From contig JBBSJG010000003.1 in assembly GCA_038257485.1 (NCBI GenBank), positions 1 through 49,659 on the forward strand: a DNA stretch of 49,659 nt, in the 5' to 3' direction. The position numbers and the translations under genes were made by a program. The notes beneath the pieces are model-generated. The model saw nothing but the letters and a program-made list of their open reading frames with translations, had not been told where the DNA came from and made no database searches. This stretch comes from Longimicrobiales bacterium. Lineage in GTDB: Bacteria > Gemmatimonadota > Gemmatimonadetes > Longimicrobiales > RSA9. Numbering within the stretch: the first letter of the stretch is position 1; each line of letters opens with the position of its first letter. Shown in pieces: positions 1 to 49,659 of the stretch.

Positions 1-912
1 ACCGGCGAAGCGCAGGTGCTCGTCGCCACCGATTCGATTGCGCTCGGATTGAACCTGCCGATCGAGACCGTGTGCTTCTCGACACTGCAGAAGTGGGATG
101 GCCGCGCCGATGTGCAGCTCGAGCCGTGGCAGATCCTGCAGATCGGCGGACGCGCGGGTCGCTATGGTCACAAGGAGCGAGGTCACGTCGCGGGCATGAA
201 TCCGAAGGACGCGGACCGCATCGGTGATGTGTTCGCGCCCGGCTACGAGTTGCCGCCGCGCATCGTGCAGACCTGGGTGCGACCGAGCTCCGACCACATC
301 GAAGTGATCGCGGCGGGCCTCAAGACCACGAGCCTGGCGCACGCACTGACGACATTCCAGCGAGGCATGACGTTCGACTCGCCGATGCTCGTCCCCGGCG
401 TCGACGACGACATGATCGCACTCGCGCAGGTGCTCGATGAGTATCGCGTGCTATCGCTCGCCGAGCGGCTCAATCTCGCGTCCGCGCCTGTCGACGGACG
501 ATCGGACTGGATGCGCGAGGAGTTCCGTAGTTGGATGGCGATGCACGCGGCGCAGCGGCCGATCCGTCTGGCCGCACTGCCGGGCGCGTACCGGAAACCG
601 CACGCTGCCAACGACAATGAGCTGCGTACGGCTGAGATGGAGGCGAAGCGCCTCACATTGTATTCCTGGCTGGGGTTCCGCTATGCGGCCAGCTTCCCCG
701 ATCTCGAGGTGTGTTCGGACCAGCGCGTCGCACTCGACCAGTTCATCGAGCGCAGTCTCGCGCAGAAGGCGGCAGGTCGCGGTGAGGGGTCCCGCTCAAC
801 GCCGGGACGCGGCCGTGGCGACCCTCGCGGGGATGCACGGCCGGGCGCGCGGCCGGGCGCCCGACCCGGAAGCGGGCGGCCGGGCGCGAAGGGCGGGCGG
901 AAACGGCGCTAG
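1..912 (+). CDS. SUV3-like SF2 helicase, C-terminal part (5' truncated by the window edge)
   Basis: Frame is open from base 1 (TGEAQVLVATD...). Contains motif V LVATDSIALGLNLPI and motif VI QIGGRAGRYG, a SUV3-type C-terminal LYSWLGFRY segment and an Arg/Gly-rich tail. Confidence 0.85.
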   Translation, partial: TGEAQVLVATDSIALGLNLPIETVCFSTLQKWDGRADVQLEPWQILQIGGRAGRYGHKERGHVAGMNPKDADRIGDVFAPGYELPPRIVQTWVRPSSDHIEVIAAGLKTTSLAHALTTFQRGMTFDSPMLVPGVDDDMIALAQVLDEYRVLSLAERLNLASAPVDGRSDWMREEFRSWMAMHAAQRPIRLAALPGAYRKPHAANDNELRTAEMEAKRLTLYSWLGFRYAASFPDLEVCSDQRVALDQFIERSLAQKAAGRGEGSRSTPGRGRGDPRGDARPGARPGARPGSGRPGAKGGRKRR

Positions 913-942
913 CGAATGCAGCGGGATTGATGAATCACTACA

Positions 943-1332
943 CTAGTCGTTCTCGTCCTGGCGGCTGCGCGAACGCTGGCGACCGCGCGTCTCGACAATC
1001 GTGATGCCTGCATTCGATTGACCCATGTCGCGGTCGCCGCGGATCAGCGGATACCGTTCGATGAGATTGCGGCTCGGTTCATCGAACAGGTCCCACGACT
1101 CGCCGAAGATCACCCGCCCGATCTTGCCTTCGTTCTGCATGCGCAGCAGCATCGTCCGCAGTGATTTCCGCAGTGTGCCGCCCTTGCCGGTCGACCCGTA
1201 GCCATGAATGATCTTGAGCAGGCCCACGCCCTTTTTGCGCGCGACGTCGAGCTCCGTCGCCAGCCGCGTCCTCGCCTCTTCGGCCGTCGGGAACCCGGCC
1301 TCCATGTTGACCACTTCGATCTTTCTCGCCAT
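943..1332 (-). CDS. Smr/MutS2 C-terminal domain protein
   Basis: IIHGYGS..GG.LR motif and terminal N.G.T motif typical of Smr domains; 129 aa. Confidence 0.85.
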   Translation of the reverse strand: MARKIEVVNMEAGFPTAEEARTRLATELDVARKKGVGLLKIIHGYGSTGKGGTLRKSLRTMLLRMQNEGKIGRVIFGESWDLFDEPSRNLIERYPLIRGDRDMGQSNAGITIVETRGRQRSRSRQDEND

Positions 1333-1862
1333 CAGCGCATCCCATCCAGTGCCAGCGCGTCACCGCGCTCGTGATCCAGCAGCCATTGCTTCCGCCAGAG
1401 ACCGCCACCATATCCTGTGAGCTTGCCATTCGTGCCGATGACGCGATGACACGGGATCACAATGGCGATGGGATTGTCGCCGTTCGCGCGTGCAACCGCG
1501 CGCGTCGCCGTCGGTCTCCCGATGTGCCTCGCCTGATCCCCATAGCTGCGCGTCATACCGAATGGGATCGTTGCAAGCATCTGCCACGCGTTCTGCTGGA
1601 ACGGCGTACCCGCCGGATCGAGGGGCACTGTGAACGCGCGGCGAGTGCCCGCGAAGTACTCCGATAACTCGGATTGCAGCTGTGACAGCACCGCGTTCGG
1701 CGTCTCCGCAGCGGGTGGCTCGTCCGTGAACGCGAGCACCCGGAGTGCGACGTCGGTTGCGGACGCGACCATAACGCCGACAGGCGTATCCATCCGCATC
1801 ACGTATCCGGCAGGAATCGATGACATGGTCACAACGTAGCGGTACACCGCACCGGATTCCAT
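1332..1862 (-). CDS. ogt: Methylated-DNA--protein-cysteine S-methyltransferase
   Basis: GTPFQ, RAVARANGDNP, active-site PCHRV, GYGGGL.RK..LL.HE. The true start may be 1826 (MSSI). Confidence 0.93.
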   Translation of the reverse strand: MESGAVYRYVVTMSSIPAGYVMRMDTPVGVMVASATDVALRVLAFTDEPPAAETPNAVLSQLQSELSEYFAGTRRAFTVPLDPAGTPFQQNAWQMLATIPFGMTRSYGDQARHIGRPTATRAVARANGDNPIAIVIPCHRVIGTNGKLTGYGGGLWRKQWLLDHERGDALALDGMR

Positions 1863-1928
1863 GGACGGTACGAATCTGGCCTAAGAGGTGGCGTGGGCGT
1901 GAGCCCGGACACTTGAATCACCGACAGG

Positions 1929-2855
1929 ATGGACGCGGACATGCGACGCAACCTGAAGAATACAGCTGTTGCCACAATTGTGACCGCCGTGTGCGCGGTC
2001 GCGGCATGCCGGATCGAGGACCCGACCGACCGCACGGTGGAGGTACATGCTGCCGCCGACACGGCCCGGCGCGGGGCAACGACAACGGCGGTGCCCGTCA
2101 CGGCGAACGTCCTTGCCCCCGGCACGGTCGACTGGCCGACACTGGAAGCGGAAGTGGCCGCACGCGCCGATTCGGTCGACCGCATGCTGCGCCGCGTACG
2201 CGCACTCACCCGCCGGGAACAGACATCCCTGCGACGGGATGTGAACGCGGTCCAGATTTCTCGCGCCCGGCGGCTCGGCGTTCAGGTCAATGGGGACCTC
2301 GACGAGCTCGTGAAACGTGGTCGGCTGATGCAACTCGCTGACGGCGGACCCTACTGGACGTTGTACCAGTTGAACTTCTCTGTGCCGTACGTCACGCCTT
2401 CGACGCACGCATTGCTGACAGAGATCGGACAGCGTTTCCAGCAGCAGCTCGACAGTGTTGACGTCCCGCATTACCGCCTCGTGATCACGTCCGCACTTCG
2501 TACCGCGGACAGGCAGGCAGCCCTGCGACGAGCAAACTCGAATGCATCGAAGATCGAGAGCGCCCACGAGTTCGGCACCACCGTAGACATCGCGTACCGT
2601 CGCTTCGCTCCGCCCATCGAACCGATGGCGCTCGACCCCGCACTCGGAGGGCGCGACCTGATGTATCGGGATTCTGTTCTGGCGGCGACGGCGAACCTGC
2701 GAGCGGCCGAGCTGCAGGCTTTGCTCGGCCGCGTGCTGCAGGAGATGAAGGAAGAGGGCAAGGTGATGGTGATGATGGAGCGACAGCAGACCGTGTATCA
2801 TATCACGGTCGCGCGCGCCCTCACTCCGCCCCGTGCGAAGGCGGTCGCGCGTTAG
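1929..2855 (+). CDS. DUF5715-like lipoprotein, putative peptidase M15-like (LAS) fold
   Basis: Signal peptide with lipobox-like AAAC; ITSALRT, NA...SAHEFGTTVDI and terminal YHITV motifs. Confidence 0.65.
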   Translation: MDADMRRNLKNTAVATIVTAVCAVAACRIEDPTDRTVEVHAAADTARRGATTTAVPVTANVLAPGTVDWPTLEAEVAARADSVDRMLRRVRALTRREQTSLRRDVNAVQISRARRLGVQVNGDLDELVKRGRLMQLADGGPYWTLYQLNFSVPYVTPSTHALLTEIGQRFQQQLDSVDVPHYRLVITSALRTADRQAALRRANSNASKIESAHEFGTTVDIAYRRFAPPIEPMALDPALGGRDLMYRDSVLAATANLRAAELQALLGRVLQEMKEEGKVMVMMERQQTVYHITVARALTPPRAKAVAR

Positions 2856-2872
2856 TCGACGGGCAGCTCGCA

Positions 2873-3784
2873 CTACATGCGCGACCACGTCGGCAGCATA
2901 CGCAGGTCCTCGGCTTCCGACGTCATCCACACCGTACCATCATTCGCGATCGCGAGCGACTCGCCCTGTACTTCAGCGAGCGGCACCAGGTCCACGGTGA
3001 TCGGCGTCGCATCGCTGTTCCCCACCAGCGCATCCGCGCGGTACAGGTACATGGTGCGGTACGTGCGAACGCCGACCCAGCCGCCATCGGGACTCGATGT
3101 TGCCGCTGTCACGCGATCCCGTTCGTTGGTCGGCTGCGGGAACAACTCGCGCACCTTCCGCAGTGTCACCATCCCTGCCCCACCGTTCGCTGCACCCATC
3201 GCATAGAGCGCGATCGTGCTGTGCCGGCCCTTGGTAACCACATACAGCTCCCCGGACGGCAGCAGGAAGATCGCCTCGGCATCCTGCGCTGCGTCAGGGA
3301 ACTGCATCGTCAGCTTCACAGCATTCACTGCAGCGGCCGACCCCGCGCGGGGCTCAGGCACGCGATACACATCGATCGTCTTGCGCTTCCTTTCGTTGTC
3401 ACCGATGTCCGCAATGAACAGGCACGATCCGCCGTCGCATGGACCGGACTCGATGTCCTCCCAGTCCGTTGCCGCCGCGCCCGCCACGCGGATGCTCTGC
3501 AGCAGTCTGCCGCCCGCGTCGATCGCGTAGATTACCGGCTCGTCGCCGCTGTCGTTGTGCGTCCAGAACCGGCTGCTGTCCCTGATGCCGCGGGCGAGAC
3601 CACTCGTCTCACGCACCGCTTCAGGAAGAGCACGGCCCGCGTCGGCGACACGGCATATCGATGCGCTGTCAACTGCCACCGCAGTCATGGTAGACGGGCT
3701 CCGCACGGCTGCGCTGCTCGTCTGCGCATCCCCGCAGCCTGGCATGACTGCGACAGCGATCGCTGCGCACGTCGATAGGGACAT
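2873..3784 (-). CDS. Secreted beta-propeller-like lipoprotein of unknown function
   Basis: Lipobox-like VMPGC; conserved-looking E.SGLA, WTHNDSGD, DWEDI, ADIGDN, DAEA and QGES motifs. Start is 3784 or 3805. Confidence 0.6.
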   Translation of the reverse strand: MSLSTCAAIAVAVMPGCGDAQTSSAAVRSPSTMTAVAVDSASICRVADAGRALPEAVRETSGLARGIRDSSRFWTHNDSGDEPVIYAIDAGGRLLQSIRVAGAAATDWEDIESGPCDGGSCLFIADIGDNERKRKTIDVYRVPEPRAGSAAAVNAVKLTMQFPDAAQDAEAIFLLPSGELYVVTKGRHSTIALYAMGAANGGAGMVTLRKVRELFPQPTNERDRVTAATSSPDGGWVGVRTYRTMYLYRADALVGNSDATPITVDLVPLAEVQGESLAIANDGTVWMTSEAEDLRMLPTWSRM

Positions 3785-3896
3785 TGTTCTGGTCCTGTGA
3801 ATCATTCACGCTGCTCCTGTTGATCGCCGGACGAAGTGGCGCGACTCTTCCATCACGCCAACGCGCGCCACGCTGAAACATGGGACGGGGGGGCCA

Positions 3897-4952
3897 TTGC
3901 GGGAAGAAGGGACGACCGAGAAGAGGAGCGGACTGCACCGCGTAATCCGTCACCCGGTGCTCTGGACCCTGGTGTCGTTTGTCGTGATTGCCATGGTCGG
4001 CTGGACGCTCGCCCGGCCGGAGGTGCTGGACCAGATCGGAGCACCGCTCGATGCCGTGTCCGACATCCTCAATCCCGGGTCGACCGACCACGTCATCGTC
4101 ATCTCCATCGACGGATTGCGGCCCGACGCAATCGACCGCTTCGATGCGGAAACCCTCCAGCGCCTCATGCGGGACGGCAGGTTTACGCTGCTGGCCAATA
4201 CGATCGTGCCGCCCAAGACCCTGCCGTCGCACGCATCGATGCTGACGGGAACGCCGCCCGCGGTTCACGGAATCACCTGGAACGAGGATATGACCGGCGA
4301 TCACGGCTACGTCCGTGTACCCACGATCTTCGGCACGGCACGGCGGCGAGGACTCGAGACCGCGGCCTTCTTCAGCAAGACGAAGTTCGAGCATCTCGCA
4401 CAGCAGGGTGATTTCGATTTCCTGCAACGCCCGCGAGGTGGGATCCTGAACATCCCCGCAGGCGACGTTGAAAACGCCGTGGAAGACTACCTCGAGAGCA
4501 ACAAGCCGAACCTGCTGTTCGTGCACCTGGCGGACGTCGATTTCGCCGGCCATCGGTTCGGCTGGATGTCCTACATCTATGGCCGCGCGGTGCGCGTTGC
4601 CGATGATGCAGTGGGTGAGATCGTGGACGACGCAAATGCAGCATTCGGATGCGGCAACTACACACTCATCGTCACCGCGGACCATGGCGGCCACGGCCGG
4701 AACCACGGCCTCAATCAGCCGAGCGACCGCCTGATTCCATGGATCACCTGGGGAAAGGCTGTGAAGGATACTGGACCGATCGCGCAGGCTGTGAACACAA
4801 TGGATACGGCTGCGACCGCGCTGTGGCTGCTCGGCATTACCCCGCCGGCAATCATGGAAGGCCGACCCGTTACGGAAGCATTCGCGGATAGGCCGTCGAT
4901 TGTAGCACCGTCTATCGATCCGCGCCCGACGGTGGTGCGCGGCTGCTCCTGA
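3897..4952 (+). CDS. Alkaline phosphatase superfamily, nucleotide pyrophosphatase/phosphodiesterase (NPP) type, membrane anchored
   Basis: N-terminal TM helix; ISIDGLRPD, KTLPSHASMLTG (Thr nucleophile), D..GH, TADHGGH. Confidence 0.85.
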   Translation: MREEGTTEKRSGLHRVIRHPVLWTLVSFVVIAMVGWTLARPEVLDQIGAPLDAVSDILNPGSTDHVIVISIDGLRPDAIDRFDAETLQRLMRDGRFTLLANTIVPPKTLPSHASMLTGTPPAVHGITWNEDMTGDHGYVRVPTIFGTARRRGLETAAFFSKTKFEHLAQQGDFDFLQRPRGGILNIPAGDVENAVEDYLESNKPNLLFVHLADVDFAGHRFGWMSYIYGRAVRVADDAVGEIVDDANAAFGCGNYTLIVTADHGGHGRNHGLNQPSDRLIPWITWGKAVKDTGPIAQAVNTMDTAATALWLLGITPPAIMEGRPVTEAFADRPSIVAPSIDPRPTVVRGCS

Positions 4953-5967
4953 CCCCGCTTGCGGCGCCACGTTCAGCCGCGCCACGTTCAGCGGCGGGAA
5001 TGATGTAATCCGAGATCAGTGCGTGCAGCGCGCGATTGTGATCGCCCTCCCGCGGCGCCTCCCCGTCCGATGTCATGACAACCGTGATCCCGAGGTCCGG
5101 TACGATGAACGCATATTGTCCGCCGTATCCCCATGCGAAGTACACCGCGTGACCACCGCGTTCGCGCATCCACCAGCCGAGACCGTAGCCGTGGCCATTG
5201 TAAGGCGACGTTGTCCTCTGCACCCATGAATCCCGCACCCACGCCGCCGGCACAATCTGCACGCCGTTGTGACGACCCTCGTTGCGATACAGTTCCGCGA
5301 ACGTCAACAGATCACGCGGCCGCAGTCGCATCTCGTTGCCGCCGAAATACACGCCCTGCGGATCCGTCGCCCACGGCGACAGCTCGATGCCGAGCGGGCG
5401 AAACAGCCGGGCGCGGGCATATGCCAGCGTGCTCATCCCAGTCGCCTTCGTCAATATCGCCGACATGATGTGACTGCTACCCGTGCTGTACAGCATGCGG
5501 CCGCCAGGATCGTCGACGAAACTCCGCTGCAGCGCATTGCGCACCCAGTTGCCGCTCGACACCCACGCTCCATAATCGCCGAACGACGTTGGCTCCAACC
5601 CCGCTTGCATAGACAGTAGGTTGCCGATCGTCAGGCGGGACAAACGAGGATCAGGGTTCGTTGGCATGTATGAAGGGAAGAACAGTGCGACGCGCTGATC
5701 GAGGCCGGTCAGTTTCCCTTCCGCGATCGCGATTCCGGCCAACGCGGAAATCACACTCTTCGACGCCGACTTGACATTCGCGCGCGTGTCCCGCGTCGCA
5801 CCGCGATAGTATTGCTCGCGCACGATGTCGCCATGCCGTACAACAATGAAACTACGCAGCCGAGTCAGCTTCGCAGCTGCATCCGCCGCGCTGCCCGTGT
5901 CGCACGCAGTGGTGGCCGCCGCGGCTGCAGTCACCAACATCGTGATGACGATTGGTCTACGCATCAT
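4912..5967 (-). CDS. Serine hydrolase, beta-lactamase class C-like family, lipoprotein
   Basis: SxxK (KSASKS), LLSMQAGL, YS motif, AWGYGGQ. The start at 5967 overlaps the ung stop (ATGA). Confidence 0.85.
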   Translation of the reverse strand: MMRRPIVITMLVTAAAAATTACDTGSAADAAAKLTRLRSFIVVRHGDIVREQYYRGATRDTRANVKSASKSVISALAGIAIAEGKLTGLDQRVALFFPSYMPTNPDPRLSRLTIGNLLSMQAGLEPTSFGDYGAWVSSGNWVRNALQRSFVDDPGGRMLYSTGSSHIMSAILTKATGMSTLAYARARLFRPLGIELSPWATDPQGVYFGGNEMRLRPRDLLTFAELYRNEGRHNGVQIVPAAWVRDSWVQRTTSPYNGHGYGLGWWMRERGGHAVYFAWGYGGQYAFIVPDLGITVVMTSDGEAPREGDHNRALHALISDYIIPAAERGAAERGAASGVRSSRAPPSGADR

Positions 5968-6710
5968 GTCCGTTCGGATCCTGTTCCGCACCAGTCGATC
6001 GGCGCTGTGCCGCGCGCCGACAATGCATCGTTGATGCGAGAAAACGGTCGCGTTCCCAGAAAGCCGTTCCACGCTGACAGAGGCGACGGATGCGACGCCT
6101 CGACGATCGCATGTCGTGTGGTATCGATCAGTGGTGCCTTCCGTTTCGCGTAAGCGCCCCACAGTGCAAACACCACCGGCGTCCGCTTCGCGTTCACCAT
6201 GCGTATGATTTCATCCGTGAATTGTTCCCAGCCGCGGTTCCGGTGCGCGTTCGCCTCACCCGCACGCACCGTGAGCACCGCATTGAGCAGAAGCACGCCG
6301 TCGACCGCCCACCGCTCGAGCGACCCGTCCACGCGCGCCGTGCAGCCGATATCTGACTCCAGTTCCTTCAGCATGTTCCGCAGGGATGGCGGCGGGCGCA
6401 CGCCGGACCGCACGGAGAACGCCAAGCCGTGCGCCTGGCCTGCGCCGTGATACGGGTCCTGACCCAGTAGGAGCACCCGCACGCGATCGAGCGGCGTCCG
6501 GGTCATCGCGTGAAACACTTCGGGAGCCGACGGATAGATCGTATGCGACCGGGATTCGTCCACGAGGAACGCGCGCAGGGGGTCGTACGCAGAAGACGCG
6601 AGGGTGGCGGCAAGCGGATTCCAGCCGGTGGGCACCTGCGGCAGCAGGTACTTCACCGGACCCTTCACCGGACCACCCTTGTGACTTTTCGAATTGACCG
6701 GTTCTGACAT
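5964..6710 (-). CDS. ung: Uracil-DNA glycosylase, family 1
   Basis: GQDPYH, AHGLAFSV, PPSLRN, GVLLLN, HPSPLS motifs. Confidence 0.95.
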   Translation of the reverse strand: MSEPVNSKSHKGGPVKGPVKYLLPQVPTGWNPLAATLASSAYDPLRAFLVDESRSHTIYPSAPEVFHAMTRTPLDRVRVLLLGQDPYHGAGQAHGLAFSVRSGVRPPPSLRNMLKELESDIGCTARVDGSLERWAVDGVLLLNAVLTVRAGEANAHRNRGWEQFTDEIIRMVNAKRTPVVFALWGAYAKRKAPLIDTTRHAIVEASHPSPLSAWNGFLGTRPFSRINDALSARGTAPIDWCGTGSERT

Positions 6711-6777
6711 GGGATCCAATGTGGAATGACTCAAAAAGTAGCTCGCCCGGTTGGCGGCTGTGGAAAAGAACCCCATT

Positions 6778-7038
6778 ATGGGTCATTACGAAACTATTCG
6801 AAATTGCGGAAGGCAGGTCCGGGGGAAGCAAACACTCGCCACCATCGGCTATGAAGCCGCCACCGTCCCCGATTTCCTCCACGCCCTGACCGATGAAGGC
6901 GTCCAGATCCTCGTCGACGTGCCCGCCATGGCCCGGCCTCAGCACGACGCGTCTGACCGGGCGGCGCTACCGGGCCGCCCCTGGCTCACGTGGCGAACCT
7001 GGTGTTTGGGTTCCCCCCTCGTCGCGGACGATTTTTAG
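6778..7038 (+). pseudogene. Truncated DUF488-like gene remnant
   Basis: TIGYEA...F...L...GV..LVDV matches the DUF488 N-terminus, then similarity is lost and the ORF ends at under 100 aa. Confidence 0.5.
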
Positions 7039-7107
7039 CGCCAGCGTTCAATCGGAGCGCGTGAATGCCGGTGGCATCCGGCTTTCCCGTGAACCTGGGG
7101 CCGGATG

Positions 7108-7138
7108 GGCGACGGCGGACGCGCGCGTCGCCTTTTTT
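7108..7138 (+). terminator. Rho-independent terminator-like hairpin in the leader of the CitE-like lyase gene
   Basis: GGCGACG (7108-7114) pairs with CGTCGCC (7126-7132), followed by TTTTTT (7133-7138). Confidence 0.6.
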
Positions 7139-7199
7139 CCGCACGCCGCCCGGCGTATCATCACCCCATGTACAACGCATGCAACGGGTGATGGATCGA

Positions 7200-8564
7200 A
7201 TGGCTGATTCAACGACACAGAAGACGGTGATCGACGCGACCGAGCTGCGGGATGCCGTGGCGATGATGGAAGCGCAGGACGCGGTGTACGCGCGTCGCTA
7301 TCCCGGCGACTCGCCGCGGAGGCAGCCCGTGCACACGGTGTACGGCGGTGCGCAGCTGTTCGGCGCCGATGCTGCGCCGAAGCTCGCGCAGATCGCGCGT
7401 CGCATGCGCGAGCAATTCGCACCGGACGCATCGGTGTTCGCGGATGTACTCGGTGTGCACCCGTCGCATGCAGAGCTCGTGCATCAGCGGGTCTGCGAAC
7501 GGCTCGACCGCCAGGCGGTCGAAGATTTCCGCATCGACTTCGAGGACGGCTATGGCAACCGGCCGGACGCCGAGGAAGACGGACACGCAGCGGCGGCGGC
7601 AAAGGAAGTAGCGAGGGGCATGCGTGAAGACCTGCTGCCACCGTACATCGGCATCCGCATCAAGCCGATGACGCCGGAGTTGCGCGGCCGTGCCGTCCGC
7701 ACGCTCGACATCTTTCTCAACACACTCGTGCGCGAGACGGGCGGCGAGCTGCCCGCGAACTTCGTCGTCACGCTGCCGAAGCTCACGTCGCCCGCGCATG
7801 CCGAGTTCTTCGCAAGCGTCCTCGACGCGGCGGAGACCGCGCTGGGTCTGGACCGTGACACGCTACGCTTCGAGTTCATGGTGGAGACACCGCAGATCCT
7901 GATCGGGCCGGACGGCCGGTGCCCGCTGCCGCTCGTGCTCGATGCCGCGCGCGGACGCGCGGTCGCTGCTCACTTCGGCACCTACGACTACACTGCGTCC
8001 TGCAACATCACGGCTGCAGAACAGCGCATGCGTCATCCGGTGTGCGACAACGCGCGTCACATCATGCAGGTCGCACTCGCCGGCACCGGTGTCTGGCTGT
8101 CGGACGGGTCGACGGCAGTGCTTCCTGTGCCGCCGCATCGCGCGCGCGACGGCGAGTCGCTCGATGGCGCGCAGACCGCCGAGAACCGCGACGTCGTACA
8201 CCGCGCATGGAAGCTCCACTACGAGGATGTGCAGGACTCGTTGATGCGTGGCTTCTACCAGGGGTGGGACCTGCATCCGGCACAGCTCGTAACACGCTAT
8301 GCCGCGCTCTACGACTTCTTCCTCGCCGGACTCCAGCCCGCCGGCGACCGACTTCACAACTTCCTCGGGAAGGCTGCGCAGGCCACGCTCCTCGGCGACA
8401 TGTTCGACGATGCCGCGACCGGGCAGGGCCTCCTCAACTTCTTCCTGCGTGCGATCAATGCGGGCGCGGTTACGGAGGAGGAAACCCTCTCCCGCACGGG
8501 ACTCACGGTCGACGAGCTGCGCACGCGCTCGTTCGTGCAGATCCTCCGACGCCGCACCGCCTGA
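7200..8564 (+). CDS. CitE/malyl-CoA lyase/HpcH-like TIM-barrel lyase (DUF6986-like), purine-catabolism associated
   Basis: RQPVHTVYGG, RIDFEDG, MVET, HFGTYDYT and GWDLHPAQ motifs parallel the CitE-family DLED / MIET / G..D / GK..IHP.Q motifs. Start is 7191 or 7200. Confidence 0.7.
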   Translation: MADSTTQKTVIDATELRDAVAMMEAQDAVYARRYPGDSPRRQPVHTVYGGAQLFGADAAPKLAQIARRMREQFAPDASVFADVLGVHPSHAELVHQRVCERLDRQAVEDFRIDFEDGYGNRPDAEEDGHAAAAAKEVARGMREDLLPPYIGIRIKPMTPELRGRAVRTLDIFLNTLVRETGGELPANFVVTLPKLTSPAHAEFFASVLDAAETALGLDRDTLRFEFMVETPQILIGPDGRCPLPLVLDAARGRAVAAHFGTYDYTASCNITAAEQRMRHPVCDNARHIMQVALAGTGVWLSDGSTAVLPVPPHRARDGESLDGAQTAENRDVVHRAWKLHYEDVQDSLMRGFYQGWDLHPAQLVTRYAALYDFFLAGLQPAGDRLHNFLGKAAQATLLGDMFDDAATGQGLLNFFLRAINAGAVTEEETLSRTGLTVDELRTRSFVQILRRRTA

Positions 8565-8569
8565 GGCGC

Positions 8570-9757
8570 CTAATGACGCAGTTGCGCGGCCCAACTGCCG
8601 AGTAGCGCACGTTCTTCGTCCGTGATCCATGTCTGGTTGGCGGGCGGCATGGTCTTCGTCGTAACCGCCCTGGCTTCAATGCGTGCGGCCATTGCACGCA
8701 CTGCCTCCGGCGTATCGAACGACACGCCGGCCGCGGGCGCACCGAACGCGCGGTTCGACGGCGATACGGAGTGACAGACGGCGCAGCGCTTTTGGATGAC
8801 TGCATAGCCGTCGTCGAATGTCACTACTTGATCAACGCGCACGGAGGACCCGCTTGCGGGCGACGACGGTAGCGTCAGGATATGGAGCGCGCCGAGTGTC
8901 GCGAGCATGGTCGCGGCGAGCGCGGGTTTCCATGCGCCGAAACTCCATCGCGTATTCAGGATGTGACGAATCCCGGCACCACCAACGATCAGCACACCGA
9001 GCACGGCCCAGCCCCAGCGACCGCTGTAAAGCGTGGGGAAATGACTGCTCAACATCAGCGCGATCACGGGGAACGTCATGTAGTTGTTGTGAATCGAACG
9101 CAGCTTCGCGGCAGCGGCGAGTCGTTCATCGACCGGTTGGCCCGCTTCCATCGCGGCCACGAATGAGCGCTGCGCTGCCATGATGTGGAAGCGGACATTG
9201 CCCGCCATGACCGTTCCCATCAGCGCACCGACGTGCAGGAACGCGGCGCGGCCGGTGAACAGACGGCCGAGCAGGAAGCCGAGCGCGAGAACCAGGACGA
9301 GACACAACACCGCGGCCACAGCGGTGTGACGACGGAGCGGCGACCGCCAGATCGCTTCATAGGTCAGCCACCCAGCGAGCAGCGCGCCAATGCCGACGGC
9401 CGACGCGGCTGCGGCTGACAGGCCGGACGCGGGGTTGACGAGGAGCGCACCGCCCGTCGCGTAGTACACTGCGACAAGTAGCGCTGCACCGCTCAGCCAC
9501 GTCGTATAGGCCTGCCACTTGAACCAGTGGGGCGAGCGCGGCGATACGTCACCAAGCGCGAGCGTCTTCTCCACGTGGTAGAATGCGCCGCTGTGCAGCA
9601 GCCACGTTTCGCCAAAGCTGCGATCCCTCGCCTCGGCCGCAGGCCGCAGGTTGCGGTCGAGCCAGTTGAACAGCAGTGAGTTGCCGACCCACATGATTGC
9701 GGCAACCACATGGATCCAGCGCAGTGCGATATCGAGAAGTTCGACCAGCGCGCGCAT
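8570..9757 (-). CDS. puuD: Membrane urate oxidase/hydroxylase with C-terminal cytochrome c
   Basis: RWIHVVAAIMWVG, HWFKWQAYTTWLSG, RSIHNNYMTFP, multiple TM helices, CxxCH (CAVCH), MPP.N.T.IT.EER. Confidence 0.9.
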   Translation of the reverse strand: MRALVELLDIALRWIHVVAAIMWVGNSLLFNWLDRNLRPAAEARDRSFGETWLLHSGAFYHVEKTLALGDVSPRSPHWFKWQAYTTWLSGAALLVAVYYATGGALLVNPASGLSAAAASAVGIGALLAGWLTYEAIWRSPLRRHTAVAAVLCLVLVLALGFLLGRLFTGRAAFLHVGALMGTVMAGNVRFHIMAAQRSFVAAMEAGQPVDERLAAAAKLRSIHNNYMTFPVIALMLSSHFPTLYSGRWGWAVLGVLIVGGAGIRHILNTRWSFGAWKPALAATMLATLGALHILTLPSSPASGSSVRVDQVVTFDDGYAVIQKRCAVCHSVSPSNRAFGAPAAGVSFDTPEAVRAMAARIEARAVTTKTMPPANQTWITDEERALLGSWAAQLRH

Positions 9758-9767
9758 TACGGCACCC

Positions 9768-10130
9768 TCAACTGCCGCGGTACGTGCTGAAGCCGAACGG
9801 ACTGAGCAGCAGCGGCACATGATAGTGCGCAGTACTGTCCCGTACGTCGAAATCGATGGTCACCGCGGGATAGAAGGCCTCGACGTGCTGCTGTTCGAAG
9901 TACGCCCCCGTCGCGAAATGCATGCGGTACGTTCCCGCGCTCAGCTGCGACCCCTCGGCAGCCAGATCGCTGCAGCGGCCGTCCGCATCGGTGGTGCCCC
10001 GTCCGATGACCGTGGTCCCGCCGCCGGCGCCGCCGGCGCCGTCGACAGACGACAGCGTCACTGCGACACCGGCCGCGGGACGCCCGATCGAGGTGTCCAG
10101 CACGTGTGTAGTGATCGTGATTGCGTTCAT
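9768..10130 (-). CDS. uraH: 5-hydroxyisourate hydrolase (transthyretin-like)
   Basis: ITTHVLD, DGR, HYHVPLLLSPFGFSTYRGS C-terminus. Confidence 0.95.
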   Translation of the reverse strand: MNAITITTHVLDTSIGRPAAGVAVTLSSVDGAGGAGGGTTVIGRGTTDADGRCSDLAAEGSQLSAGTYRMHFATGAYFEQQHVEAFYPAVTIDFDVRDSTAHYHVPLLLSPFGFSTYRGS

Positions 10131-10657
10131 GATCTCAGCATCTTCTCCAGTCGCAGTCGCGTGATCCTGCGTTGCTCTTCCGCGGCCACGCGCAGCTCGG
10201 TGTCGGCGTCGTTTTCGAGGCGGGAGCCCAGCGCTTCCAGAATTTCGGCGGCCGATTTCCCCGTTGCGCAGATCAGGAAGATGTGGCCGAACTTTCCTTC
10301 GTACTCCTGCTGCGCGGCGGTGAGCGACACGCGGTGTGATTCATCCGCACTCGCCGTGGCGGCCGCCTGTTCGCCTGCCGCCCATTGCCGTTGCGTCGCG
10401 GTTGCCGTTGCGTCGGTCTCGCCCGTACGTTCGCCGATGCGCGGATGGCCGTCGAATGCGTCACGCCATGCGTAAGCGCCCAGTCGCTGCCATGTCACGT
10501 CCGCGGAATCGAGCAGTGCGCCCACGTCGCGGTACGGCCGCTGTGCAGCCATTGCCTGCGCCCAGGCCAGCGATGCGCAGCACTGGCGCAGCTCCGCGAC
10601 GGCCTCTGCATCAGGCAGCGCATTCAGCCGTGCGACCGCAGCGGCCTCATCCGCCAA
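10127..10657 (-). CDS. uraD: OHCU decarboxylase
   Basis: LNAL, HPRIG, EQ, YE.KFGHIFLICATGK, RL.ND...E...A..EQ..IT.LRL. Probable TTG start at 10657 with GGAG 9 nt upstream. Confidence 0.9.
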   Translation of the reverse strand: MADEAAAVARLNALPDAEAVAELRQCCASLAWAQAMAAQRPYRDVGALLDSADVTWQRLGAYAWRDAFDGHPRIGERTGETDATATATQRQWAAGEQAAATASADESHRVSLTAAQQEYEGKFGHIFLICATGKSAAEILEALGSRLENDADTELRVAAEEQRRITRLRLEKMLRS

Positions 10658-11642
10658 GTACAGGCACTCCGAATAGGCGCAGGCGAGCGACACCGCCGTC
10701 CGGGTGAATATTCAGCCTTGCATGGGACGCAGTCGGGGCCTCGCGACTCACGCGGTCGACGAAGTCATGGACGGTGTGAGCCATGAGTGACGTGAGCTGC
10801 AGGATCGTCTGCCATTCTGCATCCGCTGGCGGAACCTCCACCGCACTGTCACACACCTCGATCGAGCAGCTTCCCGGAGCATTGCCCTTGAAGTGGGACG
10901 TGTCGATCACGGCACGCCGGATCTGACCGCGCGCACCCAGCCGCACGATCGCCCAGTCGTGGCCGGGACCACGCCGCCGCTTCGTCTCCCAGCCGTCGTG
11001 CATGCCGAGCGGTTGGCCCGGCATGATCATGTTTACGGGATTGCCGTAGTGCTCATCACTGCATTGCACGACGCGGCCACCGTGCTCCACCGCGGCCAGG
11101 TCGAGCTCGCCGCCGCCGCGGTGCAGTGACCACCACTCGGGCAGAACCACACCATGCACGCGCAACCGCGCGACACCACCATCGGGAAAGATGTTGAGGC
11201 GGAGGTGCGTGAACTTCTGCGACGGACTGATCTCGAAGAGGTTGCGGTCGTTGCCGCGAAGCGGCGACTGCGGCAGGATCTCGGTCCACGTCACACGGTC
11301 CCCCGTGAGCGTTGCCTCATCCGCAAAGCCGTCCACGGTGCAGCCCTCTATGGAGCAGGACTCCGGATAGTTGCCGGTGAAGAACGCCGTGTCCACGACA
11401 ACACCGTGAATCCGGCCGGGCAGGCCGAGTCTAACAATGCACCAGTCGTAGCCAGGTGAACGGCGACGGCGAGTCTCCCAGCCGTCCATCCACTTGCCAC
11501 GCTCTGTATACTCGCCCTCGCGCCATTCCGGCTGCGACGCACGCACGAGGTTCTCCTTCGGTGCGAAGAACTCGTCGTTCGTGAACAGCGCCGCGCCGCC
11601 GAGTCGTTCGCTCGCCAGATCGATCAGTTGTGTGAATTCCAT
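10647..11642 (-). CDS. alc: Allantoicase
   Basis: Two allantoicase repeats: DEFFA, DGWETRRRR / DGWETKRRR, PDGGVARLR twice. Confidence 0.95.
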   Translation of the reverse strand: MEFTQLIDLASERLGGAALFTNDEFFAPKENLVRASQPEWREGEYTERGKWMDGWETRRRRSPGYDWCIVRLGLPGRIHGVVVDTAFFTGNYPESCSIEGCTVDGFADEATLTGDRVTWTEILPQSPLRGNDRNLFEISPSQKFTHLRLNIFPDGGVARLRVHGVVLPEWWSLHRGGGELDLAAVEHGGRVVQCSDEHYGNPVNMIMPGQPLGMHDGWETKRRRGPGHDWAIVRLGARGQIRRAVIDTSHFKGNAPGSCSIEVCDSAVEVPPADAEWQTILQLTSLMAHTVHDFVDRVSREAPTASHARLNIHPDGGVARLRLFGVPVLGG

Positions 11643-12988
11643 GGGATCCCGTCCTCAGTCCTGTTCAGCAGCCGGCCGTGCGCAGACGCAACGGCATCGG
11701 TATGCACGATTTCACCGCGCAGATACGTCGCGCGCACTGCACCGGTGAGTGATTCGCCGTCGTATGGTGTCAGCTTGTGGCGGTGATGAAGCCGCCGCGC
11801 ATCCACCGTCCATTCCGCATCCGGATCGAACACCACGAAGTCGGCATCCCGCCCCGGCGCGATCACGCCCTTCGCCGGCAACCCCGCCAGCCGTGCGGGC
11901 GCCTCGCACATCCACGTGGCGACCTGGTGCAGCGTGACACCTCGCGCGCGCGCATCACTCCATACCACCGGCAGTGCGAGCTGCAGCGACGCGATGCCAC
12001 CCCACGCGTTCAGGAACGTCCCGTCGTCGACACACTTCAACGATGGCGGCGAGGGGGAGTGGTCACTCGCGATGAGGTCGAGGGCGCCATCGATCAGGCC
12101 AGCCCAGAGCGCGTCACGATTCGAGGCCGACCGGATCGGCGGTGCACACTTGTATGCGGTGCCACCGTCCGCAATGCCGTCGCATTCGAAATGCAGGTAG
12201 TGCGGGCATGTCTCGGCCGTGAACGGCAGTCCTTCCGCACTCGCCGCGCGCAGCAGTGGCAGAACGTGCTCGCTCGCGACGTGCACGACGTGCATCCGCA
12301 CACGTGTTTCACGACACAGGTCGATCAACAGCCGCACCGCTTCCACTTCCGCGGCGTCCGGGCGGGTCGCGAGGTACGTCGCGTAGCAGCGAGGATCACC
12401 ATCGGCGGCCAACACGAGATGCGACGGCAGTTCCGCGTGCACCAGCAGCGGTGCGCCGAGGCGCGCGAGGATCGGAAGCGCGCGTACGAGGTCCGGCGCG
12501 TCCACGTGCTCGAACTCCTCCACACCGGGCGGCGACAGGAAGCACTTGAAGCCGAGCACGCCGCCGTCCCACAACGGCTCGAGTTCCGACGTGTTGCCCG
12601 GAACGACACCGCCCCAGAAGCCGACATCGACAGTGCAGTTGCCGTGTGCAGCAGCGCGCTTCGCTTCGAGGCCCGCGAGCGTTGTCGTCGCAGGAACACT
12701 GTTCAGCGGCATATCGACGAGCGTGGTAATCCCGCCTGCAGCTGCGGCAAGTGTGCCGCTGGCGAAGCCTTCCCATTCCGAACGACCGGGGTCGTTCAGG
12801 TGGACGTGCGTATCCACCAGACCCGGCATCAGTGCGGAGTCGCCGATATCGATGCAATGCACACCCGTTGCCACATAGTCGAAGGACTCGACGGCGGTGA
12901 TGACGCCGTCGCATACAACAACACTTGCGGCCGCTACGCCGGATGGCAGCACGACGCGCCGACTGCGGAACACGACGTCCGCAGCCAT
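11624..12988 (-). CDS. allB: Allantoinase (amidohydrolase)
   Basis: PGLVDTHVH, EWEGF, GGITT.VDMPLNS, HAE, ETCPHYL, KCAPPIR, SDHSP; pathway context. Confidence 0.93.
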   Translation of the reverse strand: MAADVVFRSRRVVLPSGVAAASVVVCDGVITAVESFDYVATGVHCIDIGDSALMPGLVDTHVHLNDPGRSEWEGFASGTLAAAAGGITTLVDMPLNSVPATTTLAGLEAKRAAAHGNCTVDVGFWGGVVPGNTSELEPLWDGGVLGFKCFLSPPGVEEFEHVDAPDLVRALPILARLGAPLLVHAELPSHLVLAADGDPRCYATYLATRPDAAEVEAVRLLIDLCRETRVRMHVVHVASEHVLPLLRAASAEGLPFTAETCPHYLHFECDGIADGGTAYKCAPPIRSASNRDALWAGLIDGALDLIASDHSPSPPSLKCVDDGTFLNAWGGIASLQLALPVVWSDARARGVTLHQVATWMCEAPARLAGLPAKGVIAPGRDADFVVFDPDAEWTVDARRLHHRHKLTPYDGESLTGAVRATYLRGEIVHTDAVASAHGRLLNRTEDGIPWNSHN

Positions 12989-13809
12989 CAGGCTGTCTCT
13001 GCGAGGAAGCGGCGCAGCAGGTTCGCGGCAACCGTGCGGCGGTATTCAGCGCTCGACCGGATATCGTCGATAGGCGAGATCTCCGACATCATCGCGCGCA
13101 CGACGTCGTCATCGGTACCGCCATCCATCAGTACGCGCTCAGCCGCGTGCAATCGCACGACTGTCGGCGCCACGCTGCCGATTGCGATGCGGGGCGACGG
13201 TCCGCGCACGCCGGCGATGACGATCTTCGAGATCGCCTGTGCTGCACGCGTTCCAACCTTCCGGAACCATTGCGTGCCCTCGACCGCCGGCACTTCGATC
13301 GAGCGGATCAGTTCGCCGGGCTGAATCACATTCGTGCGATAGCCCGTGTAGAATTCTGCGAACGGGACGCGCCGCTCGCCATCGCGATGCGCGAGCACGA
13401 TGACCGCCTCCGCGGCCGCGAACACCGGCAGTGTGTCGCCTGCGGGCGAACCATTCGCGATGTTGCCCGCGAGTGTGCCCCGGTTCTGGATCTGGACACC
13501 GCCGATCTCGCGGCACGCTGCGACCAGCATCGGCAGCTGCCGCTGCACCGCTTCCGACGCCACCACTTCGCTGTGCGTGCACAGTGCGCCGAACCGCAGC
13601 ACATCGTCCGTCGCCTCCACGCCGCTCAGCTCCGGAAGGCCCCAGATGTCGATGAACGATCGCGCTGTGACGGTATTGAAGTTCAGGCCGACATACACGT
13701 CAGTGCATCCCGCGATCGGCATGAGCGATGGTGTGTCCGCGAGTCGATCCAGCGCTTCCTCGAAGGACACCGGCCGAACCAGCTCGAGCGGTGAGATCGC
13801 GCTCCTCAT
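12988..13809 (-). CDS. Xanthine dehydrogenase family FAD-binding subunit (PucC/CoxM-like)
   Basis: AGCTD, IQNRGTLAGNIANGSPAGD, PIDDIRSSAEYR. The ATG at 13809 overlaps the FeS-subunit stop. Confidence 0.9.
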   Translation of the reverse strand: MRSAISPLELVRPVSFEEALDRLADTPSLMPIAGCTDVYVGLNFNTVTARSFIDIWGLPELSGVEATDDVLRFGALCTHSEVVASEAVQRQLPMLVAACREIGGVQIQNRGTLAGNIANGSPAGDTLPVFAAAEAVIVLAHRDGERRVPFAEFYTGYRTNVIQPGELIRSIEVPAVEGTQWFRKVGTRAAQAISKIVIAGVRGPSPRIAIGSVAPTVVRLHAAERVLMDGGTDDDVVRAMMSEISPIDDIRSSAEYRRTVAANLLRRFLAETA

Positions 13810-14264
13810 GGCGCACCGCCGGCATCGGCGAAACCGGTGGGATCGACAGCCCGGATGGCGCGGTAGATCGCTTCGTAGCCCGTGCAGCGGCAGATGTTGC
13901 CCGCGAGTCGCGTCCGGATCTCTTCGATCGGTGCGGACGGGTCGATGTCGAGTGCGGCGAGGATCATTCCGGGCGTGCAGATGCCGCACTGTGCACCGCC
14001 ATGTTCGATGAATGCCTGCTGGAGCGGATGATCGGTGCTGATCCCTTCGATCGTCGTGATCGCCGCATCCTCGACCTGCGCGACGGGAACCAGGCATGCG
14101 CACACGGGCTCGCCTTCCACCAGTACCGTACACGCCCCGCACTCACCCTCGCCGCAACCCTCCTTCGTACCTGTGAGGCCGAGGTCCTCGCGCAGTACGT
14201 CGAGCAGGCGCGACATCGGGTGCACGTCGACGTCATAGTCCACACCATTCACACGGAGCTGCAC
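13806..14264 (-). CDS. Xanthine dehydrogenase family 2x[2Fe-2S] subunit (PucE/CoxS-like)
   Basis: GTKEGCGEGECGACTV, QCGICTPG, GNICRCTGY. Confidence 0.95.
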   Translation of the reverse strand: MQLRVNGVDYDVDVHPMSRLLDVLREDLGLTGTKEGCGEGECGACTVLVEGEPVCACLVPVAQVEDAAITTIEGISTDHPLQQAFIEHGGAQCGICTPGMILAALDIDPSAPIEEIRTRLAGNICRCTGYEAIYRAIRAVDPTGFADAGGAP

Positions 14265-14414
14265 ACGGCCTCCCTCATTCGTTCCTTTGTCATGGTGCCC
14301 ATGCTAATGCCCGCGCGCGATCATGGGAAGGCCGGATGCTGGCGCGCGGCGGGGCTCCCGGGCATTATGCTTCGAGGGAGGAACGGGGACTGCAGACAAC
14401 CATTGGAGGTCGCA

Positions 14415-14684
14415 ATGACACGGGAATGGCGCATCGATTCACTCGGCGAGGAGACTGCAGCTGTCGAGGAAAGCGGCGAGCTCGTGCACGTGCCACGCTG
14501 GCTGCTCCCGCCCGGGGCGCAGGAAAATGATATTGTGAGTGTCCTGGTGACGGATGCGGGGCAGGAGCGCAGGGTGATCCTTCGCGTCGCAGTCGAGGCT
14601 ACCAGGGCCGCGCTCGACGCGTCCCGGCTGCAGGTACGTTCGACACCGAACCAGAACGATCCGGGCGGAGCTATTCAGCTGTAG
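14415..14684 (+). CDS. DUF3006-like small protein
   Basis: GGAGGT RBS before ATG 14415; ID......A.VE and LP.GA.E.D.V pattern of DUF3006, a family often found next to ComEC-like MBL genes. Confidence 0.65.
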   Translation: MTREWRIDSLGEETAAVEESGELVHVPRWLLPPGAQENDIVSVLVTDAGQERRVILRVAVEATRAALDASRLQVRSTPNQNDPGGAIQL

Positions 14685-14708
14685 CTTCCGCCCGGATCGA
14701 ACTCGCGG

Positions 14709-16532
14709 CTACATGCCGACGCAGGCGCTGGATGCCGAGGTTCCGTCTCCGGAGCCGCTCATGCTCGATGTGCCCCGTTCCACCGTTGCCGTATACCCGC
14801 CGCCCGGCGTTCCCGGCGTGCGGAAGGTGATGGTTCCGTTCCCGTCCGTGCGGTACCACGGAATCCCCAGATCCGTCATCAGTGTCTTCGTCTGTGTGTT
14901 CACATGGCCGAAGCTGTTGGTGGCGCTGACACCGATGGCGATCCACTCCGGTGACAAGAGCTGCAGGTAGCGGCGGGAAACACCGTTGCAGCTGCCGTGA
15001 TGGTCCGCCTTCAGCACCGTGACGTCCATACCAGGCGCCATGTCGTACTCAGCTCCCGCATCGAACCAGTCGATTGCCGCATGCTCCGCGTCGCCGGCGA
15101 ACCACATCGAAAAGCTCGCCGAATCAGGGCCGACCAGCTTCACGCCGCCACTTCGATTGTTCGGCGTGCTCCCATTCGGGTCGGGCCGCAGCAGGTGCAG
15201 CCGGGCGCCTCCCGCCATCGTGATCGTGCAGGTAGGAGCACCTGTCACGCAGGGATCATCCGTGTCGCGGTAGATCAACTGCCCGCGACCAACTCGCGCA
15301 TTGATCGAATCGCGAAGTTCCGCCAGCGTGACGGCGGTGCCGGCGTCCTTGTTCTCGAACAAGTACCGGATCGTGATTCCGCGCGTCGTCTTGAACAGCT
15401 CCCGCAGGCCGCTGTAATGGTCGGCATGAGCGTGCGAAATGACCACGACATCGATCGTTGTGTTGTTCAGTCCCATGGCATCGAGGTGCGCGCCCATCGA
15501 TGTCACGCTCGGGCCGCCATCGATGAAGATTTTGCTCACGCCGTCCGTGATGTATGTGGCATCACCCTGTCCGATATCCAGCACACGAACCACCAGATCG
15601 CCCGGTGTTCCGCCGCCCCCACCGCCGGCTGCTTCCACCGTGACCGACGCCTCGCCCCAGACGCCGTTCGCGGCCGTTGCACGGATCTGAGCCGTTCCCA
15701 CGGCCACCGCTGTCGCCATGCCGCTCCCGCTCACGGTAGCAACCGCACTGTTCGAACTGCTCCACGTGAACGTGGTCGCCACCGCATTGCCACTCGCATC
15801 CACCGCGGACGCTGTGAACTGCTGCGTGCCGCCCGGCGCGAGCGTTGCCCCCGGAGGCGTCACCGTAACGACCGCAGGCGTGGATGACACCGCGTACCCG
15901 TCGTTCCTGGCGCCCGGCGTGCCACGGTCGCCGCCCTTGCCGAACGTGGATGTCGCGGGGTGCCAGTTCGTGCCACCCACATTCGTATTGTCCGCCGTCG
16001 GATTCGTTACGCCGCGCGTGGAACCCGCCGGCATGGCCGACCATGATACAGAATCCACCATCGCGCCCGTACCATCCCGCAGAACGACCCAGTCCGATCC
16101 ATTGGCCAGGACAATCCCAGTACCATACGCGTACGCATTGGTGATCCCGCCATTTCGCTTCGACGCCGATACTCTCGCCAGCACCTTGTGGCCGCCGGCT
16201 GCAATACTCAATGTCCCGATTGTGTGCGTCGCATCATTGCTCGACTCCAGCTTCCATCCAGCCATGTTCACCGAGGCGGTACCCGAATTGTAGATCTCGA
16301 TCCATTCGCCATTGTCATCCGTTACCGCCGACGGATCCGCCATCACCTCATTGATGATGATGCCCGACCCGCTTACCACACTCGCGAGCGGTCGACCTCC
16401 ACCCGGCGCGGAAACCGGTGCCACGACCAGCTCGGTGCATGTAGCGAGGATGAACGGAAGACCGAGAACGATGTACAAGAGGGCACTGCGTGCGAATCGA
16501 ACTTTTGGGGCGGATCCCAGGTTCTGCTGCAT
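14709..16532 (-). CDS. Secreted lamin-tail domain + Ig-like (Big_2) + ComEC/Rec2-type metallo-beta-lactamase-fold hydrolase (putative nuclease/phosphodiesterase), lipoprotein
   Basis: Lipobox-like LATC; IINEVMADP/GEWIEIYN/GTPGA.N (LTD); TWSSSN..VATVS..G (Big_2); DIGQGD, SHAHADHYSG, GDAE, HHGS, N.FGH (ComEC-type MBL). Confidence 0.85.
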   Translation of the reverse strand: MQQNLGSAPKVRFARSALLYIVLGLPFILATCTELVVAPVSAPGGGRPLASVVSGSGIIINEVMADPSAVTDDNGEWIEIYNSGTASVNMAGWKLESSNDATHTIGTLSIAAGGHKVLARVSASKRNGGITNAYAYGTGIVLANGSDWVVLRDGTGAMVDSVSWSAMPAGSTRGVTNPTADNTNVGGTNWHPATSTFGKGGDRGTPGARNDGYAVSSTPAVVTVTPPGATLAPGGTQQFTASAVDASGNAVATTFTWSSSNSAVATVSGSGMATAVAVGTAQIRATAANGVWGEASVTVEAAGGGGGGTPGDLVVRVLDIGQGDATYITDGVSKIFIDGGPSVTSMGAHLDAMGLNNTTIDVVVISHAHADHYSGLRELFKTTRGITIRYLFENKDAGTAVTLAELRDSINARVGRGQLIYRDTDDPCVTGAPTCTITMAGGARLHLLRPDPNGSTPNNRSGGVKLVGPDSASFSMWFAGDAEHAAIDWFDAGAEYDMAPGMDVTVLKADHHGSCNGVSRRYLQLLSPEWIAIGVSATNSFGHVNTQTKTLMTDLGIPWYRTDGNGTITFRTPGTPGGGYTATVERGTSSMSGSGDGTSASSACVGM

Positions 16533-16580
16533 GCTGAAACGCTCCGATCGGAGGATTAGCGACGTCTGGAAGGTCTACGA

Positions 16581-16608
16581 AGCATAGCCATCAATGCGTC
16601 AATAGCAA
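16581..16608 (-). promoter_or_regulatory. Candidate sigma70 promoter for the LTD-MBL gene
   Basis: Minus strand TTGCTA - 16 nt - TATGCT in an AT-richer spacer, about 50 nt upstream of ATG 16532. Confidence 0.4.
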
Positions 16609-16614
16609 GTTGGG

Positions 16615-19110
16615 TCATGCATGGGCCGATCGCCGTCCGGCGGCCTCCATGATGCGATCAGGTGTCGCGGGCAGCGTCCGGATGTCGATGCCGAGGTGGC
16701 GGATTGCATTGATGACAGCGGGCGCAGGCCCGTCGATCGGCAGCTCGCCCAGACCCTTGGCGCCCATCGGGCCGTGACGATAGGGCCGTTCCATGATCAC
16801 GACATCCATGGTGGGCGTGTCGAGTGTCGTCGGCACGATGTAGTTGGTGAGCGATGCATTGGCCATCGCGCCGTCCCGCATTACGACCTCCTCGAGCAGC
16901 GCATAGCCAAGTCCCTGTGCCGTACCGCCCTCGATCTGGCCGCGCACCATGACGGGATTGATCGCGCGCCCGATCTCCTGCACCGCAGTGAAGTGGATCG
17001 GCCTGACTTCGAACGTATCGCGATCCAGTTCGACTTCCGCGATGTCGCACGCCCACGCGTATGTGCCGTACGCGTCGCCTACATAGTTGACTTCATCGAA
17101 CTGCAGACCGAGCGGTGCCTCGTATTCCTGTTCGATGTGCAGCGGTCCGTTCTGCGCGAAGTGATCGGCGGGATCCATGCCGTCGAGCTGTTCGCGCATC
17201 TGTTCCGCGCAGCGCTGGAGGATGCGCCCGACCACCATGCACGTGCGGGATGCGACGGTGGGCCCGCTGTTCGGCACGTTGTCGGTGTCCGGATGCTCGA
17301 CGGCGATGCGGTCGAACGGCAGTCCGAGGGTATCCGCCACGATCTGCGCGTGCGTCGTGTGCGAGCCCTGCCCGATCTCGACAGTGCCGGCGAGGATGCG
17401 CACGCCCGTGGCGGTCGTCTCCACCGCGGCGCGCGATGCCAGCTTCCGTTCGCCGTCACCCGTGAACCCCGCGCCGTGAAAGAACAGTGCGAGGCCGATG
17501 CCGCGATTGGTCCCGCGCAGCGAGGCGCGCTTTGCGTGGTACCCACTGCGCTCCACCGCTTCGCGCAGTACATCGAGTGCACTGCCATCGGGACCGATGG
17601 TGCCGCCGGTGATCGTCGTATCACCCGGCCGGAGCGCATTGTGCTCGCGCAGCGCGACACTGTCCATGTCGAGTGCCTCGGCAATCCGCTCCATATGCGC
17701 TTCGATCGCGAACAGTGTCTGCGGTGCGCCGAACCCGCGGAACGCGCCGTTCGGCGGTGTATTGGTCATCATCGCTCGCCCGATCACGCGCACGTTGTCG
17801 CAGCGATACGGACCGCCGCAGTGCAATGCACCGCGCGACAGGACGACCGGCGTGAGCGTCGTGTAAGCGCCGCCGTCCACGAGGATGTCCACGTCCAGCG
17901 CCGTGATGGTACCGTCTCGACGGAGGCCGGTGCGATGCCGCACGCGGAACGGGTGCCGCTTCGTCGTTGCCAGCATGTCCTCAACGCGGTCATACACCAT
18001 CTTCACCGGGCGCCCCGACTTGAGTGCCAGGAGTGCTGCGTGGCACGCAAGCATTGAGGGATACTCCTCCTTGCCGCCGAACCCGCCACCTGTCGCACTC
18101 TGCACCACGCGCAGCCGTTCATCCGGCAACCCGAGCAGCACACGCAGCGCGCGCATCACGTAGTACGGACACTGCAGCGAACCGTGAATCGTGATCCCAC
18201 CATTCTCGGGCACCGCGATCACGCCGTTCGGCTCGATGTACAGCTGTTCCTGGTGACCCGTACTGTACTCACCCTCCACGATGAAGTCGGCGGCCGCGAG
18301 CGCGGCATCGACATCCCCGCGGTCGATGCGCATTCGCTTCAGCTCGACATCCGATTGTGTATAGTCCAGGATCGCGGGCTGCGTGTCGACGTCGATTTCG
18401 ACGACAGCCGCATGCAGTCGCTCCCGATCCTCGTGCGCAAGCAGCAGTACCGGCTCCGCCATGTGACGAATCTCGCGCTCGACCAGACACGGCTGATCGT
18501 CTTCGATCAGCGAGATCACGTTCAGTGCAGGGATGTCGCGGTAGTCGACAGTCGTGAAGCCCTCCGTGTCGGAAGCACTCGAACGAATCGACCGGACTGT
18601 CCCCCTGGCCGTTGCAGAGCGGATCGTGCGGCCGAAGATCATCCCCGGAAAGACCAGGTCGTCCACGTACTTCGCCGCACCGCTCGTCTTCAGCAGTCCG
18701 TCGATGCGCTCCATGGCACGGCCAACGGACGGAGCATCCAGTGCCGGGGTGACCGGAACGCGAAAAATGCCGTGCAGTGTGCTACGCGTGTCACCAGCGA
18801 CGCAATCCACGATGTCGAGGAAGACGCCCGCCGTCTCCGCATCGCGTTCCTCGAGCATTTCGAGATCGCGGAAGACCAGCATGCACGGGCGAGCGCCGGC
18901 GTCCTCCGGCCCGTACAGCGCGTCCTGCAGTGCGTCCCAGTTGAAACCGAAATGCGCAGGCAGCGGGATCGCCTGGTAGAGCGCGTGCAGCAATGATGCC
19001 TTGTCGAACACAGGCGCGCGGTCGACCCATGCCGCGTCGAAACCCGCGGCGCGCAGCGCATCGACCGCTGTGACGACGTCCTCTACGGATGGGACTGCAC
19101 GCACCATCAT
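16615..19110 (-). CDS. Barstar-like domain fused to xanthine dehydrogenase family molybdopterin-binding subunit (PucD/CoxL-like)
   Basis: aa ~1-115 carry the barstar signature DKASLL......LP.HFGFNWDALQDAL. From SVGRAMERIDG..K..G.A.YVDD onward are Mo-subunit motifs GGGFGGKE, GAFRGFG.PQ, EIGQG, GPTVASR, GQIEGG..QG.G.AL, GAKGLGE. Confidence 0.9.
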   Translation of the reverse strand: MMVRAVPSVEDVVTAVDALRAAGFDAAWVDRAPVFDKASLLHALYQAIPLPAHFGFNWDALQDALYGPEDAGARPCMLVFRDLEMLEERDAETAGVFLDIVDCVAGDTRSTLHGIFRVPVTPALDAPSVGRAMERIDGLLKTSGAAKYVDDLVFPGMIFGRTIRSATARGTVRSIRSSASDTEGFTTVDYRDIPALNVISLIEDDQPCLVEREIRHMAEPVLLLAHEDRERLHAAVVEIDVDTQPAILDYTQSDVELKRMRIDRGDVDAALAAADFIVEGEYSTGHQEQLYIEPNGVIAVPENGGITIHGSLQCPYYVMRALRVLLGLPDERLRVVQSATGGGFGGKEEYPSMLACHAALLALKSGRPVKMVYDRVEDMLATTKRHPFRVRHRTGLRRDGTITALDVDILVDGGAYTTLTPVVLSRGALHCGGPYRCDNVRVIGRAMMTNTPPNGAFRGFGAPQTLFAIEAHMERIAEALDMDSVALREHNALRPGDTTITGGTIGPDGSALDVLREAVERSGYHAKRASLRGTNRGIGLALFFHGAGFTGDGERKLASRAAVETTATGVRILAGTVEIGQGSHTTHAQIVADTLGLPFDRIAVEHPDTDNVPNSGPTVASRTCMVVGRILQRCAEQMREQLDGMDPADHFAQNGPLHIEQEYEAPLGLQFDEVNYVGDAYGTYAWACDIAEVELDRDTFEVRPIHFTAVQEIGRAINPVMVRGQIEGGTAQGLGYALLEEVVMRDGAMANASLTNYIVPTTLDTPTMDVVIMERPYRHGPMGAKGLGELPIDGPAPAVINAIRHLGIDIRTLPATPDRIMEAAGRRSAHA

Positions 19111-19559
19111 CGGATCCTGCGGAAACTGGCGTAATGGTCCGACGTGTAGAACACCTCGCCGCCCCCGCCCAGCACCAGACGCTGCGGGCCCGCGTGGTCG
19201 ACGCCCTCCGTGCGGATCACATATTCGTGGTAGTACCCGCCGCGCTGCACGGGCAGGAGCCCCTCGCGATTAGCGAAGACGCCGCCATCATTGCGGTGTC
19301 CGTCCCGCTCGCCCGACGTCGCACGCGCCACCTCCGGCGCCAGGTCGACGTCGCCACGCCATGCCACGCGGCCGTCGATGTCCCGGACCGTGACGTCCCG
19401 CACCACGAGTTCGTCCGCGGGCGACTGCGGAACCGGACCCTGATCCGCCGCCGTGCGCGACTGGACCGGCGCCGAAGGCGTGCCCGGTTCGTACGACCGC
19501 TGGACCCACAGTGCGACGATGATCGCGATGACGACGGCGACGATCTTGAGAGGTTTCAT
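19107..19559 (-). CDS. Secreted/anchored microbial guanyl-specific ribonuclease (barnase/RNase Sa, N1/T1 family)
   Basis: Hydrophobic N-terminal signal; F.NREGLLP, YYHEY (Glu), RLV.G (Arg), YTSDHY.SF (His). Its stop overlaps the start of the barstar fusion. Confidence 0.9.
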   Translation of the reverse strand: MKPLKIVAVVIAIIVALWVQRSYEPGTPSAPVQSRTAADQGPVPQSPADELVVRDVTVRDIDGRVAWRGDVDLAPEVARATSGERDGHRNDGGVFANREGLLPVQRGGYYHEYVIRTEGVDHAGPQRLVLGGGGEVFYTSDHYASFRRIR

Positions 19560-19661
19560 CCGTTCAACGTGGGCAGTACCGGCGCGGACGCGCAAGACGC
19601 ACCACGGATCGAATCGTGCACACTATGCGGGCATGACGGCAACAACGGCACGGAGAATACA

Positions 19662-20231
19662 ATGAACAACTATACAGTCGGATACATCGTCGGCAGCCTG
19701 GCAAAAGGTTCGATCAACAGGAAGCTCGCCCGCGCGCTGACCAAACTCGCCCCCGAAGGCCTCGAGATGAAGGAAATCTCATTCGCCGACCTGCCGCACT
19801 ACAGCTACGACTACGACGCGGACTACCCGCCGGTGGCGAAGGCGTTCAAGGCGGAGATCGCCGCGGTCGATGCGATCCTGTTCGTCACGCCTGAGTACAA
19901 TCGCTCCATCCCGGGCTCGCTCAAGAACGCGATCGACTGGGCCAGCCGGCCCTCCGGCACCAATGCATTCGCGAGGAAACCGTCCGCTGTGATCGGCACG
20001 TCCCCCGGCAAGATCGGCACTGCGGTCGGGCAGCAGCACCTGCGCATCATCCTCGGCTACCTCAACTCGCCGCAGATGAACTCGCCTGAAGCATACATCC
20101 AGTACGAGAAGGGTATGATCTCTGATGATCACGACGTGACGATCGCGTCGACGAAGGACTTTCTGGAGAACTACATGAAGACACTGCATGCGTTCGTCAC
20201 GCGGTTCTACCTGGCGACACCACGAACGTAG
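19662..20231 (+). CDS. NAD(P)H-dependent FMN reductase (ChrR/YieF family)
   Basis: GSL.KGS.N, TPEYNRSIPG.LKNAIDWASRP, GT...QQHLR; GGAG RBS before ATG 19662. Confidence 0.9.
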   Translation: MNNYTVGYIVGSLAKGSINRKLARALTKLAPEGLEMKEISFADLPHYSYDYDADYPPVAKAFKAEIAAVDAILFVTPEYNRSIPGSLKNAIDWASRPSGTNAFARKPSAVIGTSPGKIGTAVGQQHLRIILGYLNSPQMNSPEAYIQYEKGMISDDHDVTIASTKDFLENYMKTLHAFVTRFYLATPRT

Positions 20232-20237
20232 AACCAC

Positions 20238-20275
20238 TTGCATTCGCTCCATGACCATGGTATCGTGACCATGGA
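20238..20275 (+). promoter_or_regulatory. sigma70 promoter with tandem palindromic operators upstream of the TA module
   Basis: TTGCAT (20238-43) - 17 nt - TATCGT (20261-66) with a TGn extension; TGACCATGG repeated at 20252 and 20266, overlapping the -10. Confidence 0.65.
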
Positions 20276-20301
20276 CACGCGACAGACGGGGAGCGTTCGG
20301 G

Positions 20302-20571
20302 ATGACCTGGAAAATCAGGGAAGTGGCCGCCGGTGAGTTCAAGGCAAAGTGTCTTCAGCTCATGGACGAGGTGAACGCCAGCGGCGTGGAGCTGGTGATC
20401 ACCAAGCGAGGCAAGCCGGTCGCGAAGCTTGTGCCGATGGCGGAGCCGAAACCCGCTATGGTCTGGGGTGCGATGAAGGACCGTACGCACCTCGCCGATG
20501 GCATCGACCTCGTCAGTACGGACCCGACGGAGTGGCCGGACGATCTGGAGGACCATGAATGCTGGTGGTGA
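20302..20571 (+). CDS. vapB: Type II antitoxin, Phd/YefM family
   Basis: AGEFKAKCL.LMDEV...G.E.VITKRGKPVAKLVP. Confidence 0.9.
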   Translation: MTWKIREVAAGEFKAKCLQLMDEVNASGVELVITKRGKPVAKLVPMAEPKPAMVWGAMKDRTHLADGIDLVSTDPTEWPDDLEDHECWW

Positions 20572-20989
20572 GGCGCTGCTTCTCGACACGCACATGTTCC
20601 TGTGGCTGGTCACCGGGATGCCGGGTACCGCATCCCGGCGGTCCTGGCAGTTGATCAAGGCAGCCGCTCAACGCAATGCGCTCGCAGTGAGTGAGATCAC
20701 ATTCTGGGAGATCGCGGTCAAATCACGAAAGAAGCGACTCCACCTCGAGCCGGACACGAACACATGGCTGGCGGACGCGGCGAGGCTCCCGGGCATCGGC
20801 GTGATAACGCTCGACCGCTCCGTACTGATTGAAAGCGCGCTCCTGGAGATCCCGAGCCGTGACCCTGCCGACCGCATGCTGGTTGCGACGGCACTTCGCT
20901 ATGACCTGCGGCTGGCAACTGCCGACGCAGATGTCATCGAGGGCGCACGCTTCGTGCACCGCATGCGCGTGCTGGATGTGCGCGCGTAA
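20555..20989 (+). CDS. vapC: Type II toxin, PIN domain
   Basis: LLDTH..LW, S.ITFWEIA.K, DPADRMLVATA, L.TAD; overlaps the antitoxin end. Confidence 0.9.
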   Translation: MNAGGEALLLDTHMFLWLVTGMPGTASRRSWQLIKAAAQRNALAVSEITFWEIAVKSRKKRLHLEPDTNTWLADAARLPGIGVITLDRSVLIESALLEIPSRDPADRMLVATALRYDLRLATADADVIEGARFVHRMRVLDVRA

Positions 20990-21012
20990 ACGGCGTTCGC
21001 TTGCGCGTGTAA

Positions 21013-23685
21013 CTACTGGTCTTCCGTAAAGCTGCTCGCCAGTGCACCGAAGTCAATCGGTGATCGCGCACGCGCTCCCGGACCGCTACCCGGGTTTCGA
21101 GAATCCGACAGTGGCGCAGTGACAGGACGGAATACATCTCCGTCCCTCTCCAGCACTCCGGAATCCAGCAGCTCATCCATTGCGTCCTCGACATCGCGTT
21201 GAAATGAGCCAGGAAGGCGGCGCAGGACCTCGCTGACGGTCAACCCGTCAGCAGGAAAGGTATTCACTTCGGAAGCCACACGGCTGTAATCGTGGATGAT
21301 CGGGGTGAAGAGCGCGGTCACCACCTGGTGCGACAACAGGTTATCGCCTGCAACGCGCGGCGCCACCCAGAACCCGTTTCTGCGCACGTGGGCGCGTACG
21401 GCCCATTCGTCGCCGAATCGTTTCATTGCATCGTCATAGAACAGATGCATCCATTGCGCGTCGAACGTGCGCCGAATCTGGTCCGGCACTTCGTATGCCC
21501 CCTCCAGGCCGCTGTCGAGCACCATCCCGCCACGCCGCTCGATTTCCGATCGGAGCGCGCGCAAATCGATGTTCGCATTGGCGTGCGCAGCACAGAATGC
21601 CCGCAGGTGGAACGACGTCGCGACGGTATTCTTCTGAAGCGCTGCCATCAGGTCCCGGCTGAGCTCCCGCACGTCCGTGGACGCGTCGAGCGGGAGTGGC
21701 GCGCCACACCGGATATGGATGCGCCCCATCTGCACTCGCCCTCGCATCAGATCCCCGACCCAGCGGGCGAGCTGTACGAGCCGACCGGTATGCCTCGGGC
21801 CGCCTTCCAACTCACGCAGGAACCCGGATTCCTCTGCAACGCGGTCGTATGTGATGGAGAGCGGCAGCACAACCGCGCTCCTGCCCGTTCCCTGCACTGC
21901 GCGCAGGACGCCTCGCTTTGCGGGACGAAAACGTCGCGACCGGCTCCGCATCCCCTCAGGATAGAACGCCAATGAATGGCCCTCGCTCACCAGCGTACCA
22001 AGCTTTTCGTTTAGAGCGGGGTCGGGCTTGCCCGCGCCGCGCCGGATGAAAAAAGCGCCGGCCGCTTTCAGGACGTGTCCGACGAATGGGATATGTGCGA
22101 AGTCATCGGTTGCAGCAACGCGGGGCAGACGCAGTCCGATCCCGGGATGCGCGAAACAGAGCAGCGACGTCACCATGAAGTCCATGTAGCTGCGGTGCGT
22201 CGGTGCCAGCACGAGCACGTCGTCGGGACCCGTCTCGCGCAACGCTGCCTCGATCGCCATCTCGTCGAATGTGATCTCGATCCCGGCGAGTCGAATCACT
22301 TTGCGCATGCAGTACGCAAGTGCCCGTGATACCAGGTTGCCGTGTGGCTGCCGCAGCGCCCAGGCCGCATCCATGCCGTGCATCTGCAGCGGCGCGACGC
22401 GCGGGTCGCGTTTAAGCAGATGCTGTGATATGCCAGCCGAAACGGTCTGGATGTAGGAACGGACGTCGAACCCCTCGAGCGGCGGGAACGACGATTGGAA
22501 GTCGAAATCGAGATGTCTGAAGTAGTGAAAGCCGCTGTCCAGTGACCGAAGTGCGTCCTGCACCCGGCGGATCCGCTTTTGCTCACCGCGCTGCTTCCGC
22601 AACCGTGCGACAAATCCGGCGACGCGCAATGGCATACTGTGGTACAGCAACTCATTGACGCGAAACAGAAACGCCGACTTGCCGCGGTACCTTAACCGCG
22701 CGGGACGTTCGTGCGGATGCGCCTGAAAATATAGCTGGTGCCTGGACAGGTCGTCGAACGTGGCGGTCTGATCACGACCCGCGACCGCGTGACGCACGAT
22801 CATGGGTTGCTGCTGCCGCGGATCGAACGCGCAAGCCAGGATGCGGTCTGCGACATCGTCGCACGGCACAATGTCCGCCCGTACGTCGAGGTCGACTTTC
22901 ACAGCACGCAGATATCCTGCGCCGAGCAAAGCGACAAACGCCGCGTAGGCCGCGCGACTGTCGATCCATCCGGGAAAGGGGAAGCGGCGACAGGCGGATA
23001 TGATACTGGGTCGGACAATGGTGAGGGGCACATCGCCGCGGCGCTGCGACAGCAGTACTTCGGCAATGCACTTCGTGAGCGTATAGGTGTTCGGCTGCCG
23101 TGCTGCCGACAGAAGCGCGGGTTCGTCCGCTGAGCCATCGAGAATCGCAGCATACACCGCGTCCGCATCGAACGGCGGCGCGACCAGGGACTCGACAATG
23201 GGAACGTCCGCACCGGGATGCGGTGTCACATACGCCGTGGATACCGCGACGAGCCGCGGGACTGCAACACAACGCTGCGCGAACGCCAGCACATTCAATG
23301 CACCTGTGATGTTGGCCCGTGCCGCGGCGCCCAGACTCAGGTCGAACTGTACGGACGCCGCGCAGTGAATCACATGCGTGACCCTTTGCTGCAGTCGTTC
23401 CGCCTCCTCGTCCGCAAGGCCCAGGTCATGCTGCGTAATATCACCCGTCACGGGATGACACAGCTCGGTCCAACCGGACTCGAGCCGTTCGAAACAGGGT
23501 GACGAAGCGACTTCCTTCTCGAAGCGGTGCCCTGCTGTTCTTCGGCCTCGCGGCCGGATCACAACGTACACTTCTTCGAGGCCCAGCTCGTGTCGCCTCC
23601 GGACCAGCTCGCTGAGCACAACCTTACCGACGAAGCCGGTACCGCCCGTGAGCAGGACTCGAACGCCACGCGACGTACCGGTCAT
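21013..23685 (-). CDS. Fatty acyl-CoA reductase (male-sterility type) fused to glycerone-phosphate/glycerol-3-phosphate acyltransferase (FARAT-like)
   Basis: N-terminal TGGTGFVGK, HCAASVQF, VSTAYV, NTYTLTK (YxxxK), RPSII, PFPGWID. C-terminal PTHRSYMDF, GAFFIRR, FYPEG.RSRS, PLSITYDRV.E. Confidence 0.88.
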   Translation of the reverse strand: MTGTSRGVRVLLTGGTGFVGKVVLSELVRRRHELGLEEVYVVIRPRGRRTAGHRFEKEVASSPCFERLESGWTELCHPVTGDITQHDLGLADEEAERLQQRVTHVIHCAASVQFDLSLGAAARANITGALNVLAFAQRCVAVPRLVAVSTAYVTPHPGADVPIVESLVAPPFDADAVYAAILDGSADEPALLSAARQPNTYTLTKCIAEVLLSQRRGDVPLTIVRPSIISACRRFPFPGWIDSRAAYAAFVALLGAGYLRAVKVDLDVRADIVPCDDVADRILACAFDPRQQQPMIVRHAVAGRDQTATFDDLSRHQLYFQAHPHERPARLRYRGKSAFLFRVNELLYHSMPLRVAGFVARLRKQRGEQKRIRRVQDALRSLDSGFHYFRHLDFDFQSSFPPLEGFDVRSYIQTVSAGISQHLLKRDPRVAPLQMHGMDAAWALRQPHGNLVSRALAYCMRKVIRLAGIEITFDEMAIEAALRETGPDDVLVLAPTHRSYMDFMVTSLLCFAHPGIGLRLPRVAATDDFAHIPFVGHVLKAAGAFFIRRGAGKPDPALNEKLGTLVSEGHSLAFYPEGMRSRSRRFRPAKRGVLRAVQGTGRSAVVLPLSITYDRVAEESGFLRELEGGPRHTGRLVQLARWVGDLMRGRVQMGRIHIRCGAPLPLDASTDVRELSRDLMAALQKNTVATSFHLRAFCAAHANANIDLRALRSEIERRGGMVLDSGLEGAYEVPDQIRRTFDAQWMHLFYDDAMKRFGDEWAVRAHVRRNGFWVAPRVAGDNLLSHQVVTALFTPIIHDYSRVASEVNTFPADGLTVSEVLRRLPGSFQRDVEDAMDELLDSGVLERDGDVFRPVTAPLSDSRNPGSGPGARARSPIDFGALASSFTEDQ

Positions 23686-25646
23686 CCTGCTACGTCCCCC
23701 GTGCTTTCAGCACGATGCAATTCGGACTGAGCCGGGAAGACACCATCAGGGTCGAGCGCGGATTTCATGCGCGCACGCCATTCCATGCTCGCTGGTGACA
23801 TGATCTGAGGAATGAAGGGCATCCGGAGCTTGCCGACGCCGTGGTGATGCGAGAGCGAACCGCCCGCGTCGAGGATCTCCTGTCTCGCCAGGTTCTCGAT
23901 CTCGTGGTACGCGCCAATCGCGTCGTCGATGCCACGACCGTAGAACGCCATGTAGAAGTATACACAGCAGCCGGTCTCATAGACCTGCGTCACGCGACAC
24001 GAAACGAACGGGTTGCCGGGCAGGCCCCGCTCCCGGTGTGCGGCAAGAATTCTCGACTTGACGCGCTCGATGAGCGCACCTGCTCGACTCCAGGGCACGG
24101 ACGTCTCGAATGACTCCGCAACAATTCCATGGTGAAGAATGAAGTCGCGGATGTATGCGATCCCGAAGGTCAGCATGTAGCCCCGCCTGCCATTCTCCGC
24201 GCCGCCATTCAATCCGCGATGCCGCCGGGCAAGGCTGTGCATTCGTCGCTGCTGGTCTGCCACTTCCCTGCGCGTGCCTTCGAACACCATGGTCACCGCG
24301 ACCATCTTCTCGACATCGAATCCGAGCGGACCCGTGACAAGCCATCGCTCGGCATCCCCTCGCATGCGCTTCACGCCGCGCGGCCGCGGTTTCAGAGCCT
24401 GACCGAACTGAAATTGCAGGTTGTCCACGAGACGCACGGACGCGGGCGGCTGTGCCTCTTGCGCACAATCGTACATGAACGCAAGGCCGTCTTCGAAGCT
24501 GCGGAACAGGAGCGACGCATACTTCCGCTCGGCTGGCAGCGGAAAGAGCTTGACGACGGCGGACGTGATGATCCCCAGCATTCCTTCGCTGCCGATCATC
24601 CATTGGCGAGGATCGATGCCGATGCTTTCGCGCGGCACTGCATGCGCGCGCGTCAGACGACCAGCTGTCGTCACGACCGTCATGTCGAGCACCAGGTCCT
24701 CGATGTTGCCATACCGGTTCTTCTTCATGCCACTGGCGTTCGTGGCGATCCACCCACCGAGTGTGGAGAACTCGAAGCTGTCCGGCTCGTGGCCCATGGT
24801 GAACCCGTATTGCTCGAGCTGCGCCTGGATCTGACGCCCCGTGGCACCCGCCTGGATGCACGCCATGCGGTCGACCGGGTCGATCCACTCGATCCGGTTC
24901 ATCCGTGACATGTCGACAGAAACGATTGTGCGCGTTTCTTCGGGCAGGCAGCGGAGCGCCTCGGTCACATTGGTGCCGCCGCCGTATGCGGACAGGACCG
25001 CGCCATGCTCGACCGCCAGCACCACCAGGGACGATACCTGCGATTCCTCAAGCGGGAACACAACACAGTCCGGGATGCGCGGAAACCCGGACGACCGGAT
25101 GGCATCCATCTCGGCAACGGTATGCCCGTGGCCATGCCGAAGTCTCGTGGTATCATCTGTTGTCACCTGGCCAGCGCCGAAGATCCCGGCCAGCGCCTGG
25201 ATGAACGCGGGCGAGGCCGCACTTCGTGGAATCGGCGGCGGATATCCGATCGCCCCGGTCTCGACCTGCCCCTCGTCGACCGGAAAATCAACGCCGATGA
25301 CCCGGCGGAACCACGGCAGAAGCGAGGATAGCACTTCACCGCTGAGGCCCGGATAGCGATTTCCCGACACAGTGAGGTTCCCTCCGTCGAGACCGAATGA
25401 TGTGTCTGCGAAACCCCAGCCATCGGGACGGATCGCGTCCTCATCTGCCCCAACCGCCGGTAGGCTGGGCGGATCGATGCGCCTCGGCCTCACGTCTGTA
25501 TTAGGTATTCCCGCAATTGGTGACGAACGCTTCAAGATGCTCTCCAACTTCACATGTGGGTCCTCGAGACAGCCTGTTGGCCGGCTCGAGACCGGCCGGT
25601 CATTGTCGGAGATCGGAGACCCCAATGCAACATCCGCGCTCCCCAT
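23682..25646 (-). CDS. Alkyl-dihydroxyacetonephosphate synthase (FAD-linked, AGPS/ADPS)
   Basis: GWGF.D..F, HGHT, YGGGTNV, GHEPDSFEFSTLGGWI.T.ASGMKKN.YGNIEDLV, PASVRLVDN.QFQFGQAL, ESFETSVPW, CRVTQ.Y..G.CVYFY, GSLSHHHGVGKLR. Start uncertain (25646 or about 25556). Confidence 0.92.
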   Translation of the reverse strand: MGSADVALGSPISDNDRPVSSRPTGCLEDPHVKLESILKRSSPIAGIPNTDVRPRRIDPPSLPAVGADEDAIRPDGWGFADTSFGLDGGNLTVSGNRYPGLSGEVLSSLLPWFRRVIGVDFPVDEGQVETGAIGYPPPIPRSAASPAFIQALAGIFGAGQVTTDDTTRLRHGHGHTVAEMDAIRSSGFPRIPDCVVFPLEESQVSSLVVLAVEHGAVLSAYGGGTNVTEALRCLPEETRTIVSVDMSRMNRIEWIDPVDRMACIQAGATGRQIQAQLEQYGFTMGHEPDSFEFSTLGGWIATNASGMKKNRYGNIEDLVLDMTVVTTAGRLTRAHAVPRESIGIDPRQWMIGSEGMLGIITSAVVKLFPLPAERKYASLLFRSFEDGLAFMYDCAQEAQPPASVRLVDNLQFQFGQALKPRPRGVKRMRGDAERWLVTGPLGFDVEKMVAVTMVFEGTRREVADQQRRMHSLARRHRGLNGGAENGRRGYMLTFGIAYIRDFILHHGIVAESFETSVPWSRAGALIERVKSRILAAHRERGLPGNPFVSCRVTQVYETGCCVYFYMAFYGRGIDDAIGAYHEIENLARQEILDAGGSLSHHHGVGKLRMPFIPQIMSPASMEWRARMKSALDPDGVFPAQSELHRAESTGDVAG

Positions 25647-25665
25647 AGCATAACGGACGCCGCAC

Positions 25666-26694
25666 TCAGATGAAGTGGAGACGCTCCGGCAGAAGGTCGA
25701 ACGTCACATCGTCGCCCCCGCGGAGCGGTGCGCGACGCGCAGCGGCCGGCTCCTCGCACGTGATGCGCGTGCCGTCGGCCGTCTCAAGCACGTAGCGGAC
25801 GTCCCTGCCGAGGAACGTCGCCTGCACGACCCGCGCGCGGTGACGTCCGTCCGCGTTATGCAATGCGACGCCGTCGCTCCGGACCACAGCGCGCGGGCCG
25901 CGCGGTGCAATGTCGTAGTGCACGCCCAGTAGCGCGACGCCCTCACCGTCCGGCCGTGCATCGAGAACCGTAGCCTTGCCGAGGAAGCGCGCGACGAACT
26001 CCGTTGCAGGCCGAAGATACACGTCCGCCGGTGTGCCCTCCTGCTCGACGCGGCCCGCGTTCATCACGATGACCCGGTCCGACACCGCGAGCGCTTCCTC
26101 CTGATCGTGCGTGACGTAGATGGCTGTGATCCCGAGACGCTGCTGGAGCATGCGGATCTCGCCGCGCATGTTGACTCGCAGTTCGGCGTCGAGGTTGGAG
26201 AGCGGCTCGTCGAGCAGGATGATTTCGGGCTCGAGCACGAGACAGCGCGCGAGTGCGACGCGTTGCTGTTGCCCTCCCGACAGCTGGGCCGGGTGCCGGT
26301 CACGCTGCGCCTCGAGGCCGAGCAGCTCGAGTGCCTGCGTCGCCCGCGTTCGCGCATCAGCGCGTGCGGCGCCACGCACACGCAGCCCGTACGCCACGTT
26401 GTCCAGCACGCTCATGTGCGGGAACAGCGCGTACGACTGGAACACCATTGGAAATTCACGACGGTATGGCGGCACACCCGCGAGTGAACCACCGTCATGC
26501 ACGATGTCGCCGGACGTGGGATGCTCGAAGCCCGCGATGAGCCGCAGGAGTGTCGTCTTGCCGCAGCCGGACGGACCCACCAGCGTGCAGAAGCTGCCCT
26601 TCTCCACCACCAGTGACAGGTCGTCGACCGCGCGGTGCGTACGACCGGCCTTCGCGACGAAATCCTTCGTGACATTTCGAAGTTCAAGACTCAT
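25666..26694 (-). CDS. ABC transporter ATP-binding subunit (AfuC/FbpC/PotA-like)
   Basis: GPSGCGKTT, LSGGQQQR, LLDEP, YVTHDQEEA, C-terminal TOBE domain. Confidence 0.93.
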   Translation of the reverse strand: MSLELRNVTKDFVAKAGRTHRAVDDLSLVVEKGSFCTLVGPSGCGKTTLLRLIAGFEHPTSGDIVHDGGSLAGVPPYRREFPMVFQSYALFPHMSVLDNVAYGLRVRGAARADARTRATQALELLGLEAQRDRHPAQLSGGQQQRVALARCLVLEPEIILLDEPLSNLDAELRVNMRGEIRMLQQRLGITAIYVTHDQEEALAVSDRVIVMNAGRVEQEGTPADVYLRPATEFVARFLGKATVLDARPDGEGVALLGVHYDIAPRGPRAVVRSDGVALHNADGRHRARVVQATFLGRDVRYVLETADGTRITCEEPAAARRAPLRGGDDVTFDLLPERLHFI

Positions 26695-28340
26695 GCGCGC
26701 ACACGCATCCGCGTGACCGCCGCCTGCATGCCGCCCAACACGAGCGCGAGGATGGCGACGAGGATGGTGCACAGCGCAGCCGCGCGCGCCAGGTCGGCGT
26801 TCTCGACAAAGCCGAGAATGGAAATGGTGACCAGGTTCCACTGACCCGAAACCACGAACACCACGGCCGAGATCGCGGTGATGCTGCGCACGAATGCGTG
26901 CGCGAGGCCCGTGAACAGCGCTGGCGACGCGATTGGAAGCACGACCCTGCGCCACGTGACGCCGGGTGACGCGCCCAGGCTCGCGGAGCTCTCTTCGATG
27001 GATGGATCCACCTGCTGGATCGCAGAGCGGCCCGCTTCCAACGCCACGGGAATGCCCCGGAACACGAAGAGGACAATGATGATGACCGCAGTCCCCGTGA
27101 GATGGAGCGGCGGCGCGTTGAACGCAAGGATGTAGCCGATGCCAACGATCGTGCCGGGCAGCGCGAACGTGAGCAGGGCAAGCATCGCGAGGAGCGAACG
27201 TCCGCGGAACGCGCGTCGCACCAGCAACCACGCGATCGCCATGCCGATCGCCGCGGCCATCGGTGCCGCGACCGCGGCGAGCAGCAGTGAGTCGGCCAAT
27301 GCACCGCCTGCATGGCGGAGGGCACCCGTGTAATGATCCAGCGTGAGCCCGCCTCTCACACCCCAGACCTGTACAACGGACCCGAACAGAACGATGGCGT
27401 AAAACGCGCACACCGTGGTACACACAATCCCCAGCACGGCCGCCGCTGCGATCCGCAGTCGGGGCGACACATTCGCTCGCCGCAGCATCGGCTTCCCGGT
27501 GATCGTGGCGAACGTCGTACGCGAAGTCACGTGGCGTTGTACGAAGAACGCCGACAGTGCCGGTACCAGCAGCAGCATGGCCAGGACGGCGCCACCCGCG
27601 GTATCGAACTCGCCGGTGATGCGCAGGAACGCCGCGACGGAAAGGACGCGATAGTCGCCGCCGTGGATGAGCGGGTTGCCAAAGTCCGCAAGCGACTCGA
27701 TGAACAGCAGCAGCATCGATGACAGGATGCCGGGTACAGCCAGCGGCAGCACGATGTCGCGGAAGACGCGGCCGGGCGATGCGCCCTGGCTCTGCCCGGC
27801 TTCCTCGAGCGACGGGTCCAGCGAGGACAGCGTGCCGATGAGGAGCAGCATCGACAGCGGAAAGAACGTCAACGTCTGCACCAGCACGAGTCCGCCAAAC
27901 CCATAGATCTCGAAGCTGCCGCTGCCGAATAACGGCTCGATCAGCATGCGCGTCATGATGCCGTTCCTGCCAAGCAGCATGATCGCTGCAAGCGCGATCA
28001 TGAACGGCGGCGCGAGCATCGGCAGCATCGCAATGCCACGCGCAAGGCGTCGACCCGGCACCGCAACCATCGTGATCATATACGCCATTGCAAAGCCCGC
28101 GAGTGTGCCTGTAACCGCAACCGTCGCAGCCAGACGCAGACTGTTCCACAGTGGCACACCCGCGCCGCGGCGCGTGAGCGTTTCGCGATATACATCCAGG
28201 GTCGCCACCCCGTCGCGCAGCAGGCTCGCGCGCAGCACACTTACCACGGGGAACACCACGAACACCAGCAGCAGAATGAACAGCAGCACGATGAGCGCAG
28301 TGACCGCCGGCTCGCGGTGACGATGAACGCGGTTCATCAC
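26691..28340 (-). CDS. ABC transporter permease (AfuB/FbpB-like, duplicated)
   Basis: About 12 TM helices; two EAA loops (EEAGQSQGA, EESSASLGA); DFGNP. Confidence 0.9.
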   Translation of the reverse strand: MMNRVHRHREPAVTALIVLLFILLLVFVVFPVVSVLRASLLRDGVATLDVYRETLTRRGAGVPLWNSLRLAATVAVTGTLAGFAMAYMITMVAVPGRRLARGIAMLPMLAPPFMIALAAIMLLGRNGIMTRMLIEPLFGSGSFEIYGFGGLVLVQTLTFFPLSMLLLIGTLSSLDPSLEEAGQSQGASPGRVFRDIVLPLAVPGILSSMLLLFIESLADFGNPLIHGGDYRVLSVAAFLRITGEFDTAGGAVLAMLLLVPALSAFFVQRHVTSRTTFATITGKPMLRRANVSPRLRIAAAAVLGIVCTTVCAFYAIVLFGSVVQVWGVRGGLTLDHYTGALRHAGGALADSLLLAAVAAPMAAAIGMAIAWLLVRRAFRGRSLLAMLALLTFALPGTIVGIGYILAFNAPPLHLTGTAVIIIVLFVFRGIPVALEAGRSAIQQVDPSIEESSASLGASPGVTWRRVVLPIASPALFTGLAHAFVRSITAISAVVFVVSGQWNLVTISILGFVENADLARAAALCTILVAILALVLGGMQAAVTRMRVRA

Positions 28341-28343
28341 AGC

Positions 28344-29351
28344 CTATCGGCCTGTGACTTCGCGCCAGCGCGCCAGGATCGCAGCCTGGCGTGCAGCGGC
28401 ATCCGTTGCATCGTACGCGACGACCTTCACGTCACGCGCTGCGATCGCCGCGTCCGAAACTTTTGCTGCAGGATTGAGCGGTACCCGATAGAACTCCGAC
28501 ATCAGGTCCTGCGCACGCTTCGTGAGCAGCCACGCGACAAAGCGCCGCCCGTGCTCCGTCTGCGGACCGCCGCGCACCACCGCCGCCGCGCCGATTTCGG
28601 ATGCAGTCCCTTCCCGCGGCACGCTCAGTACCACCGGGTAGCCGCGCTCCACACCCTTCTTCAGGATATCATGCGCGAATGCAATGCCCACGCCGACCTC
28701 GCCCAGACCCACCTGTGTCACCGCCGCCGTGCCCGAGCTATTGTAGCGATGAACCTGCGCATCCAGTTGCCGCACATACTCCCAACCCGCGTCCTCGCCC
28801 ATCAACGCGAGAATGCCGACCAGCAGCACGTATGCCGTACCCGACGTGTATGGATACGCCACACTGATATGCCCCTTGAGCCGCGGATCCAGCAGCCCCC
28901 GCCACGAGTCGGGACACTGCATCTGATGCTCGGTGAGGAATTTTTCGTTGCACGCAAACGCGATGACGCCGCTGTAGAATCCCGTCCACTCACCGTTCGC
29001 ACCGCGTGACGAGGCATCCAGCGTGAACTCGGCCTCGGGCGAGAACGGTTCGAGCAGTCCTCTCTGCGCTGCCACGATGTACTCCGGCGACGGCCCTCCG
29101 AACCATACCGACACCTGCGGATTCCCCTTCTCCGCCTCCAGCCTCGCCAGTGCCTCGCCTGCGGACAGTCGCACCCATTCCACCTCGATGCCGGTGTCGA
29201 CCGTGAACGCATCGATGTACACGGGCGCCTCCTGCGCGTCCAGACTCGTGTAGAGGTGAAGCGTGTCATGATTGGCGCTCCCGCAGGACGCGGTGGCACA
29301 CGCGAGCAGGAGGGTCAACAGTGAGGATCGTGCGGGCGCCATCGCGTTCAT
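28344..29351 (-). CDS. ABC substrate-binding lipoprotein, AfuA-like (possible sugar-phosphate binder)
   Basis: Lipobox-like TASC; RL.AEK.NP...VWFGG, P.TSGTAY, GIAFAHD, EGT..EIG. Start is 29351 or 29342. Confidence 0.8.
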   Translation of the reverse strand: MNAMAPARSSLLTLLLACATASCGSANHDTLHLYTSLDAQEAPVYIDAFTVDTGIEVEWVRLSAGEALARLEAEKGNPQVSVWFGGPSPEYIVAAQRGLLEPFSPEAEFTLDASSRGANGEWTGFYSGVIAFACNEKFLTEHQMQCPDSWRGLLDPRLKGHISVAYPYTSGTAYVLLVGILALMGEDAGWEYVRQLDAQVHRYNSSGTAAVTQVGLGEVGVGIAFAHDILKKGVERGYPVVLSVPREGTASEIGAAAVVRGGPQTEHGRRFVAWLLTKRAQDLMSEFYRVPLNPAAKVSDAAIAARDVKVVAYDATDAAARQAAILARWREVTGR

Positions 29352-29518
29352 CAGTTCATGGATTGTGGAGGCCTGTCGGATTCCGGAAGGTGTGTGCGGT
29401 AACGACTGCGGACAAGGCTGTCCCGGCGCGATCGGGTTACAAGGACGACAACGCGACATCGCCAGAGGCCCCGGTCTGGAGCAGACCGGGACCTCCGCGA
29501 ATGGCAGGCGGTCGGGAG

Positions 29519-30010
29519 TCAATCGTCGACGTTGTACCCTGGCGTTTGGGTGAGCGTGGTATCGGAGTATACGCGGGCCGCATTGTGGCCGTATACCAAG
29601 TCTCCGCCTGCTTCCCCGACTTGTACGGCGGCGAGGGCGACTCCGAGCGAACCCACAACGGTGAGTCCGCGCGCCGCCCTGCCGAGGTCACCTCGGAGCA
29701 GGCCGACGCCTGCGATGAGCAGCAACACACCGCTCAAAACAAGAAAGCGTTCGGCGGCTTCTTCGTGAGCGTGAAGCACAGCCTCGGAGACGACGGATTC
29801 AACGCGCTCCTCGTCTGCCTCGCCCGTCTTGAGGGCGAGGAACGCACTCCCTGCCAACCCTGCTGCCACGAGGAGCGGAACCATCCATATGCGGTGCGGC
29901 CTTTCTGCTCGTCGCGTAAGCCAGAATGCTGCAGCCGCAAACAATGGCAGCAGGACCGCAAGTACCAGCGGGAAATGGACAACGGCGGGGTGAAGCGGAT
30001 TGGGTAGCAT
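29519..30010 (-). CDS. DUF2231-like membrane protein
   Basis: LHPAVVHFP, H in AHEEAA, G..GGDLVY; four TM helices; GGAGGA RBS before ATG 30010. Confidence 0.75.
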   Translation of the reverse strand: MLPNPLHPAVVHFPLVLAVLLPLFAAAAFWLTRRAERPHRIWMVPLLVAAGLAGSAFLALKTGEADEERVESVVSEAVLHAHEEAAERFLVLSGVLLLIAGVGLLRGDLGRAARGLTVVGSLGVALAAVQVGEAGGDLVYGHNAARVYSDTTLTQTPGYNVDD

Positions 30011-30131
30011 CGGTGTATCCTCCATTGAAGTTCACCCTCATTCTGGAGGCCGCCGTGCTGCGCGTGAATCGGACATCCGACGCGTATGAAGGGGTCAGGC
30101 GCAATATCGGTCAAATGACGGAGGCGGGAGA

Positions 30132-30689
30132 ATGATGGATGCGACGGCGGATTCGCGCATGCCCGGCCTTTTGGCCCTGGCACTCGGTTCAATCGTGGTG
30201 GGCGGCACGATCGACCTGCTTCTCGATCAGCCGGCGCGGTGGCTGTCGTTTCACGTGATTTTCGAGACGACGATGATCGTTGGCGCGCTGCTCATGGCGA
30301 CGACCCTCTGGCTGGGCTGGTGGCGGGCCGAGCGATCGCTGGAAGACATGCGTCATCGCATGGAGGCGCGGAAGGCGGAGGGTGACGCATGGCGCCAGAG
30401 TGCCTGGAAGGCGCGTGAGGGGATCGGCCAGGCGATCGACGCTCAGTTCCTCGAGTGGCGTCTCACGCCATCCGAGCGTGAAGTGGCGCGCCTGCTGCTG
30501 AAAGGTTACAGCCACAAGCACGTTGCACAGGAGACCGGCCGCAGTGAGCGGACTGCACGACAGCATGCCGCTGCGGTTTATCAGAAGGCCGGTCTATCCA
30601 GCCGGGCGGACCTCGCAGCCTACTTCATGGAGGACCTTCTCCTGCCGGAGGCGTCCCGGGAGGTGTCCTCCCTGGGCGTAAAAACGTGA
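30132..30689 (+). CDS. Membrane-anchored LuxR-type HTH transcriptional regulator
   Basis: Two TM helices, a coiled coil, then LTPSEREVA.LLLKG.SHK..A.....SERTARQHA..VYQKAG. Confidence 0.85.
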   Translation: MMDATADSRMPGLLALALGSIVVGGTIDLLLDQPARWLSFHVIFETTMIVGALLMATTLWLGWWRAERSLEDMRHRMEARKAEGDAWRQSAWKAREGIGQAIDAQFLEWRLTPSEREVARLLLKGYSHKHVAQETGRSERTARQHAAAVYQKAGLSSRADLAAYFMEDLLLPEASREVSSLGVKT

Positions 30690-31017
30690 CGCCAAAGAAT
30701 ACCGTCGGTGGACTTGCCGCCCTGTCGGTCTCATGTTCGGGCCCCTTCTCCTGTTCCTCGGTTCCCGCAATCTGGACCGCGTTCGATGCGGCCTGTTCCT
30801 CACCAGCCGATCCGCGGACCGACTCGGCGCTCAGTATGACGCTGGCGACAGTGTGCGGGTGTACGTAGACCCGAAAAAACCGTCCCGATCGGTGCTCCTG
30901 CAGGGCGGAACAGGCGTCGGCATTGCCGAGATCGGAGCCGGCCTGCTATTCCTGTCGATGTGGATCGCCGCAGTCGTCCGGGAGCGGCGGGCTCGTCGGG
31001 CGAACGCTACTTTGTAA
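30686..31017 (+). pseudogene. DUF3592-like remnant (frameshifted, internally deleted)
   Basis: Y..GD.V.VY.DP.KP.RSVL plus a terminal TM helix typical of the DUF3592 C-terminus. The N-terminal TM segment is split over two frames and the central beta region is missing. Confidence 0.45.
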
Positions 31018-31149
31018 TCGAGCGCCACTCCCCCGGGACAGGGAGTCACCTGCGCGGACGAGCGCGGCCCTGTTGTTGCTTGTGTTAGAATACGCCCGCT
31101 CTGCGGGAATGCTACTTCACGTAAGAAAACGGGAAATCAGGAGTCCGGC

Positions 31150-32271
31150 ATGCGGCTGGCTGCGTTTATCGCGGAGCAGAACGAAGAGATTCTGCAGGAA
31201 TTCGAGGACTTCGCTCGGACGCACACCGAGTCAGGCCGGGACATGGACATTGCCGCGTTGAGGGATCACGCATCGGCGATCCTGCACGCGATTGCGCTCG
31301 ACATGGCGAAGCCCCAGACCGAAGCCGCGCAGAAGGAGAAATCGAAGGGTGATGCCCCGTCGGCGGAAGGGGCCGCGCTCACAGCCGCGGAGCAGCATGG
31401 CGCCGGCCGCGCCGGGAGCGGGTTCAGCCTCGAAGAAATGTTCGCGGAGTATCGCGCACTGCGTGCCAGTGTGCTGCGGTTGTGGATCCAGAGGTGCGAG
31501 GCACTCGACTTGGACGATCTCGCTGACCTGATGCGTTTCAATGAAGCCATCGATCAGGCGCTCGCCGAATCTATCACAAAATTTGCGGCGGGCATCGGCG
31601 AATCGAAGGAGATGTTCATCGCCATCCTTGGACACGACCTGCGCACGCCGCTCGGTGCTGTCATGACCGCGTCAGGATTCCTGGTGAGCGAGGGCGGCCT
31701 GACCGGCGCCAATGCGACCATGGCCTCACGCATTCAGACCAGTGCAGCCAGCATGAATAACCTCATCGCCGATCTCCTCGATTTCACACGTTCCCGCCTT
31801 GGCCAGGGAATTCCGATCGACCTCGAGGACACCGACCTCGACGCGATCATCCGAGAGACGATCGGCGAGATCAACGCATATCACCCCGACGCCGAATTCG
31901 AGATCGAAGTACTCGGTGACGTGGCGGGCGAGTTCGATCCGTTCCGGATCAGCCAGGCGCTGTCGAACCTGATCGGCAATGCCCGGCAGCACGGACAGGC
32001 GGGTACGCCTATCACGGTGACAGCAAAAGGCAAGGCAGACGTGATCGTGATCTCGGTGCACAACCGCGGCAAAGCGATCGCTCCGGAAGACCTGCGAGTG
32101 ATTTTCGATCCGTACAAGCGCAACAACGCTCCCAAGGAAGGCCAGGACCGTGGCAGCATGGGGCTGGGACTCTACATTGCGCACCAGATTGTCATCGCAC
32201 ACGGCGGTTCGCTGAATGTGCGGTCGTCCGTCGAAGAAGGAACGACCTTCGAGATGCATCTTCCCAGGTAG
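31150..32271 (+). CDS. Cytoplasmic sensor histidine kinase with RsbRD_N-like N-terminal domain
   Basis: MRL..FI....E.IL.EF..FA, HG..R...GF......EYR.LR; H-box GHDLRTPL, N-box NLIGNA, G-box GLGL. Confidence 0.9.
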   Translation: MRLAAFIAEQNEEILQEFEDFARTHTESGRDMDIAALRDHASAILHAIALDMAKPQTEAAQKEKSKGDAPSAEGAALTAAEQHGAGRAGSGFSLEEMFAEYRALRASVLRLWIQRCEALDLDDLADLMRFNEAIDQALAESITKFAAGIGESKEMFIAILGHDLRTPLGAVMTASGFLVSEGGLTGANATMASRIQTSAASMNNLIADLLDFTRSRLGQGIPIDLEDTDLDAIIRETIGEINAYHPDAEFEIEVLGDVAGEFDPFRISQALSNLIGNARQHGQAGTPITVTAKGKADVIVISVHNRGKAIAPEDLRVIFDPYKRNNAPKEGQDRGSMGLGLYIAHQIVIAHGGSLNVRSSVEEGTTFEMHLPR

Positions 32272-32318
32272 TGCTCGGTGGCAGGACCTGGGAGTCACCA
32301 CCTCGCCCCGCAGCTCAG

Positions 32319-32972
32319 TTAGCCCGGCGCCACAGTCCCCGTCGACCTCGGCAGCAACTGGTCGGCCACGTGGCACGCGTCGCGCAGGTCGCGCCCATAC
32401 CCGTGCGCACCCAGGTCCCGCCAAACCTTTGGATCGGCACCGAACGCGCCGCCGCCGACCACGATTCGCACCTCGCGATCGAAGTTCCGGCGGACCTCTT
32501 CGATGAGGTCGCCGGCAACGGCGAGGTTGGACAGAATGGTGGTCGAGATCCCCAGAAGCAGCGGTTCGTATTCCTCGATGGCATTCAGGATGTCGAGGTT
32601 CGGCAGATGCGTCCCGAGAAAGCGCATTCGCCACCCATCCGCTTGCAGCACATCCGCAACCATATTGGCGCCGACCTGGTGCAATTCGCCTTCAACGCCG
32701 GTCACGAGAGCGTTGCCCCGAAACGACGCCGACTCCGGCACCGGCATGCGGTCGTACAACTGCGCGATGACATATTGTGTAATCGCGGTCGCGGTATGCT
32801 CCCTCGCCACCGTGATTTCATTGCTCGCCCACATCCGTCCGATCTCATGCTGTGCGGGCTGGAGCACGTCTATGTACACGTCGGATACGGACATACCAGA
32901 CGCCAGCGCATCCAGTGTCACACGCAGTGCAGCACGTCGATCCCCAGCGAGGACCGCTTGCAGGTATGTCAT
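32319..32972 (-). CDS. Stand-alone cobalamin-binding protein (B12-binding_2 + B12-binding), CarH/AerR-like
   Basis: W-x9-EH (WASNEITVAREH), ExHxxG (ELHQVG), GIS.T, VVGG.AF. Start overlaps the upstream stop (TGATG). Confidence 0.85.
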   Translation of the reverse strand: MTYLQAVLAGDRRAALRVTLDALASGMSVSDVYIDVLQPAQHEIGRMWASNEITVAREHTATAITQYVIAQLYDRMPVPESASFRGNALVTGVEGELHQVGANMVADVLQADGWRMRFLGTHLPNLDILNAIEEYEPLLLGISTTILSNLAVAGDLIEEVRRNFDREVRIVVGGGAFGADPKVWRDLGAHGYGRDLRDACHVADQLLPRSTGTVAPG

Positions 32973-33658
32973 CACGACTCCGACAACCCGAGTTCGAGCA
33001 ATGCCTGCGCCTCGCAGGGCGGGCAGTAGCCGTGACTGAGGAAGAGCGCATTGGACTTGAGGTAGTCGACGACCGTATCCCAGCGCGCGGCTTCCGTCTT
33101 CACCCGATTGCAACCCATACACAGGGGCAGCACTTCCTGGATCTTTTGCAGGTGCCAGTAGGACGACCGCAACTCGTGCAATGTCGCCGCCAGTTCGTTC
33201 TGCGTTTGCTCGAGTTCGCGACGGCGGCGTGAATTCTCGCGCGACAGTGTGGCCAGTTCCTGATTGAGCTCGATCAGCCCCAGCGTCGCTTCAGGATTAA
33301 CTTCGATTTCACCGACAATCCAGAGATCCTTGCTCTTCCGCTCCACCAGACACAGCAGCGTAAACGGTGAACCGCTCGATCCGACGAAACTGACCGGCTC
33401 CATGGTCGCGGGGAGATCGGCGTCGGGGCGACACCAACTGGCCAGGCGATCACGCTCGTGAACGGCAACGAAGTCCATCAGAGACCGACCGCGCAACTCG
33501 TTCATGCCGACACCCGAGTGCCGGGAAAAGGCCGGGTTTGCCTCGAGGATGTGGCAATCGACATCGACTTCCAGGCTTGCCACGACTGATGTGGCCGCGA
33601 TCATCCGATCCAGGAGACTCAAACCAGCTCGCTCGTTTGTTGGGTTTACTTTCCCCAT
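32972..33658 (-). CDS. PAS-like domain + coiled coil + C-terminal Cys-rich (CxxC...SHGxCxxC) domain protein
   Basis: ILEANPAF....G....EL.G..L.DF PAS start; LPLCMGCNRVK...W..V.DYL......SHGYCPPC. Confidence 0.75.
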   Translation of the reverse strand: MGKVNPTNERAGLSLLDRMIAATSVVASLEVDVDCHILEANPAFSRHSGVGMNELRGRSLMDFVAVHERDRLASWCRPDADLPATMEPVSFVGSSGSPFTLLCLVERKSKDLWIVGEIEVNPEATLGLIELNQELATLSRENSRRRRELEQTQNELAATLHELRSSYWHLQKIQEVLPLCMGCNRVKTEAARWDTVVDYLKSNALFLSHGYCPPCEAQALLELGLSES

Positions 33659-33799
33659 GCAATATTCACGCGAGAACCACGCGCGGAGGTACCGTTCCTG
33701 GGCACCGGGACATCCACGTCGACCAAACTGGGCTCGAACGAATTCGTGTCGTCGGCTGAAGCAGCGCGGATACTGGCATGTCGACCCGCGTTGCGCAAT

Positions 33800-34340
33800 C
33801 TACTTGGCAATTGCCTCGGCAATTACAGCATCCAGATCCTGCTTTCCGCCATCCGAGCTGTACAGCACCTTGCCCTGCCTGTCGAGAATCACGATGTACG
33901 ACGTATGGTACGCAGCGAACACCTTGTACGCCGCGCCTTCCGAATCGAATAGAAACACACCCGGCAATTCATTCTTCGCAACAAATGCCGCCGCTTTCTC
34001 AGGCGTCTGATTCTGCGGCACAACAATCCGGATCACCTCCAGCTTGCCTTTGTTCTCTTTGATGATCCGCGTGATGGTCGGTTCTGTGCTTCCTTGGGTC
34101 CAGCTGAATCGCATGCGGCGAGGAATGCGCTGGCGAGGGAAGCGCCGCCGAGCGCCAATAGCGTACGACGATCGAGATCCATCATTCCACCTCCACAACG
34201 GCAGGAGATTGGTGAGTTTACCGAGCCGCACCGGCTTCCAGATCGCGAGACCACTGAGCACCGCAGCGATACCCAGCAGCGGCAGCGCGAAGTATGCACC
34301 CTTCTGCAGCGCATTGTGCTTTCCCTGATGTTGGTGACTT
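33800..34340 (-). pseudogene. Mosaic of gene remnants: cytochrome b-like fragment, Tat-lipoprotein N-terminus, TlpA/thioredoxin-like C-terminus
   Basis: KHNALQKGAY...LSGLAIWKPV (di-haem cytochrome b fragment); DRRTLLALGG...LAAC (twin-arginine lipoprotein start); LFD.EG...K.F....TS.IVILDRQGKVLY (thioredoxin fold lacking CxxC). Not all lie in one frame. Confidence 0.55.
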
Positions 34341-34559
34341 TTGCGCACCATAGCCGGCGAACGCGGCCTTCGGATGCCGCGTACACGGACGCGGCGCGAC
34401 GCACCGTTCCAGACTACAGCCCACGTAACCCCACGTGGGTCTGATATGTTCGGGTTCCGGATGAATTGTCGGGAGAGTGGACATTCGGTATTGTAGGACG
34501 GGTCGTCGAAGGGTTGGCAACTCCGGACCCTCCACGAACTCATCATCCGCGAGATCATT

Positions 34560-36188
34560 GTGCTAAGTAATCTGAAGATCGGAACTCGCCTCTTCCTGCT
34601 GCTCGGGGTTCTCGTCGTGATGACGGCAATCGTGGGCGTCGTCGGGCTCGTTCATCTCAAGCAGGCGGACGACGCCTTCAAGAGCGTATACGACAACGAG
34701 GTGGTGCACATGCACCGCCTGAAGTCGATATCCGACGCGTACACGCTGTACGGGCGGGACACGGGTCACAAGCTCGATGCGAACAAGCTTTCGTGGGATG
34801 ATGCGCGGATCCGGCTCGACTCGGCCGAGGTGATTGCGGCGCGGGAGTGGCGCGACTTCAAGGGCTCCGAAGTATCGGCTGAGGAAGAAGTGCTGGTGGC
34901 ATCGATCGATCAGAAAATCCCCGTCGCGAACCAGGCACTGGCAAGGCTGCGGACACTGGTGCAGGCCCAGGACCGGTTGGCGGTGGAGGCGTGGACCGCC
35001 GCAGAGGGCTATGCGATGATCGACCCGCTCGTCTCGGAGCTCGACGATCTCTCGGCCATGCAGATGTCGAACGCCGAGAGGCAGAAGACGGTGCAGGCTG
35101 CGGATTACGTTACGACGCTCCGAACCATTCTTGCGCTGACGATTGCAGCGATGCTGATCGCGCTGATCCTCGGATACCTGATCATTCGCGACATCGTGCG
35201 AGCGCTGACCGCGGCCATGAGCGGAGCGGAACGGATCGCCGCAGGCGACCTGACGGCCACGCAGGCGGACACGGATCGCGCGGACGAGATCGGCAGTCTG
35301 CAAAAATCGATGGGTCGCATGGTCGCGAATCTGGCAGGTCTCATCGGGGACGTGCAGCGTTCGGGCATCCAGCTGAACACTTCGGCGACGGAAATCAGTG
35401 CGACATCGAGACAGCAACAGACGACGGCGACCGAGGTCGCTTCGACGACGCTCGAGGTAGGTGCGACGGCGAGGGAGATTTCGGCGACATCGAAGGAGCT
35501 GGTTCGTACGATGCACGATATCACGGCATCCGCGGACGCGATGGTGGCGCTTGCCGGGAGTGGCCAGCAGGGCCTGTCGCGCATGGGTTCATCGATGGAG
35601 CAGATCACGGAAGCCACCGCTGCGATCAACACGCGTTTCGCCGTTCTGAATGATCGCGCCGCGAATATCAACACGGTGGTCACGACGATCGCGAAGGTAG
35701 CCGACCGCACGAACCTTCTGTCGCTCAACGCCGCGATCGAAGCTGAGAAAGCGGGCGAGTACGGTCGCGGGTTTGCCGTAGTGGCCACGGAGATCCGTCG
35801 CCTCGCCGACCAGACGGCGGAAGCGACGACGGACATCGAGCAGATGGTGCGCGAAATTCAGTCGGCGATTTCCGCCGGCGTGATGGGCACCGACAAGTTC
35901 TCCGAAGAAGTTCGTCGCGCGGTGGAAGCGGTTGGTGAGGTGGGCGGTCAGCTGAGCGACATCATCCACCAGGTGCAGTCTGTGACGCCCCGTTTCGAGG
36001 CGGTGGTGGACGGGATGCAGTCGCAGTCCGATGGTGCGCAGCAGATCAGCGAAGCGCTGGCGCAGCTCGGCGAGGCATCGCAGCAGACGGTGGAGTCGCT
36101 GGTGCAGTCCACGGAAGCGCTGGAGCAGCTGAATGAAGCGGCGCGCGGCCTGCAGAATGGCGTTGCCCGGTTCAGGCTGGCGGACTGA
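34560..36188 (+). CDS. wspA: Methyl-accepting chemotaxis protein, WspA-like
   Basis: 4HB sensor, TM2, HAMP (DEIG), signalling hairpin [39 protein letters not shown]. Confidence 0.9.
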
Positions 36189-36193
36189 TTCAC

Positions 36194-36655
36194 GTGCTGT
36201 TTCTCGTATTCGAACTGGGTGGTCAGCGGTTCGCGCTGGATACCAGCACGGTCGTCGAAGTGCTTCCACTCGTGGAATGGAAGAAGCTGCCGGGCACACC
36301 GGCCTCTGTTCTCGGCGCGTTCAGCTACCACGGCACGCTCGTCCCGGTCGTCGATCCGGGAGCGCTCGCGTTCGGCTCGGCGACGAGTGCCCGCGCGGAC
36401 ACGCGTCTCGCGGTGGTGGACTATCCTGTAGCAGAGGGTGACTCCAGGCTGCTCGCCATCCTCCTCGAGAGCGCCACAGCGCTGCGGCGACTGGACGATG
36501 CCGCCTTCACCGCGTCACCGATCGCATCGGATGCCGCGTATGCCGGGCCGGTGGCGACAACGGCGACCGGCATGATACAGCGCATCCACCTGACCGAGCT
36601 CGTGCCGCCAGACCTCTGGGAGCGCGTGTCTGCGGAGCAGGATAGAGCGCGATGA
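36194..36655 (+). CDS. wspB: CheW-like adaptor
   Basis: MLFLVF.LG..RFALD...VVEVLP, G...YHG..VPV.D. Confidence 0.85.
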   Translation: MLFLVFELGGQRFALDTSTVVEVLPLVEWKKLPGTPASVLGAFSYHGTLVPVVDPGALAFGSATSARADTRLAVVDYPVAEGDSRLLAILLESATALRRLDDAAFTASPIASDAAYAGPVATTATGMIQRIHLTELVPPDLWERVSAEQDRAR

Positions 36656-37947
36656 ATCCCGACCGGTTCGAAGAGCTGTTGAAGCGCGCGGCGGGGCTGG
36701 ATGCGCCCGCGCTGGGACGTGGCGTTCTCGAGCGCGCGATCCGCCGTCGTGTAGCGCATGTGCGCGCCGCAAGCGACGACGAGTACCATCGCAAGCTCGA
36801 GCAGAGCCCCGAAGAGCTGCAGCTGCTGATCGACGAAGTCGTCGTTCTCGAGACATCATTCTTCCGCGATGCAGGAGCGTTCACGGTGTTGCAGGAATGG
36901 GTTCGCGACGAGTGGATGAAGGCGAACGCCTCGCGCACGCTGCGAGTCTTGAGCGTGCCGTCGTCGACGGGCGAAGAGCCCTATTCGCTGGCCATGGCCC
37001 TGCTCGATCTTGGGATGGGCGATGCACTTCGTTTTCAAATCGATGCCGTCGATATCAGTACGCGCGCGCTCCGTCACGCCCGTATCGGCGTGTACGGCAA
37101 GGGCTCGTTCCGCGGCCGCAGCCTCGAGTATCGCCAGCGCCATTTCATCGCTGTGCCCGGTGGCCACGAGATCTCGCGCGCGGTTCGCGAGCATGTGGAG
37201 TTCAAGCACGGAAGTATATTAGACAGTGAGCTGACGGAGCGGCGTTATGACGTCGTATTCTGCCGCAATCTGCTGATCTACTTCGATTCGGCACATCAGC
37301 TGCGGGCCATGCAGCTGCTGCTCACGCTGGTTCAATCGGGCGGCCTCCTGTTTCTGGGACCCGCCGAGACGTTCCTGACTGCGGGCGCGCCACTGCAGTC
37401 GCTCGGGCGACCGATGTCGTTCGGCTTCCGCCGAACGGAGGGGAGCGCTGCAGCATCGACGGCAGTGCGCGCAGCGCCACCCTTGCGCGCAGCGCCGACG
37501 CGAGACGTTGCGACCGCGCCGCGTCCAGTGCCGTCACGTCAGTCGCCGCCGCCGAAGCAGCCAGCCGCCGAGCACGCGGCTGCATCGAAGCCGGCAAATA
37601 CCGCCGGCACAGCCGGGAGCGCGGCGGTCATGCTGGCGAAAGCGGAGACACTGGCGAACAGTGGCAAGCTGGCTGAAGCAGCGCAACTCTGCAAAGCGCA
37701 GATCGCGCGCTTCGGTACGAGTACTGCCGCACTGTTCCTGCTGGGTGTCGTGAGCAACGCGATGGGAGACACGCCGCAAGCGATCTCCGCGTTCCGAAAG
37801 GTCCTGTATCTGGAAGTGGGCCACGAGCAGGCGCTGCTGCACCTGAGTATGCTGGCCCGCGATGGTGGCGGGTCCGACCGAGCGCGCCAGCTCGACCGTC
37901 GCGCTCGCGCGCTCGGCACTGATCGCAGTGAAGGCCAGGGTTCGTGA
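36652..37947 (+). CDS. wspC: CheR methyltransferase with C-terminal TPR
   Basis: V.ETSFFRD, STGEEPYS, AVDIS, DVVFCRNLLIYF; Pro/Ala linker; TPR ending RKVLYL...H.QAL.HL. Confidence 0.9.
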   Translation: MNPDRFEELLKRAAGLDAPALGRGVLERAIRRRVAHVRAASDDEYHRKLEQSPEELQLLIDEVVVLETSFFRDAGAFTVLQEWVRDEWMKANASRTLRVLSVPSSTGEEPYSLAMALLDLGMGDALRFQIDAVDISTRALRHARIGVYGKGSFRGRSLEYRQRHFIAVPGGHEISRAVREHVEFKHGSILDSELTERRYDVVFCRNLLIYFDSAHQLRAMQLLLTLVQSGGLLFLGPAETFLTAGAPLQSLGRPMSFGFRRTEGSAAASTAVRAAPPLRAAPTRDVATAPRPVPSRQSPPPKQPAAEHAAASKPANTAGTAGSAAVMLAKAETLANSGKLAEAAQLCKAQIARFGTSTAALFLLGVVSNAMGDTPQAISAFRKVLYLEVGHEQALLHLSMLARDGGGSDRARQLDRRARALGTDRSEGQGS

Positions 37948-38471
37948 AGTCACAGCGTGGTGAGGACGTACTCGGAAATATCCGCGAAGCGACGGAGCGT
38001 ATCGCGATGCCGCGCTCGAGTGAGCGCACACGAACCGAGAGTGCCTTCGTGTTCCGCGTCGGCGTGGAGTGGTACTCGCTCCCGACCCGTGTGTGCGAGC
38101 GCGTGATCGACGAGAGCAAAACCCACTCGGTCCCGCACCGGCGGGGCGGCGTACTGATCGGACTCGGCAGTATCTCCGGCGATCTCATTGCCGTGATCTC
38201 GCTACCATCGCTGCTCGGCCTCGACGCAGTGTCGACAGCCGACGAGGGCCGTCGCACACTCCTGTTCAGCTGGAAGCAGTCGCGCTTCGCTCTACCCGTC
38301 AGCGAGGTCTATGGCGTGTATCGCTTCCATCCCGACGACCGCCTCGCGATTCCCGCCACACTGCCCGGAATGTCCGCCTACACGACGGCCATGCTGGAGT
38401 GGAATGGCCGTATGGTCGGCAGCCTTGATCCCGAACGTCTGCATGCCGGCATTGTGAAGGGGATCGCATGA
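37944..38471 (+). CDS. wspD: CheW-like adaptor
   Basis: VFRVG.EW..LP, HSVPHR...L.GL..I.G.L; position in the operon. Confidence 0.85.
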   Translation: MKSQRGEDVLGNIREATERIAMPRSSERTRTESAFVFRVGVEWYSLPTRVCERVIDESKTHSVPHRRGGVLIGLGSISGDLIAVISLPSLLGLDAVSTADEGRRTLLFSWKQSRFALPVSEVYGVYRFHPDDRLAIPATLPGMSAYTTAMLEWNGRMVGSLDPERLHAGIVKGIA

Positions 38472-40702
38472 CGGCGTCGGGCGATGGCTTCGGCGAGTTC
38501 TCGATCTGGGACCTGTTCCGGATGGAGGTCGAAGGCAAGACAGCGTCATTGACGGAGGGAATGCTGCAGCTCGAGCAGGGAGTGCGATCCCCGATACTGC
38601 TGGAGGACCTGATGCGTGCAGCGCACTCGCTGAAGGGTGCGGCGCAGATGGTCGAGGCGAGGCAGGCCGTGCGCGTGTCGCATGCGATGGAAGATTGCTT
38701 CGTGTCGATGCAGAAGGGAACAACGCAGCCGACGCCGGCACGCATGGACGTGTTGCTGGAGGGCGTGGACCTGCTGCGGCGGATTGCCGCGAGCGAGACC
38801 GATGCGGTGGCGATGTCACTTGCGGAGTCCGACACCGATGGGTTTGTCGAGCGGCTCGCGGCGGCTGACGAGGTATCGGAGCCGCAAGCTGCGCGCACGG
38901 CGGTGCCGGTCGAGGATACGCCCGCGGCGGACGTGCCGGGTGCGTCGCGCGACGACGACAATGTTCGCGTAACCGCCGAGCGCATGAACCGCCTGCTGAG
39001 TCTTGCATCCGAGTCCCTCGTGACGACCCGGTGGCTCGACGAGTTCATCGCGGAATCGAGCCGGGCCAGGCAGCAGCATCGCGATGTCGCCGACTCGCTC
39101 GAGCGGCTGCGCGATTCGCTCACTGGCCATGCCGCGAATGCAGACCTGCTGCATCGGCTCGCGGACGCGCAGCGTCACTTCGGAGAGTTGCGGCGGGTGC
39201 GCACGAATGAGATCGCGTCCCTGGTGGAGATCCAGCGGCGTGCGTCGGGGGTGGCGACGCGACTGTACCGCGAGGTGGTCGACCTGCGCATGCGGCCGTT
39301 CAGCGAGGGCGTCGCACACCTGGGCCGCCTCGTGCGCTCCTTGTCGCGCCAGCTGGATAAGGACGTTCGACTGGAAGTGGTCGGTGGGGCGACGCCGGTG
39401 GACCGTGATATTTTCGACCGCCTCGACGCGTCGATCGTGAACCTCATCCGCAACGCGATCGATCACGGCATCGAGTCGCCTGCGGAGCGTGTCCGTATGC
39501 GTAAACCACCCACGGGCACGATTCGCCTGGAAGCGGTGCACCGCGGGGGCATGCTTGTCATTACAGCACAAGACGACGGCCGTGGTGTGGATATCGAGGC
39601 GTTACGCGCGCTCGTGGTATCGCGCAGGCACACCACGGAAGAACTTGCGGCGCGCATGAGCGATGCCGAACTGCTCGATTTTCTGTTCCTGCCGGGATTC
39701 TCGATGCGCGATACCGTTTCCGAGATCTCCGGCCGCGGTGTGGGCCTCGATATCGTGCAGACGGCTGCGCGATCGGCGGGCGGCAAGGTGACGCTGCACA
39801 GCCGCGCGGGTCACGGTCTCCAGTTCGACTTCCAGCTGCCGCTGACATTGTCGGTGGTCCGCGCACTCGTTTTCGATGTCGCGGGCGAGCCGTACGCGGT
39901 GCCGATCGCGCGTGTGGCGCGGGTGCTGAAGGTCGACAAGACTGCGATCCAGTCGATCGAGGGGCGGCAGCACGTCGCAATCGATGAAGCGCATGTCGGA
40001 CTCGTCGCGGCGCACCAGATCCTGGAGGTACCCGCGGCGCCCGTATCGGAGGACGACGTATCGATCATCGTGCTCGGCCAAGGTGCTCATACTTACGGTG
40101 TCACAGTGGACCGTCTCGTGGGTGAACGCGAGCTCGTGGTGCGCTCGCTCGAGACGATTCTCGGCAAGGTGAAGGACATCGGCAGTGCCGCGCTCTTGCC
40201 GGACGGGACGCCGCTGCTCATCATCGATGTCGAAGACGTCCTGCACTCGATCGAGCACCTCATCACGGGCGGTCGCGTACAGCCTGCGGCGATGGAGCCC
40301 GGAAAAGCGCGGGCCGGAAGGACGAAGAAGATCCTGGTGGTCGATGACTCATTCACGGTTCGCGAGCTCGAGCGGAAGCTCCTCGCGGGCCGCGGCTACG
40401 AAGTCGATGTTGCAGTGGACGGTGTGGACGGCTGGAACGCCGTGCGAACGGGTAGGTACGACCTCGTGGTCACGGACGTGGACATGCCGCGCATGGACGG
40501 CATCGAGTTGGTCACACGGATCCGCCAGGACCCTCGCCTGCACCTGCTGCCCATCATCATCGTGTCATACAAGGAGCGCGAGGAAGACCGGCTTCGCGGC
40601 ATGGAGGCGGGCGCCGACCGTTACCTCGCGAAGGGCAGCTATCACGACGAGTCCATGGTGAACGCCATCATCGAGCAGATCGGTGCTCCGGAGGACGTGT
40701 GA
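38468..40702 (+). CDS. wspE: CheA-like hybrid kinase (Hpt-HATPase-CheW-REC)
   Basis: MRAAHSLKGAA, RNAIDHGIE, DDGRG, SGRGVGLD, CheW domain, REC with VVDDS and TDVDMP. Confidence 0.95.
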   Translation: MTASGDGFGEFSIWDLFRMEVEGKTASLTEGMLQLEQGVRSPILLEDLMRAAHSLKGAAQMVEARQAVRVSHAMEDCFVSMQKGTTQPTPARMDVLLEGVDLLRRIAASETDAVAMSLAESDTDGFVERLAAADEVSEPQAARTAVPVEDTPAADVPGASRDDDNVRVTAERMNRLLSLASESLVTTRWLDEFIAESSRARQQHRDVADSLERLRDSLTGHAANADLLHRLADAQRHFGELRRVRTNEIASLVEIQRRASGVATRLYREVVDLRMRPFSEGVAHLGRLVRSLSRQLDKDVRLEVVGGATPVDRDIFDRLDASIVNLIRNAIDHGIESPAERVRMRKPPTGTIRLEAVHRGGMLVITAQDDGRGVDIEALRALVVSRRHTTEELAARMSDAELLDFLFLPGFSMRDTVSEISGRGVGLDIVQTAARSAGGKVTLHSRAGHGLQFDFQLPLTLSVVRALVFDVAGEPYAVPIARVARVLKVDKTAIQSIEGRQHVAIDEAHVGLVAAHQILEVPAAPVSEDDVSIIVLGQGAHTYGVTVDRLVGERELVVRSLETILGKVKDIGSAALLPDGTPLLIIDVEDVLHSIEHLITGGRVQPAAMEPGKARAGRTKKILVVDDSFTVRELERKLLAGRGYEVDVAVDGVDGWNAVRTGRYDLVVTDVDMPRMDGIELVTRIRQDPRLHLLPIIIVSYKEREEDRLRGMEAGADRYLAKGSYHDESMVNAIIEQIGAPEDV

Positions 40703-41715
40703 AAGTTGCGCTGCTCAGTGCGGATAGTGCCGAAGTCGCGATGGTGCGACGTCTCACCCGTGAGGATGCAGAGGGTGACATTGCATGGACTGCGTCGGAT
40801 CTGGATGAGACGGTTGCGCGCTGCCGCACCGAGCCGCCAGACGTCCTGATTCTCGGAATGGGGAATGCCGGCGCAGACACCGTTCGCGCTGTGCGACGGA
40901 TCATGACGGAGTCACCGTGCGCGATCCTGCTGCTCGCAACATCGATACACGAGCAGGCGGCTCCGATCTTTGAAGCTCTGGGCGCGGGCGCGCTCGACGT
41001 CGTGAACCTCGTTGACGGGCGGAGCGTCGAGTCGTCTGATGCCGCACTTCATCTCGCGTCCAAGTTGTCATTGCTGCGCCGCCTCGGAGCCAAACGCTCC
41101 CCTGCGTCGCCCGTGAAGGCCGGCGGCAATGGCCAGCGGCCGAGCGGCATCGTGCTCCTCGGGGCATCGGCTGGCGGTCCCTCTGCACTGGCCACCGTGC
41201 TCTCTGGCCTACCCGCCGATTTCGACGCACCGGTCGTCCTGGTCCAGCACGTCGACCAACAGTTCGCGAGCGGAATGGCGGACTGGCTGGACAAGCAGAT
41301 CGCGCTGCCTGTCGAGATTGCAGAAGACAATACGCGTATGCAGTCCGGCACCGTTTACGTCGCCGGTCGCACGCAGCATTTGACGCTCCGCGACCGCTAC
41401 ACGCTGCAGTATCGCGACGAACCACTGGAGCAGACATACCGCCCGTCAATCGATGAGCTTTTCTTCAGCGCCTCGAAACACTGGTCCACGGGCGCCGTGG
41501 GCGTACTCCTGACCGGCATGGGGCAGGACGGCGCTGCCGGACTGCGCGCGCTGCGCGTTGCCGGTGGTTTCACCATAGCGCAGGACCAGACCACATCTGT
41601 GGTGTATGGAATACCGAAGGCTGCCGCGCGTATGAACGCGGCAATCAAGATCCTCCCGCTGCAGGACATCGCGGCGGAGATCATGGTGGCCCTCCATTCA
41701 ACTTCGAATCTGTGA
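40699..41715 (+). CDS. wspF: CheB-type methylesterase with degenerate REC domain
   Basis: GASAGGP, VQHVD, RPSID, LTGMGQDGA are intact; the REC domain lacks its acidic residues. Confidence 0.88.
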   Translation: MKVALLSADSAEVAMVRRLTREDAEGDIAWTASDLDETVARCRTEPPDVLILGMGNAGADTVRAVRRIMTESPCAILLLATSIHEQAAPIFEALGAGALDVVNLVDGRSVESSDAALHLASKLSLLRRLGAKRSPASPVKAGGNGQRPSGIVLLGASAGGPSALATVLSGLPADFDAPVVLVQHVDQQFASGMADWLDKQIALPVEIAEDNTRMQSGTVYVAGRTQHLTLRDRYTLQYRDEPLEQTYRPSIDELFFSASKHWSTGAVGVLLTGMGQDGAAGLRALRVAGGFTIAQDQTTSVVYGIPKAAARMNAAIKILPLQDIAAEIMVALHSTSNL

Positions 41716-41720
41716 GCGAC

Positions 41721-42908
41721 ATGTCCGAACCGCCGAGATCTGAGGCACGAACCCATGCGCCGTCCATGATCCTGCTGGTGGATGACCAGGCCATGGTCGG
41801 TGAGCTCGTCCGCCGCATGCTGGCGCCTGAGGCCGACCTCGTGCTGCACTACTGCAATGATCCGCACACGGCAGTGGATCTCGCGATCGATATCCGTCCG
41901 ACCGTGATCCTGCAGGACCTTGTGATGCCGGGAATGGATGGACTCGAGATGGTACGCCGCTTTCGCGCCACGCCCGAGACTGCGAATGTCCCTGTCGTCG
42001 TGCTGTCGAGCAAGGAGGATCCCGCCATCAAGAGCGACGCTTTCGCCGCGGGTGCGAATGACTACCTGGTGAAACTGCCCGACCGCGTCGAGCTCCTCGC
42101 ACGGCTGCGCTACCATTCGAACGCCTATACCACGCATCTGCAGAGGGATGAGGCGATGCGCGCGCTGCGCATGAGTCAGCACCAGCTGTTGCATGCGAAT
42201 ACCGCAATTATGGAAACCAACCAGAAGCTCAACCAGTTCGTCGGAATGGCTGCGCACGATCTGCGCAACCCCCTCACCGTGTTGATCGGATTCGCGAAGT
42301 TCCTCATGATGGATCCGGCAGCTGTCAACTTCACCGAGCGGCAGTCGCGATTCATTACGTCGATCTCGTCGAATGCGGAGTTCATGCTCCGCCTCGTCAA
42401 CAACCTGCTCGATGTGTCGATGATCGAAGCGGGCGAGATATCGCTGGAAAGCAGGCCTACGAATCTGGTCGCGCTGATCGAATCGAACATCGCAATCAAC
42501 CGGATCCTGGCGGAGGACAAGGCCATCAAGTTTGTCTTCCTGCCGCCCAAAGGGCTCCCACTCATCAATCTCGATCCGGACAAGATCGAGCAGGTATTGA
42601 ACAACCTGCTTTCGAACGCCGCCAAGTTCTCCGAGTCGGACAGCACGGTTCGGATCGCGCTCGCACCGGCCGGCTCGTCAAGCATCCACTTGAGTGTGAC
42701 GGATGAGGGTCCGGGCATCCCGGAGGATGAGATCGACAAGTTGTTCAAACCCTTCAGCCGGACCAGTGTAAAGGCGACGAAGGGTGAGAAGAGCACGGGA
42801 CTCGGCCTGCTGATCGCCAAGCAGGTCGTTGCCGCGCACGGCGGCACGATCGAGGTGGAAAGCGAGGTAGGGCGGGGTACGACGTTTATCGTCACACTGC
42901 CTGTCTGA
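41721..42908 (+). CDS. Hybrid REC (WspR-like) - histidine kinase
   Basis: LLVDDQAMVGE, PTVILQDLVMP, GANDYLVKLPD, QRDEA.RALR.SQ.QL stalk; then AHDLRNPL, NLLSNAAKF, DEGPGI, GLGL. Start is 41712 or 41721. Confidence 0.9.
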   Translation: MSEPPRSEARTHAPSMILLVDDQAMVGELVRRMLAPEADLVLHYCNDPHTAVDLAIDIRPTVILQDLVMPGMDGLEMVRRFRATPETANVPVVVLSSKEDPAIKSDAFAAGANDYLVKLPDRVELLARLRYHSNAYTTHLQRDEAMRALRMSQHQLLHANTAIMETNQKLNQFVGMAAHDLRNPLTVLIGFAKFLMMDPAAVNFTERQSRFITSISSNAEFMLRLVNNLLDVSMIEAGEISLESRPTNLVALIESNIAINRILAEDKAIKFVFLPPKGLPLINLDPDKIEQVLNNLLSNAAKFSESDSTVRIALAPAGSSSIHLSVTDEGPGIPEDEIDKLFKPFSRTSVKATKGEKSTGLGLLIAKQVVAAHGGTIEVESEVGRGTTFIVTLPV

Positions 42909-43166
42909 TCGATCGCTACGGGTGACGCAGCGGGCAGGCCGGGCACGACGGGTCATGCATTCATGAAGTGCGCGCGGCGCTTGAATCGCCGGACAACGAA
43001 CTCTGGCTTTCCCCCATCAGCGTGTGGGAGGCGAGCATCCTCGCCGAGCGGGGGCGACTCTCGCCCATGAACTGACGCTGGTGACGGCCGATGAGCGACT
43101 GCAACACTGTGACGAGTTCGCCGTGCTGGCCAACTGATCACCGGATGCGGCACTGCAGGCCTCAAC

Positions 43167-43209
43167 GAAAACCGCCTTGCCTGCGCTGAGCGCAAGCAAG
43201 GCGGTTTTC
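43167..43209. terminator. Bidirectional rho-independent terminator between the convergent wsp and susD units
   Basis: GAAAACCGCCTTGC (43167-80) is the perfect reverse complement of GCAAGGCGGTTTTC (43196-209); inner TGCGC/GCGCA extends the stem. Confidence 0.8.
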
Positions 43210-43231
43210 CTGAATCACGCGCGGAAGCGCG

Positions 43232-44527
43232 TCAGCATGGTGCGCTGGGATTGTTCGTGCACTCGCCGGCAGGCAGAGGCAGGAACGTGAACGTCGGAGC
43301 CGTCTGCCCAGGCAGACGCCGCACATCATCCCACCGCAGGCCCTGGAGAAAGAGCTCGTAGCGGCGCTCGTACGCAATCTGCCTGAGCACTGCATCGAGG
43401 TTTGGCAGCTGGGCATCGGTCAGCGCAGGCAGGCCTGCAACCGGCTCGTCGAGCGAGGATGTACTCTGCGTGCGAACCTCGTTGATGAGCGCGCGAGCGG
43501 CTGGCAGGTTGCCCAGACGCGCCTGCGCCTCCGCCCGGATCAGCTTCATTTCATCCGGGAAATAGAGAGGGAAGCTTTCGTTCTGTGTCGAGTACTTCTT
43601 CAGGTTGTACGACAGCGAATCCGCCGGGTTGCCCGCGACGCGCGCAACTGTGGTCTGGACGAAGTACGCCGGGCGACGGTCACCCACTTCGGCCGCGCTG
43701 ACGAAGTTGGTCGTGGCACCGAGATACTGAAGTCCAACGGCTACCGCCTCGATCGGATTGCGCGTCGGCGCCGTGAACAGCAGCGACGGCAGGATCGTTG
43801 CCGACACGCGTGTGGCAGCATCGATCGCCTGCTGGTTCCGCCCCCGCTGAAGCGAGTAGCGTGCGATCATCGCATCGATCGTGTTCCGGAGCATAGGTAC
43901 GGTGAAGCCCGTCGGAAGGACACGCTGTGCCAGCGTCGTGAGTTCAGCGTCGGGGACGCTCACGATATCCGCACGTGCAGACTCGAGCAATGCGATGACG
44001 GTGTCGAGAACCTCGGCCCGGGGCCGCAGCGTAGCACCCCCGGTGGCGATATCAACCGGGAGCTGCTCGAACGACTGCGCGGCCATGCCGAGTGCCATCG
44101 CCTTGAACGTCTTGGCCACAGCCCGAATGCCGCCCTGGAGGTTCGCTCCGAGCCCTACGCCGGCCGACGCAGCCAACAGTGTATTGGCCGACTTCACCAC
44201 CGCGTACGTGTTGTCGTAGGGAGAACTGACGATATTGTAGGTGTTCTCGAAGTTCTGTCCCGTATACAGGGACTGATAGGACAGCAGCGACCGCGTCCGC
44301 GTCCCCAGCTCATCCGTGACCAGCGCTGAAGGGAGAACGTAGTCTTCGATGGACTGGGCGAACTGCCCCTGCAAGCCGACTGCAAGCGCATACACCCCTT
44401 CCACGTTGGTAATGACAGCTTCTTCGGTCGGGTTATTCGGGTTCGTCAGGTCCAGGTCACACCCACCGAGCAACAGTGCAGCTGCTCCGGCAGTGGCCAG
44501 GCGACGGAACGTTTGAGTCATCATCAT
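43232..44527 (-). CDS. RagB/SusD family nutrient-binding outer membrane lipoprotein
   Basis: Lipobox LLGGC, NPN.P, E..LIRAEA..R, IN.VR, ERRYELFLQG.RW.D.RR. Confidence 0.9.
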   Translation of the reverse strand: MMMTQTFRRLATAGAAALLLGGCDLDLTNPNNPTEEAVITNVEGVYALAVGLQGQFAQSIEDYVLPSALVTDELGTRTRSLLSYQSLYTGQNFENTYNIVSSPYDNTYAVVKSANTLLAASAGVGLGANLQGGIRAVAKTFKAMALGMAAQSFEQLPVDIATGGATLRPRAEVLDTVIALLESARADIVSVPDAELTTLAQRVLPTGFTVPMLRNTIDAMIARYSLQRGRNQQAIDAATRVSATILPSLLFTAPTRNPIEAVAVGLQYLGATTNFVSAAEVGDRRPAYFVQTTVARVAGNPADSLSYNLKKYSTQNESFPLYFPDEMKLIRAEAQARLGNLPAARALINEVRTQSTSSLDEPVAGLPALTDAQLPNLDAVLRQIAYERRYELFLQGLRWDDVRRLPGQTAPTFTFLPLPAGECTNNPSAPC

Positions 44528-44538
44528 GATCGCCCGCC

Positions 44539-47500
44539 TCAGAAGGTAAAGTTGACGCCGAATACGAACGAGCGCGCCAGCGGTGTGTTGGCGAAATCGA
44601 CGCCCTGCGCGACCGTGTTCGCGGAGAACAGGTTCAGCTCGGGGTCCATGCCCGTGTAGTCGGTCCAGGTGTGCAGGTTGCGACCCGCCACCGTGATGTT
44701 CATCGAGCTGGCGCCCAAGTGGCGCACCCACGGCTGATTGATCCGGTACGTCGCAGACACCTCACGTAGCTTGATGAAGCTGCCGTCCTCGATGTACTCC
44801 TCGTAGATGTTGATGCGTCCCGACGGGCTGCGGCCGTAGGTCAGCGGGATCGTGTCACCGTTGATCTCCCTCTCGATCGCCTTGTCGGACCCGAAGAACT
44901 CGGTGATGCGGCGGGTGAAGTTTGCAACGTCGTTTCCGAACCGGCCGTCGAACAGGATGTTGAAGTCCAGGTTGCTGCCGACCGTCATGGTGTTCGAGAA
45001 CGAAGCCGTGAAATCGGGGTTCGGGTCGCCGATGATTCCGTTCACGAACGTGCCGGTATTGACCGGATCGCCATTCACGTTGCCGGTCCGGAGCCGCAGC
45101 GGAAGCTTCAGCGTCTGTCCCGGGAAAGCGGCATTGGTGAAGTCGCCGTATAGAATTCCTCCCTCCGGCGTCCGGGCATATTGGCCGCCGTAGAACACGC
45201 CGACCGGCTGACCCTCGATAACCGCGTTGAGGTAGCCGACGATAAGCGTGTCGGAGGTCGCAACCAGCCTGGTCACCTTGTTCTTGTTGCTGCCCAGGCT
45301 GAGGCGGCTGCGCCAGGTGAAGCGGTCAGTTGTCAGGTTGATGGTATTCAGTGCGGCTTCCACACCGTTGTTGACGACCTCACCAACATTCTGCCGCTGC
45401 ACGGTAAAGCCCGAGCTGGCGGGCAGCGGCACGTTGAGCACCAGGTCTGTGGTCCTCTGGTTATAGTACGTGAACTCGACCACGGCGCGGTCACTCAGGA
45501 ACCCCGCTTCGAAGCCCGCCTCGATCTCGCGCTGGCGTTCCGGCTTCAGGCCGGGGTTGCTCGCGATCGAGCTCGGAATCAGACCCGCGCGACCGGCATA
45601 TCCCACGTTGATGTAGTTGGCAAAACGATCATAGAGGCTGGGCGGCTGGCCACCCGTTTCGCCGTAGGCCGCACGCAACCGCAGCGTGGAGAACACGCGG
45701 CTGAGACTGGACGTGTTGTCGCCCGATTCAAGAGCGACAAACGAGACGCCCGCCCGTGGGAAGAGCTGCCAACGCTCGTCCGCACCGAACGCAGATGACG
45801 CTTCGTAATTCGCGCCGGCGGTCAGGAAGAGACGCTCGCCGAGGGCCGCCTGCTCCTGAACGAAGAATGACTCCGTGCGAACTTCGTTGATCGACTGCGA
45901 CGCAAACTGGGTCGCGCCGCCGACCAGCGTCTGGCCCGGCGACAGAACGTCCGCGCCCGACCGAACGACGTCGGTGACCTGGGAAGTGTACCGGAACCCG
46001 CCGAGGCTGGTGAGCCGGAACCGGTCGCTGACGCGCGACTCGAGAGTGCCTGTCAGATCGTGGTTCTTGCTCGTGGACAGGCGAATCGGGTTCTGCACGG
46101 AGCCTGCAAAGGTAGCCGATTCCGAGAACGGAGGCCTGTAGAAGCGGCTTTCCTGGCGGTAGTCGTCGAGCCCGAAAAGGTAACGGATCCGCAGGTTGTC
46201 GAGCAGCCGATACGTCAGGTCGACATTGCCGATGAAACGGGTCACGTCCTCGGGCGCATCGAAATTCTCGATTGCGTTGAGGGGGTTCGTACCCAGCAGC
46301 GGGTTGTACGGGTATCTGCCAAGACTCTCATTGAAACGGGGATCGAAGATCGTCGGCGTGAAGACTGCACTGGTCAGCACGCCGTTGCCCTGCTCGCCCT
46401 CCGGCAGGAGGTCGACGTGCGACTTGATGAAATTGCCATTGCCGGTGAGTTCCAGTTTCTCACCGATCTGCTGCGTCAGCTTGCCGCGGACGTTGTAACG
46501 CTGTGCGCCGGAGTTCCGGAGAATCCCTTGATCGTTACGGTAGGCACCCGACATGAAGTAGGTCGTGCTGCCCGCGCCGCCCGAAACACTGAGCTGCGTA
46601 TTCACGCCCGTGGAAGTCCGGTAGAAAAGATTCTGCGCGTCAATGCGCGTCACCGGATCACCGACCTGCAGGGGAGTTCCGTCCGGACGGGTCACACCCG
46701 AACCGGCCGCGATCGCGACGTCGGCAAAGCTCGCCGTCGGCGCCGTATTCAGCTCGAGCAGGTTCGGTGCCTCGTTGACCTCGAGCTCCGTGCCCCAGCT
46801 GATCCGCGGTGAGCCATTCTGCCCGCGCTTCGTGAAAATCTGGATGACGCCGTTCTTGGCGCGCGAGCCGTACAGCGCGGCGGCAGATGCGCCCTTAAGC
46901 ACTTCGATCCGGTCCACGTCGTCCGGCGAAATGTCCGACAGACGGCTGCTCATGCCCGCGCCCCCTCGCGTTGCATTCGTCGACAGACCGATGAGTGCGT
47001 CGGTCGTATTGTCGATGATGACGCCGTCGACCACGATCAGGGGCTCGGCCGTGCCGAGAATCGAGTTGTTGCCACGCAAGCGGATCGTGACCGGGGCGCC
47101 CGGCTGGCCATTGCCGACCGAGATGAGTGCGCCGGTGATCTTGCCCTGCAGTGCCACACCTACCGAGCTGGTAGCGGGCGCGCGGTTGATCGCTTCACCC
47201 GAGACCGAAGCCACGGCGTTGCCCAGCGCGCGCCGTTCGGACGTTGCACCGGGAGCGGTGACGACGAGCTCCTCGAGCTCGACGGCCGACTCTGCCAGGA
47301 TAACCGGCTCGACCGTCACATCTCGCTGGGCGCCCAGGACGATCTCCCGGGGTGCCGTCGCACGGCCGATGAAGCTGTACTGGAGCACGTACCTGCCAGC
47401 CGGAATGGCCGCGTCGATCGTGTAGCGGCCGTTGGCGGCGCTGAGCGCTCCCGCACGAGTGCCACGGACCAGGACCTGGGCGCCGGCGAGCGGCGCACCT

Positions 47501-47631
47501 CCGCTCGATTGAAGGACCATTCCGCTGATGCGGTATCGGGCTCCCTCCTGAGCTTGCGAGCGCGACGGCAGCGCAAAGGCTGCCAACGCGAGGAGAACGA
47601 CGACCAGACGTCGGCCTGGGCGGTAGTGCAT
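44539..47631 (-). CDS. SusC/RagA family TonB-dependent receptor
   Basis: Signal peptide, carboxypeptidase-like N-domain, plug motif IEVLKGASAAALYGSRA.NGVI.I.TK, EDGSFIKLREVS, terminal Phe. Confidence 0.95.
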   Translation of the reverse strand: MHYRPGRRLVVVLLALAAFALPSRSQAQEGARYRISGMVLQSSGGAPLAGAQVLVRGTRAGALSAANGRYTIDAAIPAGRYVLQYSFIGRATAPREIVLGAQRDVTVEPVILAESAVELEELVVTAPGATSERRALGNAVASVSGEAINRAPATSSVGVALQGKITGALISVGNGQPGAPVTIRLRGNNSILGTAEPLIVVDGVIIDNTTDALIGLSTNATRGGAGMSSRLSDISPDDVDRIEVLKGASAAALYGSRAKNGVIQIFTKRGQNGSPRISWGTELEVNEAPNLLELNTAPTASFADVAIAAGSGVTRPDGTPLQVGDPVTRIDAQNLFYRTSTGVNTQLSVSGGAGSTTYFMSGAYRNDQGILRNSGAQRYNVRGKLTQQIGEKLELTGNGNFIKSHVDLLPEGEQGNGVLTSAVFTPTIFDPRFNESLGRYPYNPLLGTNPLNAIENFDAPEDVTRFIGNVDLTYRLLDNLRIRYLFGLDDYRQESRFYRPPFSESATFAGSVQNPIRLSTSKNHDLTGTLESRVSDRFRLTSLGGFRYTSQVTDVVRSGADVLSPGQTLVGGATQFASQSINEVRTESFFVQEQAALGERLFLTAGANYEASSAFGADERWQLFPRAGVSFVALESGDNTSSLSRVFSTLRLRAAYGETGGQPPSLYDRFANYINVGYAGRAGLIPSSIASNPGLKPERQREIEAGFEAGFLSDRAVVEFTYYNQRTTDLVLNVPLPASSGFTVQRQNVGEVVNNGVEAALNTINLTTDRFTWRSRLSLGSNKNKVTRLVATSDTLIVGYLNAVIEGQPVGVFYGGQYARTPEGGILYGDFTNAAFPGQTLKLPLRLRTGNVNGDPVNTGTFVNGIIGDPNPDFTASFSNTMTVGSNLDFNILFDGRFGNDVANFTRRITEFFGSDKAIEREINGDTIPLTYGRSPSGRINIYEEYIEDGSFIKLREVSATYRINQPWVRHLGASSMNITVAGRNLHTWTDYTGMDPELNLFSANTVAQGVDFANTPLARSFVFGVNFTF

Positions 47632-47857
47632 GAGACCTCCACGCTGCTGTGTTTTGAACGGAACCAGGAACCGGTTGGATACGCGCTAACGTGCTCCTCG
47701 CGCGTGCAACTGTCAAGCAACTCGTACGGAAAACGCGCATGGAGGACTGCGGCGTGCTTTACACGTCAGCGCGAATCTGTGGGAGTGATCGGCTCGCCCA
47801 GCGAGCGCATCTGACGCGGCGCGAGCGCCCAATCGACAAAATCTGCAGCTTTCATTC

Positions 47858-48823
47858 TCAAATCCCGCCTCTTTGGAAGAGAATGAGCACAAAGAATATA
47901 TACCCCGTGATCAGCAGGATTCCCTCGATCCGGCCGATCTTTCGGCCGCGCAACGCGAGGGGCAGCAGAAGGGCACTGATGACCAGCATGACCGGGATTT
48001 CGAACGCGAGCATGGACGGGGACGCCGGCAACGGATGAATGACTGCGGTAATGCCCATGATCAGCAGGATGTTGAGGATGTTGCTCCCGATGACGTTGCC
48101 CAGAGCCAGGTCGGAGTGTCCGCGGCGGGCGGCCATGAACGACGTCGCCAATTCGGGCAGCGATGTCCCGATTGCGACCACGGTGAGGCCGATGACCAGG
48201 TCGGAAACGCCGATAATCTCCGCGAAATATGTGGCCGACCCGACCAGGAAGCGCGCTCCGATGACGAGCGTTCCAATGCCACCTGCAATACGCAGCATGT
48301 CTTTGACCGGCGAAATGCGGGGACGGACTTCGGCCGGATCGAAAACCTCGATCGCCTCAGCACTTACAGCGGGCGGCTCCATTTCAGAACGCAGCAGCAG
48401 GCCGAGGTAAGCGACGGCTGCGATCAGAAGGACTACGCCGTCGCCGCGGCCGATCCAGCCGTCCCGCGCGAAAAGCGCGGCCGCGGTGGCCGCGGCGATC
48501 ATGACGGGGATGTCCTTGATGAGCGTGTCGCGGCGTACCGGAATCGCGCGCACGATGGCGGTCAGGCCGAGGATCAAGCCGAGATTGGCGATATTCGAGC
48601 CGACGATGTTGCCGATGGCGACGTCGGTTCTGCCCCCGACGGCCGCGAGAACACTCACAGCCAGCTCGGGCGTAGATGTACCGATGGCCACGACCGTAAG
48701 GCCGATGACCATCTGGCTGATGCCGAGCCGGCGCGCGATGTTCGCGCTGCCGGTGACCAGCCATTCGGCGCCATAAATCAGGCCGGCGAGCCCGATAACG
48801 AAGAGGGTGATTTGAAGTATCAC
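47858..48823 (-). CDS. Calcium/sodium antiporter (CaCA family, YrbG-like)
   Basis: Two alpha repeats GTSTPE/GNIVGSNIAN and GTSLPE/GNVIGSNILN; about 10 TM helices. Confidence 0.92.
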   Translation of the reverse strand: MILQITLFVIGLAGLIYGAEWLVTGSANIARRLGISQMVIGLTVVAIGTSTPELAVSVLAAVGGRTDVAIGNIVGSNIANLGLILGLTAIVRAIPVRRDTLIKDIPVMIAAATAAALFARDGWIGRGDGVVLLIAAVAYLGLLLRSEMEPPAVSAEAIEVFDPAEVRPRISPVKDMLRIAGGIGTLVIGARFLVGSATYFAEIIGVSDLVIGLTVVAIGTSLPELATSFMAARRGHSDLALGNVIGSNILNILLIMGITAVIHPLPASPSMLAFEIPVMLVISALLLPLALRGRKIGRIEGILLITGYIFFVLILFQRGGI

Positions 48824-49092
48824 AGGTGCCGGAAATATATCGCCGAGGAACGAATGGCGAAAGCGAAGAAATCGCCTTTAACGGGGTCGCCTCATTCTGG
48901 CTTGCGTCTGTGCCGCGTTTCTCGATGACCCGACGAAGGGATGCTATGACGAGTGGCGTGATGACCTGACTTTCGATCTGAGATCCGCGGCCTCGGTGGA
49001 CGGCCCATCGATTGCAACTACGGCGTGAGATTCAGGGCGTTGACGTGCGAGAGCGCGACGACGGCTCTCAACATGTGCTCCGCGGGAGATCC

Positions 49093-49659
49093 ATGCAGAA
49101 CGTCTGGAAAATGCTGTTGTCGACCCTGGTTCTGTGGTCCGTCGCCGGCTGTCAGGGGCCGGAAACCGACGGTGACCAGGCCCGCGTTTCAACCGGTGAT
49201 TCCGGCGCTGCCGCTGGCACTGCCGACGAGCCCGCCTCGGCAGGCGTCAGCGTAGAACTGCGAGACGGCGCGATTGCACCGGACACTGTGCGACTGTCCG
49301 CAGGTGCCCGCGTCGTTTTGTCGATTGAGAATGAGGGGACATCGCAACACGAACTCATGATCGGCAGGCAGCCAGCCCGGGGTTCGTTTCTCAAGCCCTT
49401 CTTCCAGGGGGTGGCCGCGGAATTCTCGGGCGACGTGGCCTCGGCCGAAACCGACCTTGGAAAACAGCGGCACGAGACCGGCGGGACCGATCACGCCGAC
49501 GCCAGAGCTCACTATCAGTTGGCTGCACTATTGGGGCCGGGCGAGTCCGCGACGATCACATTCGTGCCTCCTCTCGGTCACCGCGGCGAATGGATCATCG
49601 GATGTGTTTTCCTCGACCATTTCGAGCGGGGCGAGAAGGGGATTCTCATTGTCGAATAG
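49093..49659 (+). CDS. Cupredoxin-like lipoprotein
   Basis: Lipobox VAGC; V.L.I.N.G...HELMIG, L.PGESA.ITF, GEW..GC....H...G..G.LIV. Confidence 0.75.
   Translation: MQNVWKMLLSTLVLWSVAGCQGPETDGDQARVSTGDSGAAAGTADEPASAGVSVELRDGAIAPDTVRLSAGARVVLSIENEGTSQHELMIGRQPARGSFLKPFFQGVAAEFSGDVASAETDLGKQRHETGGTDHADARAHYQLAALLGPGESATITFVPPLGHRGEWIIGCVFLDHFERGEKGILIVE

Follow-up and report, generated by a model that had tools for sequence, protein, structure and literature searches.

A barstar inhibitor encoded in frame with a xanthine dehydrogenase molybdenum subunit, behind an RNase Sa-like gene, in a Longimicrobiales metagenome-assembled genome

Results

Organization of the locus

The window (the whole 49,659-nucleotide stretch of DNA that was analysed) contains an RNase gene directly followed by an 831-residue open reading frame (ORF) in which a barstar domain runs into a xanthine dehydrogenase (XDH) Mo subunit. 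The features of this region are as follows.

19107..19559, minus strand: RNase gene, 150 aa from ATG 19559
19113-19337, minus strand: RNase Sa-like catalytic domain
19107..19110, minus strand: ATGA overlap of the RNase stop codon with the start of the fusion ORF, 4 nt
16615..19110, minus strand: Barstar::XDH Mo-subunit fusion ORF, 831 aa (ORF list and Pfam)
18751..19110, minus strand: complete barstar domain, residues 1-120 (Pfam, alignments, complex model)
18730..18750, minus strand: linker TPALDAP, residues 121-127, free of stop codons and of ATG, GTG and TTG
16615..18729, minus strand: XDH Mo-binding subunit part, residues 128-831 (Pfam, bovine alignment)
18712-18714, minus strand: M133, first in-frame start codon of the XDH part, a candidate internal start
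18385-18684, minus strand: XDH hammerhead subdomain
17635-18330, minus strand: XDH MoCoBD_1 subdomain
16813-17559, minus strand: XDH MoCoBD_2 subdomain

In the 831-aa product, a complete Barstar domain (PF01337) is joined through no more than 7 linker residues to a complete XDH Mo subunit. Pfam places Barstar at residues 34-107 (E 4.4e-13, 49.4 bits against a cut-off of 23.4), Ald_Xan_dh_C at 143-242, MoCoBD_1 at 261-492 and MoCoBD_2 at 518-766, and all four domains score above their cut-offs. The initial annotation, which had proposed a barstar-like N-terminal domain joined to XDH with no stop codon between them, is therefore borne out. Its statement that the linker lacks ATG and GTG can be extended, as ATG, GTG and TTG are all absent from the codons of TRSTLHGIFRVPVTPALDAP, and M133 is the first in-frame start of the XDH part. 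The predicted junction peptide of the fusion product is VPVTPALDAPSVGR, and the linker residues DAP may already belong to the XDH N-terminus. A T5 run at 18763-18767, found where the initial annotation had placed a five-base run, lies just upstream of the linker, inside the last barstar strand. The depositor's gene call for the contig is a single intact CDS of 830 aa from the second ATG. As assembled, the inhibitor is producible only as part of the XDH subunit, and the earlier view that immunity is physically tied to this enzyme stands in that sense. The ATGA overlap suggests that the RNase and the fusion ORF are translationally coupled. A scan for promoters and terminators gave nothing above shuffled expectation.

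The RNase and the barstar part

A mechanically defined RNase ORF spans 19107..19595 on the minus strand and reaches TTG 19595 (162 aa), and the 150-aa form is on record from the same contig. The N-terminus is hydrophobic (MKPLKIVAVVIAIIVALWV) and is followed by a Pro/Ala/Ser-rich spacer; a hydrophobic N-terminal stretch, a putative export signal, is found in all four cassette RNases. The product matches PF00545 (Ribonuclease; E 1.1e-14, 55.2 bits against a cut-off of 24), and its closest solved relative is RNase Sa3 (1mgr, E 1.6e-15). The earlier label "barnase-type" is correct as to the Pfam family, which includes barnase, but the protein is nearer to RNase Sa3, Sa2 and Sa (E 1.6e-15 to 1e-13) than to barnase (E ~1e-3). 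Residues E124, R139 and H154, invariant in 4/4 cassette RNases, align with the Glu of the RNase Sa YYHEY motif, an Arg and the His of DHY, the catalytic positions; the initial annotation had likewise described a neighbour with catalytic Glu, Arg and His and a 4-nt overlap. The RNase and the barstar are each single-copy in the source genome (G000).

Both the RNase-binding helix, with D59 and D63, and the final strand, GIFRVPV, are present in the barstar part. In an alignment to the barstar of 1ab7 and 1brs, D35 and D39 of Bacillus barstar correspond to D59 and D63. D35 and D39 are the acidic residues of the RNase-binding helix. D59 is invariant in 22/22 aligned barstar sequences, and the last strand aligns with 21 stand-alone relatives, all of which end just beyond it. 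In a Barstar profile search of genomes this part scores 53.6 bits. The 831-aa ORF departs from the small stand-alone size expected of barstars.

A complex of RNase residues 61-162 and barstar residues 1-127 was modelled. The score was 0.88 in 3/3 runs, against 0.02 for the best of three controls; the mark for this score was passed by 58/80 solved complexes and 2/110 mismatched pairs, counts that are rough for the present case, where our own alignments were used. The runs share at least 95% of their contacts, with a partner pLDDT of at least 82. In the modelled interface, D59 and D63 contact E124, R139 and H154. These results support binding of the RNase by the barstar part as modelled, and since similar complexes have already been solved (1ay7, 1brs), the pass shows likeness to them, which the model may have memorised, rather than binding itself. 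Barstar residues 109-111, near the junction, sit within the modelled interface; together with a linker of at most 7 residues, this points to possible steric trouble with the XDH body.

The XDH part and the purine operon

The XDH part aligns to bovine xanthine oxidase chain C from bovine residue 573 (E 5.7e-75), and Q313, E348, R426, R458 and E789 correspond to bovine Q767, E802, R880, R912 and E1261, with 5/5 identical. Orthologues share 63-87% identity in eight related genomes, with one further partial orthologue at 70%. The XDH part spans the native N-terminus of these orthologues, 6/9 of which begin 10 codons before the R.DG motif, where the window has DAPSVGR. At the M133 position, none of the nine orthologues has Met (they have H, I or V instead), and no Shine-Dalgarno-like run was found before M133. 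The NCBIfam equivalog scores fall far below their cut-offs (pucD 468 against 783.65, XdhA_XDHase 361.6 against 780), so the enzyme is filed as XDH-type by context and residues and not as a PucD or XdhA equivalog. The genes that follow it are listed here.

14709..16532, minus strand: gene with LTD, Big_2 and metallo-beta-lactamase-fold domains (LTD-MBL gene), 607 aa, lipoprotein-like N-terminus (Pfam)
13806..14264, minus strand: XDH [2Fe-2S] subunit gene, Fer2_2 and Fer2
12988..13809, minus strand: XDH FAD subunit gene, 273 aa from ATG 13809, FAD_binding_5 and CO_deh_flav_C
8570..12988, minus strand: rest of the purine-catabolism operon (Pfam), with the four genes below
11624-12988, minus strand: amidohydrolase (allantoinase-like) (Pfam)
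10647-11642, minus strand: allantoicase (Pfam)
10127-10693, minus strand: OHCU decarboxylase (Pfam)
8570-9820, minus strand: PuuD-type urate oxidase with a cytochrome c domain (Pfam)

The presence of the FeS and FAD subunit genes and of the urate-to-allantoate genes downstream indicates that the enzyme is a real XDH, and the XDH identity first proposed agrees with both the conserved active-site residues and the full purine-catabolism operon. The FAD gene start overlaps the FeS gene by ATGA, and a Shine-Dalgarno run is missing before most operon genes. The [2Fe-2S] subunit gene is syntenic in G001, a genome of the same genus, and in the related genomes G013 and G012; synteny of the purine operon with G013 extends down to ~9400. 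The LTD-MBL gene is inserted between the genes for the XDH Mo and FeS subunits. It is absent from the same position in G001, G013 and G012 and sporadic among relatives, and its domains suggest that the product may be an exported nuclease.

Relatives and searches for the same fusion

In G001, the barstar is a stand-alone protein of 119 aa with its own stop codon and overlaps the RNase gene in the same ATGA-like manner, and xdh is a separate gene that starts at an ATG of its own. Barstar and xdh are probably separated by a convergently transcribed sensor-kinase block. Two distant RNase-barstar cassettes, L019 and L020, are also unfused. The barstar directly follows a PF00545 RNase gene in the source genome, G001, L019 and L020. 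Barstars of this subfamily measure 119-150 aa at G001, L019 and L020, and the remaining relatives in the alignment span 88-171 aa.

Searches of databases and of genomes beyond the source found no second instance of this architecture, and neither the database searches nor the genome survey returned an XDH-length barstar relative. Of the 150 best barstar relatives, 148 are 60-187 aa long, and 12 other Barstar matches in the phylum lie in frames of 98-319 aa. A weak Barstar match in G019 (E 2.6e-4) was discounted, as it has no convincing ORF. The junction was seen in 0/583 candidates from independent sequence. Scans of metagenome contigs gave 0 relatives among 432 pattern hits with barstar peptides and 0 matches with a degenerate xdh 5' pattern. 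Barstar occurred in 0/120 listed fragments, none of which exceeded 69% identity. A JGI fragment in the same 90% cluster (P0154) is 92% identical and covers residues 362-822 only, so that the junction lies outside it. The barstar-XDH fusion is thus a singleton. Among the papers listed in literature searches, none concerns a natural barstar fusion, judging by titles and the beginnings of abstracts, in agreement with the earlier remark that such a fusion had not been described.

Assembly evidence at the junction

The source assembly is a metagenome-assembled genome (MAG) of 536 contigs, 92.5% complete and 4.7% contaminated, and the junction is known from this one assembly alone. In G000, the kinase block lies on another contiguous path (contigs C14 to C104) with both flanks different, so that a rearranged genome is consistent across three contigs. 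The ends of C14 and C104 overlap at 94.7% identity, which indicates a strain mixture in the bin. No repeat was found at the junction, whether shared with other parts of the window or with the rest of the genome, and no mobile-element genes were found at the borders of the kinase block. In G001 (82% complete), the sequences that flank the block in G000 were either located on small contigs or not found, and the context upstream of xdh differs in G013 and G012.

Read-level support was checked with Logan contigs. Of the sampled words, 0.82 are present in run X1, at ~5x. Its listed pieces stop at 18739 and restart at 18838; these two pieces make up the whole X1 depth of that bin, so 18740-18837 is uncovered by X1. 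Because comparable gaps occur elsewhere in the stretch, this gap speaks neither for nor against the junction. A 170-nt contig from run X4 fits 18599-18739 with 2 differences, and its remaining 29 letters fit nothing in the stretch. Pieces of two runs cease to fit at the same base, a weak hint that the shared end point is a breakpoint. Among the listed runs that contain the stretch, none is an RNA run.

Discussion

Proposed origin and function

We hold, with moderate confidence, that the ORF is a recent, lineage-specific, end-to-end fusion in frame, made by rearrangement. Such a rearrangement would have set the 3' end of the cassette barstar gene directly against the 5' end of xdh, with losses limited to the barstar stop codon and the xdh start codon. 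Going by the sequence, the 831-aa product is probably bifunctional: the N-terminal barstar domain would bind and neutralise any RNase folding in the cytoplasm ahead of export, and the remainder of the chain would join the FeS and FAD subunits in an ordinary xanthine dehydrogenase. An unbroken run of overlapping or fused frames would take in the RNase, the inhibitor and XDH, and probably the purine operon as a whole. In that arrangement purine oxidation would be driven by the signals of the RNase gene, and the inhibitor could not be made without starting the XDH subunit. We infer co-transcription and the origin of the junction, and the main consequence of the fusion may be regulatory. The initial annotation had suggested addiction or a regulatory role as a reason for the fusion. 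Nothing in the data indicates that selection for either produced the fusion: G001, L019 and L020 are unfused, and barstar relatives of XDH length were not found. The absence of the fusion from relatives, and of any recurrence, is easier to reconcile with a recent accident of rearrangement than with a design under selection.

Alternative explanations

The fusion could be an assembly artefact in which two loci of the same genome, or of a co-occurring close one, were misjoined, the true genes being separate as in G001. The MAG is fragmented and shows signs of strain mixture in the C14/C104 overlap, and the architecture has been seen once, with its junction in no independent sequence. Moreover, the G001 genes are on the same strand, probably ~5.5 kb apart, so that skipping the block between them would yield this join. 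However, there is no repeat at the junction for an assembler to jump. Between the stretches homologous to barstar and to xdh lie about 30 bases with no match in either G001 flank, and as a graph assembler invents no bases, this counts against an artefact. The join also keeps both gene ends and the frame: it falls within a few codons of each end, on the same strand, which a random misjoin would rarely do. Finally, the kinase block of G000 has its own flanks, on contigs running well past it, and these flanks differ, so G000 lacks the G001 arrangement in any case. We consider an artefact rather unlikely. A base-calling or consensus error hiding a stop codon or frameshift between what are really two genes, for instance in the T5 run, appears highly improbable. 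This homopolymer is 13 bases from the linker, and the loss of a single base would bring the barstar frame to a TGA stop 30 codons further on. Yet an indel in either direction leaves xdh without a start codon before M133 and leaves the barstar either with an unnatural extension into xdh or with no stop, and an indel in this run was rejected on these grounds. The run lies inside the conserved last barstar strand, which is correct as assembled, and no indels are seen where Logan contigs cover.

The fusion could also be real with its two activities not both residing on the 831-aa chain. XDH might come mainly from a start at M133, or the linker might be cleaved, which would leave the read-through barstar-XDH as a tolerated by-product; or one half might be impaired and in the process of being lost. 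No other start codon lies close to the native N-terminus, the source genome alone has M133, and a start there would drop only ~8-14 residues that precede the first XDH Pfam domain. The lack of a Shine-Dalgarno-like run before M133 means little, since most operon genes have none, and a very short linker could hinder assembly. Against this, nothing in the sequence around M133 singles it out as a start, the frame still includes the conserved SVGR segment that precedes it, every functional residue checked is intact in both halves, and there is no frameshift or stop. We judge a separation of the activities very unlikely. A more ambitious extension of the end-to-end fusion, with both halves working within a newly assembled operon for scavenging RNA and DNA, is in our view distinctly unlikely. 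If it were true, the RNase and the nuclease-like LTD-MBL protein, both exported, would have been inserted into the XDH/uricolysis operon of one lineage. A single message would encode, in set order, the RNase, its immunity and the enzyme that oxidises the released purines, and RNase-docking modules would be part of every XDH holoenzyme.

If the end-to-end fusion is real, it would be a natural example of an immunity protein joined to an enzyme of core catabolism, observed shortly after the event. It would illustrate how a new multidomain protein can arise end to end when an operon is rearranged, and it would offer a simple test of barstar function with a 700-residue enzyme on the C-terminus. We note that gene fusion need not mean functional linkage. 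The RNase and nuclease-like genes beside purine oxidation suggest nucleic-acid scavenging wired to uricolysis in this soil lineage. If instead it is an artefact, it would be a useful example of a plausible in-frame chimera in a MAG.

Comparison with known systems

The upstream part of the locus resembles the RNase Sa-barstar and barnase-barstar modules (1ay7, 1brs), with a PF00545 RNase carrying Glu, Arg and His and an overlapping inhibitor gene directly downstream, and in the model a barstar helix places two Asp on the catalytic residues as in the RNase Sa-barstar modules. Unlike in those modules, the inhibitor here lacks a stop codon and continues into a 704-residue enzyme, and the RNase has a hydrophobic N-terminus and a long spacer. 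The barstar subfamily also has a longer N-terminus than Bacillus barstar. The downstream part resembles three-subunit bacterial XDH (PucD/XdhA-type) in domain order, active-site residues, partner genes and purine-catabolism neighbours, but its own start codon is missing, it bears a 127-residue N-terminal barstar extension, and an extra LTD-MBL gene lies between the Mo and FeS genes.

An unrelated domain in frame behind an N-terminal barstar is also found in two Barstar + Glycolipid_bind (PF06475) proteins, P0098 (328 aa) and P0105 (338 aa), where the partner is Glycolipid_bind instead of XDH. These two fall into separate 50%-identity clusters, so that fusion recurs, whereas the XDH fusion is seen once. 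As in eukaryotic single-chain xanthine oxidoreductase, the Mo domain bears N-terminal domains. Bovine residue 573 is the start of the Mo fragment. The XDH alignment begins at this residue, so attachment at that point has a natural precedent. The eukaryotic enzyme attaches its own FeS and FAD domains there through a long linker, whereas here an unrelated inhibitor is attached through a linker of at most 7 residues.

A barstar domain in frame with a xanthine dehydrogenase subunit

The window contains an 831-aa open reading frame whose product, by Pfam, carries Barstar at residues 34-107 (E 4.4e-13, 49.4 bits against a cut-off of 23.4), followed by the Ald_Xan_dh_C (143-242), MoCoBD_1 (261-492) and MoCoBD_2 (518-766) domains of a xanthine dehydrogenase (XDH) Mo subunit. 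The preceding frame encodes a 162-aa match to PF00545 Ribonuclease and overlaps the fusion frame by the 4 nt ATGA, and the RNase, inhibitor domain and XDH subunit are thus encoded gap-free. The assembled sequence has no stop codon between the Barstar and XDH domains, and no ATG, GTG or TTG is in frame from the barstar domain to M133. As assembled, translation of the barstar domain necessarily continues into XDH. The reading frames, the four domains recovered by the profile search and the lack of a stop or start at the junction confirm the in-frame fusion seen in the initial annotation. The depositor's record for the contig likewise gives a single 830-aa protein starting at the second ATG, and a 150-aa RNase that begins at ATG 19559.

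Features of the fusion locus
19107..19595, minus strand: RNase ORF, 162 aa
16615..19110, minus strand: fusion ORF, 831 aa
14709-16532, minus strand: LTD + Big_2 + metallo-beta-lactamase-fold gene (LTD-MBL), 607 aa, lipoprotein-like N-terminus
13806-14264, minus strand: XDH [2Fe-2S] subunit gene, behind the fusion
12988-13809, minus strand: XDH FAD subunit gene, behind the fusion
Behind the fusion, minus strand: allantoinase-like amidohydrolase, allantoicase and OHCU decarboxylase genes
8570-9820, minus strand: PuuD-type urate oxidase (Urate_ox_N), closing the uricolysis operon

The XDH part and its operon

For the XDH part, the best-aligning protein is bovine xanthine oxidase, over its Mo fragment (E 5.7e-75, from bovine residue 573). 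Bovine Q767, E802, R880, R912 and E1261 are all kept, as Q313, E348, R426, R458 and E789 of the fusion. Taken together, active site and operon context indicate a genuine xanthine dehydrogenase that probably heads a uricolysis operon. Of the proposed complete PucD/CoxL-type subunit, the complete Mo subunit stands, but it is not filed as the PucD equivalog because its scores stay below the NCBIfam equivalog cut-offs (pucD 468, cut-off 783.65). The urate oxidase carries a C-terminal cytochrome c-like stretch that scores under the Pfam cut-off.

The LTD-MBL gene separates the Mo and FeS genes in the window, whereas FeS lies directly behind Mo in the same-genus genome G001 and the related genomes G013 and G012. 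Relative to these three, it lies in a second insertion, a 2.35-kb segment from 16641 to 14285. Relatives of the gene are scattered, turning up in 11 of 41 genomes at E <= 1e-20 and mostly as partial matches. The gene product may be an exported nuclease.

Divergent from the RNase, upstream, are an FMN reductase gene and a toxin-antitoxin pair (Phd/YefM antitoxin, PIN-domain toxin) whose frames overlap (20302-20989, plus strand), the pair falling within ~6 kb absent from G001. Beyond lie an ABC importer and, at 21013-25646 (minus strand), an 890-aa NAD_binding_4 (fatty-acyl reductase type) and acyltransferase fusion adjoining a 654-aa FAD_binding_4/FAD-oxidase_C protein, which we take to resemble bacterial ether-lipid (alkyl-DHAP synthase type) genes.

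The inhibitor domain and its RNase

All 21 aligned stand-alone relatives of the barstar domain terminate in a short hydrophobic strand right behind STL[HR]G. Since GIFRVPV (residues 114-120) aligns with that strand, the inhibitor domain of the fusion is complete. D35 and D39 of Bacillus barstar align with D59 and D63 of the fusion.

The RNase had been called a secreted barnase-type enzyme. The PF00545 match and the catalytic Glu/Arg/His bear this out in part, but the protein is closer to RNase Sa3, Sa2 and Sa (E 1.6e-15 to about 1e-13) than to binase and barnase. E124 (Glu of YYHEY), R139 and H154 (His of DHY) are invariant in the four aligned RNases of RNase-barstar cassettes. The RNase is likely exported, as all four share a hydrophobic N-terminal stretch and a low-complexity spacer ahead of the catalytic domain.

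A complex model of RNase residues 61-162 with barstar residues 1-127 scored 0.88 in all three runs (best of three controls, 0.02). Among solved complexes, 58 of 80 reach this mark, against 2 of 110 for mismatched pairs; both counts are rough because our own alignments were used. Contacts agreed by at least 95% between runs, partner pLDDT was at least 82, and D59 and D63 were placed against E124, R139 and H154. We note that complexes of barstar with RNase Sa and with barnase are already solved, and the model should therefore be read as likeness to known complexes rather than proof that this copy binds.

Comparison with relatives and origin of the junction

In G001, a 133-aa RNase is followed by a stand-alone 119-aa barstar terminating ...STLHGLVRAGA-TAG. 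The xdh orthologue (87% identity) has its own ATG (MIENPPPPIVGTAHPRLDG), lies on a different contig from the barstar, and is followed directly 3' by the FeS and FAD genes. DNA homology to the G001 barstar stops at window 18769, and homology to the G001 xdh restarts at 18675 (DNA) or ~18729 (protein). The ~30 bases between the homology blocks match neither G001 flank, and the window has lost the native xdh promoter region, which spans 140 nt in G001. The native xdh ATG lies 10 codons ahead of the R.DG motif in six of nine orthologues (MTPAVGR, MIPAVGR, MDATVGR), at -15 in G001 and at -16 in G012, with G013 ambiguous. The window has DAPSVGR at -10 to -4, and GAT, GTC and CCG at -10, -15 and -16. 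By this register, the XDH part is whole from its native N-terminus and short of the start codon only, the barstar being short of its stop only. The true linker is at most TPALDAP.

The distant cassettes L019 (Trueperaceae MAG) and L020 (Chloroflexia MAG), at 52-54% identity, also pair an RNase with a stand-alone barstar. The RNase/long-barstar cassette occurs in 3 of 41 related genomes at E <= 0.001, one doubtful; its patchiness across phyla points to horizontal transfer. Two unpublished genomes, G018 and G026, are counted in both 41-genome tallies and the xdh orthologue tally, and G026 in the phylum-wide Barstar tally; no specific claim depends on either.

The counterpart of window 25669-26766 in G001 is an ABC ATPase gene next to the RNase (75% at protein level), so the cassette sits in a related neighbourhood in both genomes, with ~6 kb extra between ABC gene and cassette in the window. 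The ends of both G001 contigs, on the barstar and xdh sides, map to the end of C14, another contig of the window's genome; 4.5 kb 5' of the G001 xdh maps to a further one, C104, whose end the C14 tail overlaps (361 nt, 94.7% identity). These positions imply the G001 order ABC - RNase - barstar - signalling block - xdh - FeS - FAD, the block comprising an AraC-type response regulator and a large hybrid sensor kinase, convergent, and a hypothetical gene. In the window's genome, this block has other signalling genes as neighbours, a T2SSE-receiver ATPase at one end and KaiC with a PAS kinase at the opposite end, and the context upstream of xdh differs again in G013 and G012. The region is therefore prone to rearrangement, and the window's genome has no G001 spacer at this site. 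The mere 94.7% identity of the C14/C104 overlap suggests two strains in the bin at the sensor-kinase-block locus.

Assessment of the junction

The junction probably exists in the organism. An assembly artefact is an unlikely alternative, though one to be taken seriously: the source is a single fragmented MAG with signs of strain mixture (536 contigs, 3.81 Mb, N50 14 kb, 92.5% complete, 4.7% contaminated), and our searches found no second, independent sequence with the junction. Against a chance join, no sequence at the junction is repeated, whether in the window or in the rest of the genome, cassette and xdh are each single-copy, and the junction bases resemble neither G001 flank. Moreover, the join keeps both gene ends, strand and frame, and three contigs of this genome agree on the rearranged order. 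Window 18739 is where a contig from sequencing run X1 ends and where the fit of one from run X4 also breaks off. This is one base ahead of codon D125, the site of the start codon in most orthologues, and may reflect a strain branch or the breakpoint on the xdh side.

Our favoured reading, somewhat more likely than not, is a real junction with both halves functioning in one chain. Less likely still than an artefact is a real fusion whose XDH comes chiefly from a start at M133 or from cleavage of the chain, or in which one half is impaired; in favour of an internal start, none of nine orthologues has Met at that position. A stop or indel hidden between the domains is very improbable.

Search for the same architecture

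Proteins of 457-1455 aa were searched by word index for a related barstar part, and none of the 583 candidates was another barstar-XDH protein. A HMMER search of 1.84 billion representatives with the 127-aa barstar part yielded 198 matches at E <= 0.001; among the best 150, 148 are 60-187 aa, and none is of XDH length. The other two, P0098 (328 aa) and P0105 (338 aa), combine Barstar with Glycolipid_bind (PF06475) and represent two database clusters, a recurrent natural barstar fusion. N-terminal barstar fusions thus occur in nature, none found to XDH. A short-fragment search across residues 91-250 gave 163 matches; among the 120 listed, none was more than 69% identical or carried a Barstar domain, and coverage was limited to the XDH part. 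Across the phylum, 11 of 401 genomes had a Barstar match; the 12 matches outside the window's genome come from open frames of 98-319 aa, the fusion's own frame being 884 aa. As the initial annotation supposed, the fusion appears undescribed, at least in the part of the literature reached by full-text search. It joins two well-known families in a domain architecture that is new and has been seen once.

Possible function

We propose that the N-domain would bind RNase in the cytoplasm by its D59/D63 helix, in the manner of barstar, and that the remainder would form a normal XDH Mo subunit. With the native xdh promoter region gone, the purine operon would now rely on signals upstream of or inside the RNase-barstar genes. 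Only in this genome do the putatively exported RNase and the nuclease-like LTD-MBL gene both sit inside the uricolysis operon, which suggests, as an idea rather than a result, that nucleic-acid scavenging feeds purine catabolism. The initial interpretation holds in part. Its proposals of an addiction to xdh enforced by the fusion, or of a regulatory module gained by XDH, are unsupported, as the fusion is not kept even within the genus. Attachment at the N-terminus of the Mo domain is plausible, because in eukaryotic XDH this is where the Mo domain bears the FeS and FAD domains, at bovine residue 573, the residue from which the fusion's XDH part aligns.

Follow-up and report, generated by a model that had tools for sequence, protein, structure and literature searches.

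Can a soil-dwelling member of the phylum Gemmatimonadota make ether lipids by the dihydroxyacetone phosphate (DHAP)-based route known from animals, and does it carry the full set of genes to do so? This question is raised by two overlapping genes in a soil metagenome-assembled genome (MAG) of a Longimicrobiales bacterium, of which a stretch of 49,659 nucleotides, here called the window, was analysed. One gene encodes a predicted alkyl-dihydroxyacetone-phosphate synthase (AGPS; 23682..25646, minus strand). The other encodes a fatty acyl-CoA reductase (FAR) fused to an acyltransferase (FARAT; 21013..23685, minus strand). Judged from its sequence, the pair is probably a translationally coupled operon that starts the aerobic, DHAP-based synthesis of ether lipids.

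The enzymes, their fusion, and the operon have already been described, and a 2026 PNAS paper provides a GTDB-wide survey of these genes. Automatic annotation also names them already: the JGI annotation of homologues reads ‘alkyldihydroxyacetonephosphate synthase’. The locus therefore opens no new kind of system, but provides a new host for a known pair. What is new is the host lineage (Longimicrobiales), the position of the pair in a variable segment of 6.1 kb, and the operon parts that are missing.

A coupled gene pair without its usual third gene

The two genes overlap, as the earlier note had reported; the AGPS stop and the FARAT start share four bases (23682..23685, minus strand), and the genes form a predicted translationally coupled operon. 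The same order, AGPS then FARAT, is found in all five named Gemmatimonadota MAGs, as well as in one Acidimicrobiia MAG and one Pseudomonadota MAG. Among 20 Myxococcota loci, a full-length FARAT follows AGPS in 14 and a partial FARAT in three more.

In most loci, the operon continues. A gene for an NAD-epimerase/dehydratase, the putative alkyl-DHAP reductase, follows FARAT immediately in 20 of 29 other loci (one close relative, L023, is counted among the 29) and in three further close relatives. This third gene is absent at the present locus, where a convergent Phd-PIN gene pair lies downstream of FARAT instead. The earlier note had proposed a genome-wide search for an alkyl-DHAP reductase and for CarF/TMEM189, and neither search was successful. 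No orthologue of the third gene was found in the 92.5%-complete genome (best match 32% identity, E 8.6e-16). Nor is an adh_short SDR linked to the pair, as it is beside AGPS in nine other loci; the host genome has 12 adh_short paralogues, which reach 25–33% identity. CarF/PEDS1 (PF10520) was likewise not found in the host genome, while the same search does detect PF10520 in two genomes of the same class (G088 and G277). It was found in none of the five genomes of the window's AGPS clade. A promoter and terminator scan around the genes gave nothing above shuffled sequences.

Family membership suggests how the two proteins might work together. The N-terminal FAR domain would use NAD(P)H to turn a fatty acyl thioester into a fatty alcohol, and the C-terminal GPAT/GNPAT-type acyltransferase would convert DHAP to 1-acyl-DHAP. 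The FAD enzyme AGPS would then exchange the acyl chain for the alcohol, generating 1-O-alkyl-DHAP. An unlinked host reductase would be needed to reduce this to 1-O-alkyl-glycerol-3-phosphate, to be acylated at sn-2 by PlsC-type enzymes. If such a reductase completes the path, it would lead to saturated alkyl lipids (plasmanyl or neutral alkylglycerol) and not to plasmalogens, because no CarF/PEDS1 was found. The earlier claim that this bacterium can make 1-O-alkyl glycerolipids is thus backed by the AGPS-FARAT pair, but not by a linked or orthologous reductase.

It is also possible, though unlikely, that the module is non-productive. Under this explanation, two operon genes were acquired without the third, alkyl-DHAP is not converted, no ether glycerolipids accumulate, and the genes are near loss or act only as a source of fatty alcohol. 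The absence of a third gene that is so often present elsewhere, both at the locus and as an orthologue in the rest of the genome, agrees with such a truncation. So do a divergent FARAT C-terminus and the failure to find the pair in either of the two same-genus genomes searched. However, neither ORF is interrupted or shortened, every catalytic residue that was checked is present, and the many SDRs of the genome could substitute for the missing enzyme. The CarF-AGPS-FARAT locus of G088 also has no linked reductase in the stretch examined, and the third gene could sit in the part of the genome that the MAG does not cover. A functional coupled operon remains the preferred explanation, with the missing reductase, the unlinked SDRs, the divergent FARAT tail, and the fragmented state of the MAG (536 contigs, 4.7% contamination) weighing against it.

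The fused reductase–acyltransferase

The FARAT gene encodes a protein of 890 aa, identified from Pfam, NCBIfam, and PDB matches. Its FAR domain (residues 12–281; 22843..23652, minus strand) matches NAD_binding_4 (1.3e-57) and the solved fatty acyl-CoA reductase 7eoz (1.3e-29). It carries the Rossmann motif GGTGFVG at residue 14 and the YxxxK motif, as YTLTK, at residue 201. The acyltransferase core (residues 489–611; 21853..22221, minus strand) matches PF01553 (1.7e-18) and has HRSYMD at residue 497. The earlier description of a FAR fused to an HRSYMD-type acyltransferase is therefore correct. Two expected regions give only faint matches: the C-terminal ‘Sterile’ part of FAR (E 0.049, below cut-off) and GPAT_C (E 0.016). 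All 119 other FARAT-like proteins listed (752–913 aa) contain both NAD_binding_4 and Acyltransferase. About the last 35 residues depart from those of relatives, and this divergence appears to start at a rearrangement breakpoint.

The host genome retains PlsY and four other PF01553 acyltransferases, which indicates that FARAT is an extra, dedicated enzyme. That its acyltransferase uses DHAP as the acceptor is something we infer from the linkage to AGPS only. The same folds could support other chemistry: the acyltransferase might act on glycerol-3-phosphate (G3P) or, like AGPAT, on 1-alkyl-G3P, or the FAR domain might yield aldehydes or wax-ester alcohols, in which case this would not be a canonical FAR/GNPAT/AGPS sequence. 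Names and scores lend this some weight. The corresponding Myxococcus xanthus domain is labelled ‘AGPAT/GNPAT-like’, with no assay given in the accessible part of that source (bioRxiv 10.1101/2025.10.10.681575). Several homologues are named ‘1-acyl-sn-glycerol-3-phosphate acyltransferase’ by JGI, and every NCBIfam acyltransferase match is far under its cut-off. Nevertheless, sn-1 (PlsB/GPAT) models and structures outscore PlsC models. Among NCBIfam models, plsB (2.3e-26) exceeds AGP_acyltrn (2.5e-13), both below cut-off, and residues 482–663 match the glycerol-3-phosphate acyltransferases 9vuq (1.6e-15) and 8e4y (1.1e-9). Moreover, AGPS needs acyl-DHAP, this acyltransferase is fused or linked to AGPS across phyla, and diatoms combine the FAR, acyltransferase, and AGPS domains within a single protein. 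Different chemistry is therefore improbable, and a DHAP-based function is favoured.

A strain-variable segment

The pair lies in a 6.1-kb segment (19560..25665) that a genome of the same genus (G306) lacks at the syntenic site. Upstream is an ABC-transporter ATPase gene (25666..26730, minus strand; ABC_tran and TOBE_2; 77% identity to G306), the last of an SBP-permease-ATPase set, with 19 nt between its stop and the AGPS ATG. Downstream are genes for a secreted barnase-like ribonuclease (19107..19559, minus strand; Pfam Ribonuclease 7.1e-14; 78% identity to contig G306:C143) and, next to it, barstar (18757–19110; Barstar 4.4e-13). In G306, the stop of the ABC ATPase gene directly adjoins the start of the ribonuclease gene: positions 528–1177 of C143 correspond to 18769–19418 of the window, and positions 1329–3011 to 25727–27410. 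This junction between the ribonuclease-barstar and ABC genes is missing in other members of the family. The 6.1-kb difference may represent either a gain here or a loss in the congener.

Besides AGPS and FARAT, the segment carries a type II toxin–antitoxin pair (20302..20989, plus strand), with a Phd-family antitoxin (20302–20571; NCBIfam phd_fam 2.9e-9) and a PIN toxin (20555–20989; Pfam PIN 6.6e-11). The stops of this pair and of FARAT are separated by 23 bp. The GC content of the segment is 0.624, compared with 0.638 +/- 0.011 for the genome (10th percentile, not anomalous); it lies within the genome spread and therefore says nothing about recent transfer. The segment edges show no flanking repeats, no integrase is present, and the window contains no tRNA and no Rfam family.

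The segment also holds a gene of the NADPH-dependent FMN reductase family (19662..20231, plus strand; 189 aa; Pfam FMN_red 9.5e-37, for a longer ORF). It has no evident link to the pathway, and no homologue occurs in the 120 other loci examined.

The contig fits its bin, since the flanking genes match the same-genus genome at 78–87% and the closest AGPS and FARAT relatives come from the same family or are labelled Longimicrobiales. It is very improbable that the segment came from another organism and was joined by mis-assembly or binned in error, even though the MAG shows some contamination. The one run covering most of the stretch has low depth (about 3–6x), and among the contigs listed from public runs (Logan), none bridges 19559/19560 or 25665/25666; one X1 Logan contig does span the AGPS/FARAT overlap (22569–23760). 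Against an artefact, both flanks lie on one congener contig, the break coincides exactly with the boundary of two genes, and two precise mis-joins would be required. The taxonomic affinity of the closest relatives and the unexceptional GC content also count against it. Given the synteny of both flanks with a single congener contig, chimerism is unlikely.

By sequence, the locus is the bacterial AGPS-FARAT module, stripped down to two genes by the lack of the usual third and housed in an accessory segment. A more speculative possibility is that this minimal cassette, without reductase gene or CarF, travels with the toxin–antitoxin pair. The capacity to make ether lipids might then be an accessory trait that soil Gemmatimonadota exchange horizontally, with a housekeeping reductase finishing the path. 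If so, these aerobes would contribute to the 1-O-alkylglycerol biomarkers of soils without having been recognised as a source.

Identity of the alkyl-DHAP synthase

The first ATG of the AGPS ORF gives a protein of 654 aa, but the gene call of the collection starts at a GTG at 25553 and gives 623 aa. Since relatives are about 612 aa long, the first 31 codons are probably not translated, and the GTG is probably the true start. The protein has VAO-type architecture, with FAD_binding_4 at residues 192–333 (7.8e-35) and FAD-oxidase_C at 371–637 (2.1e-38). It aligns with the peroxisomal alkyl-DHAP synthase 4bby from residue 69 to 638 (88–653 of 4bby; E 2e-143, 482 bits) and with the solved structure 2uuu (1.7e-77), well above what chance would give. 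The alignment takes in the AGPS-specific N-terminal extension, including GWGFAD. The AGPS-like stretches and the N-terminal GWGF.D motif reported earlier are all present in the translation.

Residues R405, R500, T553, Y563, and H600–602 correspond to R419, R515, T568, Y578, and H615–617 of 4bby. All are conserved, and the checked catalytic residues are nearly invariant across 30 homologues. Y578 is the position altered in structure entry 4bca. Arg419, Tyr578, and the His615–617 loop (4bby numbering) belong to the active site of AGPS.

The protein is 44% identical over 575 aa to AGPS of the heterolobosean Pharyngomonas. Sequence comparison accordingly confirms the earlier assignment of the product as an AGPS orthologue (alkylglycerone-phosphate synthase, EC 2.5.1.26). 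A GlcD/D-lactate dehydrogenase-type oxidase, which shares the FAD_binding_4 and FAD-oxidase_C architecture and gives a sub-threshold glcD match (148.5 bits against a curated cut-off of 567.9), can be dismissed: glycolate oxidase 9qgz, the highest-scoring flavoenzyme outside AGPS, scores only 98 bits (3.4e-27), the N-terminal region is AGPS-specific, and the protein groups with AGPS rows in the tree, where the host's own GlcD-like paralogue (only 29% identical) is a long outgroup branch.

Distribution and phylogeny

The pair is rare. It occurs in 8 of 401 genomes of the order Longimicrobiales and 4 of 301 genomes of the phylum Gemmatimonadota. In the host family, 4 of 72 genomes carry it, all from one genus (an early, smaller sample gave no carriers). 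A search of metagenome contigs with FARAT recovered eight loci, all distant (35–43% identity).

The AGPS and FARAT trees agree, as expected of genes with a shared history, and place both proteins in a Gemmatimonadota subclade within a Myxococcota-rich bacterial group. Eukaryote rows fall outside the bacterial clade to which the window proteins belong, but the AGPS backbone is poorly supported and the sister of the eukaryotes was left unassigned; the authors of the 2026 PNAS paper likewise report weak resolution of this backbone. The phylogenies advised by the earlier note thus place the window proteins among bacteria, and their relevance to the origin of AGPS and FARAT, which it had anticipated, is small. 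An AU test of all 10 Gemmatimonadota AGPS as one clade gave p = 0.0395 for a group named after the tree had been viewed, a weak hint of two origins of AGPS in this phylum.

These results extend the DHAP-based (animal-type) module to Longimicrobiales-like Gemmatimonadota, which are common but little-cultured in soil. They have a modest bearing on which bacteria produce the alkylglycerol ether lipids of soils, and on how cleanly present-day distributions can reveal a ‘myxobacterial origin’ of the eukaryotic pathway.

Comparison with known systems

The closest described counterpart is the M. xanthus operon MXAN_1676-MXAN_1675-MXAN_1674 (AGPS, FAR+GNPAT, NAD-epimerase/dehydratase), compared here by its published description. 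In the accessible parts of the sources, MXAN_1675 is a two-domain FAR+GNPAT protein in one operon with the AGPS MXAN_1676 (PMC9131029; bioRxiv 10.1101/2025.10.10.681575). The earlier note had placed FARAT fusions in Dictyostelium and Tetrahymena and only AGPS-like genes in myxobacteria; on this account, bacterial FARAT is known too. The order AGPS then FARAT is the same, and the window AGPS is 51–60% identical to AGPS of 30 sampled Myxococcota genomes, with AGPS-FARAT-epimerase in 14 of 20 sampled Myxococcota loci. The window differs in the absent third gene, its host phylum, and a genome without CarF and ElbD.

As far as the accessible text of PMC9131029 goes, deletion of MXAN_1676 lowers alkyl ether lipids slightly, and the AGPS module contributes a minor share next to ElbD, the main ether-lipid route. 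This makes M. xanthus a weak precedent for a productive module here, where ElbD is absent. The ElbD pathway (elbA-E) likewise relies on FAR and acyltransferase domains to make alkyl ether lipids, but ElbD has extra AMP-binding and carrier-protein domains and, in the M. xanthus account, no AGPS partner. ElbD-like giants do adjoin AGPS in two Acidobacteriota loci. In the host genome, neither ElbD nor a second FAR/acyltransferase protein was found, the FARAT query finding only itself at E <= 1e-5.

Gemmatimonadota hold at least two lineages of the module, one with a CarF-like desaturase gene. The clusters of the same-class genomes G277 and G088 share the core (52–54% AGPS identity), but have a Lipid_desat/CarF-like gene directly upstream, and one also has an adh_short SDR downstream. 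Their rows branch with Myxococcota, apart from the window's clade.

Compared with the eukaryotic peroxisomal FAR1/GNPAT/AGPS pathway, the same three activities are predicted and AGPS aligns end to end with the solved mammalian enzyme, active-site residues included; the window genes form a bacterial operon, with no peroxisome. Protist FARAT has the same FAR-then-acyltransferase order, and that of Tetrahymena is longer (1,140 aa; PMC13012113) than the 890 aa of the window protein. Diatom giants, such as that of Nitzschia inconspicua (2294 aa), contain FAR, acyltransferase, and AGPS domains homologous to both window proteins. They differ in being one polypeptide with additional ACBP and DegT-like domains, in the order FAR-AT-AGPS, versus AGPS then FARAT in the window. 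Both FARAT domains can be aligned to the diatom polypeptide, with 29% identity over 313 aa and 30% over 356 aa, and the motif blocks of the acyltransferase fall within the aligned regions.

The AGPS and FARAT genes

The two genes lie on the minus strand of the window, and their open reading frames share four bases. The first encodes an alkyl-DHAP synthase (AGPS; P0002, 23682..25646, 654 aa). The second encodes a fatty acyl-CoA reductase::acyltransferase fusion (FARAT; P0001, 21013..23685, 890 aa). The AGPS probably starts at a GTG at 25553, as it is 623 aa long in the collection's own gene call. Every motif quoted in the earlier note, which had read the genes as a eukaryote-type ether-lipid pathway, was found in the ORF translations.

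P0002 carries FAD_binding_4 and FAD-oxidase_C domains (Pfam). Among all solved structures, it matches the peroxisomal alkyl-DHAP synthase 4bby (E 2e-143, 482 bits, 69-638 on 88-653) and a second AGPS structure, 2uuu (1.7e-77), the guinea-pig and Dictyostelium enzymes, respectively. Glycolate oxidase is the next family, at 3.4e-27. Residues R405, R500, T553, Y563, and H600-602 align with R419, R515, T568, Y578, and H615-H617 of 4bby, positions whose catalytic roles we assume from the structural literature (the 4bca entry differs at position 578).

P0001 carries NAD_binding_4 at residues 12-281 and Acyltransferase at 489-611 (Pfam), with the motifs GGTGFVG (14), YTLTK (201), and HRSYMD (497). 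Its N-terminus matches the solved fatty acyl-CoA reductase 7eoz (1.3e-29), and residues 482-663 match glycerol-3-phosphate acyltransferase structures (9vuq, 1.6e-15; 8e4y, 1.1e-9). Among NCBIfam models of the acyltransferase, PlsB (2.3e-26) outscores PlsC-type (2.5e-13), all far under their cut-offs. The final ~35 residues diverge from relatives, and the tails of the nearest subgroup also vary.

A stripped two-gene module

The third gene of the operon, an NAD-epimerase/dehydratase homologue and putative alkyl-DHAP reductase, was sought in 29 other loci (20 Myxococcota, 8 Gemmatimonadota, and 1 Acidimicrobiia). It lies directly 3' of FARAT in 20 of them and upstream in one. An adh_short SDR takes its place in one locus, and another has CarF-AGPS-FARAT and nothing more within the stretch. 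The remainder comprise AGPS alone (three), a partial FARAT (two), and a locus cut by a contig end. All three further close relatives with downstream room carry the gene, although one copy is cut by a contig end.

The gene is absent from the window. The earlier note had proposed a search of the genome for an alkyl-DHAP reductase and the plasmalogen enzyme CarF. The best match to the linked-type reductase in the host's own genome is not an orthologue (32% identity, E 8.6e-16), and CarF/PEDS1 (PF10520) was not found there. The genome also encodes 12 paralogues of the AGPS-linked SDR, at 25-33% identity. The CarF search can be considered valid, since it finds CarF directly upstream of AGPS in two genomes of the same class. 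CarF/PEDS1 is missing from all five genomes of the window's AGPS clade. The host genome lacks a further protein of ElbD type with FAR and acyltransferase domains. It encodes PlsY and four additional PF01553 acyltransferases.

On this evidence, the pair is probably a functional FAR/DHAP-acyltransferase/AGPS module. It would produce 1-O-alkyl-DHAP, leave keto-reduction to an unlinked enzyme, and have saturated alkyl ether lipids as its end products. Each catalytic step is predicted from the families to which the proteins belong and from the linkage of their genes. The main rival reading, which we regard as unlikely, takes the two genes as a truncated, non-productive module. In mammals, GNPAT and AGPS work together in a complex, according to the introduction of a preprint (bioRxiv 10.1101/2025.10.10.681575).

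Phylogenetic placement

A FastTree phylogeny was built from 151 AGPS rows: the window, 51 loci, the genome's own GlcD-like paralogue as outgroup, and 98 of 150 cluster representatives, retained if their coverage of the query began at residue 170 or earlier and reached 600 or later. Two loci, L005 and L021, were excluded as partial. The window falls inside a Myxococcota-rich bacterial clade. Other groups include an Acidobacteriota/Chloroflexota/Poribacteria clade, a basal AGPS-like group, a clade of long fusion proteins with two diatoms among them, and a clade with the heterolobosean Pharyngomonas. The backbone of this tree lacks resolution.

A quick IQ-TREE analysis covered 55 rows, that is, the bacterial clade and eight outgroup rows, with the other 96 omitted. 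The window belongs to an all-Gemmatimonadota clade of seven (SH-aLRT 100), and a second Gemmatimonadota group (G295, G277, and G088) is found with two Myxococcota rows (97). Forcing the 10 Gemmatimonadota rows into one clade lowers the log-likelihood by 40.1 units (p-AU 0.0395), which is a weak hint only, because the group was defined after the tree was seen. A 31-row FARAT tree repeats both AGPS placements: the window's protein groups with two that are labelled Longimicrobiales (100), and the three rows of the second Gemmatimonadota group lie within a Myxococcota clade (96). AGPS and FARAT therefore share a history. In none of these trees is the window's clade closer to eukaryotes than are the Myxococcota rows.

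Gain or loss of a 6.1-kb segment

Upstream of AGPS are genes for an ABC transporter: a solute-binding protein (28344-29522), a permease (BPD_transp_1, 26691-28340), and an ATPase (ABC_tran and TOBE_2) that ends at 25666, with 19 nt between its stop and the AGPS ATG. An 827-aa ORF at 25666-28149 is over-extended: the ATPase is only its last ~355 residues, and the permease occupies another frame of the same DNA. Downstream, a Phd-family antitoxin (20302-20571) and a PIN toxin (20555-20989) are convergent with FARAT, followed by an FMN-reductase family gene (19662-20231). Beyond these are a secreted barnase-like RNase (19107-19559, minus strand) and a barstar (from 19110).

A single contig of the congener G306 carries both flanks, with 528-1177 matching window 18769-19418 (73%) and 1329-3011 matching window 25727-27410 (78%), and there the ATPase stop abuts the RNase start. 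Therefore, ~6.1 kb (19560-25665) is extra in the window at the congener's site. The segment has an unremarkable GC content (0.624 vs 0.638 +/- 0.011 for the genome), and it shows no integrase, tRNA, or flanking repeats. None of the 120 other loci fetched holds a homologue of its FMN reductase, antitoxin, or PIN genes. The closest relatives resemble the window in DNA only over 21137-25424, and their flanks are unrelated.

The 6.1-kb difference may stem from a gain in the window or from a loss in the congener. The window's AGPS is 68-72% identical to that of the carrier genus in its family, and orthologous xanthine dehydrogenase shows 67-69% between genera of the family. At such similar levels, old presence with losses and relocation is as possible as transfer.

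Several other features of the contig were observed. A contig of sequencing run X2 joins 24952 to 25558, skipping 605 bases of the 5' part of AGPS; it shows 18 differences and so comes from a relative. The barstar lacks a stop codon, and its frame reads through into the gene for the xanthine-dehydrogenase Mo subunit as a single ORF (16615-19110), which may reflect either a rearrangement junction or a misassembly; in G306 the barstar has a stop, and the dehydrogenase is on another contig. A second strain-variable stretch (29279-35135) spans ~5.8 kb vs ~0.9 kb in congener contig G306:C118 and includes a DUF2231 membrane protein, a LuxR-type regulator, and a histidine kinase. The remaining contig (7065-19110 and 34560-47631) is ordinary in content. 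Purine/urate catabolism is represented by DUF6986, a urate oxidase N-terminal family protein with a cytochrome c domain, an amidohydrolase, and the xanthine-dehydrogenase FAD and Mo subunits; other genes include a chemotaxis set (MCP, CheR, and CheA-like) and a SusC/SusD pair.

Host and distribution

The window is one entire contig of the host MAG, which comprises 3.8 Mb in 536 contigs (completeness 92.5%, contamination 4.7%). The best named match of the flanking xanthine dehydrogenase (87%) is in a MAG labelled Longimicrobiales bacterium, and others are labelled Longimicrobiales, Gemmatimonadaceae, or Gemmatimonadota. The closest named relatives of AGPS (72%) and FARAT (65-66%) bear the same labels. 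The run containing most of the window stretch is labelled soil metagenome and may be the source sample.

In species-representative genomes, AGPS (E <= 1e-100) was counted in 4 of 301 genomes of the phylum and 8 of 401 of the order, the window's included. G097, a genome flagged as unpublished, counts only as one of those without an AGPS match in the phylum tally, and perhaps in the order and family tallies; nothing claimed here depends on it. Within the family, it occurs in 4 of 72 other genomes, all in one genus (4/8). The count for Myxococcota is 30/201, including the centre genome, which was picked for having the gene. Neither AGPS nor FARAT was found in two same-genus genomes (82% and 59% complete). 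More broadly, P0002 matched 5055 of 8000 scored candidates at E <= 1e-60 and 952 cluster representatives at E <= 1e-30, and P0001 matched 777 of 8000 candidates at E <= 1e-30.

Precedents for the system

The AGPS-FARAT system was known before, and automatic annotation names its homologues. JGI names relatives of P0002 'alkyldihydroxyacetonephosphate synthase' and those of P0001 'alcohol-forming fatty acyl-CoA reductase' or '.../1-acyl-sn-glycerol-3-phosphate acyltransferase'. NCBI names are only 'FAD-binding oxidoreductase' and 'SDR family oxidoreductase'. According to two sources (PMC9131029; bioRxiv 10.1101/2025.10.10.681575), M. xanthus has a three-gene operon whose AGPS, MXAN_1676, is ~42% identical to the human enzyme, a similarity noted already in 2006; disrupting it causes a minor drop in ether lipids only, the main route being ElbD. 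The other two genes are MXAN_1675, which encodes a FAR-GNPAT fusion, and MXAN_1674, of the NAD-epimerase/dehydratase type. The earlier note mentioned AGPS-like genes in myxobacteria but assigned the fusion to protists, a view that this operon contradicts.

The published version of that preprint (PMC13012113) surveyed GTDB. Single genes of the pathway turned up 'across several bacterial phyla', and all four enzymes in 73 genomes, of which 61 are Myxococcota and 12 belong to five further phyla. A 2026 preprint (10.64898/2026.06.23.733905) describes agps homologues in sponge MAGs of Poribacteria, Acidobacteriota, and Latescibacterota. 'Gemmatimonad' is absent from the main texts of PMC13012113 and bioRxiv 10.1101/2025.10.10.681575. 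A literature search for Gemmatimonadota with ether lipids, agps, or plasmalogen returned nothing apparent on the pathway; the single match in PMC11316326 is in its reference list. As an extension at the phylum level and a case of the stripped two-gene form, the window pair is useful, but it would not surprise a specialist.

Related gene arrangements

In two Gemmatimonadota loci, L102 (G277:C6, 3273-9115) and L103 (G088:C6, 5349-10202), a CarF-like desaturase gene lies directly upstream of AGPS-FARAT (Pfam Lipid_desat, 1e-52; NCBIfam plasmanylethanolamine desaturase, 199 bits vs a cut-off of 500). The G277 locus also has an adh_short SDR on the downstream side. These are candidate compact plasmalogen clusters outside Myxococcota.

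Four proteins of 1,700-2,700 aa (P0260, P0259, P0256, and P0301) are single chains that unite FAR, acyltransferase, and AGPS domains; in some, ACBP and DegT-like domains are added at the N-terminus. Two of them, P0259 and P0260, come from diatoms (Thalassiosira and Nitzschia). PMC13012113 states that Ciliophora is the sole Diaphoretickes group with FARAT. The methods of bioRxiv 10.1101/2025.10.10.681575 include a length filter, and long fusions of this kind may lie outside it.

A second bacterial locus type, from Acidobacteriota and one MAG labelled Rhizobium sp. (L006, L008, L013, L014, L016, L019, L020, and L022), has an adh_short SDR, not FARAT, after AGPS (upstream in L008 and L016). Three fetched Chloroflexota loci are without the AGPS-linked SDR. 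Two of these loci, L019 and L020, also hold a giant ElbD-like protein (FAR, Sterile, AMP-binding, carrier, and acyltransferase) near AGPS; AGPS and ElbD-type proteins can therefore be neighbours.
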